A stretch of DNA of 54,990 bases, filler included, from Sluysia triapertura (lineage: Eukaryota), in NCBI GenBank assembly GCA_046118255.1. It is 4 parts of 4 records of this genome, joined end to end, with 100 filler letters (N's around TTAATTAATTAA, not from the genome) between each part and the next. Parts side by side here need not be neighbours in the genome. Positions count along the whole stretch, not along the records: positions 1 to 14,986 come from JBJNIA010242436.1; 3 more parts are not named here. One strand, 5' to 3'. A program made the translations under genes and the position numbers. Within the stretch, counting starts at the first letter, position 1. Each line of letters starts with the position of its first letter. Below, piece after piece: positions 1-54,990 of the stretch. A model generated the notes under the pieces. That model was given only the letters and a program-made list of their open reading frames with translations. It ran no database searches and had not been told where the DNA came from.

Positions 1-590
1 CTTATAATTTCTAGTCTGATTTCATCATCATATCCATCCTCATCATCATCATAGCCATCACTATCATTATTATTTCATTATCATCATTATTATAATAGAT
101 GTTCATTTCATTTTCTCCATGATGTTTGAAATTCTACATTACAATCCACAAGCATACAATATAATTTAATCATTTTGTCAAATAATTTAAGCATTATATT
201 AAAACAATTAATAAATTTATTGAATCGTTCTTAACCAAAAAATTTTTTATCGATCATTTAATTACAATATACTAATTAATGTCTAAAAAGATTGAGTTAA
301 ATGACAAAAGGATTAAATTATATGAAAAACCTTATAATTCCATTATATGACTAATTTCATTTAATAGTTAAATGAAACTATATGGCTCCTAGTTATCTGT
401 ATCTTATGCAACCTGTTATTATTTTCTTATGTTGACTCGTTTTTTTTCAAGGTGTTTTTGGTCTTCATAGAACATTCATTTAATTTGTTATCCAAAGATT
501 TTGGAATGACTTCAGAGTAAATTACACAGAGTTTTAATAATAATAATGTAAAAACTTGACAAGCATTTATTAGACTAACTGGGAATTCAA

Positions 591-785
591 TCTGACCACT
601 GAGCTATCAGCCCCTTCTTACAATTTTGTATTATTATCATAGTCAATTACACTACTATTATTCTATGGGACTTTAGGCCTGTATCTCAACATATCTCACC
701 CAGTTCAATTATTTTTGACTTCAAACATCTTATAAATCATTTAATTCAACATCAGAAGGGTATTCGATTTGTGAGCTCACCAAAA
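591..785 (-). repeat. Truncated copy of the tRNA-containing repeat (internal spacer plus 5' half of the tRNA-like module)
   Basis: Reverse complement reads TTTGGTGAGCTCACAAATCGAATACCCTTCTGATGTTGAATTAAATGATTTATAAGATGTTTGA...AGGCCTAAAGTCCC...GGGGCTGATAGCTCAGTGGTC, collinear with 14301-14470. Confidence 0.75.
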
Positions 786-1806
786 AAGCATGTATTAATA
801 TATAGTGTTTAAAACTCTTCCCTCTTTAGTGAAGGAAGGTCTTTTCATTTTCATTATAGGAATCAGGGATTTCTCTATAAACTTTGTACCTTTAATGTGG
901 TCTTGCAAAGTTTCACCATAGTCTTTAGGCCTTCACTGTGGACTTAGAAAGCTTCGCTACAGTCCGTCTAACAATTTTATTTCATTATAGTCAATATTAC
1001 TATCACAATCGCTACATACTTACACAAATGAAATTGAGCATAGAAATGAAGAACTTTGTAATAAGTTACTACAAATAAGTTCAGACTTTGAATCTCAATG
1101 ATTACACAGTATGACTTCAATGGGCTTCTAAAGGATCATTTGTAATTGTTTTCCAGTCTTCCTTGAAAACTTTCTAAAAATATATTTGTAACTCTTTTTA
1201 TTGCTTTGTTCCAAGAAAAATAAAATAAACCATTTATATTTCAGGAAGAAGAACAATCAACTAGGGTCTAATAAAAAGTACAATGGATCACGAAATGACA
1301 AAAAGAGTCTTAACAAAGACATCAACTTGATTCATAGAGCTGAAGAAGTTACAAGTTCGCTATTATTTTTATTATTACTATTATCATTATATTATTATGG
1401 TTACTATATCACTATATTACTCTCTCTGTCTTAGATTATCGAAAACACATGGTAATATTCATCATATTAGTATTGCATACATTGAATGTCACATAACCTG
1501 ACATAATTGACAGATGTTGCGTTCTTGTAAAGTAATAACTTAACGGTCAAAGATAAATAAAATAGGTACCCCTGTGATTTGAAAATGGAAAATTCCGAAG
1601 AAAAATTGATAAACTTAAAAAGGAGAGATGCCAAATATAAACAACAGGTTATAACACGGTGCAATCAATGAAGTTGCTGCTGCATTGTAAGTAATCTGGT
1701 CTCACTATAAGTAGAATTTGACATACAGCACAAGCTTAGTAGAGAGAAGGTAAAATGTGTGCCGATGTTTCTTGAAAAAAGAAAACGGAAAGATCATTCT
1801 GACAAT

Positions 1807-1960
1807 GCAGCTCAAAGAAATTCTAATAGCATACCTAAGGGAACAGCTGTGTATTGTAAAAAGATGATTATAGAAATTTTTATTCCAGCAATTCAATCAA
1901 AATTTCCGAAAACCTATAAAAACAAAACAATTTAGGTACAGCAAGATAATGCAAAACAGG
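1807..1960 (+). mobile_element. Tc1/mariner (DD39D/plant-mariner-like) transposase remnant
   Basis: Manual translation AAQRNSNSIPKGT...YCKKMIIEIFIPAIQSKFPKTYKNKTI*VQQDNAK resembles the 'AKRSSKNRPxGT...LIEKVIPAIKxKWP...IxIQQDNA' block of this subgroup; in-frame stop. Confidence 0.65.
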
Positions 1961-2097
1961 TTTTTTTAGTCCACCTAATAAGTACCATTTATATCTGTTA
2001 AGATGACACTCTATTAGGATTTTAGAAGCAGATATGTAGACGTCGAATATACAATTTTGTGAGTTGGTAAGTACTTCGTAGATTGTTGCAAATTAAA

Positions 2098-2480
2098 CTA
2101 GCTGTTATGGTCTAGCGTACAAATTATTTGATTTTAGAAAGTTAAAACATTATAAATTGAGCTAGCATTCTTAGGGTCTAGCAAACAGATGAGTAATTTA
2201 ATTAATTGTTTAAAAAATGATTAAATAAGTATCAATACTTATAAGATTTATTACGAAATCTCAAAATATGTAGCTATAAAATCGATATATACAACAAGAG
2301 TGTCAACAATTATTATAATAATAACCAGGTTAAAACTACACTTAAGGAATACAATCCCTTATGAGTTTAACTTTACAACTTGACCTACCCGTTAAGGTCT
2401 AGGATTACTATTAATATTTTGACCTCTTGATTAAAATGAAGACGTGAAAAACTTAGAATAAATGATCTTACTTTTGAACA
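2098..2480. repeat. Hairpin-array element, locus C (degenerate)
   Basis: CTAGCTGTTATGGTCTAG (2098-2115), GCTAGCATTCTTAGGGTCTAGC (2161-2182), CCTACCCGTTAAGGTCTAGG (2384-2403); same architecture as 35876-36179 and 38334-38672. Confidence 0.5.
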
Positions 2481-2718
2481 TGAATTTTCTTTAAATTTGT
2501 TGAAATTGTCACGAAGATTGGAATTGTCTATTTCAAAGACGTTCAAGTGTTTCAATCACTTACAATGTGTAGACATTATACATAAGGATTTTTGATTAAA
2601 TTCAACCCTTTTAATAATTATACATACGTATTATAATTGGCTTACTGATACTTTCTTAAATTTAGTTAATTTTTAATGTTGTATTATTACGGTAACTTTT
2701 TCCATTGTTACTTTCAGG

Positions 2719-4247
2719 AACGGAAAACGAATCTGACGAAGTAATTGAATGGGAAAATGAAATTTTGGCATCATTTCCAACTGAAGATTTGTCCGCTATT
2801 TCTGCACGTACTGAACAATTTAAAGAAACTTATTCTGCTGCTGCTATTGTTTCTTCTGCAAAAGACATTATCAATCGCCGTAATTGTAATTCCGGGTCCA
2901 GTAGCATCTCGTCTGGTATCGGAATCACTAATAATAACATGTCGTCTACTTTACACAACAAGAGACCATCTCCCGATTATTGGAATAATTCAATTTCGAA
3001 AGGTTCTTTTTGAATTTTGATTGGTTTAATTTTTGTGAAATAAATGCCTTTAAGATCAATCAATTCAAACTGAATCAAATTGATAATTACATTTTCCATT
3101 AGAATTTCCATTAATGAACACTTAATACAATACATAGACTCAATTTATATGTTATTTTATTAACAGGTTTTTATTCGGACAATGGATTTCCTCCAATGGA
3201 AACTTCCAATCCAATGCAGGGATATGGTTCGAAAATGGATAACAAATCAAAACTAGGGATTAATTATTTATCGAATAATTATGCATTATTTCCAAGTCAA
3301 CATGGATATCAGGATTTAGAGTTTGTATTTTTTATTATTCAATAATAACTGCATTTAATTCGATATATTACTGATAAATGTGCTAACAGTAATTATGGTA
3401 TTATTATTACCAGGGCCGAATCCACGGTTTTCATCGCCCGGGCAAAACAAAATTTGGTGTCCTTTATACAAGAGTATACTATTTACTGCGAATTAAAAAA
3501 ATATTTAAAAAGGCAAAAAAGCAAAATTACACAATAAAAAACTGTGTAACAAATTTATTTATTTAAAAAATAAATAGTTATTTACTTACAAGCGATACAA
3601 CATATGAAATAACATAACGAGTGCATTTGAAGTTATAGAGATGTACAAGATTTTTTGTAATGCTATTTGTCAAAAATTCAATAAGATAGTTAATTAAATT
3701 AATTTTTTTGAAAATCAGTTTGTAAACAGTTTACAAGATTAAAATAATTAGCGTTGTGATCTTTATTTGGTATTAGTAAACAAAAAAATTTATTGCTTGC
3801 TAAAAATCGATTTTAATTTATAAAATCTAAAAAATAATGATTGTAAAAAATATTTTATTTTTATATCGGCGCCCGGGAAGTCGCCGACGTAATGATGTTT
3901 CAGTAATTATTTGATAGTAGATATTAGCGCTAATAAAATGATAAAAGAAAAATAATTTTCGAATATGTATTTTATAGTAGATGTTATCCATTATTTGAGT
4001 GTCATAGAACACCTACTACAATATGGTTGATAATTTGGTTCAGAGTAAGCTTGTTTATGATATTGATTTTGATAATTCTCCACATTCTTTTATGAAGCAA
4101 GTGATGGATGATAATGATGCCGATTTTACTGAGAATAAGAATGAGAAACCTGACTATATAGTTGATCATGCAGAAACTAATACGTTTAAAAGAAAACCTG
4201 ACAATTTAGCTGTTCCGAATCCAGTACATAGAAATGTCATTGATTAA
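2719..4247 (+). CDS. Probable 3' exons of an unidentified spliced host gene (Ser/Asn-rich)
   Basis: Higher-GC open segments after acceptor-like sites (ttactttcag at 2718; taacag at ~3166) give GTENESDEVIEWENEILASFPTEDL... and GFYSDNGFPPMETSNPMQGYG..., plus ORF 4023-4247. No family recognised. Confidence 0.4.
3411..3890. mobile_element. Possible hAT-type non-autonomous element/MITE in an intron
   Basis: Begins CAGGGCCG (hAT-like terminus); GC-rich GCCCGGG motifs near both ends flank an AT-rich core. Confidence 0.3.
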
Positions 4248-4982
4248 TCGAGATTCATAAAGTTTAATTTATGCATTACTATCTGATAAGTTTATTAAAT
4301 TTAAAAAGTTACCAAAAATTGATAGATTATTAATAAATAAAACAAAAAATATAAGGATATTGTGACAATGTATATTGTGATAAAATAACAATAAAATTTT
4401 ATTATAATGAAAACCGAACAATAATAATAAAATGTGAATATTATAATAAAAACATTTTATTTTGGGAATTTATTATACTGAAATGAATAGTTTATGACTG
4501 AAAATAAAGTAAAAAAACGTAATAGAAATCCTTAATTTCGATTTTAACGACGAACACCAAAACTTCAACGCTATCAAAGCTGAATTATCAACTTACCCAC
4601 CGATTGAGATTCTGACTTGTAGCTACAATCTCATCTTGAATGGTGTCTGCAATAGCAACTACACAAAGAAAATTTCATTTCGCATTCCGACATCAAGAAG
4701 TAAGATTTACTGATACAAATTTTTAAACTAATTTAAAGCTAGTTTTAAACCACAATTTAATATCACGTCAAAACACCTGCATTCATCTTCCTGTTCCCAA
4801 AATCATTCTGTATTTGATAACTAAGACAAACTTAGCTTTAAATTATTTATTTATATCAATAATTTTTAATAATATAAGAGACCCGTATTATATAAATATC
4901 GCTTTCGTACTATAGTCTAATCCAGCAAGTAATTAGGAACTACTTTAAATTATATTAGCTCAATTATTGTTACTCATAAAAA

Positions 4983-5160
4983 ATAGATAAGTTAATAGAT
5001 TTTATTGATGAGAAACTTACACTTTCGATCCAAAACAAGGAAGTTTGGAGAAACATAATTAAAGAAAAAGTGAACCAAAATTCTAGTAAACCGTTCGGTT
5101 GTTTACAAAACAATGTATTATTCGTGATTATATTGTTAGCAATGTTTGGAATAAATAAAA
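4983..5160 (+). mobile_element. Diverged fragment of the Bcl-2/env region of the 15.7-25.5 kb retroelement family
   Basis: Translates without interruption IDKLIDFIDEKLTLSIQNKEVWRNIIKEK...NNVLFVIILLAMFGINK, versus INKVIEFVNKKTKLWVEEQGG*RNIIKGK...NNMLFVIILLVMFGINK at 16765-16993. Confidence 0.85.
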
Positions 5161-5577
5161 TATTTTCTCTGTCAGATACTGAAAATTATATTGAATTCCC
5201 ACAAAAATAATAGTCCAATAAATATCATTTTATTTATAATTATATAATTCGGATGGTACAGAAAGAAAATGGCATGAATCGAAAATGAAAGCTTATAGTA
5301 AGTACAAGGAACTAGATCCAGATTAAGAAAATGTTGATTGATTTGAACAATCTTGTGAAGTATAACTCAAGAATTTACATTTTAGTGTGCAAAAAAGATA
5401 TTCAAGGTTTCGTAAGTTTGTTCAGAATGATGGTGATATAATACTCGAACTTGATTAATCATTAACGTTTCTGCATTCTTCTTTTTCTATCTGCGATTAG
5501 AAGAAACCGCCAAAAGAAGAGCAAGAAAAGAAAATGATTTATTTTTCAATAAATAATAATAATAATTTCAAACTCAC

Positions 5578-7225
5578 TTCTTCGAATTTCATTGAATTGA
5601 ATGATTTCATGAAAGTAATAAGATCTGGATAATCAGATAACAGAACCAACTGCACAAATACAGACTTGGTAGATGGATTCTTCAACGATATATACCGAGA
5701 AGAAAAGTTTCCAATTTGAGTTAGCGGTAAACTAACACAGTTCGGTTGTTGTTGTTGGTGTGATGTCGAGTTGGACATCGTACTAGAGCAACCGTCGTTT
5801 TCGCCATCAAAATACGATGCGTCTTGCGTGTTCAATAGATGTGGCCAAGTTAGTTTTATATTCAAATTACTAATGAATCCTTTAGCAATATTTGTATCTA
5901 ACTGAATGGTAACATTGAAATCATTGTCATCATTGGACACCAAAGAATCGTAGTGGTTTTTTAGTCTTTTATAGATGAAGACATCATAGTAAATTGTTGT
6001 ATCATTCAATTTTATCCCCCTTAACCACTGGTATCCGACTAAATTATTTTATTATTATTATTATTATTTAATTACAAATGCAATATTTAAATAAATTAAA
6101 TTAGAAATATTTGATATATATACATTTAAAATCAGTATATCCATATTTACAGTGGTGGCCAAATTATTAGACTAAAACAGGAAAAATATGTTTTTCTTTG
6201 ATTTTCTCAATATTTGCTACCCTGGACTGGAAACTCTCCAGAAAATCTGTGGGAGATTGTCAAAAGGAGAGTTTCTACCCATAAACCAAACACCAAGATG
6301 GAACTAATTGAAACCCTGATAAAAGTATGGCATCATCTGATGATGAGATCAAAGATTTGTGCCCAAGCTCATCCATGGCACGTGCCTTTAAGGATCAGGA
6401 AATCATTGGATAATAAAGAAGGGCAAACAAAGTACTGATATAACAGTTTGTACATATTTGATTGTGTTATCATTCTACATGAATAAAATTTCTGTATGTT
6501 TTGGATCTCAGTATTTTTTTTCCACCATTTTACATTATTTTCTGTGACAACAGCCAGTAGTAAATAAAGCATGTATTTATACACTTTTGATTAATAGTTT
6601 CACAGTAACCCTGAAAAATGGTCTTTAGTCTTCTGATCTTCTATTCCTAGACCTTGGACATATTTCACATTTTGCAGCTGAACTCGTCGCAAAGTTTTCT
6701 TTGATTTCAACGATCAAATGTTTCAAAAACAAACTCCTAGATCTGTATATTTTCAACATAAATTCAAAGCAATAATTTCGAATATTGTATTATATTATAT
6801 TGTTGATTGCAAGATGAGTTTAAAGAAATCTTATAGCATTACAAATCAAATACAACAAATACTAACTGTTTGTGGAAAGAGAAAACCCCACATAACACGG
6901 TACCTTGCCATTACTCGTACTACTGCTTAATCTGAGATAAGCAGCCGAAGCAGATCCAGAAGTAGATCCAGAGAATTTATCACTTTTCACAAATGCTTCT
7001 GACATGGGATCTTCACAGTTGTGATGAGAACGGTAACGGAAAATTCCTACTCGAGTTCGTGCTCCATTCGGATTTATAAGAATAGGAAGATTACGACCGT
7101 GCTGTACTTCAAATTGAATGCGACTATCATTTGGAATGAAGTGGACATTTACCAGTTCCAGATGATGTGTATAATTACTTTCTATTTCGGCTGGCAATTC
7201 GGAATCTTTGGTCTGAAAAGCAGAA
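5578..7225 (-). CDS. TMEM131: TMEM131-like transmembrane protein, internal exons (~7225-6865 and ~6039-5578)
   Basis: LTWPHL...LPLTQIGNFSSRYISLKNPSTKSVFVQLVLLSDYP matches my recollection of the TMEM131 'LSWPS..FPLT...ITLENP..PVYVQ' block. The upstream exon has a DxRIxF segment and CYVG. GTGAGT donor at ~5577. Confidence 0.65.
6149..6540 (+). mobile_element. Tc1-like transposon remnant (internally deleted) in a TMEM131 intron
   Basis: CAGTGGTGGCCAAATTATTAGACT terminus preceded by TA; ORF 6214-6438 WTGNSPENLWEIVKRRV...LIKVW resembles the Tc1 'WPxNSPDLNPIENLW' motif. Confidence 0.8.
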
Positions 7226-7389
7226 AATAAATTATTCACAAATCTTCAATTATTATTTCACCGCAGATTTGATTAAGAAGTGACACTTTATTGCGACCTT
7301 AAATTGCGTTTCGGAAAATCAAATCAAAAAATATTCGCAAACTTAAATAAAAATTAGATATCAAAAACGACAAATTTAAGAGGTATATT

Positions 7390-7760
7390 TAGTATTTACA
7401 AATGTTCCAAATGTGCATTTTCAATACAAGCACATCTTTTGACAACACTGCGACATACTTTCTGGCAAGTTTCCTTCGAAATGTGGTTCGAATACTTTGT
7501 TTTAGTTGGTCAGTTGTCCTAGGCTTTCTTTAGAACTCCCCATAGAAAAAAATCAGGCGGTGTCAAATCCGGGTATATGGTAGGCCATTCATCATCCAGG
7601 AAATGTTTCATCAAGCCATTGTCAAACATCTTTGGTGTAGTGCGCAGGTGCTCCATCTTGTTGAAAATGAAGGAACTCATTAACAATAGGAAATACTTTG
7701 GTCTTCAGTATATCAAGGAAACGTTCACCATTAACAGTTACTTCAACTTTAAATACAAGA
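7390..7760 (-). mobile_element. Tc1/mariner-superfamily DDE transposase remnant
   Basis: Minus strand gives FIFQQDGAPAHYT and EWPTIYPDLTPPDFFLWG (cf. WPPRSPDLTPLDFFLWG). Confidence 0.8.
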
Positions 7761-8744
7761 TTAAACATTGTCGACCTACTCGGTACAGGTATTCTGAAGT
7801 TTGCTTCTCATCTTTCTTCAACATACTTGTAGCTAGTCCTTAAAGAATGAGGGTCCAAAAGTGTATGATGAACAAAAATCAAGCAATGACGTCCAAACAA
7901 AATCAATTATATCTCGCAACAAAAGTCATTCAAAAGACTACTATTCGCAAAAGGAAATGAATAGTAGCGAAGATAACATAAAATGATATAAAAGATGAAA
8001 TTACATTTGTCGTTACTGATATCTAATTTGTATTCAAGTTTGCGGTTCGGCTACATTATTTATATATAATGTTAACAAAAGATCAAATATATATAATATA
8101 ATATAGTACAAGATTTAATGCTCTTCATCATCTAAAATGTCACATTCGCTTAAACTAACATAATCACCATCTTTTTTCAGTATTTGAGCCTTAATAAATG
8201 CCCTTTTCCATTGGCAATAATTGCGAAAAGTTTCAATCTTCTTCTTGCTTGAGCCAATTTCTAATCAAATAATTTGATTACATCATATTTCTCGGCCGCT
8301 ACCTGATTCCCTATTTCTTGGCTACTTTTAATTTAAATGCTGTATCAAACCTGCTTTTATGCAGGGAAGAGGGACCGTATAAAAAAATCGCATAAAAATA
8401 TACCTAAACTTCGAAAATAGCTTTAAAATATTTGGTTTTGCAAAACAATCCAAAAAATATCGCACAAAAACAGGTTTAACTGTATATATATAAAATCAAT
8501 ATATTTAATAAAGTATAAATTGTAAATAAATTATAATACGAAAATGGACCACAATTAATCAATATTATTTTCAATTCCGAGTAAGATTATTTCAGTAAGT
8601 TTTGTAACGTTCTCATTTTAATAGAACTAAATTATACTTAAATTCCCAATTTTTTGCATCCTGGATCTTAATGGCTAGGTTAATTTTAATTCAAAATCAT
8701 TGAGTACTAAGAGATTACCATATTTTAAGTACCATATAAATTGT

Positions 8745-8746
<2 letters not shown>

Positions 8747-8813
<67 letters not shown>
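8747..8813. repeat. (TAT)n microsatellite
   Basis: Directly visible. Confidence 0.95.
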
Positions 8814-8816
<3 letters not shown>

Positions 8817-11800
8817 TTTGAATAGAAATTAGAAAATATGAGTTATTTTTAGAACATTACTGTTAAAATTAAAATATATAATATTTTTGGGATTGGTGAA
8901 AGATAAAGGTAGACATAAGGATAACAGAATAAAATAATGAGCATCATTGAAGAATTGAAATATGATATTATGATTAATAATAACATACTTGAATTAAAAT
9001 AAAAGAATGAGAAATATGAAGAAATAACCATTTAAAATATAAAAGTATATTTGTTAATTAACTTAATTAAAATTTGTTTAATTTGGTAATTCAATAAATA
9101 ATATTTGTTCATGATATAATAATATTGGATTTATTAGTATTGAGTTTTATTAGTATTTTTAATGATGAAGTCAACGTTGATAACGTAAAAATTAGTTATT
9201 TAATTAATTTTTAATTTTATTTAATTAAAGTTAAAGTAAAATATGATCCGATGTCTGAGTGTTAATAAAGTATATATCAAATTGATACCTATAAAGATAC
9301 TAATTCAAATATTTATTCAACTTGACTCAAAACAAATTGTACAAAAGTTTCCTCTGAGAAATAAATTTATTATTTCATTAATTTTATTCTTAAATTAAAT
9401 TGACAAATTATGTTATTAGTACAGTAGCATTGTAATAATGATTTTAAATTTTCATTAGATGCTATTAAAACGATGAGGAGATTGTTATCTTTAGATAATT
9501 AAAATGAGAATGAATTTGAACAGAGACGGAAATTCAATCAGTAAAATTGGTGGGATTATTATCGACTAAAAGAGAATAGATAGTTCAATTTCTAATCATA
9601 TAATTGCTATATAAGCAGTTACATTTTTGCATAGATTTTGAAGTAAAAAAAAGACAGAGATGAGAGTTAAGGAAATAAGACTTTCTAGCTATAGGGACGC
9701 TGATTCAGTTCATCAGTGGATAATGGTGAAACTGAGGTTATTTCTTTAGCAATCATCCAAAATAAAATAGTTTAGTATAAAATGGGAATAAAGGTTGGTA
9801 ACGTGTTCAATATTGATTATATTTTGTATTAATATGTGTGCTAAAATTTAAATAAGTTGTATCACTGCTGGTTGTGATTTGTCTTTAAAGAATAATTTAC
9901 ATTTTTATAAAGAATAATTTGTATTATTGTTGTTATAAAGAATATTTTGGTTGTAATCTTGTGATGATATTAAAGAATATATCGAGATTTTGAATTTATT
10001 TAGTTTGCTGTGGTTTTCTTAAAGATAAACCCACGGAAAATAAATTTTAGGGGGGTTCCGGTTAGAGTAAACGTCTTACAACTAGTAGTTAGCGCTTCAG
10101 TTAAGAATTTTACTGTACTAGCTAACACGTTCCTAAAAAATTTGGTGCGAGGGTCTTAATTTTAAATAGCACAATAAATAAAAAACTCAATTAACTTTTG
10201 AATTATGTTAAACAAAATGTACGCGTATATTAGGTTATGGTATAACATAGAAAACAAAATAAAACCTAATTATTATTTTATGATCCAAATCCTCTTGGGA
10301 TATTCGATCTAATTGCTTTCAAAATTTAAGTAGAAAATGTCCCCTCAATATATAGGGTTCTTTACAATATTAAATATAAAAATTGATTTTTCCTGCATTT
10401 TAGGATCTTGACTTATAAAAATCAAAATCGTCTTAACAATAAAATAAAAATCATCTTATAATAAATCCGATCTGTATGTTCAATATATTGTCATGAAGAA
10501 AATCGGTTAAAATTACAAATGGCGCTGAATATATAAAATGGCGATTTTCATTAAACTGATGGAATGTTCTGGAACATTTTAGAAGCTTCTCTTCTATTTA
10601 TAGAAGCGAATTTTTTTAGAAATTTTATTTTCTTTTTTGGAAAATAAACATTTTCAAAGTGTTTTTAGACATTTATAAATAATTTAAAAGCATTTTAAAT
10701 GGTCGTGATGACAATCTAACAAGTTATTGAGTTTTAATTTAATAATTTTGGAAAATAAAAGTATTAAAAGATACAACAATGTGATAAATAATTCCAGTGA
10801 TATAATTACGATATAATTGTGTTGGTCAACCTTTATAACTATTAAATTTTATAAAAAATTAAGTTTTCAACACTTTAAAATTCACATATCTATCTCCTAT
10901 ACACTCACAAAACAGTTCATCCACCAAAACTAAGTCATACTCACAATCCCATAATATACAAACCACATTCATAACCAATACCATCAATTTACATAAACAG
11001 ATCCATTAAAAACATGCTACTCGCATTCATAACAATCAAACTACAACCACATTCTAAATTATCTACTCGACATCTTCGAATCAATTTCAACCTTTCAAAT
11101 TCATCAATTATTATCACATAATCCCTAACAGCACAAAATACAATACCACTTAAAAACAACAAGCGAACAAATCACATTAGCAACACTGTACAATCAACTT
11201 TCGAATATACTAAAAGTTGTACTATAATTTATCTTTTCGCATTTACTAAACGACACTCTTCTTAAGGCATATTAATCTCAATCAGAAACATAAGTCACCA
11301 TCTAAAAATTCACTATAGCGTTCTGCATTTCTGCATCTGCTATCACACCTTGAAACGTTAATTACACATGTAAAATTTATTTAAACTAATATTTACTTGA
11401 AGATTTTAGCTCTAAACATATTTAAATGTAGTCCAATATGTTCAGAAATCAATAAAATTTTAAGGAAGATTGTGTACAGTTTTTAAAGAATCCAAAAGTT
11501 TATGCAATGAATAAGAACAATAACTATAATATTGTTCATCTTGTTATTACATTCAATTCCATCATTTTTTATTTTATTTCAATTTAAAATATGTAAAGAA
11601 GAAATAAATACAAGAAAGACAGATCTTGTGAAATTTTGGATAATAATAATGATACTAACATTTTGTTATTATTATTATCGCAATTATTATTTTTTAATTT
11701 TAATTTTTCATAAATTTTCAATTAACTTCAATCAGCAAATTATCACCATTTATACTGACATAGTTAATCACTATGTACAAATGAGTGTCAGCATGAATGG

Positions 11801-12084
11801 TGGTTTATCTCTTATCTGTTAGTCCATTATTGTTGGCCATTCAACCAGAATAATAATCATTTTTCTTTCTGGTAAACAATCCTGGTTGGATGGACAATCA
11901 CTGGTCATCTGGTACAAAAATAAAATTTCGTAATAAATAAAATTCTCTTGCTTGAGATTATTATGTAGTTATATGCAGTAATCGAATTGAATTATTTAAT
12001 ACAAGTAAATTGGTAAAATCAGAAATTTTTGAAAAAAAAGAAAAGCTGACAAAGACATGGATGAAAGATTACTAGTTATGTGTT

Positions 12085-13240
12085 ATGATTTTAAACTTAA
12101 TTACATCATTCCGTCAATCTGTAAATGAAATTAAAAGGTTGTTTGAGATAAAGTATGATCCTAATTGCCTAATATCAGATATACTATTGAAGTTTTCTAT
12201 AGTATCAACTAAGAACAGCAGTAAATTATTTAGTTTAGTAATTAAGCAATGTCATTCAATTCTCGTACGTAATTCAGGACACGTAGTCCCAGTTTTAGAA
12301 TGGTTAAAGAAAATGTTCCAAGTTTATAGTTTTGAATCATTGGATCCAATTTATACACAATATTTATTTATTTTTAGTCAAGGAACCATTTCAGTTACTA
12401 ACATCTAACGCTATAACGAGATATATTGTATTTTTCGATACTCGTTTATTTACAGAGATTATGCTTAAAGAAGAAAAGAGTAATAGTATAGTAAATCAAG
12501 TCAATATGGTGGATGAATTTATTATTTTCTTAATCCATTTTCTGAAAGATCACAGTCGTAACAAAGACAATATCGCCGTGTCATTTAACATTTTAACGAT
12601 CGCTTTTAGTTAAGAAAACTTGACGTATGTAGCACAGGATAATCTTTTACTAAATGTTCCACATTTATTCGTATTAGGTAATTATTAACTTTATCATGTG
12701 TTAAATACTAAGGATGCAATAAATATTCATAGTTGTTCTACCCATAATGTAACTAGTCATCATATTAATTTTGATAATGACACTACAGCTATTGATGTTA
12801 TAGTTACATCAAGTGATCGATGTTTCAGGAGTATTCTAAAGTCATCAGGTTTGTCAATACTTTTAAATCATAAAAGAAACACCATTTTTAAAAAGTCTAA
12901 AAAGATAAATTAAATAAATTTGCTTAATGTGTCAATGATATTACTGATAATTGTAAAGACGTTTGTATGAGTATTAGTAAACGCGTCAATGACATAACAA
13001 CTCGCGAATTTTATAACATTAGCACTGAACTTATGCTAGATTTATCCAAGATCGATACTACAGATGTTTTTGCTCTATTGGAAATCTGTTTATTCAAAAA
13101 TAATGCCAAACTTAATTCTGAAGAAGTTAGTTGCACATACTGCCTAAGGTTCCAAGATCCAAATATAAATGCGTGGAATTCGCAAATTTTGTGGTGTACT
13201 AACAACATGATAACTCCAAGGTAAAGTCAAATGAGGTACG
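12085..13240 (+). pseudogene. Cluster of overlapping/frameshifted ORFs of unknown origin
   Basis: Four same-strand ORFs with coding-like composition; no motif recognised. Confidence 0.25.
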
Positions 13241-14189
13241 CAAAGATACGGCAGTAAAATTTAAATTATTTGTGTTGTTTAAAAATAAATAATTTTTAAA
13301 CTTATTATTGTTCTTTTTGATAGACTTTATTAAAATGTTGATTTTAAACTTGCATAAAGATAGTAAACGTAATATTCATAACGAACTTAGATTTAATGAT
13401 ACGAATAAAAATTATAGTTATTTTGATTTCCAAATTAAAAGACTTATCACTAAACGAAATTGTTTTCATTTAAGTTTAACGCTTCAAAACCTAATCATAT
13501 CAAATTTCTCCCAATTAAAATTTATATTACATAAAATAAATCAAAATGAAATATTAAATACAATTAAATAAAATAAAACATTAAGAGTATCTTCGTAATG
13601 CAATGAAATTTATGTTATATTAGTACAAGTACTGTTGTTTAAATGATTTTTATATCGATTCCAGAATTAATTTTGTCAAATCAGGTGAATATTTGTAGAT
13701 ACTAAATTATCAAAGCTGAAATGGGTCCAATTTCCAAAATTGTTCCAAAAAATTCTTTTGTTTTATTCAACAATTCATCAAATATTGTAGTAGAAATTAC
13801 AAATATTAAACCAATATTAAACTTTAGTGTTCTTTAATTTATTTACTTTACTTCCGATCTAAAATTAATTAAATTTCTGTGGAGTCTTTTAATAATTTAT
13901 GTAATTTTTCTTGATAAAATCGATAATAATGCCAGTTATATCTTAGGTGTAAAAATAACGCCCTTTTTACTACCAAAATAAAGAAAAGTAATAAACATAG
14001 AATAATATAGTAAAATGTAAAATTTAAAAAGTTAATGTAAAACTAATAATTTTATAAAAATAAATAAATTCTTAATCAATAACTTTAGAACATCAACATT
14101 ATGGAAAAAAATATGAATAATATATAGTTTAATATTACTAAAGAAAATATAGCCAGAACTATATTATAGAATGTGATTAACTATTATAC

Positions 14190-14525
14190 TGTTTGGATAT
14201 GGGCTTAAGTCAACCATATATGGACTTATTATTGTTAGGCGGAGCGCAGCGAGAGGTCTCTGGTTCGATCCCTGGTCAGTCCATTTTGTATTGTCTAACA
14301 TTTGGTGAGCCCACATATCGAATATCCTTCTGATGTTGAATTAAACGATTTACAAGATGTTTGAAGACAAGATGTTTTATATGTTGGGATATAGGCCTAA
14401 TGTGCCACTTGGTATGATTGACTATTCTAATCTAAAAATTGTTTGACGGGGCTGATAGCTCAGTGATCGTGCAGCGAGAGGTCCCGCGTTCGATCTCCGG
14501 TCAGTCCATTTTATGAATTCTAACA
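14190..14525 (+). mobile_element. Tandem dimer of the tRNA-containing repeat (module - PBS-like - spacer - module)
   Basis: Module 1 TGTTAG...GGTTCGATCCCTGGTCAGTCCATTTT...GTCTAACA (14233-14300), then TTTGGTGAGCCC, a ~140 bp spacer, and module 2 TGTTTGACGGGGCTGATAGCTCAGTG...GGTCAGTCCATTTT...TCTAACA (14440-14525). Confidence 0.75.
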
Positions 14526-14679
14526 ATGGGGAAAAAATTGGTAATGCAGAAGTGATAAAATTCAACATTTTTCATGGATACTATGAAACTATTAATCAAA
14601 AGTGTACAAAAACATGTCACAAAAAATGTTAAATGTTGGAAAAAAACTACTTTCTCCAAAAAATTCTGATGAAAGTAAA

Positions 14680-14986
14680 ATAATAGATAAAATGCTGAGA
14701 TCAAAAACAAACTGAAATTTTATTCATGTAGAATGTGATAACACAATTTACTACCAATCAAATATGTACAAACTCTTGTATCAATACTTTGTTTGCTCCT
14801 TTATGTTATCCAATAATTTTCTGATCCTTAAAGGCACGCCGCGGATGAGCTTGGGGCACATGTCTTCCATCTAGTCATCGTGATGCCATACTTTTATCAG
14901 AGTTTCAATATGTTCTGTCCTTATTGTTGATTTATGGGTAGAAACTCTCCTTTTGACAATCTGCCACATATAGTCTAATAATTTGG
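14680..14986 (-). mobile_element. Second copy of the Tc1-like remnant
   Basis: Reverse-complement match to 6160-6520 (e.g. CTGATCCTTAAAGGCACG, ATGGGTAGAAACTCTCCTTTTGACAATC, AGTCTAATAATTTGG). Confidence 0.8.
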
Positions 14987-15085
14987 NNNNNNNNNNNNNN
15001 NNNNNNNNNNNNNNNNNNNNNNNNNNNNNNTTAATTAATTAANNNNNNNNNNNNNNNNNNNNNNNNNNNNNNNNNNNNNNNNNNN
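14987..15085. other. Assembly gap with TTAATTAATTAA linker
   Basis: N run with a central all-frame-stop linker; identical at 30770-30869 and 43293-43392. Confidence 0.95.
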
Positions 15086-15524
15086 NTATATTAAAACCTA
15101 ATATAAATAGCTTACGTTTAATAAATAAGTATGTTAGTTCCAATTCTTTTATTGATGATCCGACCAAATTTCACACGGTTGTTTCCAATTTATAATGTAA
15201 ACTCAATTCGAAATCCTTGCGACAATCCCAGATAAAGTCTTCAATACCAAATGGATTAATAAATTTATTCTTGAAAAAGATTCAAATCCAACGAAGTATG
15301 TACTGCGAGTATTAAATTCTTCCACAAAAGATTTTTAAGATTTAAAATTTTTATGTTTTTAACTTGTGTGAATCTTATAAAACTGCAAGCTATTTATATT
15401 AAATTCTTTATCAAAATTTATTACGTATTAAAAGATAATTAAATATTAATTTTTTGTTTTTTATAAAAATAAAGTTAATAGACAATTGTTTTAATTATCG
15501 AATAAAATAATCTTTAAACTTGTA

Positions 15525-15612
15525 TCTAATTAATTATTATTTTTTGTACTTTTTAATTAAAACTTTTATCTAATTAATTATTATTTTTTGCACTTTTTAA
15601 TTAAAACTTTTA
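15525..15612. repeat. ~44 bp tandem duplication
   Basis: TCTAATTAATTATTATTTTTTG(T/C)ACTTTTTAATTAAAACTTTTA twice. Confidence 0.85.
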
Positions 15613-16203
15613 ACAATTACATGAAATTTAATATCTACATAATTAATTTCATCTACATAATTTCATAAAATTTAATATCTACACTCCCGAACTATCATTC
15701 ATTGAAGATACAAAGACATTCCTCACCGAATTAGAAAATGATGACGATATCGATAGAAATTTGGATAAAATTTTGAATTTGGACTTAAATATGTTTAATG
15801 CGCAGAGTATTAAAGCAAGTTTGGCTATATTAAGTGAAGCCAGCAATCCTCACCAATACAAAGCATGAAAGTTATTTAAAAAGATTGCACTAACGGAAAG
15901 AAAAAATAGAAAAATAAATGGACTTATCAATATTTTTACGGAATTACCAGTAACCTCTTTGGTTCAAAACATTATTGACATAATAAAATTGAATGACCCA
16001 TCAATTATGAATGTGGATTTATTCTATGACAATAGATATCTAATTCCTACAGATTTCTGAACGATTATGGTTATCCATTAGGAAACCACGAGAAAATAAT
16101 AAAGGCTGTTACTACTAATTATACTGTCGAATACGAAAATTTATTTGAAAATATATCAGAGGAGGAAGTAAATGCAAATTCTCAATCATTCTTAAGACAA
16201 TTA

Positions 16204-16830
16204 ATGGATGAAAATGATGAAGAAGTGATAAAAAATAATGATATTGAAATGGTAAAAAATGATGATACAATAGAGAAACATGATTATATAGTGAATCTTA
16301 ATAAAAACCCACATGTTGAAACAAGTGATAAGGAAACAAATACAATTAAAAGACGGCCTGGTCGACCAAGAAAAAACGAAGAAGATGCATTAGTAACTTC
16401 TAATCCCGCTAAAAGAAATGTTATAGATTTGACAAAGATAATAGACGAAAATGAAGAAGAAATATTAGAATTTGATACAAAAAACATAGTTTACGCATTT
16501 TTATCTAATACGTTTATGAACTTCAGTAAGTATAAAAAATTGTTACCCAAACTAAAAGACTATAAGAGTACAATAGTAAAAATAATAAAACAATTAGAAG
16601 AAAAATATAAGGATAAAGATATTAGTGACTTCATAGAAAATGGACAGTATAAATCAATTATTAATAAGCAACTTAGTAAGGGGATAAATAGAGAAAGATT
16701 TAAAATAATTTTAGCTTATACTGTTTTTCAATGTAGTAAAGAAAGGATAATTGATAAGAATAAGATAAATAAGGTTATAGAATTCGTTAATAAGAAAACA
16801 AAGCTATGGGTTGAAGAACAAGGAGGATAG
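16204..16830 (+). CDS. Retroelement accessory ORF: acidic region, AT-hook and Bcl-2-like domain
   Basis: KRRPGRPRK (AT-hook); FDTKNIVYAFL (BH4-like), IVKIIKQLEEKY (BH3-like), LSKGINRERFKIILAY (BH1-like), LWVEEQGG* (BH2-like; TAG where TGG expected). The interrupted frame extends upstream to ~15690. Confidence 0.7.
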   Translation: MDENDEEVIKNNDIEMVKNDDTIEKHDYIVNLNKNPHVETSDKETNTIKRRPGRPRKNEEDALVTSNPAKRNVIDLTKIIDENEEEILEFDTKNIVYAFLSNTFMNFSKYKKLLPKLKDYKSTIVKIIKQLEEKYKDKDISDFIENGQYKSIINKQLSKGINRERFKIILAYTVFQCSKERIIDKNKINKVIEFVNKKTKLWVEEQGG

Positions 16831-16903
16831 AGAAATATAATCAAAGGAAAAGAAAACCGAAGAAACATCGAATTTACTTACAACTTTATTCGGAAACAAT
16901 AAT

Positions 16904-18870
16904 ATGTTAAACACAGCTATACCACGATTAGGAAATTCAACAAATAATATGCTCTTCGTGATAATATTATTGGTCATGTTTGGAATAAATAAATCTGAAG
17001 CAATAAAAGCCTTTGACTGTAACCAACCACAAATCGGCAGGAAATTCTCATTACTGGATAGAGAAGACTGCCCGGAATCAAGATCAAGTAGAATTCAAAT
17101 AAAAGAAAGACTTTAATGTATATCAAGAAGGAAATCGAATAACAACTCTAGTTAGAAAATGGATGGTTAAAAGATCAGTGGTCATCATAGTCATTCATCG
17201 ATATTAGAGTTACCGTATGTATTAAAACCATTTAAGATTTTACCGAATAATTGTAGAGATGCTTTCGATTAGTCAAAGGAGACAAACTAAGAGTAAGAAA
17301 TAATGAGAAAATTATCTACAACATTAGAACTGCGGAAAATGTATTAACAGATGGAACGTGCGAACAAGGATCTATAGAATACGAAGGAAAAATATATGAC
17401 AATGTTGTAGCTCAAGAAACTTTTGTAGTAAGTTTGAAATCTTTTAATGAAAGTTTTGATATTGAAAAAGGAAAGATGATGTCTAGATCATTAAGTAGAA
17501 TGGATCAAACAAGTTGCGGTACAGGTGAGTCTATTCTGATATATGAATTAGATAAGTTCCAGTGTCCTTTAATATTTTAAAAACAAATAAAATTCAACTT
17601 AGTATCCGGATTTGTTTACCAGAATAATGATGATTTACCAATTGAAGAAATAAACAAAAAGGAACAAGTACAACAAATAGAAACTCCTACTATTATGATG
17701 GCCAGTAGAGAAGAAGATGGATTAATTTTCATATCAAAAGGAACAGTAATAAGGTCTGGAAAAGAAATCACCGAAACTAATTACCAAGGTATTTACTTAT
17801 CTGAGAAAACAATACTGCAAGCCAAAAAAGGAATAGATGCAAAAAATATATAATTAAACAGTTACTTTAATAAGAAGATAGAGTTCTACTATCATCTTGG
17901 ATTAATATCTTTGGAAAAAATTTATCAAATTATGATTGCTCGAGATTGTCAACTGAATAAAGAAATACTGCACAAAATTGGCAGTGGCCATAACAAATCC
18001 TGATTTAGTTGCACCATTGTTACCATTAGAAGGTGTATTTGGAAGACTAATGGGAGAAGTAATATACACTTACAAATGTAACAAAGTAAAAGTCCAATTA
18101 AGACCAGCAACGGAATGCACAAATGAATTACCAATAATATACGGAAAAATAGAAACTTACTTAGAACCAGTAAGAAGGGTAATATTTCCTAGTGATAAAA
18201 TTAAACCAAAGATAATGCATTGTTCAAATGTAATGGCTCCGGAATATAGAATAGACGAAAACTTATGGATTTCACTACCACATAGAACACAAATCAAAGT
18301 ACCGGAAATTATTGGATTAACAGAGTTAAAAGGAAAGTTGAAATTCTTGGCAACAAAAATATACCGCATTCAGGTATGTATACAAGTGAAGACACACAAT
18401 CAGCATGGCGGGAAATACTGTTTCCAATAAAAAGATCAAAAGTATTAACGGATATAGTAGATAAGGCAACAGTAGAAAAAGACGGAAGAATAAACTTCGA
18501 ATTATTGTTAGGACCAGATCACTTTAAAAGAGCCGCACAAAATACACTAAAACAAATTTGAAGTAATTTTCTAATTTTAGGTCAAGCTTTCTCAGGATTA
18601 ATTGGTACTTACATAATTATTAAAGTAATAGCGTTAATAATATCCCAAGTTTTCTCTGTTGTAGGGATTTATACGATTTCAGGATTTACTTGGAGATTGA
18701 TAATAGGTTGCTTCCCATTTTTGGCGAAGTATTTATTACATCATCATGCTAACTCACAAATAAATGCGTTGAGAAAAGAAAGAAGGAGAATGGAAAATGA
18801 AAATGTAGCATTACGGACAATTCAAAATGATGAAAAATAAGAAATTGAAGAGTTAAAGGAAAACCTTAAA
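16904..18870 (+). pseudogene. env: Envelope glycoprotein, chuvirus/herpes gB-like (class III fusion) type; disrupted
   Basis: Signal-like MLFVIILLVMFGINKSEA then IKAFDC...C. The block NPDLVAPLLPLEGVFGRLMGEVIYTYKCNKVKVQLRPATECTNELPI...YLEPVRRVI is typical of chuviral-type glycoproteins. C-terminal hydrophobic segments at 18565-18740 (FLILGQAFSGLIGTYIIIKVIALII...). Confidence 0.8.
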
Positions 18871-18947
18871 AATCACAAAAAGATATACAAAAGGATAATC
18901 AAAGAGATAAAATCTATCCAAATCCTCCAACGGCACCGATACCGAAT

Positions 18948-19421
18948 GTGGTTTATATGATAATATGTGCAAACAATAACTATAAAAATTCCAAGAGGCC
19001 AATGGCTAACGTTAAAATTAATGGAAGAACAATTTTGCCACTTGTGGACACAGGAGCCGTGGCATCACGAATCAACGAAAATCAATTAACAGAAGGAGAA
19101 CGAGGAAACCTTGCAAATCATTTTTCACATCTATCAGGAGTTACTGGAGATGCCATACATATTGTCGGAGTAATGAAAGCTGTATGTGAAATAGGACAGA
19201 ATAAAGTCGAAGTTAAATTAAGAGTAATGAAGCAATGTCCAGAAGATATGATACTGGGGATGGATATACTATCACAATTAAAAGGAGTAATTCTAGATTT
19301 CGATAGTGTTAAACTAATGGATAGTCATTCAAACAGAACAATCGACGATGATGATGTCTACGTTGATGAACCATTATTGTTGCTAAGTAGAACTGAATAT
19401 AATGCCAGCAAAAACAAATAG
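18948..19421 (+). pseudogene. pol: pol: retropepsin aspartic protease
   Basis: VKINGRTILPLVDTGA ... DMILGMDIL. Confidence 0.92.
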
Positions 19422-21085
19422 TTCATTAACTGGCCAAATTATGTTTATAGCTTCGGAAACCAACCAAGAAAAATTGGATATAGGCATTGCAGATTCAATT
19501 TATAATAAGTGCGAAGGAAAGATACCCGTTCGAATTATAAATTATAAGAATGATAATAAATGGCTATTTACAGGAACCAAATTAGGAAGAATTGTTAATT
19601 ATAAAACACCAACACATATTAACGTAATAACCGATACAAAAAATAATACAATAAAATTACAACGGGATATACAAGAAGAGGATTATGGAGAAATTCAGAT
19701 CAATAACAAAAATTTAACCAAAAGGCAGAAAGAACAACTATATGAAGTTATAATCGATATCCAAGAGCAATTTCAAAAAACAAATACTATATCGGAGATT
19801 CTGTAATCATAAAACATGAGATCCCATTAACAGAAGATAAAGTGATTCGAAGAAAACCTTACAGAATTCCTATTTGCAATCAAAAAGAAATGCAAAATCA
19901 AATTGACACTATGAAGAAATCTGGAGTAATAAGGCCGAGTTTCTCTCCTTTTTCATCACCAGTATTATTAGTAAAAAAGAAAGACGGTACAGTACGATTC
20001 TGTATAGACTTTAGAGAATTAAATAAGATAACAAGAAAAGATGTATTCCCACTATCACGAATAGACGAGATGTTAGACAAATTAGGGAATGCCACTTATT
20101 TCACGACTTTAGATTTACAAAGCGGATATTGGCAGATAGAAATAGCGAAAAAGACAAACATAAAACGGCGTTCACGTGCGGAAATGAATTATACGAATGC
20201 AAAAAGATGCCATTTGGTTTAACAGGTGCACCAGCAACGTTCCAACGTTGTATGAATTTTGTACTATCAGGGTGTAAAAATGTCATGATATATATAGATG
20301 ACATTATAATATTTTCAAAGGATTTGAAAACTCACTTGGAAGATATACATAATATCTTAAAAAGATTAGAAGTCGCTAGACTTAAGATAAAGCCTACAAA
20401 ATGTGTATGGGCAGAAGAAAAAGTCGAGTTCTTAGGACACATAGTATCTAAAGATGGCATTAAACCAAATCCAAGAAATATTGAAAAGGTAATTAAGTTT
20501 CCTCAACCTGATAACGTTAAAAAGGTTCAGAGCTTCCTAGGATTAGCTAATTATTATAGGAGGTTTGTTAAAATTTTGCAAAAATTGCACAACCACTTAG
20601 AAAACTTACAAAAAAGGATGTATAATTTAAATGGACCGAAGAACAGACAAAGGCATTTAAGGAACTAAAAGAACATTTAACGACAGCACCAATACTGATA
20701 TATCCGGATGTTAACAAACCTTTTATACTGACTATGAATGCTAGTAATTAAGCTATCGGCGCAATTTTAGGTCAAAAGAATAAAAATAATCTTGAAGCAG
20801 TTATAGCATACGCCAGTCAAAGACTTAACAAAGCAGAAATGAATTATTCAACAGTAGAAAGAGAATGTTTGGCATTAGTATACGCATGTAAATTGTTCAG
20901 ACATTATTTGTTAGGACAAAAAGTTTACTTCTACACTGATCATAAACCTTTAACATATTTATATAATCACCGAGATGAAGTCAGTAGGCTTAACAGATGG
21001 TTCAATAAATTATCGGAATTTAACTTGGAAATTGTTTATAAGCCAGGTAGCTTAAATAATGGAGCCGATTGTATGTCTAGATTGA
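19402..21085 (+). pseudogene. pol: pol: linker, reverse transcriptase and RNase H (frameshifted)
   Basis: SPFSSPVLLVKKKDGTVRFCIDFRELN, TLDLQSGYWQI, MPFGLTGAPATFQR, YIDD, FLGHIVS, FLGLANYYRRFV; RNase H NYSTVERECLALV...YTDHKPL...NNGADCMSR. Confidence 0.97.
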
Positions 21086-21169
21086 CAAATGTAGATGACA
21101 AAGGAAATATCAATTTGATACAAATTATGTCAGTATCGGGAAAAATGCAGAATTCTAAAGAGATTATTA

Positions 21170-22400
21170 AACATCAGAGAGAAGATAAAGGAATTTCGAC
21201 TATTCTAGATGGGTTAGCTAAAGGAACTTTAAATGAATTACAAGCAAAAAGATTAGCTATCATGGATGGGATATTAAGATTCAAAAATAATAAAGACGAA
21301 TGGAAAACTATTATACCAGAATCACTAATTATACCTATTTTAATACAATTTCATGATGGACAATTGGGCGGTCACTTATCAACGAGGAAAACGTTATCAA
21401 GAATTAAAAGTAAATACTATTGGGAAAATATGGAATCAGATATCAGAAAATGGTGCAAGGACTGTTCAATATGTTGTCGACGAAAAAATACAGGACAGAA
21501 AACTAAAGTACCACTAAAACCTATGCCAGTACCATTATCACCAATGGAATTTACCGCTATGAGTATTATGGGTCCTCTTCCAGAAACCATTAACGGTAAT
21601 AAGTATATAATTGTATTCGCGGACTATTTGACAAAATGGCTAGAGGCTTACCCGATGCCTAATCAAAAAGCCGAAGCGGTGGCACAAATATTGGTAGAAA
21701 AGATCATTTACAGATATGGAACTCCTTGAAAATTATTAACAGATCAAGGAACTAACTTTACCAGCGATATAATCAAATCCGTGGCTAAAATCTTTAATAT
21801 TCTTCGAATTTACACATCACTTTACCATCCGCAAACTGATGGGTTAGTAGGACGTTTTAACCGAACTCTTATTAATAGGATTCAATCCTATATGAACAAT
21901 AGACAGACTGATTGGGACTTATATATAGCACCATGTCTTTTTGCATATAGAAGTTCTGCCCATCGAACAACTAATTTCACTCCATTTTATTTAATGTATG
22001 GTAGCCAGTAGGTTTGGAATTGGTTCCTCTAACTTCACAGTACTTGGAGATTCCAGAATATGTAACCACAATGAGATGCATGGAAACAGGTAGGTCTTCA
22101 AATTAAATACTCTCAAGAAATATATAAAGATGCATTCGATAAAACAGCGAAAGAACATACTTTTAAAATAGGCGATGAAGTATTAATAGATTATCCAATA
22201 ACTAAACCTGGTCATTCATCTAAATTACATAAACCTTTTAAAGGTCCTTATCTAAAAACAAAGTTACCGATACAAATGTGTTTGTTAAGGATCCTAATAA
22301 AGTTAATTCTGAAACGTTTGTAGTGCATGTCAACAGATGTAAAGTGGCACCGAAAGAGGAATATAATTTAAGAAATAGAAAAGTACAAAAATCAAAATTG
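21170..22400 (+). pseudogene. pol: pol: integrase (HHCC plus DDE core, catalytically dead) and C-terminal domain
   Basis: HDGQLGGH...CKDCSIC; AMSIMGPLP (D->S), TDQGTNF, YHPQTDGLVGRFNRTL (E->G), TPFYLMYG; VVHVNRCK...YNLR tail. IN after RH is the Gypsy order. Confidence 0.95.
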
Positions 22401-22494
22401 AAAGGATCGAGATAAACCGCCTTCAATTCATGCACTAAGGAATAAACAAGGAGTATTTATGATACATTCTCATGGAAATGACCTAGCTCATATA

Positions 22495-22750
22495 ATGCAA
22501 AATGTGCGGTTTAACGGACGATGGGTTAGAGAAATCGTAGATACCGGCGCTACTATTACTGTGGTTCATAAAAATTTTCTAACTACTTAAACAGACCAAG
22601 TCTAGTAACATATAATGTTAATCAAGCACCTAATGCTATATAGAAGTATTAGGACAATATGTACAAACTTTAGTAAATGTTTGGGATAATAGCCCATATG
22701 AATTAATATTAGGAATGGATGTTATAAACAAATTGGAAGATATGGTTATT
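22495..22750 (+). pseudogene. Second retropepsin-like aspartic protease remnant
   Basis: Manual translation NVRFNGRWVREIVDTGATITVV (22501-22566) and SPYELILGMDVINKL (from 22691). Confidence 0.8.
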
Positions 22751-23084
22751 TACAGTAAATATGGATTAAAAAAGTACCTCCAGGTTCAAACATGATTATA
22801 CCACAACTGGTAGTTCCACAGGTCAGTGATGAGCTAAAATTATATCAAATGCCTGTCAAATCCACCATTACAAGTTCCAGACTTTCCATTACGTGACATC
22901 GCCGAATCTACACTTCATTTATCAGACGTGTCATGGGGATCACCATCAACAATTACATCAGAGAAGAATTCGGATTCAGGAATCAGCTCAGATATTCAGA
23001 ATGTAGTGATGATGACTAAGAAAAAGAAATTGTCTTAATAAAAATCGTTGTGGGAAAATAACTTGATAGCTTTCGATCTTAATT

Positions 23085-25250
23085 GTGATTTTTCTATCAC
23101 TTATAACTCATGTCATGGCAACAAAAACAGACGAATATAAAAATATTAACATAGCTACAAATCATGGCAGGGAACAGAAAATAATAATTGCCGATATTTA
23201 CAATCAATATTGGAAATTCGAATTTATTTCTAAGAAAATAATTCTTCGACACAAATTCGAAATCTATTGTATATATATAAAGCTATTGCTAGTGGGAAAA
23301 CCACATCATTTAAATGGTATCCCACATTGTCTACATTATCGTTATAGACCGATGCTAATAACCTTTTCTCTAGACATCCCAAGAAATGCACGAGACATCT
23401 GGAAATTCATCAAACGAATAGATCAATTGAGAGATGGAGAAAAAACGAAAACACAGATAACCTTGTCGAATTATAGTACAATTAAGAAACAAATACAGAA
23501 AGTACAACGGGACACTTATAAATTCTTTACATTACTAATTTTTGCGGTACTATATATATTTTGGACCATACTCTATTTATCTCAAATAGGTGGGAAATAC
23601 GGGTTCCTGCGAATAATAAAAATCTTATACCTTTGATTTTGAATACGATAATTACAGTAGTTCAATGTCACGAACAATCTTTTAAAACGAAACATTTTGA
23701 ATTCTATAATGGAAACAATGAAGTAAAAGTTAAGATATTGAATCAAAACATTCATGCCAAATTTGCATGTTTAAAACCTGCTAGACTTAATTTTAGGTCA
23801 TGGATCATATACGAAAATTATATTAATAGTAAATTGAAATATCCAGTCACGGTTTGGTCAGATATTTTACCTGTCGAAGATAGACATTATAGTGAAATTC
23901 CGTCATTCATCAAGTTATTTGCATTTTGCATTTAAAGGAACAAGAAAACATTTAACAAAATTGGAGATATTACGGAATGATCCAGCATTAGTGATATTAA
24001 TTGTGGCGGCAATACTGTTCGTAAGCGCTTTAGCTGTTTGTTTCGAATAGATGTCGATACCCATGTTTACCACATAACAATAATAATGACGACGCGTATG
24101 CAGTTCCACATAGAAACAATTACGCTCCTCCTCCAGGCATGCCAATACTTCTACCTCCAATTTATGAATATGCTACAAATAATCAAATACCGCTCATATA
24201 TGGAGATTGGCAAATGACTCAAGTAAAATCTACAATCTTGATATGTATCAATCTATCTTGTATATCAGGCACAAATTATTTATCAAAAAACAATATACCT
24301 AGAATAATTTTAGTATCTAGCCAGAAAGTTTATGCAAAAATATTAACAGACAAAATTAAAATATTTTCCGTTCAAATAATATGTTATATAATGGATTGGT
24401 GTGAAATTGAGACAAGGGCAAGTAAACAAGATTTCTATTGATTTATATCTTGTATTGATCTTGCTGAATATCAACTAATTAATGTGACAATAACTATGGA
24501 ATTAGAATGATTCTCAGAGTGACTCCAGGACTATCTTCATACGGTATTACAAGATAAGAACTAAACCATTTGTTTTCCGAAAATCTTCAACAGTAATTGT
24601 GTTTCCAATGATCGTATATCGTTATCTCGGAAATGTTATACGTATTTAGGCATGGAACCCATTTTTTCATATAGGTTTTCAATACATATTGCATAATTGA
24701 CCACATGTAATGGCATTCCCATTTATTTTGGGTCAAGTGTAATATTAAAATCATAAAGAATTAATTTTGTAAATATAGTAAGGATCGTGCATATGACTGT
24801 ATGTGATGGTCATGCACTAACTAAAATATTACTTAAAAATTTTAGGATTGTTTAATTTTTCTAATACTATTTATTTATTATCTTATGCATTCTTATTTTT
24901 TAGTTAGAACAATCAACATGTGCCCGTTCTCTTCGCAAATATTTTGCTAAAACTTCCTATGCCTACGATGTCCTTAATCGCCCGCTTTTAACTCAACTAT
25001 CTTGTACCCCTTATTCTAAGCAATTCAATAACAATATTAAACCGCGTTTGCGAATAAAGAATTTTCTAAGGGATATCCAGGAGATAAGGATTCAGACATC
25101 TCTGAGGCTAAGGATATCGATGATGCCCGTCCCTTCTTACTAGGCCACTTACACGAAAAAATCATGGTGTTGCTGAACCCATGTTTTATTATTAAAAGTC
25201 TCGACTTGCCTTTTGGTTGGCTTAAGGGAGTTACTAACTTAACCATTTTT
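23085..25250 (+). pseudogene. Disrupted accessory ORFs downstream of pol, with hydrophobic segments
   Basis: Same-strand ORFs 23085-23636, 23561-23935, 24139-24441; TM-like FFTLLIFAVLYIFWTILYL and PALVILIVAAILFVSALAVCF. No family recognised. Confidence 0.5.
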
Positions 25251-25328
25251 TAACTTACATATTTATATTGAACAGAATTCATTTTTTAACTAAGTCGGAT
25301 TTAATTTTCGAAACATTTTTTTAACTAT

Positions 25329-25458
25329 GTTAATATAAAAATGAATATTAGTTAATATAAAATTGAATAGCGGTTAATTTAAAAATGGATAAAGGTTAAA
25401 ATAAAAATGAATATTGGTTAATATAAAAATAATACATGTTAATATAAAAATGAATAAC
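25329..25458. repeat. ~22 bp tandem repeat (about 6 units)
   Basis: GTTAATATAAAAATGAATA-like unit repeated at the probable 3' end of the retroelement. Confidence 0.7.
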
Positions 25459-28400
25459 CCTATAATAATAATATTAATAATGAAATATGATTTTAATGAT
25501 AATGATTTTTAATAATACAATATTGATAATATATATAAAGTAATAACAATAAATAATAGTAATGATTACGATAATAATTATTATCACTTTTACGATAATA
25601 TTAATACTAATAACTACTTGGCGAACTAACATCACTTTTCGAAGATCCATCATTACATCTATCATCATTTTCATTATTTTTATTATTCATATCAATTTTT
25701 GTTTTGATGGATGTGTCTGATATTATTAGACTGATGATTCTTTCTCATTAGTAATAGCGTCATTTATGTCCATTATTAATGTGTTGATGTTCAAGTATAT
25801 CTTTGTTTTGAAAACTTTCTTTTAATATTGTAGTTTTATCTTGATTTGCCTAATTTTCCAACTGTTTCGTCAAATATTTGTTTTTTATTATGCTCATTTT
25901 TTGTTTTATATTGTAATTCCTTTTTATTTTCCATTTTAACTCTGTGCTTCTTTACTGTTTTTTTATTTATTTTTCTGCTACATCTTCGATGTTTTCTTGT
26001 TTACTGTCATTATTATCACTAAAGTAAACTACTAGAAAAGAAATTTATCGTATTTCTCAAAGTATTAAAGGGATTATATAAGGAAAAATAATTTTCCACT
26101 TAGTTTACTAATGAACCCAAAAAATTTACCAAAAGCACCAAAACAAATAAATACATTTTTATATTTATTAATTAAAGTATTACCAATTAATATATTTTAT
26201 AACTTAGATGTAATCTTATTCTTACTTAATAAGGAGGGTCCATCAGTAATCACTTACATCGTCCCAATACTTAATTTAAAAAACTTTATTATTGTTAATT
26301 TAATTAAGCGCTTCTTCCTGACATTTTAATTTTTGTCGAAAATTTTGTTTTATGATTTCCTTATTATTATCGATAATCATTTGCACTTTCCATAATCTTA
26401 TACCGCCCTTTCTGTCCTTAAAGGTATTGCCTCAACTACTATCCTAATCCAACCTATGTTTACCCAATAATAAATTATGCCAACCTTTATTTATATTAAA
26501 TCATATTTTCTACTCAAATCACATTATCGTCTATTTATCGGAGAATTTATTTTTATGATGATGAAGTAAGCTTATTCTTGATAAGAATTTGACATTAATT
26601 CATTTTGCCTTAATATACTACTTTTCATGCAAGAATTAATCCTGGATTAAAATATTTATTAAAATCTATTCATAAATTGATGATACATATATTATTGAAT
26701 TATTCTATTATAATCTATTTGCTTGTCAAAAGTTTTTAATCGTGTGTTTTTGTTAAAGTATTTTAATAAAATAAAAATGTTTTTGTTAATTGTAACATAG
26801 TGAAAAGATTAACATTAGTTTTGAACAAAAGGGCATTGTATTTTTAATAAAAGAGTTGATAATTTTAACATTAAAGATATTAAATTTAATGTTGTATACG
26901 TAAGGATTACATATTTAAGGGAGAAATTAGATTATTGATTAACATATTAAGAGAAAAGTTTGACCCTCATCTTAGCATTCCAAAGATTATGTATTCTTTC
27001 GTAGACTTGACATCACATGCGGATACGTCCTTTTCGTAAGATAAATCGCATTACGCAGGCGGACCCAAACGTATTAATTCTATAATTCTTCTAAACTAAG
27101 CAAAAGTTGAACAGAGTAAACATTTAATGAATTAAGAACTTTTAAATTTAAATATCTTAACATAAAGTAATTAACAATAAAACCACCAAAGTTTATTATC
27201 AAAAAAGATTATAATGAAATATTAGTTAAAGTTTTTAAGCTCGTCTGGGTTTAATCTCCCGAGTTACGTGGTAGCAGTTGTTAAGTATAATTCCTAAAAT
27301 CCTAAAAACGTCTCCAACAGTGGTATAAACTGACTCATCAGATATTTTGTAAGTAGGTTAAGTTCTTTATAAAGACACATCCAGTATTACTCTCCCGCAT
27401 TTTGATTACAAGCATCATTTTTGTACATTTTGGTGAATTTTTGGTTACAGGAATTGTTCACGTAAATTTGGGTATTTGGCCACTCACACTTGATTATTTA
27501 AACTTGTTTCTAATACTGGACAATTAATTGGGATTACGGAACAAAACCAACAAGGTGGTTCGCTACCAATATTAACTATATTATCAACCGATTTTTATGA
27601 ATTATTTTATATTGGGTTTCTATAACTATAATATTAGTTTAAAAATCCGACTTAAAATCAAAGTAGTTTTTTATAGTCAAGAATTATTCCCGACTAAAAA
27701 TCATTTCTAAAGTTGATTAAACTTCAGAGTTAACATTGCATTTATTATTTATAAAAACTCGCATTTATTTCCTAATTTTCATTTGCATTCACTAAATACT
27801 TCGTTGTACTCATTTGACCTTATTTCAGTTAAAGTTTTATATAAAATTTATAACTGTAAAGATAAGCTATATTTAATTATCTAAGAAAAGATTCAAAAAT
27901 GAAACTGAATTTTTTAGCACTTGTACAAGGACCCTCTTTTCGCAGTATATTGACATCCACCTGTAATCATGTCTTACTTAGGGATATTAATCAGTGGATT
28001 AAAGGGGAACCCATAAGTACATTTTAATTATTAATCGTAATTGTTGAATTTAAGCAAAAAAACTCAGTAGTGTTTAGTGGCATGCACACATGGTCACAAT
28101 TATAAATATAATATATACAAGAGAAAAACAAAATAGATTGCCCAATAACTGCCGAATGCTGAACAAAGCCAGTAAATTAAGATTGTATGAAGACTTCAAT
28201 AAATATTATTTCGAATTATTATTGAATCAGATCCTAATTTTATTCACCAACGTGTCATTGATCAAACGCACGTTTTATTCACTGAAATCATATAAATTTA
28301 GATGTAATATAAATATTTTGTAATCCTTATACAAAGACGATAAATAAAAATTTCGTAATATGGCAAATATTAACAAAATCCAATACTCTATCCGTCAAAT

Positions 28401-29027
28401 AGGCAAACATCTAAACTGGAATAAAATAAAGAACATTACATATTCTGTTCAGGAAAAACATTCAAACTTTAAGCTAATACAGAGGATTAAAATGCAATAT
28501 GTTGAAAATGACTTGAAATAGTATACTTTTCTGTTGGCTAAAAGATGGACCACCTTCAAAAGTGATGAAGTCTAATTCGATAGTCGAATAAAGGTATTTT
28601 GTAGCAAAAAATATTTAAAGATCAGCTAAATTATTGTAAAATTAAATTTGATAAGTTTTGTATTTCAACACGATATAGACCTATGCAACAAGTTAATAAT
28701 TGAAATATAAAACGGCGGTTTACAGAAAACTGGCGAACTCATAATTACTGAAAAAGGAAGCAACGATGCTGAAATTAGATATTTACGCAGAATTAGGTAT
28801 TCTTTAGGTTTCCGGAAACACTTATCGAGAAAATTACATTATCTCTATATGCTTTTTAACAACCTTTACTAATCAAAGAAACATTTAATCATTAAGCATT
28901 AATATTTTACAAAAAATAACAGATCGAAAAATTAATAGCAAATCAAACAAAATGAATATTCGATTAAAAGACGAAACTAACACAGTAAATCACAGAAAGC
29001 TTCGAGATATAATGTATTTTAATATTA

Positions 29028-29837
29028 CTAGACCCACGGATAATTCAATTGTTTAAAATATAAAAATATATCAAACCTGAAAATTTGTAATAATTTATTT
29101 TCATCTGATCTTCTATCTTCTGCCAATAAAATGTCTTTTAGCGTAGGCCGCCTTTTCATATGCCTTCTGTTTTTACTTTGTACAACGTAATTTCGTTTCA
29201 TTTGTACTTCCATTGTTGCAGATATCGGAATATTAAACTTGTTTACTCGTTTTTTGTAACGCTGTAAACGGCTTATTTGAGAAAATTTCGGTAATCCATA
29301 AAAACTGTTAAATTTGATTTGGCAATCATCCTCTTCTTCTGAGCCATATGCACAATTTAAACCCAAAATGTCGTTATCTTTGGAAGATTTTTTACATTTA
29401 AAAAATGCCATCATTGGATCTAAAGTTTTTTTCTTATATGCTTAGCTATAAAATAATAAAACAAACTGTTTCCTTATTTTTTTTTCTTGGAAAATGTTTT
29501 CGCCTTTCTTCAAAATAAGCCTCATCATCCAATTCATCTAACTTATTTTCGTGAATAACTCTAATGTGATTATCCATCAAAATCAATGAACCTTTAAATG
29601 AACAATTAGGATAATGACACTTAATCATAGATAAAACATAGGTTTAAAAATTACCAATACAGTTATTGAATTATCAATCAAACAACCTTCATCACCATTC
29701 AAAAGTTCGTAATTTTCTTCATCTACATATTGTGGAAACCTATCTGAATTGGAACGATCCAAGTACAAAAGATTCTTTATTTCATCTTGGCGATTAATAC
29801 ATTTTTTATTAAATAATTCAATGGATTTTGAATACAT
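29028..29837 (-). CDS. NUFIP1: NUFIP1/Rsa1-like box C/D snoRNP assembly factor, about 3 exons
   Basis: C2H2 finger CHYPNCSF...HIRVIH, then EERRKHFP (NUFIP1 PEP motif) and C-terminal RRPTLKDILLAEDRRSDENKLLQIFRF. A 35 nt GT-AG intron at 29654-29620 joins frames; second intron boundary near 29465-29441 unresolved. Confidence 0.85.
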
Positions 29838-30869
29838 GTTTGAAATATAAATTAGAAATTATTTAAACAATATCGTATTATTTAATTTCTTTAGATATAT
29901 TTTCCATAATTTAAAAATACTTCACAAATTTTTAAAATTTAATTTATTTTAAAGACGGTTAAATAATAATATATTAATTTATGTTGCGCTAATATCTACT
30001 ACAAAAACATTACTTAAAAACGATTAAGAAATACATGTTTCGCTATAATTATATTATCATTTTATAAATTTCACAATCACCCATTTTCTGTTAGTTGGTT
30101 GTAAATTATTATCGCTGTTAAAAGGGATGTTAATAAGTAATATTTTATTTTGATCCTATAACAAAGTAGACACATAAGACATTAAGTACATTAGCGGAGA
30201 AAGGGCCTATCTCTTAACATAAACCTTTACACAAATATAAAAACAAAAAAGGATGTTTCCAAAATAAACTAAATAAATTTCACGTTATAACAATATTTTA
30301 AATTTAAAAATATTTCCAAAATTTTTGATTTATGAAATAATTAAATCAATGTTCTTATTTTCCATTACATAATTCATGTCTAAACATATTACAACTGATG
30401 CTTTTATACTTTCTCATTATTCAACCACTTTTGAGTTTTATAATCCTACATATTCCTACACAAATAATTTGAATATCCTTTGAGTTTCACCGACAATAAC
30501 ACCACTGAAAATTACATGGCATTATTTGTCAAACTTCAATGATCACAAAACACAAAAATTTGATTAAGGTTTAACCATTATATTACAATACTTTTCTTAA
30601 TCCATTTTTACTTAAAGTACCTTTCATATTACTATTGACACAAACTTCAGCTTTAGAATTAGTTGATTTTCAAACAAACTATTTCATAAATATTTGACAT
30701 TCTTTCTAAATGCTCCTCTTTCAAAGTTATCATTTCTAATTAGTAAATTTAATGTAAACGACGCATATANNNNNNNNNNNNNNNNNNNNNNNNNNNNNNN
30801 NNNNNNNNNNNNNTTAATTAATTAANNNNNNNNNNNNNNNNNNNNNNNNNNNNNNNNNNNNNNNNNNNN

Positions 30870-31075
30870 TGATTAATTATTAATTGTAATTTTTTCACTT
30901 TTCTATCTGAAATTGAGTACAACAAACCATTGTTAAAATCTATGTTCCTAGTTATCAATGAGTGAACAATAAGTTTAGCTGTTTCTTTATTAATAAATTT
31001 TCGAATATGTGACATTATATTTAATTGATATTTACACTTTTTAACAATTCTGTGTTGATTTTTGAATCCATACAA
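30870..31075 (-). mobile_element. LINE (CR1/L2-like) ORF2 C-terminal RT fragment
   Basis: KCKYQLNIMSHIRKFINKETAKLIVHSLITRNIDFNNGLLYSI...KKLQ resembles 'IRxFLTxExAKxLVHALIxSRLDYCNSLL...KLQ'. Confidence 0.75.
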
Positions 31076-31630
31076 TTTAATTTTATGTTGAGTTTGGGTT
31101 AACTTTAAAACCCCGATTGGGAAAATAATAATAAAATTAAAAATATTGAATAATTACAAAAATTAATACTTTAAAAAATAAAATTACTTACAAGAGTAAG
31201 CAGCATAATTATATGAAAAAATTAAATTAATTATTATACTTGAAGCTGACACATTAATTCATTTTTAATTGGAAATAAATTATTGTAAAAGCTGACGCAT
31301 TGTTAGTAGCAATCACAGACTTATAATATATTTTCAACTAACTTTAATTTCAGTTAGGCAAAACTGATCTATTTTCTTTGTGAAAAAACGACGCCATCTT
31401 GTTTTTTTGTATAAAATATTTCATTAATTGTTTTATAGTAAATTTAATATTTATTTAAGGTCGTTCATATTGCTAACATTATGATTCACTTAAGTTATTT
31501 ATTTATTTACATACTGAGATTTAAAATAGTTCAAAAATCTCGATTTGACGATTAGGGTCTTTTGAGTTTAATTCTACAATCGTATTTCTACATTTCTTTT
31601 TCTGTTATTGCAGAATTTTATTCATATTAT

Positions 31631-31770
31631 TGTTAGACTTCCTAAAATGGACTGACCAGAGATCTGCGCAGTCGATGCTCTACCACTGAGCTATCAGCCC
31701 CGTCTAACAATTTCATTTAATATATTCAATTATACTACTTGGCACTTTTTAGGCCTTTTACCCCAACATT
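31631..31770 (-). repeat. tRNA-containing repeat copy (internally deleted module plus upstream spacer)
   Basis: Reverse complement TGTTAGACGGGGCTGATAGCTCAGTGGTAGAGCATCGACTGCGCAG...TGGTCAGTCCATTTTAGGAAGTCTAACA; perfect terminal inverted repeat at 31631-31709. Confidence 0.85.
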
Positions 31771-32067
31771 ATTTTACGAATTCTACTGTAAAATTATTTT
31801 CTTCTAAATTTATTTAAAATATTAATTAAAATATTAATTTTCTGAATAACTTAACAGATGTTTTAATGTATATAAAATTTCCGATAACAAATTGAAGAAT
31901 AGGAGACCTCCACTAATAAATTAAGATGAAAAGACTTTCAACGTAAAATTTTAAATTATTTAACTAGTTAACATGAGACTGAATACATACTTGATAAAGG
32001 TAAGAATTAGACCCTCGATTAAACGTAAAACCAATTAACGAATTAATCTACGTAGGGTAGGAGATTG

Positions 32068-32068
32068 A

Positions 32069-32114
<46 letters not shown>
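32068..32114. repeat. (TAT)n microsatellite
   Basis: Directly visible. Confidence 0.9.
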
Positions 32115-35100
32115 CTTTTTTAATATTATTTTTATTTTATTATTAAAATTATTATTATATTTACAATTTATTATTATTAAATGTTCTTATTATTAAATTA
32201 TTTATTCAAGACCTTAGTCTTATGACCTTCACAATCTTAGCACAATGAATTAACAAAACACAATATTCAACATAACACGTAAAACATTAATGCCACATTT
32301 AACAAAATAAATATAATAAAAAAGTGGGTCATCTAACTGGAATAGTAATAATAAAAATATCACTATACAATTTAATCAATTGCTGAAGATAAAGCTTTGA
32401 ATATTTAAAAAAATTCAATCGCTTCTATTTAGTTAGATAATTGCTGAAAAGATTAAAAATTGGAAAGAAGAAGTAATTATTTTGTGCAATCTGTTCTTTT
32501 GAGTCGCTTAAGATTAAATTTCGATGATAATTTATCATTTCCGAGCAATTATACAAAGATAATGGGAATTGACATAACAAAATCAATATTTAATAATGAT
32601 TATCATAATAAATGTTTGTTGTTTAAATAATACGTCAACTTAAATTAAACATAAAATCACGATATTAAATTAAATACAAAATTTCTTTTCTACAATAATA
32701 ATTTTTAATGCAATACGTCATGCATTAAGAGTATATTACATATATTGAGATTTTGTATTGATGGATTTACTGACAAAACCTTTATCACAGGTGGAAAATA
32801 CATAAATTTATCATTCATTTGCCAGGTCATTTAAATAAATGCTTAAGAATAGATCTGAAATTTAGATTATTTTGTGCATATAATTATACTAATTCGTAAT
32901 ATATGCACGTAGAATAATTGATTCATTATTAAAAACTTAATATATTGTAAACTAATTGTATATATTTACTTATCCTTTTGATAACGGTTTTATTAATAAA
33001 GATTTTCATGTATGTGGTTATTTTTAACATTTCCAATTACAAATTTAATTTGTTTTTTTGCAATTTTTTAAAATGCTGTTGAAACAAATATAATAATTGT
33101 TTGCGTGTATTTTAATGTATTCTTATTTCTACATATTTAGTAGCCAAATCAATATTCTTCAAGGTGCTGTAGTTTTTCTAACACTTAACCTACGTCAAAA
33201 TATTTTTGAACAGGCTTCAGCTCCAGTATTAAACGCCTTACAACGTATCGTTGACGTCTATGCAACTAAAAAGTTAATAAGTACCTCGTAAGTGATAACA
33301 CTATTTAACAAATATAATGATGAAGTGTCTAATACTCATTAAGTAAGGACTCAACTTATCATATAACAAATAAATCCACAATTTCTATTAAAAAATCAAA
33401 TAATACAAAATTGACTACAAGATCGAAAATTAAATTGAGCAATTTTTCGTTGAAGTTAAAATTATTAATTAGTATTTAACTTATAAGTAAATGATATTTT
33501 TCCTGTATTTTACTCCTCAATATTTCGGGAAAACCTGACACTTTATTAAAAATTTTGGATTGTTATTATTGTCGGATTAATTCTCAAAGAATGTTGCAGT
33601 GATTTGTGTGAGAGAATGTTTAATCAAAAATGTGGGAATGAGTGGATGATAAGAAAATATAAAAAGGAATACCAAAAAATTTTACCTCACAACGATTAAT
33701 AATGCAAATGAGAAAAATCCACGCTTTAAGTAAGTTTTGAATTTTTTTTATAATTAAAAATATTATTTTTGGGAGATTTTATTAAAACAGTTTTTGCTTT
33801 GTGTTGTTTTTGGAAATTTATATTTGATTATTATTAAGAAATAATCGTGCATAATAATTAATATCTTTCTTATTGTTTGTTGCGTCACTCCTGGTTTCTT
33901 TAGATAGATTGTTATATCCTTAGTACTATTATAAGCGTTATTGTTAATCTTATTATTTTAGTCATTTTTTGTATTGTTTGGATATTTATAATAATAATTG
34001 GTATTTGATTTTTGCTTAACCAGTAAATTATTTGTTGTTATTGATTTGATTTTAAAAAGCTTAATTTTGGGGTGAATGATTATTATTATCAAAGTAAGAG
34101 AATTACTGAAAAATTATATTTGATATAGTAACTACTTAGATTATTGATATTTTATTAAAGTCAATTAAATTGATATTGATTTGGCGTAATTAATAATTTT
34201 CAAAGACGCAACACTCCAAAAAAATATTAATTGGATGTTTGTGTAGCTAATTCATTTTGTGACAAAATAATTAACCTGTTAATAATGATGATAATGTTGC
34301 ATTGAACAAATTTTGTTAATTAAAATTTTATGTAATCATTATTATTATTATTAACATCATTATTATTAAAAAAATTAATAATTTTTTATCAAGTTTTTCA
34401 TCATAAATCATATTAAGTGTTAGAAAACACTGCCAATATCGATTGAAGTAGTACGTAAAATTTTTGTGCGTAAAGAACATTGTCTTTTTCTTAAATATTT
34501 CATAATCTTCCAGTAATTTAACATTCTCTGATAACTGGGTTGTATATTTTTGAAACATAAACGGTATACAACCTATTACCTAGCTTGTTATCACTGTGGA
34601 TTCTGTTTAGATTAATTGTATCAATGAAATACTCATCTTGGTTTCCAAATTTTTTATTATTTCTAAAAGATATTCAGGACTTGTAAGTACTTGTAAATTA
34701 TTGTTATGATCTTACATATCATATGATTAGAGTTGAATGGTTTGAGACCAAACTGTTTAGTAAGGTTTGTAACAAAGAATATATAAAGGAATATTCGATT
34801 ATCTAAAAATGTATACTTACAAGGTGAGTTTGATGGATTAAATTGTAATTTAAAATAAGTGAAATTTTGTTATATATTTTATGAATTATGAGGTGATTGC
34901 ATGATGAAGTGAGCCAACAAATGTTCGTTGTGCGTTTGATAGAACTGAACTTAATAGTTTTAAATGAATTAATTAAATAAATAATAATTTTATCAAATTA
35001 TAATTATTAATTATTTAAAAATACTATTGAGGTTACAAAAGAAAAGATTTAAGCTACACGTTTTAAGTCTGCCAAAATTTAGGAATTAATTTAGCAATAT

Positions 35101-35630
35101 TAATTTAGTAAAACAAATATTGACTTCTCCATTATATTCCAATGATAAAAGTGACTTAAGAATTAATTATTAAGTAAAAAAATTGCTACCTATTAAATAA
35201 AAATTACTTTGATACTGCAGATTATAACTAAGTTGTAACATTTAGGCGTATTTAAAACACATAAATAGAATTGTTTTTTGTTAATGTATTTATGACTAAT
35301 CACATATTTACCCACGTATCGTTAATTTAGTATCGGATAGCACTATCGATTTGTACTTGAATTAATTAGTTTATTGTAGAATTAATTAAGTTGTTCATAT
35401 TAGCATAAACTGTACAAAAATAAAATAATAAGCATTTAGATTTAATTTTCTTAAATTAAAATTTTCATAATTTGAAATAATCAAATAAATCTTTGGTAAT
35501 TTAAAATAAATCTCGAAGTAAATAGTTTGAATTATGCATAATAATGATTATTATAATTATTGTGTCATAGGGACGACGCGTTTGTCGTATTAGTAAAGAA
35601 ATTATTGTAACAAAAAAATAATACTAATTC

Positions 35631-35696
<66 letters not shown>
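35631..35696. repeat. (AAT)n microsatellite
   Basis: Directly visible. Confidence 0.95.
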
Positions 35697-35697
<1 letters not shown>

Positions 35698-35719
35698 CGG
35701 AAGGTTCTAATTTAAAAGA

Positions 35720-36430
35720 TACCTACTTAGCAAAATAAATAAGAACTGGAGATGAGTCTGGCTAATTAGATACGATTTATGCCTCTACTGGACGACTTAA
35801 TTAATTAGACTTAATTAGAACTAACTGGTAGTGTCGTTAAAATAGTGAAAATTAACAACCTTATTTAAACGTTAAGACAACCTTCATATGGTTTGTCAAT
35901 GATTAATTAGATTTTATAAATTAAGACAGCCTTTTTACCTTTTGTCAAGGTTTCAATGATTTTAAATGTTACGGTCTGATTAAAATTGATGAGGATTTTA
36001 AATAAAGTAACTGTATTACCAAAAAATTTATTCACAACAGGTAACAAACTTACAAAATATCAGTACAAATTTTATAGATGAAGCAAGGATATAATAATAA
36101 TATTTTAAAATCTTAAGATGTATAATCTTAGACTATCAGATTTTAATTCAAATTTAAGACAGCCTTCTTACGGTGTGTCAATGATTTAATAAGTTTAAGT
36201 CAGATTTTGGTCCTATTAGTTAAAATTAGGATGTTCACAACTTATAAAGGAAGAATTACTTTTCATGGATAACAATAGTTTTGAATTTCTTTCAGAATGT
36301 CTTGATATATCTTCTTTCTCTACGACTTTAATTCTTTTCCCAGGAATTTGTGTTTATATTTTCTTTCTGTCAAATGTTAATTTATTCTGTATTCATACTT
36401 ACTTTGTGTTCGCCATATTCATTATAAAAT
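35720..36430. repeat. Hairpin-array element, locus A
   Basis: CTGGAGATGAGTCTGG...CTGGACGAC motif (35746-35796), then hairpins at 35876-35897, 35925-35946, 36158-36179. Confidence 0.6.
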
Positions 36431-36797
36431 TTTAAAATAATTGGTTTAAACACATTTTTATTTGGATTTGAAGTAATTTTATCGGGATTTAATATTTTTT
36501 AATAATTTATTTTTTTATAATAACAATAGTATTTACAATTAAAATATAAAATATGATATATACAAAAATACCTGATTAAATAAATCAAAATCATAATTGA
36601 TAAAATGATTAATATAAATCAATCAATTATATCAAAATATTAAATAATATCAATCCAATTTCAAAGTTAAATAATTTTCCAAAATAGTTAGTAAACATTT
36701 TTCCACTATAACAATTCTAATAATTAAAAATTTTATCAAAATTTTTTCGAGATGCCTTGAAAAATTATTATATCATTAAAATATACATGATTACATC

Positions 36798-37199
36798 CCG
36801 TCAAGAGTCATTGGAACAACCCTTAATCAAAATGTCACTTTCTTCCATTCATTCAGTTCATCGCCACAGGTAAAAATTGTTTTGTGCTTGTCTTTCTGAA
36901 TTTCAAATTCTCAATACCCACTCTGTAAATCAAGAAACGTGAAGAATGTGGTGTACTACTTTATTCAACGTTTCCTGCATTCTTGGTAATGGAAATACGT
37001 CCTTTCTAGTTATATTCAAATAGGCATCAACTACTTTTCTCTTTAAATGAAACGGATGACGTTAAGATTAAGCTTCCTCATTCCAATCATAAACATTTGC
37101 ATAAAGCTGGAACTGATTCACAAAATTTGATAAAACTTCTGGATTACCATCAAGTGATTCCAGCTGGAGGACAAAAAATCTTATTGACTCAATATTCAT
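36798..37199 (-). mobile_element. Deleted Gypsy copy: gag N-terminus joined to an RT fragment
   Basis: MNIESIRFFVLQLESLDGNPEVLSNFVNQFQLYANVYDWNEEA...PFHLKRKVVDAY (retrotransposon gag-like), then NITRKDVFPLPRMQETL...FLDLQSGY*EFEI..KDKHKTIFTCGDELNE, closely matching the RT at 20025-20230. Confidence 0.8.
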
Positions 37200-38159
37200 T
37201 TTTTTCTTTGTAGGTATTGAAATATAATGTTAAAGTTGAAATTATAAACTTATTTTTTGGCTAAAATTAACAATAAATCCATAATTAAATTAGCATGAAA
37301 TTTCAATATACTTTCAATAATCACAAAACTTATATTAATTATTATTTAATCACAATATACTCTTAATAATTACGTATTCCCAGTGATAAACCAATGTCTT
37401 TACACAATCAATTATCAAAAATACAATATTCAAAATCTAGGGGTAACGAAATTCGCAAAACATTAATATTCGTATTTAATAAATCAAATATAACGAAAAT
37501 ATGAATTAATTAATAACAATAAAAAACAACAATAATAATATCACTTACAAAGTTTAATCAAGCCTCAGTCACAATGCTTGTCACAAACGCATTAAAGCAG
37601 CTTACATGTGGGAAGAGAATTTTTTTCTTTTTCCATTAACTTATCGAGCTATTTATGTCTGAATATTTGACAAAAATACGATCACTTATATAATAGTTGG
37701 ATAATTTCTGAGATGATTCAAAATTGGAATATCGAAGCAATTACTTTGTGAAATTACTTATTATTTTTATAATTTTAATAATTAAATTTCGACTTCTAAT
37801 TTATTATCATCCAGCAATTATGCAAACATTGTGGGTAATTTATGACAAACAATTACCTTATCTTATTAACATACTAAAATCAATACTTAACAAGATTAAT
37901 ATAATAATGTTTACTGTTTAAATAATATATTAACTTAAATTAAAGATACAATGAATTAAACACAAAATTTTTTTTCGTAGGAATTTTTAACATAACACAT
38001 AATCCATTAACCGTACCTTGCGCGTCCATTTCAATAACCTGTCTGAATTGGTGTCTTAAGGAGCATTAATTTGAGATATACTTTGATAAGCATGAGCATT
38101 AAAACATATATAAATATAGCTTTACATTATAAAAAATTAATAATAATAAATACTTTTTG

Positions 38160-38810
38160 TCTAAGCCTACAATGCAAATAGAATTCTGGAGTGAGTCCAC
38201 CTAACAGAAACGGCTTAAGTCTGGACGACGGCGGTCTATTAGGCTTTTAAGAGAAAGCTAAAAATAGTCACGAACAGACTATTAAACTGTATCTCAATAA
38301 TAGATAACTATTCTTTATATTTTAGATGATTTTAAATTAGCCTTTTACGGTCTAATTTGGGAAAACTCTATGAAATATTTTATGATTTTGAACTAGCCTT
38401 ATTACGGTCTAGCAATGAGAGTTGATTTTAGCTTCTATAATATATAACCTCAAATAACCACCTATAAGGTATATTCTCTAAAACAAAAATCTTTCTTGCA
38501 CAAAGTACAAAATAAGATAAATATAACATTATGTATTTTAATACTTAAATCTAAATTATTAGATTTAATATATAAAGTTTAATAAAATGTTAACTTATCC
38601 TTTTTACGGTCTAAGTTAAGAAATTAATCAAGATTTTATGTGGATTTTACTTCTCCCAGTTACGGTGAGAAGGCAAATTTAATATAAAAAATCTTACTTT
38701 ACTCATGGAAACTGATAGATGATTGAATATTTTCTTAGCTAATGACTTCTGAAAATTCCGCTAACACCGCCTGGTTTTTATTTATAATTTTCAGCAGCCA
38801 TGTTGCTTGT
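38160..38810. repeat. Hairpin-array element, locus B
   Basis: CTGGAGTGAGTCCA...TGGACGAC motif (38186-38229), then hairpins at 38334-38358, 38393-38412, 38591-38618, 38650-38672. Confidence 0.65.
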
Positions 38811-41800
38811 TTACAAAATTAGTTTGATTAAACAAAAAATGATTTGTTTAAACAACAAATATAAATTTATTTTAAATTAAAATAACTTAAACATTTAATT
38901 TTAATTTAATTGTTTCATTTTTTAAAAAGTTGATTACAATTTAATCTTATTTAATACTATTAGTTTTTCTAATATAATAAAAATAAATATTTTTTAAATA
39001 TAATAATGCCAAATAATAATAAAATAAAGTAATTGTCAATAAATGTTATAAAAAAATTCAGTCGATTTAATTCAGAATTCAGTCGATTGTTATAAAATTC
39101 AGTCGATTTGATTCAGCATTCTCACAATTTTATCTATCTACGTCAACATTTCAATATTAATAATACTGATGAATTTCAACATTGTACTTTAGTTCATATG
39201 TTACTTTCTCATATACAAACATTCTACATAAACTTATTAAATAAAGCAATTAAAATAATTAATAAATGTACCTTCATGTTTTCAAATTTATTATGACATT
39301 TTATTTCAGTAATACTTGTTTTATTCTTATTCTACAAGTTATGGTACTGATATCTGTTCCACCTTTGACTAAACCCAAGAAATTTCCTCAGATTTCATTT
39401 ATTATTAATAACGAAGAGTGAATTATTATAAAACATTCATAAGTAACTTTAATTGTTGGAAACATTTATATTATTGTAAAAATAACTTTAAATAATTTCA
39501 AGAACAATATCATGTATATCAGAATCATAACTCATAAATAGAATAAATTATGAGAAGCATGAAACTTACCTTGTGCTCAAAAAAGAGAAATAAACATAAG
39601 TAACTAAGTTGATGAAGCTGTATTAAATTAAAAAACCTATTACGATAAATGTAATTTAATTTAATAAGTTTGCATGTGATCCAAAACCCACAGAATAGAT
39701 TGCTCATGTGATTTTATAACGTAACAATTTTACGAAGAAATATAGGTATCAATAAATCGTTTAAGTTCTATGTTTAGCAACAAGTGTAACTCTATTGAGC
39801 TTAGTATAGTGAGGTTTGAGAAAAATAATATTTTATTTCTGTATTTAAAATGAGTGTTCAAAAATAGTTAGTTTTTATATGACTGGAATTCTCTTTTTAT
39901 AAGGAGATATTGAAAACAATATTTTAATTCTTACTTAAATTTCTTATAATGCCCTAGATTTTATACCTCTATTTAAAATGAGGTTCGAAAATAGCGCTCT
40001 AGTTTAAGGAATGCAGATTAAAATAAATTATTACTTTTTAAATCGATATTTTTATAAAAAAAATAACACTCAAAATAGATAATAAAAAGAATAATATTTT
40101 ATAAATTTAAAGATTTATTTATTTAATGATTTTATTAAAATGATTTTGTCGAAGTGTTTAAAATGCGTTTACAGAGATTATAGGTAAAAATTTTAAAGAG
40201 CTATTTAAAATGCGCTATACTTAAACAGTTAAAAAACTAAGAAATATAAATTAATAGCTGATAAAGTTCGTGATCATCTTTTACTAACCAATTGTAGTTT
40301 TATTATCGAAAAAAATTTAATAATTTATTATTGAATATCAGTTTTCTTTTCTGATTCATGATTTTAACTTTGTTCTAAATATGTCAAAAAATTATTTGCT
40401 TTTCAAATTTTCTTTTTCGTTAATATCTAATTTATATTTTTGAGCAAAAATTATTTTATGGTCAGTGATTTTTGAATTGTCAAAGTTTTTTTAATTATTA
40501 TTGATGCTTCAATACTCATTGATAGAAATAATTATCATTAATGACCTTAAAAGTCATATGTAGATTAATTATTTAAATTGATTATTTTTATTTATTATTA
40601 TTATTTTATTTTATTTAAAATATTTAAATTATTATTTTAGGTAGTTTTTTTGTATAATCTTTGTTTTTCGTTTTTATCGCTTTACGACAATAACAAAGAA
40701 TGAATAAACAAAAAATAATACAATGCCACACTTTAAATATCTAGCTGTACTTAATATAATTATATAAATTTAGAAGTGATTTTAATGGTAATTTTTAAAT
40801 TACTCTAGAATGAATGTTATGATTATAAGCATGATTTATCACTATTATTTGCTTTATTTATTGTATTTTTATTATCACGATTATTTCATTATTATTTAAC
40901 ATAATGTTATTATCTAACATTTGCAACTGCAAATGGAAAACTTGGTTTACAATTTAAAAGTAATCTGAAAAGAAAAAATTGTATATTATTATTTATTTAA
41001 CAAATTTGTATATATATATATATATATATAATGAGATGTGACTTGTGAGTTCCTTACGATCCTAGGCTTTAACACTTAAGGGCTAGTCCGTAGGTATTAG
41101 CTACAACTTTAATTGACATTTAACTTTGTATATTCTAAACCAGTTTCTGAATTCTTAAGGTTAATTTATAATTGCTTATTTTTAATAATAATTGGTATTT
41201 TGCGTTGTTCCCTGCAATAAATTAATGATTGAACAAAATTCCAACTTAAACTGGAGGTTAGTTTGTTTATGTTGACGGTGAATCATTGTGTGTTTTTAGT
41301 AATATATTTTGCTACCGGTTTTTGAACACGGTTTCTAATAAAATTGCAAATTTAAATTAAAGAGATTTTGCTAAAATTAAAATTAGTTGTTATTGATTTA
41401 ATCAATGATAAATACATTAAATTTAAAAATTTTAACATTATTGAAAAATTATCATTGATTTTAATAAATATAACAATAAATAATAATACTATATACAATT
41501 ATTGAAATTTATTGATTTTATATTTATAGATACATAATTAAAAGTAGACATACATAATTATTGTTTGTTAACTACATTAAAAATTCTATTGTTGACATAT
41601 ATAAATTACAAGCTGCTTTGTGAGAAAATTAACTTACAAAATGAACGTTAATATAGGATTCACCTATAGTATGAGGTTTAAACTCTCCTGAGTGTCGCAC
41701 CTATAAGATTTTGATTGAAATCATTGTAATTAAAGTATCTATTCATTTGTAAACTTTTGTTAGTATTATATATTCTTTATTATAAATTCTTATTATATAT

Positions 41801-43216
41801 TCTTTATTATAAATTGAAACTTTTGAATCAAAAATTTAAGGATTGGTATAAATTTTTACTTTGTTCGTTTATCTGTTTAAAATATCAATATAATTTATAA
41901 TTATTCTTATCAGTAGTTATCGAATAAAGTTTTCTACAATTATTTGTTTAGTTTGCCTTAAATAAATTAATTTTTAACAAATTCTATCAAAATTTTCCAC
42001 TCCAAATATTTATATTTTCTTTATACATTGTAGAATTTATTCTGTGCATAATTATCAAATTCATAATTTAAAATCTATGCTAAATATCTCAATAAGAAAG
42101 TATTAAGAAATAACTTTTATCAATCTAAATGAAACAATACAATAGATTAATAATAATAATAATAATAATAAAATATATAAATATAACCATGTAGAATAAC
42201 AACATAATATTCATGACATTCATAAAATATTTTAGTAACATAAAACCTTAATATGTTTTGAGTATATATTTGATAATAAGTTTATAATGTTAAGTTACAG
42301 ATGAAAATTACCAATTTCTCGTAAGATTTTATTGATAATTTAAAATTAAATTAACTTAAATTAAATTAAAACTTACGAGTTTACAAATAGAAATTTATCC
42401 AGTAATAAGTCCGGATCAATGAAGAAATTTCCGAACATATATTACAATTTGAGTAAGAAAAATATTCGTTTAACTTAAACCGTTGAAAATGCCGCAATAT
42501 TCGCATAGGTTTTACAAAAGTCAATCCGTCAGTTTTGTTCGCTTACCTTAGATAATATTTTGTTGTGATATCACAAACGAAAATATACATACAAAAATAT
42601 ATATTAAATGCGCCTGAGTTATTTGTTTAATTTCTGTTACCAAACTTTATTATTCTTTTACTATTTTTATTTCTTTTATAAAATTTTAATACTATTGCTT
42701 TTATTGATATTATTTTTATTTTTATTATTATTTTCTAACACGAATAAAACAAACGTGAAAAAAATGCAAGTAACAAAAGTAATTATGACGGTTTCTAAAA
42801 ATATAATAACATGTAAAAAGTTTAAATAAATAGCAAATTCAATTTATCGTAAAATATCATAAAAGAAAACTTAATTGAGTCTACCTTGATTTTATGCTTA
42901 ATTAAATGAGCAAAATCATAAATTAATAAATTAACAACATTTTATTGGTAGATGAATTTGTCACCTAAGTGAATGTCCTTCTTGACAAGTATTCGATTTC
43001 CAATGAATCTGTCGCTTTGAAATGTATAATAATTGTTACGAAAGTTTAATCTAAGTTTCTCCCAAAAATTTATGCTAAACAATTAATGTCGTGTTTCTAA
43101 TTGACTTGATTTTATAATTTCTCTATCTTTTATTATATGAAATTCGTTTCCACAAAACTGGATGAAAAAAATTTATCAATATAGTCTGTACCTATGTTAT
43201 TAGTGTTTAAATATCA

Positions 43217-43218
<2 letters not shown>

Positions 43219-43292
<74 letters not shown>
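43219..43292. repeat. (TAT)n microsatellite at a contig end
   Basis: Directly visible. Confidence 0.95.
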
Positions 43293-43455
43293 NNNNNNNN
43301 NNNNNNNNNNNNNNNNNNNNNNNNNNNNNNNNNNNNTTAATTAATTAANNNNNNNNNNNNNNNNNNNNNNNNNNNNNNNNNNNNNNNNNNNNTTTAGTAA
43401 GACCCAATCAGAGCATAACTAACTAAATTACTAAATACAAATATCAACGCTCTGA

Positions 43456-45330
43456 TTGGGCAAACAAAATATAACATTGAAATCTAAAAATAGATTTGAC
43501 CAAATTAAAAAATTTTATGATAATTGTAACAATGTTAGCAGTCTTAACTTTTTAGCAGTTCAGCAGTTTTATAATTTGAACAATTTTATCAGTTACAGCA
43601 ATATTTATAATTCAATGTCGAAACTAAGATTTCAGTTACCATTCAATTTTCTCACTAATTACAGTTCAAAGAATCTTAATATTAGTCTGTTATATGAAGA
43701 ATTTAATAATGCAAAACAGTTACGGTTTATGAATTCAGTGTCAATAGACTTACAAAAAGTTATTAACGATATGTTTAGTAAATCAGTTCTGAGCATTGGA
43801 AGCAGTATACATCTCGTTAATCAAGTATTAGTAACATATTACGTAAATAGTTCACTAAAAGATCCTTTTCAACTCGATAGTCTCCACGTGCACGAAAAAC
43901 TATCATTATTTAATTATCAAACAAAACGTACATTTGAAATTATAGTTTGTGTCACAAATGAAAATCATACCAATATATGTCCTTATCGATCGGATAAAAT
44001 AGTTCGTGTTTCTGCAGATTCCGAGAATGTTTTCAATCAAAAACCCCATTATCCATCTGTAAAATTTCTAACCATATTACTTACTGTGTCGACACAAGAA
44101 AAGAATTACTCGATTTATCCCGAAGCTAAATTGTTTTGCCAAAATTACAACCGATGTATGTCAATTCTCAAACGAAGTATAATAATCCAAAACGACAAAG
44201 TTAGAAAGGTCATAACATTCATCACCAAGATGAACCTATTTAGTAAAATATACATTCTAACAAGTGAAGTAAACGTACAATTCATAACGGATGTCGCACC
44301 TTTAAACAGGTCAACCATCAGAAGATTCCTGAAACGATGTCTAAATGCATATTCACTCTACCACCAGCCAACATCAAGATCAATTCGACTACAATTGTGT
44401 TTTAGTAAAACTGGATACTACAAATCTTTTGTATATGACATAATTAGAAATATTAGTTCGAAGATTTCGGAATATGCTCAAATGAAAGTACTATATTCAA
44501 ACATTGTAAAGTTCACGCTCGACGTATCTCTATTTAATATCTTCGGAAGGAATACCGACGAATACGAAAGATGTATTAAAGTCGCTACATTGTGTAAGTT
44601 TTATCAACATTTTTTAACAGTCTATTTATTCTTAATTAAGTCTTATATAAATAATGAATTTAGATATGTATATTTCGTTTGTTTTTTTAGATCAAACAAA
44701 ACTTGGATTCATAGAAGGTGGGGAGCAAGATGTGAAATTTTCAGTGGAATCTACAACTCAATTATAGTTCTATTTAATAATATAAATATTTGCCTATTTT
44801 CGTCATTTGAATTTTATTGTAATATTATAGATCTAATAAATAAAACTGTCTTTAAAATTCAAAACAATGTTATAAATACTAAAATTTTGAAGCCTCGTAA
44901 TTTAGCTAAACTGATACGTAAAAGTTATTATATTGATAGCTTTAGTTATTATTATAAATCAGAGAAAAACTTAACCTCCGCATCTCGTAATACTATAGTT
45001 AACAAAACTCGTGAGTTCAATTCCTATGAATTGAGACTTTTATGTACACATTCCACTTCTAAACCTTTGATACGTATTTACTTAATTAGTAAAACTATAA
45101 ATACACCTTCAACTCTAGTCTGTGTTCTCTATACAGATTCATATTACGATCTTTTATCTCATAAAATTCATCGTTTAACGCCCTTTCTGTCACAAGCAGA
45201 TTGTAGGACAGAATCATTACTTGTGTTAAGTCTAGTTTTAAGTCAAATTCCATACCACTCGGAAAATTTAGACAAAATCCAACACATCACTGACTTCGAA
45301 AAATATAAAAACCCGAATGAAGTATATTGA
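43456..45330 (+). CDS. Long ORF (624 aa) of unknown function; 5' end probably in the gap
   Basis: A 1.9 kb stop-free frame in very AT-rich DNA is unlikely by chance; no motif recognised. Confidence 0.65.
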   Translation: MGKQNITLKSKNRFDQIKKFYDNCNNVSSLNFLAVQQFYNLNNFISYSNIYNSMSKLRFQLPFNFLTNYSSKNLNISLLYEEFNNAKQLRFMNSVSIDLQKVINDMFSKSVLSIGSSIHLVNQVLVTYYVNSSLKDPFQLDSLHVHEKLSLFNYQTKRTFEIIVCVTNENHTNICPYRSDKIVRVSADSENVFNQKPHYPSVKFLTILLTVSTQEKNYSIYPEAKLFCQNYNRCMSILKRSIIIQNDKVRKVITFITKMNLFSKIYILTSEVNVQFITDVAPLNRSTIRRFLKRCLNAYSLYHQPTSRSIRLQLCFSKTGYYKSFVYDIIRNISSKISEYAQMKVLYSNIVKFTLDVSLFNIFGRNTDEYERCIKVATLCKFYQHFLTVYLFLIKSYINNEFRYVYFVCFFRSNKTWIHRRWGARCEIFSGIYNSIIVLFNNINICLFSSFEFYCNIIDLINKTVFKIQNNVINTKILKPRNLAKLIRKSYYIDSFSYYYKSEKNLTSASRNTIVNKTREFNSYELRLLCTHSTSKPLIRIYLISKTINTPSTLVCVLYTDSYYDLLSHKIHRLTPFLSQADCRTESLLVLSLVLSQIPYHSENLDKIQHITDFEKYKNPNEVY

Positions 45331-46619
45331 AGCGACAAAACTAGTAAATTATACATCCATAATCATAGTTTAGAACTTCAATAATTTTAAGTACGGAGTA
45401 GACGTGATACAAACAAATCTAAAATATTCTATCATACTACATACAAAATAGATACTTCATTTCATAGAGAGACTCTTATGATACTTAGATTAGATATGAA
45501 ACATTTAAAAGATGTCATAGTAATGAATATTATTCAGACTACACATATAGTGTTGATGACAAAGATAAAATATATTATTTATGCTGTGTTACGAAGAAGA
45601 TAAAGTATATTGTAAAAATTATATATTCTATGTTACGAGTGGTTATGGGAAAGATAAATCATGCTGTAAAAATTATTTAAGCTGTGTTACAAATGATCAC
45701 GAAGAAAAATCATGTTGCATAAATTATTATATTGAAAATGTGGATCTTTGATCAGGTCAAAATTATGATTCGAATTTAATGAATAAATATTTAAATTCAA
45801 CATAAATTTACATATTATTTACATGTTAATGAGATATTGTTAATATAAAAATATCATGATAAAATTTCTATTCATGTTTTTCTTAGTCATCACATTTTGC
45901 CATTACTATAATTTATTATTGTTTGTATAATTCTGTGCATTCGTTTTTTAATTTCTGTTTCCTGTACACTTCATTTTCTTTGAATATAAGATGTATTTAT
46001 AATAAGAAGTATTGTATATATATCAAAAGAAGCATTTAGGAAGTTTTCATCTTTTCTTTTAAAGCTACAGATATTACTAAGATATTTTAGTTTTATTTTA
46101 TTATGATTATTTTACATTATTTTCAAAATTTCCTAAAAGTAAACATGACGAAGGAAATATTAATACTTCTTGTATTGTAGATTCAACAAGTTCCACAACT
46201 ATTAGATTCATTTTTCAATTATTATTATAATTAGTATCTATAAAAATTGAAATTTCTATTAAAATTAATTTTATTCAATAAAATAAATTTAACTATAAAT
46301 TTCTAACATAAATTAATGTATAATTAATGTATAATTACAGAAAGTTATGGAAACATATATATGGAAACATTTTTATTTCTATTATATTTTATAATAATGG
46401 TATACCACTGCATTATAAATAATTCTAAAGTATTAAAATATATAAAATATTTCATCCATTTTCTGCTTCTCTTTTATTTTTTAATGATAGTATAATACGG
46501 CGTTGTAAATAATTCAAAAGTATTAAAATGTATAAAATGTGCATAGGATGCTAATGTAAGTTATCATGTAAATTAATACAATGTTGATTTTTATAATAAA
46601 CATAATAATAATTCTATTA

Positions 46620-47121
46620 GAAGTATCGATTACAGAAGCTTGTCCGAGTCCATATACTTTATTGAATAATGTTTGCTATTTGATAATTAATCAAAAAGTT
46701 TCATATTGTGAAGCTGAAAGACTTTGTGCTGAAAATAAAGGTTCTTTGGTATGTCCAGATCAATTCAATAAACTTGGATTTACAAATTCGTATTGGACTG
46801 GTGTAAATGATTTAATGTTTGAAAGATATAATAATAGAGCAAACTGGATGTGTGTGAATGGTTCAATTACAAATGCAATAAATAATTGGTATTTTGCTGA
46901 TCCTAATAATAACTATAATGTGGAACATTGTGCACAAATTGACAAGAACGAGTTGTATGACATACCTTGTGATAGATTACTTCTACCTTTGTGTTACTAT
47001 GTAGGATCAGAACCTTACTCTCTACAGCTGGTTCAAAGTTCTATTAATGGTTATTATGGAGGATCATACAACAACTGTTTCGAAGAATTTTGGACAAATT
47101 CACATTTTGAATGTGCACTGA
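46620..47121 (+). CDS. C-type lectin domain protein exon (possibly followed by the start of a PAN/apple-like domain)
   Basis: CPSPYTLLNNVCY...SYCEAERLCAENKGSLV...YWTGVND...NWYFADPNN...EHCAQI...LYDIPCDRLLLPLC is the canonical long-form CTLD cysteine/tryptophan pattern; acceptor ttctattag at 46620. Confidence 0.9.
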
Positions 47122-48249
47122 AGTTTGATTTTAGTATTTATAAATAATTTTATTAATAATATTAAAAATAACATTTAGAAGTAATATGAAAGACTATATA
47201 GATATTATTTGAGTAAAATTTTCAAAAATAATTAATTAAATTGTAATCATGTCGTATATATCCATGTTTGTAACTGTATTCTAATTTGACTATAATACAT
47301 GTTTAAAGATAAAAAATGGTACGATATGGAGCGGAAAATATGAAAATCTGTTGGGGCTGAATCGGCCGAATAGAGAGCTCGGGAAGAACTTCCAAGCCAC
47401 GCTCTTCATTAGCCAACATTCTAATAATTTGTTAAATTCATTTTAGAATTTTTTGCATGTTTTTACTCTTGATCAGTATGCGTTTTTCATAAATGTAAAA
47501 AAAGCGTGAACTTATGCACTTAATTTTCGGAATTTTTCAATCTTTCATGTGACTTGATAAATATATTCTTCGACATATTGATAGTTTTGTAGAGTGACTT
47601 TTATTAGTTTGACAGGTTCGAAACATGCATCATAACGAAAGCCATAAGTTTCTTATGCGGATCCAATTTGGATTTTACGACATCTAAATCTTTAAAAGTT
47701 ATTTTTCGACTTACTTTCAGATTGAGATTCTTATTTCAATGTGAAATTTGATTCATTAATGAATAAGTACAAAATTGGTGTTGATAAATAACAAAAGAAT
47801 TACATTAGGTTAAAACAATTTAAAATTGATCTTCGATAATTATGAATTTTCAAACTAAATTAATTAAACGTTGTCTTCGAAAATTAGAAACACTTATCTT
47901 AAAACGATACGAATGTTGTGAATGTTTAATGATTTGAATCTTTTTAAGTTGAGATTAGAATTAAAATTTAGTATATATTTTTATTACTTTATAAATTATA
48001 GTATCTAGCTTTATTAAAACTTTTTGTTTCAAAATTTCTAGATCTAAATAAGTTATTATATTTTCTTTACACAAAAAAGGAAAAAAACTGCACAAAATTT
48101 TATTTATTAAAATTTTAATTTAAAATCTTGGCTCCTACGTATGACTTTCCTTTTATCTGTTTCACCTACTAAAAAAATAAGACTCGATAACACTAATAAT
48201 GTAAATATAAAAATTGTTTACCTTACCTTTATTAATCATTGAACTCTTA

Positions 48250-48835
48250 TCAGTCGACGTGGTCGAGGTAATTCCGATACTCTTGAGTAATTCTGCAATT
48301 CTGTGTATGATGGTTATAATTTGCTTCATCTTCTTTATTTAACTTTAATTCGTAAATAAAATGTACGTAGTGACAGCATATTCCAGGCATTAGACATATT
48401 TCATCGGGAGAGAAAGGACAAAAAGTAGTCACATTAGCATTTTTATAATCGTTGAATTCATAATGCTTATCTTTATCATCGATAAGTTTAAAATCATTAA
48501 TTTTATAATCATTAAGTAAGTAAAGATTATTATTATCGGCGTTAAATTCGTAAACCTTAATTTTATAATCATTAAATTCGTAAGCATTATTTTTATTGTT
48601 GTTAAATTCATTCAAATCAATTTTATAATCATTAAGTTCATAGTAGTTATCGTTATGATTGTGAATTTGGTAAGCATGAATAGCATCATCTTTATCATTG
48701 TTAACTTCACCATCATCATCTTTGTCATGATTAGCTTGATAATCTTCATCTTTAATATTGTTAACTTCGTTATCATCATCTTCAGCATTGTTAATTTGAA
48801 TATTATCGTCTTTATTATTGTTAGTTTCGTTATCT
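48250..48835 (-). CDS. Asp/Asn-rich tandem-repeat coding segment with a Cys-containing C-terminus
   Basis: The frame of ORF 48250-48615 extends upstream as DNETNNNKDDNIQINNAEDDDNEVNNIKDED... (30 bp units), then YEFNDYK-type repeats and CPFSPDEICLMPGICCHY. Confidence 0.5.
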
Positions 48836-48994
48836 TAATCTTGTGATAATAGTGTTTACAATAGTTAGATTTAACAGAAAACATGCTTTATTTTTCTTGG
48901 ATTTACCACCTCAATTATTCATAAAATATAAAATTTTTAACCATTAATTTTTTAGCATAAATCGTAATTGAGTTTATAAAAATCTTTTAGATAC

Positions 48995-49154
48995 TGTTGT
49001 TGGGATAAAAGGGCCTAAGGTGCCTTTTAGTAAAATTTACTATAATAAAATAAAATCGTTAGACGGGGCTGATAGCTCAGTGGTATAGCAATCGAACTGC
49101 GCAGCTATGTTCCCGGGTTCGATCCCCGGTCAGTCCATTTTACGAAGTCTAACA
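48995..49154 (+). repeat. Most intact tRNA-containing repeat copy (tRNA-Ala-like pseudogene at 49066-49137)
   Basis: Acceptor stem GGGCTGA/TCAGTCC-A, A box TAGCTCAGTGG, B box GGTTCGATCC, TTTT terminator; anticodon arm poorly paired; bounded by GTTAGAC...GTCTAAC. Confidence 0.85.
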
Positions 49155-49209
49155 CTGTGATTAGTAATGTCAAATAACTTTTAATTATTTTTCTAGTGTT
49201 TGAGTATTG

Positions 49210-49272
49210 ATTGGTTGTCCAATCAGGAATATATAAAAATAATGAAAAAATCATTCTGATTGGACAACCAAT
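49210..49272. repeat. Short inverted repeat (17 bp arms)
   Basis: ATTGGTTGTCCAATCAG ... CTGATTGGACAACCAAT. Confidence 0.85.
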
Positions 49273-52200
49273 AATAATGTTTGTTGTAAAATAATTGAGA
49301 GATGAGGTGCCATCAATGTTGACGTGAATTTATATACAGTGATAAGTGATGTCAACATTGAATTACTGATTTATATAAAATTTTGTAATTTAAAATTAAA
49401 AATAATACAAATAAATTGATAACAATAATAACAACAGCAATGTTATTATTATTATTGTCATTATTACATAAATTCTTTATTCTGAATATTCACACGATCT
49501 TTCTTTCCTATTCTTTATTTTCTGGACATATTTGAAAGCTAGAGTTAAAAATGATTGAATTAAGACTGATAACAATAAAAACAAGAACGACATTGTTATC
49601 GTTACTGTTGTTATTAAAATGCATAAAATCCTTGTTTCTTAGTTTAACATGACCTTACTTTTATATGTTTAATTTCTTACATATTTGATACTATTTAATG
49701 TTTCTTACTGAAGATGTATTAAAGTGTAAAAGGTTAAGGATAGTATAAATGTTAAAATGGGTGATAAATGTGCATTGGTGTTTTGAAAGAAGGTCATGTT
49801 TGGTTGTCAGGATTTAATGATACAAGATCGTGAATTTATAATGTTTGAGATGGTTTGAAGATGGCTGTTGTGATTATGCTTGAATTGTTAAGAAATGAAA
49901 AATAAGATATTTTCAATGAATTTTTTAATGTTATTTAATGGTTTAGAATATTATGAGGTTGTGGGTTTAATTGATTTTAACGGATGAAGATGTTTTTAAC
50001 GGATGTAAAAGAGATAAATATGGGAGTGTTCAAATGTTTATAAGTAGAGTTTTATGTACGATGTGTTGATTTAGTTTATTATTGTTTTATGTTGATTTGT
50101 GAATGTAAAAGGTAGGTTTTGAAGGTGAGTGTTATATTGAAAAGGACTTATGTAAAAGGGATGTTTTTAGTGAGTGTTTTGAGAATATGTTATTAGGGAA
50201 ATAGGTTGGCCACAACAACGAATATTCCAATTTTTTAACATCTTAACGTAAATAAATAGACGAAAATAGTTTTATGCTTTATAAAAATTAAAATCATATA
50301 TAATTTTAGAATAAATATTGTTTTAGTAAAAAAATTAAGATGAAATTGAAGAAATTAAAATAAAATTTGAATATTTAATTTATTGCAGTGTTAACAATGC
50401 ATGGTGATGAGAATGAAAATCGATCAGTTTCAGATGAATTAATAATTTCGAAGACCAAAATAGTCCGAAAATATTTTATATATCTACATCAGATTTTCGA
50501 AAAAATCAAAGAATACCTTTGAGTTCCAAAAACCTAAATGGGGTTTTGAGACATTGCGAAAGTTTGAGATGGGTTTAGAAAACATTTAGAAGCATGTGAA
50601 CCTTGAGATCACCTGAAAATTAATTTTGATAAAATGTTTGAGGATTATTTAACCGCCTGATTTTTAGTTTATAATAATAAAATTATAAATCAATTAATTG
50701 TAAATTTTTATATAGAGGTTGTTGTTAGCTGCTTCACCATTTGTTTTTTGATTAACTTAATTTGTTAATATTATCATAAATTTATTGCTAATTACCGTTG
50801 AGTATTATCTTTAGCTTTTGAGTACTTACTTTGTATTACATACCAGCGCAGTATGTATTAATATTAATACTATTATTAAGGAAGAGATTGATAGCAATAG
50901 TTTGTATTAGATTTTAAATTTAAATTAATTAGAAAATGTATTTCATCGTTATCTGGATTAAATTAATTATTGAGTAAAAACGACGCAACGAATAAATAAT
51001 AAATGATACTTCTATTAATTTATTTCAAATAACTCATAGAAATAAGTTAAATTAAATGATTTTCAATGAATTACAAATTATTGCCAGCACTGTTAATTTT
51101 ATATTTAGTTAAAGTTTATTTCAATTCAGATGTTTGGCTCTAGGTCGATGTAAATCGATTTACTTCAGTAATAATTTGAAATTGTGTATTCTCAACCGTT
51201 ATGTTGGCTCTCGGTTATCACAAACTTTATTTCAACGTACCACAGATTGGATATGGTACAAAGTGATATTTTAATTCAACTCACTTTATTAGTGACTCTT
51301 TCTTAGACGTTTTACGTACCTTCACCTTGATATTATATATTTAAAACACATTGCACTATTTATTGTTGTAATTAAATTTTAGATGTTTAAATTATGATTT
51401 AATTTTGTGACATAAACTTATTTTAAAATACATTAGATGAATATGTTAATTAAGTATTCGACTTACAATGAATGAAATATCGAAGGCTCGACATTTTGTA
51501 TTTAGCTTGGGTTGTGAAGTAATATAAAATTGTAATATAAAATAATTTTAATATGAAATTGATTGTAAACAAAAACGTATATAGTAAGTATGGTTATAGA
51601 GGAGATCCTATTATGTATAATTCTTGAAAAATAATTCATTTAAACACATATTTCTTCGAGAATATTTTGTGTCTCTAAATGATTTGTGACACGACACTAT
51701 ATTTAGCACAAACCAATACTTAAAGCATGTCTTATTTAAATCATTTAATAAATCATAACTACTAAAAATAAAATTACTGGTCAAATGAATTTTAAATATG
51801 TTTGACGGAACAATAAATTGACAAGAGATCATGATAAAATAAAATTCAGTATCGTCATTGACCATTTGCAGAGGTGCGGCCAGGAGATTGAATTTTAATT
51901 ATTGCATCTGCAATAAAGTACTGAGCAATCAGTTTCTCCTATCAAGAATACTGTTAGATGTGTTGTGTGTTTAAATAATTTCATTTATGTAGTGAACTAA
52001 AGATCAACTCATCACCATCGCAAAGAAACTTCAACACATAAACAAATTATTAAACCATCTATTCATAAGAGTTTCATAATCATTCAAATTTTGTTTGATA
52101 TTATCGTCGTTATATTACTATATTATTATTCTTATTTCGTACATATCATAGTTGTTGCTATTGCTTTTATTTTCCATATATATTGTACCTCATTGCATAT

Positions 52201-54229
52201 GTATGCATAATAACACCACTACTGGTATTCTTAATACCATGTTTATTGTTTACATGATCATTACTCATTTTCTCCCGATGTACTTTAAGTGTGGTATCAT
52301 TGAATTGCTTACAATATATCCTATTCTACCACTTCATGATTTGAGTTCTTATTATCAAGCTCTCGATTTCCATTTCGTAAATATTGTTAACGATTTCCGA
52401 TATATATAACTACATTAGATAGCATTAAGCAGAAAATATTAAATTTCAAAGTAGACCAAGTAGATGATTTACGATTGGGTAAAATCACAAATAAATTACA
52501 AAGCCATTCTGGATATTGAAGGAAACAAAAAAAAGGGCAGAAGCATTTTCTTATCATACTTTTTGGAAAAGATTTTCGTATAAAAATACTTATTCAACAT
52601 TTGATATAATTCACTTGATGCAAATTGCAATTACATTCGAAAAGGAGAATCAAGATATTAGAAACTTCAATATTCAAGATTAAATTGCTTTGTCACCGTT
52701 CAAAATATCAGCGAGTAATTGTATGTTTTTAATTGAAAAAAATAATTAAAATTTCAAATTAAATAATTTTTGATGTCTGTGGAATATTTGTAAAATTACA
52801 CTGTAGAGGGCGTTTCAATGGAAGCAGTTGCATTCTATATATTAAAAATTAATGTAATATTGAACTATGTATTATTTAAAGTATCATATTGATGTATTAT
52901 CAATAAAAAATCAATAAAACGCACTTAAAAAGTTTAAAAATTATAGAATTTTATCGGAATATGACAACGAGTTTCAAAATGAGTTTTGTATGGTCAAATT
53001 TATTCATTTTGGGTTATGTAAACAAAAACCGGAAATTTCGAAATATTAGTTGCCTGAAATAGGTGTTTAAATAATTCCTGTATTTGAAAGTAAATCGATA
53101 AACATTTTCCAAGTTGATACTTCCAAGTATTATTTCTATTTTGAATTTTTTACTTTAGCTAATATGATTATTAAATCTGCCTCTGATAAAATTCATGAGG
53201 TGACTAAGCTTAATCTTACGACTAATTTTCGTTTTTTGTATAAGAAACAGATAAATGAATTGAAAATTAAATGTTTCCGTTGTTCCGTTATCAATTCTGT
53301 CCTATATACAAGTGAAATTTGTAAAGAAAATGCGATGAAAATCAGTATATTGTTAATAAAACATTACTAACAAATGAATCTTCTTATGGTTTTGAAGTGT
53401 TTCAAGAATCATCATATGTGAAGTTGATATTAAGATTATCAATGATGACAATTATGTCAACATTATTTAATACTTTAATAATATTTTTCTTCGGATCAGA
53501 TTCTAATAAAATAAACAATAATAATAACTTTATTTATACAAATTTATTACACTTATTTTTGACGTTATATTTTTAGTTTTAGTTAAGTACAATAATTATA
53601 GGAAAGAGAAAATTTTATATCGATTACCCAATCAACACGAATAATACTGCTAACTAAATATTGTTTCGATATCTTTAAATTGTTCATATTAAAATTTGTT
53701 AGTTATTTTAACGGCCTTAAGCTGACTTTTAACCTTACAAATAACGTGCTAGAATTATGTTTAAAATTAAACGATGTTAATATACACAAAATAAATAAAA
53801 ATTTGTTACAAACAAAATAATCGACGGTTTAACTATTTGTATTTAAGGCCTTAAGCCTGAGCTAAGACATAAGACAAGACTTATGTACGAGGGTAACGCT
53901 TTCTCCAAACAAAAGCGGAAAGAACCCTCAATATTGTTGGCCGTTAATAACAAAATCACAATCTTTGGGTCTAACCAAAGTGAAATATGCAAAGATCTCA
54001 TAAAGGTTCAAGGAAGGCAAATGAAGTAAAACGAATTAGAACAACTCTTATGATGATTCTGATGAAGTACATCGAATTGAGAAAAATAAAAATCTTCTAA
54101 TGCATTTAATTAATGACACTTTTGATAATCGAAGATAAAAGTTATCATTGTGTGATAAAAAATACTGTTTCAATTCAAAAATTCATATAAAATTTAAATT
54201 ATTTTATCTCTTTATAAATAATTATAAAA

Positions 54230-54780
54230 TTATATCTTTATTTTATACATTCTGCCTTTCTTTCTTAATTTCATTTTTATTTTTTTTCGTAATTTTTTGT
54301 TTATGAAATCAAAAGGCGGCTTAGGATCTACCAAAATATATATATGCTTGATGGGAGAGCTGGAGGTTTCATTATTTGAAACAAAATAAAAAACAATAGA
54401 AACATGAATTATATAGCAATCAAAACACAAAATTCCAACAGCAGGAATATGTCCTTTTTGTAATTGCTCAATAATAAAGCTGCTGCAGACTAACACCACA
54501 ATCACTTATAATTAAATAAACGGTTTCTTAAAAGTTAATTAAACAAATTGATAAGTAATGCCTTTATATTTACTTTCAAACTAAATATTTTATAACAATT
54601 TTATTTTAAAAGTACAGCGTAAGTCCAAGGATCACTCCAATTTCCTTCAAGTGAAAGATTTAATACTGTTTCCGATGAAGCTGATGATATTATTACAACA
54701 GGAAATGATGAAACTTAATTTATTAATATTGGTTCCAGAAATGTTACTAATGCTGGGTTCTTTTTTAACCTAAGGACTTA
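54230..54780 (-). CDS. Probable 3' exons of an unidentified membrane protein
   Basis: Hydrophobic ORF 54230-54505 with a basic tail; upstream open segment SSFPVVIISSASSETVLNLSLEGNWSDPWTYAVLL. Confidence 0.35.
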
Positions 54781-54990
54781 CCTACAGCAAAAATAATTAA
54801 TATTTATGAGTCTGTTTACAGTATACGACTTACCTATGGTGTTCCCGTAAAAATCACGTAAAGTAATTATCAAAATTTAACTTCTTAAAAAAATGCTTCG
54901 TCTCTATTTGATACTAGCAGACAAAACCGTTATTTTATAATAAAAAACTAAGTAAAACTAGATAGGACCAACGTTAGTTACAAGGTGTTA

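Follow-up and report, generated by a model that had tools for sequence, protein, structure and literature searches.

The window analysed here comprises 54,990 nt of Sluysia triapertura DNA, made up of four genomic parts joined end to end. The N stretches between the parts (14987-15086, 30770-30869 and 43293-43392) each consist of two 44-N runs around 12 bases. A decayed Ty3/gypsy element, hereafter the main element or main copy, occupies ~15.6-22.4 kb on the + strand, and a fragment homologous to its interior, hereafter copy 2, lies on another contig, on the other side of the N stretch 14987-15086. The features of both, and of the host exon beside copy 2, are collected in Table 1.

Table 1. 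Features of copy 2, the adjacent host exon and the main element
Feature	Position	Strand	Remark
Copy 2, decayed and internally deleted Bcl-2-like/Env junction fragment (end of helix 6, degenerate BH2, short linker, hydrophobic segment, few Env codons)	4980..5198	+	Open frame with its stop
Trp codon at the BH2 position of copy 2	5046..5048	+	Stop at this position in the main copy
Hydrophobic core VLFVIILLAMFGI, 13 residues, mean Kyte-Doolittle 3.25	5115..5153	+	Copy 2
Exon of a TMEM131-like host gene (PF24499), GT donor at 5577 (read from sequence)	5578..5920	-	Upper end approximate
5'-most remnant of the main element	15647..16057	+	No Gag capsid in the window
ORF piece of the main element: acidic linker, AT-hook-like RRPGRPR, Bcl-2-like domain (~16453-16827)	16036..16830	+	Stop at the BH2 Trp position
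Class III Env (PF24664 Monjiviricetes_fusion)	16943..18783	+	Broken by stops and frame changes
Signal-peptide-like segment MLFVIILLVMFGINKSEA ahead of IKAFDC	16949..17002	+	Frame differs from that of the Bcl-2-like domain in the main copy
Broken pol: aspartyl protease, RT (YIDD), RNase H, integrase	18870..22251	+	Ty3/gypsy order

Several features elsewhere in the window were recorded. A repeat dispersed at 594-784, 14246-14530, 31631-31769 and 48998-49157, which carries a B-box-like GGTTCGATCC, is probably a tRNA-derived SINE. Short Gag-like and RT-like remnants, ~30 nt apart at 37151-36806 on the - strand, represent another heavily deleted gypsy relic. On the + strand, a C-type lectin ORF (PF00059, E 3e-8) lies at 46572-47147, and a 624-codon open frame at 43456-45330 has no Pfam match better than E 0.066.

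The pol region of the main element retains the order of protease (18870), RT (19746-20665), and RNase H with integrase (20752-22251). Its Env piece matches the PF24664 profile at 63 bits, above the cut-off, and a hydrophobic C-terminal stretch was read by eye at ~18650-18730. The copy lacks its 5' end, and Gag was not found in it; its 5'-most remnant bears no significant resemblance to the ubiquitin-like part of the related element L001 described below (130 of 500 shuffles scored as well). No MATH, BIR, RING or ankyrin domain was seen in the window, and a scan of 12000-30700 found no paired LTRs. Alignment with a second relative, L002, revealed 14 more stops inside the aligned pieces and 8 frame changes, in env and pol. 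The stop and the frame shift at the junction of the main copy are thus unremarkable and probably result from decay, as the earlier note on this DNA had supposed. Two ATGs lie in the Env frame, at 16904 and at 16949, the latter being the exact start of the h-region; copy 2 has Val in place of this second Met. The main element matched 8965 contigs of run X1, mostly 80-95% alike and spanning the Bcl-2-like part and Env, and is therefore a member of a large, diverged repeat family; X1 may derive from the same source as the window, and no RNA run was among those listed as matching. Among the 16 contig pieces listed, with 9521 more beyond the listing, none bridges position 16828 with 31 letters on each side, a count that is silent on the openness of other copies.

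In copy 2, the frame at 4980-5198 (+) is open over 72 codons and translates to ...KLTLSIQNKEVWRNIIKEK...NNVLFVIILLAMFGINK, with neither stop nor frameshift and with a Trp where the main copy stops, just as previously quoted. Its Trp codon at 5046 aligns with the main-element stop at 16828-16830. Residues 1-34 align with the main frame at the end of the ORF 16036-16830 and past its stop (score 68), and residues 35-59 with the hydrophobic segment at 16943 (score 70), scores that none of 2000 shuffles reached in either case. The corresponding DNA blocks are identical at 66 of 99 and 41 of 54 positions, and copy 2 is homologous to the main-element junction beyond chance. Both homologous blocks share one frame in copy 2, whereas the main element switches frame before the hydrophobic segment. 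The linker of copy 2 is 52 nt shorter, with 63 nt from Trp to NN against 115 nt from the stop to NN in the main element. After GINK, copy 2 probably skips the 48 nt that hold SEAIKAFDC; the match that resumes beyond is weak (FSLSDTEN against FSLLDRED), with 12 of 2000 shuffles doing as well for the 3' part and 51 of 2000 for the whole piece.

A BH2-like motif had also been claimed for copy 2. The last Trp does stand at the BH2 position, but the BH2 Trp and the Gly-Gly are gone: copy 2 reads SIQNKEVW, where the main copy has WVEEQGG-stop and the outside relative P0001 WIRSKGGW. The homology ends at ~4980 and ~5190, with neither BH1 nor more Env beyond these limits, and no further element parts were found close by. 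Given the loss of the BH2 Trp and the Gly-Gly, the shorter linker and the probable absence of the proposed cleavage site, copy 2 is a decayed scrap and a weak witness for the junction. It is most likely non-functional itself, and probably lies antisense within the presumed next intron of the TMEM131-like host gene.

Three sequences from outside the window cross the junction: P0001, L001 and L002, the last two from the same assembly. P0001 is a single ORF of 1582 aa, in which a Bcl-2-like region (52-113; PF00452 E 0.2) is followed by the hydrophobic segment, a PF24664 match (146-761; 304 bits) and proteases. The 2959 open codons of L002 start before the Bcl-2-like domain and run through Env (PF24664, 317 bits), three proteases, RT and RNase H to the integrase. 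L001 encodes Gag with a CCHC zinc knuckle, a ubiquitin-like part (PF00240 E 0.0047), an AT-hook-like motif and the Bcl-2-like domain (E 0.025), and its Env continues in the frame of this domain, past one in-frame TGA. This TGA (3058-3060) lies 21 codons past the BH2 Trp and 7 codons ahead of the h-region; L001 is otherwise open, over 999 aa and then 402 aa up to the contig end. There is no Met between the TGA and AFDC, so L001 has no Env ATG. P0001 is close to L001 (alignment score 228), and L002 matches the ubiquitin-like part of L001 at a score reached by none of 500 shuffles. P0003 begins within Env and does not include the junction, and a scan of 13 candidate viral contigs yielded no relatives.

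The junction is open in two of the three relatives (P0001 and L002), and an Env ATG is conserved in none. The domain order and the open frame are directly visible in these two, as is the junction homology in copy 2. The earlier note had named a conserved stop at the junction, combined with a separate env ATG, as what would count against a Bcl-2-Env polyprotein; the relatives display no such combination, though L001 has a stop. Its polyprotein reading is right, since the parts share one frame in the naturally open P0001 and L002, but it is also already known, the arrangement having been in print for Burro since 2019 (PMC6431247). What the window adds is a decayed member and three relatives, which make the Bcl-2-like/Env junction common to families only ~22-32% identical in the Bcl-2-like domain.

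Some further modules accompany these polyproteins. The relatives carry two to three aspartyl-protease domains after Env (P0001 1059-1541; L002 1207-1939), as compared to one ahead of RT in the window copy, in which a further protease-like remnant lies past the integrase at 22402-22792 (+). Between the second and third protease domains of L002, residues 1585-1771 (frame 2..8878) comprise a second signal-like helix, ~150 residues and a strong membrane helix, a layout suggesting that another luminal module is threaded into this polyprotein. An ORF piece of the window at 23070-23633 (+), whose hydrophobic ends make it look like a signal, an ectodomain and a membrane helix, has no detectable relation to this L002 module (272 of 500 shuffles).

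The domain upstream of Env in the main element and its relatives is probably Bcl-2-like, on weak but consistent matches of sequences and models. When a profile of five natural sequences of the domain (A4) was searched against PDB sequences, the best 60 of 103 rows were all Bcl-2 or Bcl-xL, matched in the BH1-BH2 region with E 0.0029-0.0084; these 60 rows are variants of just two human proteins. The corresponding part of P0001 alone ranked a BCL-2 chain first (E 0.23). The Pfam family PF00452 matched two of the five members, with a best E of 0.011, and L001 reached 15.9 bits, below the gathering cut-off of 31.4; the Pfam search gave no PF00452 match in the window's own domain. Aligned directly, the window domain resembles that of L001 (score 63, 0 of 1000 shuffles), marginally that of P0001 (10 of 1000 shuffles) and not significantly that of L002 (249 of 1000). 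Searched alone, it had no relative among 559 candidates in the longer-protein search, no Atlas match and no Bcl-2 among 8 PDB sequence rows. Its single match in a library of 1.84 billion, a Na/Ca exchanger, was dismissed as chance. In an Atlas search with P0001 1-165, all scores were below 0.9, and the best was a PF24664 cluster.

The structural model of the window domain points in the same direction, although the models are poor (pLDDT 42-45, with 45 for the window domain). With the single-sequence model of the window domain, the fold search returned the Bcl-2 family in six of the top nine and 11 of the 50 matches. The best fold match had Z 5.5 and rmsd 4.3 over 111 aligned residues, and the Bcl-2-family matches among the top nine (Z 5.0-5.5) extend over most of the domain, at values below the tool's level for helical bundles. 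The first four Foldseek rows for this model were again Bcl-2 family, with E at least 1.9 and thus not significant; neither the window-domain nor the P0001 model gave a Foldseek match at E 0.001 or better, and the wide fold search with the P0001 model placed no Bcl-2 chain among its 50 rows.

The domain resembles the cellular and viral Bcl-2 family (PF00452) in its helical pattern, in a BH1-like G-I and a BH2-like GGW, and in the top rank of that family in the profile and fold searches. On the other hand, it stays under the Pfam cut-off, lacks NWGR, and is followed by a short hydrophobic segment and then a glycoprotein. The BH1 signature NWGR is absent from all four copies, which have NRER (window), EDTK (L001), TFNT (L002) and TDSK (P0001); its Gly is kept in none, while Arg or Lys occupies the BH1 Arg position in three of the four. 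The BH2 pattern W-x(3-4)-GGW is complete in P0001 and reduced to GGW in L001 and L002; the main copy has a stop at its last W, and copy 2 keeps this W alone. Since the Gly and Arg of NWGR are linked to BH3 binding in PMC9027176, the absence of this motif makes a classical anti-apoptotic function uncertain.

The hydrophobic core that follows is 11-13 residues long in all five sequences, and its start lies 23 (copy 2), 28, 33 or 59 residues beyond the BH2 Trp, as counted in the four sequences that allow it. On the Kyte-Doolittle scale, the best 19-residue hydropathy of the segment is 1.0-1.6 in P0001, L001 and L002, against 1.7-2.4 for the Env C-terminal helix. The traits of a class III glycoprotein are present, namely a PF24664 match above the cut-off, an N-terminal hydrophobic segment and a C-terminal membrane helix. 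The PF24664 matches start at model positions 3-5, exactly on the hydrophobic segment. Because the model begins right there, the segment looks like, and most likely is, the glycoprotein's own signal peptide. Signal-peptidase sites were judged by the -3/-1 rule. The cleavage previously proposed between SEA and IKAFDC fits it in the main copy, as do cuts after GEA in L001 and TQT in L002; in P0001, however, position -1 is a Met, and in copy 2 the site is probably missing. A rival candidate is common to all four, with Ala directly before F/Y-D-C and an aliphatic residue at -3, and the exact cleavage site is uncertain.

Taken together, we consider it probable that the sequence at 4980-5198 is what decay has left of a member of a high-copy Ty3/gypsy family. 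Gag, a Bcl-2-like domain, a class III Env and Pol share a single frame in relatives of this family, and the hydrophobic segment, most likely an internal signal for Env, would hold the Bcl-2-like part at the ER until a second cleavage. As an internal signal, the segment would insert with its N-terminal side cytosolic, leaving Gag and the Bcl-2-like domain in the cytosol while Env enters the ER lumen. Signal peptidase would cut on the luminal side, after a small residue shortly before [AG][FY]DC, and the C-terminal helix of Env would bring the chain back, so that the protease and Pol end up in the cytosol. Upstream, the Gag/Bcl-2-like product might then stay membrane-bound through the cut signal, perhaps only briefly, and be released by the protease of the element or by signal peptide peptidase. 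Several observations weigh against this interpretation: the in-frame TGA of L001 sits between BH2 and the segment; two ATGs of the main copy (16904 and 16949) lie in the Env frame; the evidence for Bcl-2 likeness does not reach the cut-offs (15.9 against 31.4 bits in Pfam, pLDDT 42-45 and low Z); and the window domain matches that of L002 without significance and that of P0001 marginally.

The earlier note had assigned the segment two roles, as the C-terminal anchor of a Bcl-2-like protein and as the Env signal. The two roles probably do coincide in a passing, topological way, and a lasting tail anchor is uncertain, the core being only 11-13 residues long. That cleavage leaves a lastingly membrane-anchored, anti-apoptotic protein seems unlikely to us. 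The BH2-to-anchor distance in cellular Bcl-2 proteins is similar to the 23 residues of copy 2, and this spacing would suit an anchor, as would the Arg or Lys at the BH1 Arg position in three of four copies. Typical tail anchors, however, have 17-22 residues, a length that the core falls short of, with a hydropathy of only 1.0-1.6 over 19 residues in the three relatives; moreover, the spacing varies from 23 to 59, and the segment matches the start of a viral glycoprotein model. The predicted topology would leave the upstream product membrane-bound at least initially, as in the precedent of PMC7601889, and Burro1 is reported to bear a functional anti-apoptotic cargo, an IAP (PMC13465017), yet NWGR is missing from all four copies, and its Gly, never kept, is tied together with its Arg to BH3 binding (PMC9027176).

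The stop of L001 could also mark a point of regulation in some members of the family, with the balance between Gag-Bcl-2 and Env-Pol set by a leaky stop or by an Env start of its own. We judge this quite improbable. L001 is open but for the single TGA 7 codons before the h-region, and a Met marks the h-region start in the main copy; however, P0001, near L001, is open at the junction, no Met follows the L001 stop, and the Met position is occupied by Val in copy 2. The RNA 3' of the L001 stop is unexceptional as well, no unusual readthrough-type structure being found there (z 0.36; 125 of 200 shuffles fold as well). One contig cannot tell mutation or assembly error from design, and the TGA may be a mutation, an error or a readthrough site. 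As for copy 2 itself, we give hardly any credence to a domesticated or selected mini-gene whose frame was retained on purpose. Its 72 codons are open and the frame survives the 48-nt loss, but no start codon precedes the hydrophobic core, stops lie on either side, BH2 is degenerate, BH1 is absent, and the fragment is probably antisense in a host intron.

An internal Env signal with a passing tether, the reading we prefer, invites a further proposal that we put forward only tentatively and hold to be rather unlikely. If these elements captured a Bcl-2-fold domain and the Env signal tethers it to the ER, one cut by the host signal peptidase could yield both a luminal fusogen and a Bcl-2-like protein that protects host cells or forms the matrix layer of enveloped particles, with a leaky TGA, as in L001, switching between soluble and tethered forms. 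Were the Bcl-2-like domain membrane-anchored and active, this would be a retroelement using one segment for envelope biogenesis and for host-cell survival. In the literature searched, we found neither the threading and cutting of the polyprotein nor the Bcl-2-like domain as a second anti-apoptotic cargo beside the Burro1 IAP; the junction may already be covered in the primary literature on Burro (Grohme 2018; Lee et al. 2026) or its supplements.

The window element is built like Burro in its described architecture. Burro, or GYPSM1, comprises giant gypsy-like LTR retrotransposons of planarians (PMC6431247, citing Jurka 2007 and Grohme et al. 2018). Its ORF1 is described as Gag, a Ubl/SUMO-like part, a BCL2-like motif and Env in frame between gag and pol, followed by PR and RT; Env matches mononegavirus fusion glycoproteins, and decaying copies with stops and frameshifts occur in Dugesia japonica (PMC6431247). 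The Burro section of that paper makes no mention of topology or signal peptidase. The order of a BCL2-like part and then Env recurs in the window, where it is broken, and in the open frames of P0001 and L002; the window copy differs from Burro in having lost its 5' part and in being broken, and the scan of 12000-30700 turned up no LTR pair. Burro-type elements are marked by a length of > 30 kb and an ORF1 of ~5000 aa with RING, SMC, MATH, BIR and ankyrin domains. L001 is more compact than Burro1, since no RING, SMC, MATH, BIR or ankyrin Pfam family was found in its 999-aa Gag ORF.

Errantiviruses with a GAG-ENV-POL order and an HSV/gB-type Env have been reported from Platyhelminthes, Nematoda and Bryozoa, six such elements of Schmidtea mediterranea measuring 14.5-18 kb, and their Env ectodomains are flanked by a signal peptide or two membrane helices (PMC13524379). 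They resemble the present elements in placing Env between gag and pol, and the Schmidtea Env rows share VYQE, SCxTGES and TNYxGIYxS with the window Env, as compared by eye only; 'bcl' and 'polyprotein' each have no occurrence in the main text of that paper. Anakin is an LTR element that likewise carries a Monjiviricetes-type (chuvirus) glycoprotein (PMC7642597; PMC12440569). It differs in belonging to another superfamily, BEL/Pao. We know of no Bcl-2 domain in Anakin.

A parallel to the proposed junction comes from flavivirus anchor-C/prM and HCV core/E1, in which one hydrophobic segment is both the tether of an upstream cytosolic protein and the signal of a downstream glycoprotein; either the viral protease or signal peptide peptidase subsequently takes the tether off (PMC7601889). 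Both are RNA viruses unrelated to the present elements, and the comparison is one of analogy only. By this analogy, the segment of the element most likely works as flavivirus anchor-C does, as an internal Env signal that would tether the upstream protein until a second cut.

Follow-up and report, generated by a model that had tools for sequence, protein, structure and literature searches.

Retroelements in which env lies upstream of pol have already been described from flatworms, and the statements made here about them concern the parts of the two papers that treat these elements. Arkhipova and Yushenova (2019; PMC6431247) report the planarian element Burro, whose mononegavirus-like env is placed in frame with gag on one side and pol on the other; its domains run Gag, ubiquitin-like, BCL2-like, Env, protease (PR), dUTPase-like, reverse transcriptase (RT), RNase H (RH) and integrase (IN). 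Chary and Hayashi (2026; PMC13524379) catalogue GAG-ENV-POL elements with gB-type envelopes in Platyhelminthes, Nematoda and Bryozoa, and state that chuvirus-like glycoproteins occur beside gypsy pol. A first-pass annotation of the DNA analysed here had assumed that such elements always run gag-pol-env, and had offered the position of env as unusual and as the possible mark of a distinct lineage; the assumption is outdated, gag-env-pol being published for Burro and in PMC13524379, and the claim to novelty falls because the order is already in print for flatworm elements in both papers.

The window, i.e. the whole 54,990-nucleotide stretch from Sluysia triapertura that was analysed, carries an env at 16.9-18.8 kb followed by Ty3/gypsy PR-RT-RH-IN at 18.9-22.4 kb (Pfam and profile matches), which is the PR-RT-RNase H-integrase order of Ty3/gypsy elements; all features are given on the + strand. 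The locus is very probably a decayed, non-coding Ty3/gypsy copy with a gB-type env directly 5' of PR-RT-RH-IN, and a likely member of the Burro-like gag-env-pol elements of flatworms. We infer that the host may be a planarian and that the element likely belongs to Burro. Decay is extensive, with 13 stops across 9 homologous segments and at least 8 frame changes. The element reaches past 16904..22400 on both sides, and its recognisable length is about 9 kb. No LTR-like repeat pair was found in the window, where the copy is decayed and lies near an assembly gap, nor was a purine run of at least 14 found 3' of the integrase; searches for tRNA genes found none, and a viral-contig scan returned no relative. 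In run X1, which may be the source of the window itself, 24,610 contigs match the window and only 1,540 of these reach 99%, indicating many divergent copies. Within the window itself, the spacer, the Bcl-2-like region and the env signal occur a second time at 4014..5220, in a more degraded state (blastn and tblastn self-matches), and there the Bcl-2-like end and the env signal fall within one stop-free frame.

The earlier reading of env upstream of pol holds, the PF24664 env match being followed by RVP, RT, RNase H and integrase matches up to about 22390, and so does its assignment of pol to the Gypsy type, as the closest PDB matches are Ty3 RT (E 1.4e-30) and Ty3 Gag-Pol (E 1.3e-22). A linker and aspartic protease occupy 18870..19330 (RVP, E 4e-9; gag-asp_proteas, E 3e-7), with LVDTG at 19041, in a frame open over 18870-19421. 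A conserved PR-RT spacer domain follows at 19399..19602 (profile of five relatives, iE 2.2e-10), at the place where Burro has its dUTPase-like domain; Pfam dUTPase gives no match in this spacer, and the dUTPase-like label is taken from PMC6431247. RT, with YIDD intact, and RNase H are spread over three frames at 19752..21040 (RVT_1, RT_RNaseH, RT_RNaseH_2), and an interrupted integrase comprising H2C2, core and C-terminal parts, its first catalytic motif degenerate, extends over 21300..22391 (Integrase_H2C2, rve), colinear with the metagenome contig L001 and with the database protein P0150. An RT tree of nine rows, all of them in-group and without outside references, assigns the window to no small clade with good support.

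Public assemblies contain intact relatives with a single frame. L001 holds one unbroken Gag-Env-PR-RT-RH-IN frame of 3,703 codons, with matches to zf-CCHC, ubiquitin (weak), Env, PR, RT, RH and IN, and is colinear with window positions 16994-22391 at 29-57% identity; the contig begins 96 bp 5' of its ORF and no LTR pair was found in it. Among 21 env-bearing natural proteins scanned, 15 have a protease after Env within one chain (12 distinct 90% clusters), seven run on into RT, and five have a Pfam Gag or zinc-knuckle match before Env; a scan of single-chain proteins can reveal fusions of env to pol, whereas pol-env elements whose env is an ORF of its own escape it. Matches to env also include stand-alone proteins of roughly 650 aa. 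P0153 runs Ty3_capsid, CCHC, Bcl-2 (E 0.0015, below the Pfam cut-off), Env, PR and ankyrin, an arrangement that matches the description of Burro, and in L001, P0033 and P0153 env is in frame with gag and pol in a single polyprotein, whereas the frame is unreadable in the broken window copy. The intact relatives encode one long polyprotein of Gag, a ubiquitin-like domain, in some a Bcl-2-like domain, Env, at least one protease, a dUTPase-like domain, RT, RNase H and integrase, often with a second membrane protein.

Upstream of env, the window has three pieces. The first is a degraded coding remnant at 15686..16054, a readable frame with one stop. Since a ubiquitin-like profile built from four relatives missed it (no match in the window, where the region is frameshifted; two matches in L001), its assignment goes by position and eye only, which make it a candidate for the helical and ubiquitin-like module that relatives carry at this place. 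The second is a 264-codon ORF at 16036..16830, in which an acidic spacer and the motif KRRPGRPRK, which we take to be AT-hook-like, precede the Bcl-2-like domain; a GRP motif also occurs 5' of env in P0002, P0003, P0010, P0147 and P0153, and a homologue search with this ORF found none among 3,538 candidates. The third is the putative Bcl-2-like domain itself, a BH1/BH2-like region at 16615..16872 with a stop near its end, which the first-pass annotation had missed. A profile of four database proteins, aligned without the window, matches it with iE 1.8e-4 and 15.4 bits against 10.5 for the best shuffle, and the domain alignment A2 matches Bcl-xL (E 4.4e-4). In Foldseek 43 of the 44 rows listed are Bcl-2 family, at E 0.48 or worse and TM at most 0.43, none significant; VIA gives Z of at most 5.7 with unrelated folds on top. 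Pfam Bcl-2 does not match the window piece alone and stays under the cut-off in all relatives, an atlas search with the piece gave no usable match, and a BH2-like motif is present in only 3 of 28 long relatives and in P0153. A BCL2-like hit from zebra mussel had no bearing on the domain. Taken together, these comparisons lend weak support to a Bcl-2-like domain just 5' of the window env, and lean towards the BCL2-before-Env order.

The absence of a gag profile match 5' of env in the window could be read as a gag-less, Env-first sub-lineage that starts at the ubiquitin-like/Bcl-2-like region and has its Gag supplied in trans or from a separate frame. Multi-copy depth in X1 begins at 15435, the bin 15087-15434 having a depth of 724 against about 26,000 beyond it, and P0001, P0002, P0003, P0147 and P0150 all begin without a Gag match, both of which are as such a sub-lineage would have it; however, the depth profile comes from a single run of contigs, the gene calls behind the database proteins that start without Gag may be truncated, and positions 14987-15086, some 600 bp 5' of the recognisable element, are an assembly gap. 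In L001, which is a 64% relative of P0150, an in-frame Gag lies upstream, and we regard a gag-less sub-lineage as improbable. The absence of gag noted in the first-pass annotation concerns only the env-pol junction, the intact relatives having an in-frame gag 5' of env.

The env, at 16949..18840, would encode a Monjiviricetes/gB-type fusion glycoprotein with an internal signal and a C-terminal transmembrane stretch (PF24664, profiles, hydropathy); stops and frame changes interrupt the gene. PF24664 (Monjiviricetes_fusion) matches two + frames in 15.6-19.0 kb (E 6.7e-20 and 9.5e-30), hydrophobicity marks a signal-like stretch at 16949, and positions 18586-18669 resemble a transmembrane segment. 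One frame piece of the Env is 54% identical to P0001, and a search of the PDB with a single env frame piece found no match; hhalign of the window Env to the env family alignment gives a probability of 98.6. The family profile, from 47 relatives, matches herpesvirus gB with E 1.6e-4, over about 74 positions only, and 39 of its 40 matches are gB. The chuvirus/gB-like fusogen of the first-pass annotation is thereby upheld: to judge by PF24664 and the family profile, the predicted fusogen is chuvirus/gB-like. In an env tree of 67 rows and 124 columns, which left out proteins shorter than 560 aa or with short matches, the window falls in no well-supported small clade.

Other env-before-pol groups exist and are not monophyletic in the sections of PMC13524379 that treat them, and the element could belong to one of these, i.e. 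nematode or bryozoan GAG-ENV-POL or mite ENV-GAG-POL elements, rather than to a planarian group. By eye, the window env shares motifs in domains I-II with the six Schmidtea rows in supplement 2 of that paper, and these motifs are not shared by the 10 nematode and 10 bryozoan rows compared. Of the six Schmidtea env motifs one matched a database protein, P0019, which by eye differs from the published row. The BCL2-Env-PR order is moreover that of Burro as described in PMC6431247, and no gag lies in the env-PR interval, so that membership in another group has a low probability, marginally below that of the gag-less sub-lineage.

At the env-pol junction itself, the frame that bears the protease does start at 18870, as first annotated, but env ends about 18840 rather than 18870, its frame being closed by a stop at 18838-18840. 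Neither gag nor a repeat lies between env and PR in the window, which agrees with the first-pass annotation; the spacer that it found lacking is present as a linker of about 97 codons, as in the intact relatives, where the linker measures 66-326 aa in 14 of the 15 natural proteins. A local join of a chuvirus-like glycoprotein gene to a Gypsy pol, by nested insertion or misassembly, would fit the differing env and PR frames of the window copy and the fact that no X1 contig bridges the junction among the matches listed (8 of about 25,000). Against this stand the same order and similar spacing in 15 natural proteins and L001, the alignment of P0150 across the window env stop to 18939, and nucleotide composition that is uniform across the junction with no repeat there, and such a join is very improbable, well below either of the preceding explanations. 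The recurrence that the earlier reading proposed to check is found in independent elements, and misassembly or nesting does not account for the junction. A BEL/Pao element with a chuviral glycoprotein does not fit, as the window env lies 5' of pol and Pol matches Ty3.

Downstream of the integrase there are likely remnants of two further modules. A second aspartic-protease remnant lies at 22420..22750 (tblastn; gag-asp_proteas, E 0.0046, below the cut-off), and a protease motif 3' of the integrase also occurs in P0002 and P0147. The stretch 23070..24250 likely derives from a second membrane protein, of type I (hydropathy, layout in relatives, multi-copy in X1), with a signal-like stretch at 23070, a cysteine-containing piece, a transmembrane stretch at 23988 and, about 26 codons on in another frame, YxPP. 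A matching C-terminal layout is found in four of five relatives checked; the tail profile of the relatives matches L001, gives no significant match in the window, and matches Tie2 FN3 repeats weakly (E 0.014), and nothing usable came from an atlas search with the ORF at 23.07 kb. Four close relatives, and L001 with them, have a second membrane protein as their last module, 3' of the integrase, and the window copy probably ends in the same way. It is a speculative and rather doubtful further step that this would be a second envelope protein, of type I, its ectodomain fibronectin-III-like and its tail carrying YxPP, acting as receptor-binding partner of the gB-type fusogen in a two-glycoprotein, herpes-like entry system made from one Gag-Bcl2-Env-Pol-attachment polyprotein. 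If the protein were an attachment factor, the elements would offer a compact model in which one retrotransposon chain gives envelope, enzymes and likely an apoptosis modulator.

For an intact element of this kind we propose a route in which the N-terminal Gag part would remain cytosolic, the internal signal would direct the ectodomain of Env to the lumen of the ER before being cleaved there, and the Env transmembrane helix would turn the chain back into the cytosol, leaving the Pol enzymes to be released there by proteases of the element itself. On particles that have budded, Env would then work as a class III fusogen for spread from cell to cell; host apoptosis would be the likely target of the Bcl-2-like domain. 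The window copy is incapable of making any step of this route.

Among known systems, mosquito BEL/Pao elements with a chuvirus-like glycoprotein (Dezordi et al. 2020, as cited in the literature) have the broad glycoprotein family in common with the window and differ in that the window Pol is of Ty3/gypsy type, with env before pol. The non-canonical endogenous retroviruses of nematodes (Sacco et al. 2022, cited in PMC13524379) also have env before pol, but by eye the ten nematode env rows lack the window motifs. Closer are Smed_errantivirus_1-6, the "ancient errantiviruses" of PMC13524379, which like the window have a gB-type (HSV/gB-type) Env before a Ty3/gypsy pol, and which are intact in 1-215 copies where the window copy is broken; the Platyhelminthes GAG-ENV-POL passages of that paper mention no Bcl-2-like domain, and the word "Burro" occurs 0 times in its main text. 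Compared by description, Burro differs in size, with up to 25 kb internal and giant forms of more than 30 kb with long LTRs against about 9 kb recognisable here, and in its Gag, MATH, BIR, ankyrin and LTR, none of which was found in the window copy; the description in PMC6431247, in the parts used here, makes no mention of a post-integrase second protease or membrane protein, of which the window likely has remnants. Because env before pol, a gB-type fusogen and a BCL2-like neighbour have each been published, the dead copy adds little by itself, and it serves rather as a pointer that links the 2019 description of Burro with the 2026 GAG-ENV-POL catalogue. With Burro/GYPSM1, the giant Gypsy elements that PMC6431247 describes from dugesiid planarians, it shares a mononegavirus-fusion Env directly before PR, a conserved PR-RT spacer, the order PR-RT-RH-IN and, with weak support, a BCL2-like domain before Env, and it has decayed as Burro has in one planarian, where fragments with stops and frameshifts are described.

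An envelope gene followed directly by pol is evident on the + strand of the window at 15.6-24.5 kb, where that strand is A-rich and GC is slightly above the flanks. Two frames match the Pfam family Monjiviricetes_fusion (E 6.7e-20 and 9.5e-30), and protease, RT, RNase H and integrase follow, one after the other; the best PDB match of the RT and RNase H-integrase pieces is Ty3. In env, hydropathy marks a signal-like stretch at 16949 and, at 18586-18669, one that resembles a transmembrane segment; a stop in the env frame lies at 18838-18840 and an open protease frame starts at 18870. The protease motif lies about 97 codons past the end of env, and in this interval profile search of the window matched no gag and no repeat was found, so that the order env-protease-RT-RNase H-integrase without intervening gag, as claimed in the first-pass annotation, is borne out. 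The window copy is dead; it carries 13 stops in nine homologous segments, eight frame changes between segments and a degenerate first integrase motif.

The junction recurs in independent elements. One env frame piece used as the query against 1.84 billion representatives returned 146 relatives, and a Pfam scan covered 24 of 153 database proteins (numbered as P0001, P0153 and so on), picked by rank and length, of which 21 carry Env. Protease follows Env within one chain in 15 of the 21 (12 distinct 90% clusters), with an env-to-protease spacing of 66-326 residues in 14 of those 15; the chain continues into RT in seven, ends at Env or shortly after in six of the 21, and has a Pfam Gag or zinc-knuckle match N-terminal to Env in five. 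RT or integrase precedes Env in none of the 21, a count blind to elements with env as a separate ORF after pol. At the DNA level, an intact relative on metagenome contig L001 is a single stop-free frame of 3,703 codons, colinear with window 16994-22391. Gag, with its CCHC knuckles, comes first in this frame, then a pair of ubiquitin-like modules, a stretch with a weak match to Bcl-2, and Env; two proteases and a spacer precede RT, RNase H and integrase, and the frame closes with a membrane tail. From sequencing run X1, possibly the window's own source, 24,610 contigs aligned to the window, with many divergent copies, and their depths add up to more than 26,000 in each bin between 15.4 and 22.7 kb; none of the contigs listed bridges the env-pol junction. 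Because the same order recurs in the single chains of relatives and in L001, a nested insertion or misassembly at this locus is very unlikely. One of the relatives, P0005 (an Env-PR-RT-RH-IN polyprotein), is labelled at NCBI as a hypothetical protein of a Flavobacteriaceae MAG, which likely reflects eukaryotic contamination of the bin.

The proposal of a chuvirus/gB-like fusogen also has support at the sequence level. Beyond Monjiviricetes_fusion, a profile of 47 env relatives matched herpesvirus gB (best E 1.6e-4, over only ~74 positions), gB making up 39 of the 40 matches listed, and the window env matched the env family alignment with a probability of 98.6%; a putative class III fold of Env is thereby supported by sequence.

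A Bcl-2-like domain is likely, though not proven, just before env. BH1- and BH2-like motifs close a 264-codon frame immediately 5' of the env signal, and a BH2-like motif occurs at the corresponding position in 3 of 28 long relatives and in P0153. Pfam Bcl-2 matches were all below cut-off (P0004, E 9.6e-4; P0153, E 1.5e-3; P0001, E 0.2), with none on the window piece itself. A profile built from four database segments, with the window left out of the alignment, found its best window match at 16615-16872 (15.4 bits, against a top score of 10.5 among the 999 shuffles reported), and a five-row alignment matched Bcl-xL at E 4.4e-4, all 60 matches listed being Bcl-xL or Bcl-2. The predicted structure is all helical (pLDDT 70.5); of the 44 rows listed by Foldseek, 43 are members of the Bcl-2 family (best E 0.48), and VIA gave its best Z, 5.7, on unrelated folds. 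Self-matching reveals that the Bcl-2-like and env-signal region is present a second time, in a more degraded state, at 4014-5220 (+ strand; ~59% nucleotide identity over 324 columns). There the end of the domain and the env signal share one frame, and past the signal the search found nothing that matches the remainder of env. Profile search of the window matched no Gag upstream of env; the first of three assembly gaps (14987-15086, 30770-30869 and 43293-43392, each two N runs around a 12-base linker) lies close by. A TMEM131L Ig-like domain at 5539-6048 (- strand, Pfam E 2.4e-9) marks a host-gene piece; both the element and the degraded copy are possibly located within this gene or close to it.

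Downstream of the integrase, on the + strand, are a second protease remnant (22.4-22.75 kb) and, by hydropathy, a signal-like stretch at 23070 and a transmembrane stretch at 23988 with a YxPP motif beyond it. In P0002, P0005, P0147 and P0150 the chain closes with an ectodomain that contains cysteines and LxPxTx[YH], then a transmembrane helix and YxPP, an ending absent from P0025. Since the tail profile has no significant match in the window, we infer homology of the window remains to these tails from layout. An alignment of the tails with the window piece weakly matched the FN3 repeats of Tie2 (E 0.014). At its boldest, the tail could be read as a second envelope protein that acts as attachment partner, which seems improbable. 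Three to six aspartic-protease motifs follow Env in one chain in P0001, P0002, P0010 and P0147, the last of which also matches C2H2 zinc-finger and ankyrin. Past the L001 polyprotein, an accessory ORF (12085-13473) has a weak, below-cut-off match to RNase_T, an exonuclease (E 0.0011), and a 222-aa ORF (11375-12043) has no Pfam match; neither has a match in the window.

Alongside the observed domain order, its single-frame recurrence in relatives and the decay of the window copy, we propose a topology based on hydropathy and on how polyproteins are generally processed. Gag would stay cytosolic, an internal signal would be cleaved, the gB-type ectodomain would be lumenal and followed by a transmembrane anchor, and Pol would be cytosolic, freed by the element's own proteases. 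Env, as a putative membrane fusogen, could let the element pass from cell to cell, and apoptosis is the putative target of the Bcl-2-like domain.

Elsewhere in the window, another Gypsy remnant (36800-37170, - strand) has a gag-like piece (37169-37002, iE 7.8e-5) directly adjoining an RT piece, which suggests a large internal deletion. A C-type lectin domain (46572-47147, + strand, Pfam E 3.3e-8) marks a second host-gene piece, and a 624-codon open frame (43456-45330, + strand) has no Pfam match at E 0.05. A short repeat in three copies (14246-14305, 14471-14530 and 49100-49159) with a tRNA T-arm-like GTTCGATC stretch is possibly a SINE; ARAGORN called no tRNA.

The first-pass annotation had suggested a possibly distinct endogenous virus lineage, a reading that gives way to precedent: env before pol, with such an Env, is already in print in PMC6431247 and PMC13524379. 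ORF1 of Burro, the giant Gypsy elements of planarians, is there described as holding Gag with CCHC knuckles, Ubi/SUMO-like and BCL2-like domains and Env, then PR, a dUTPase-like domain, RT, RH and IN, and Burro Env matches mononegavirus fusion proteins (PMC6431247). GAG-ENV-POL elements with gB-type Env are recorded from Nematoda, Bryozoa and Platyhelminthes in PMC13524379, which also reports glycoproteins of chuvirus-like type next to gypsy pol. Compared by eye with the rows seen from that source, the window env has motifs in common with the six Schmidtea elements of the supplement (Smed_errantivirus_1-6), motifs that the nematode and bryozoan rows (10 of each) lack. As neither the env tree nor the RT tree gave the window a supported placement, its Burro-like character and planarian host are inferred from the order of domains, the motifs in env and base composition. 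The element is a real feature and its kind is known; it is very probably a dead copy from the Burro-like GAG-ENV-POL group of Gypsy elements.
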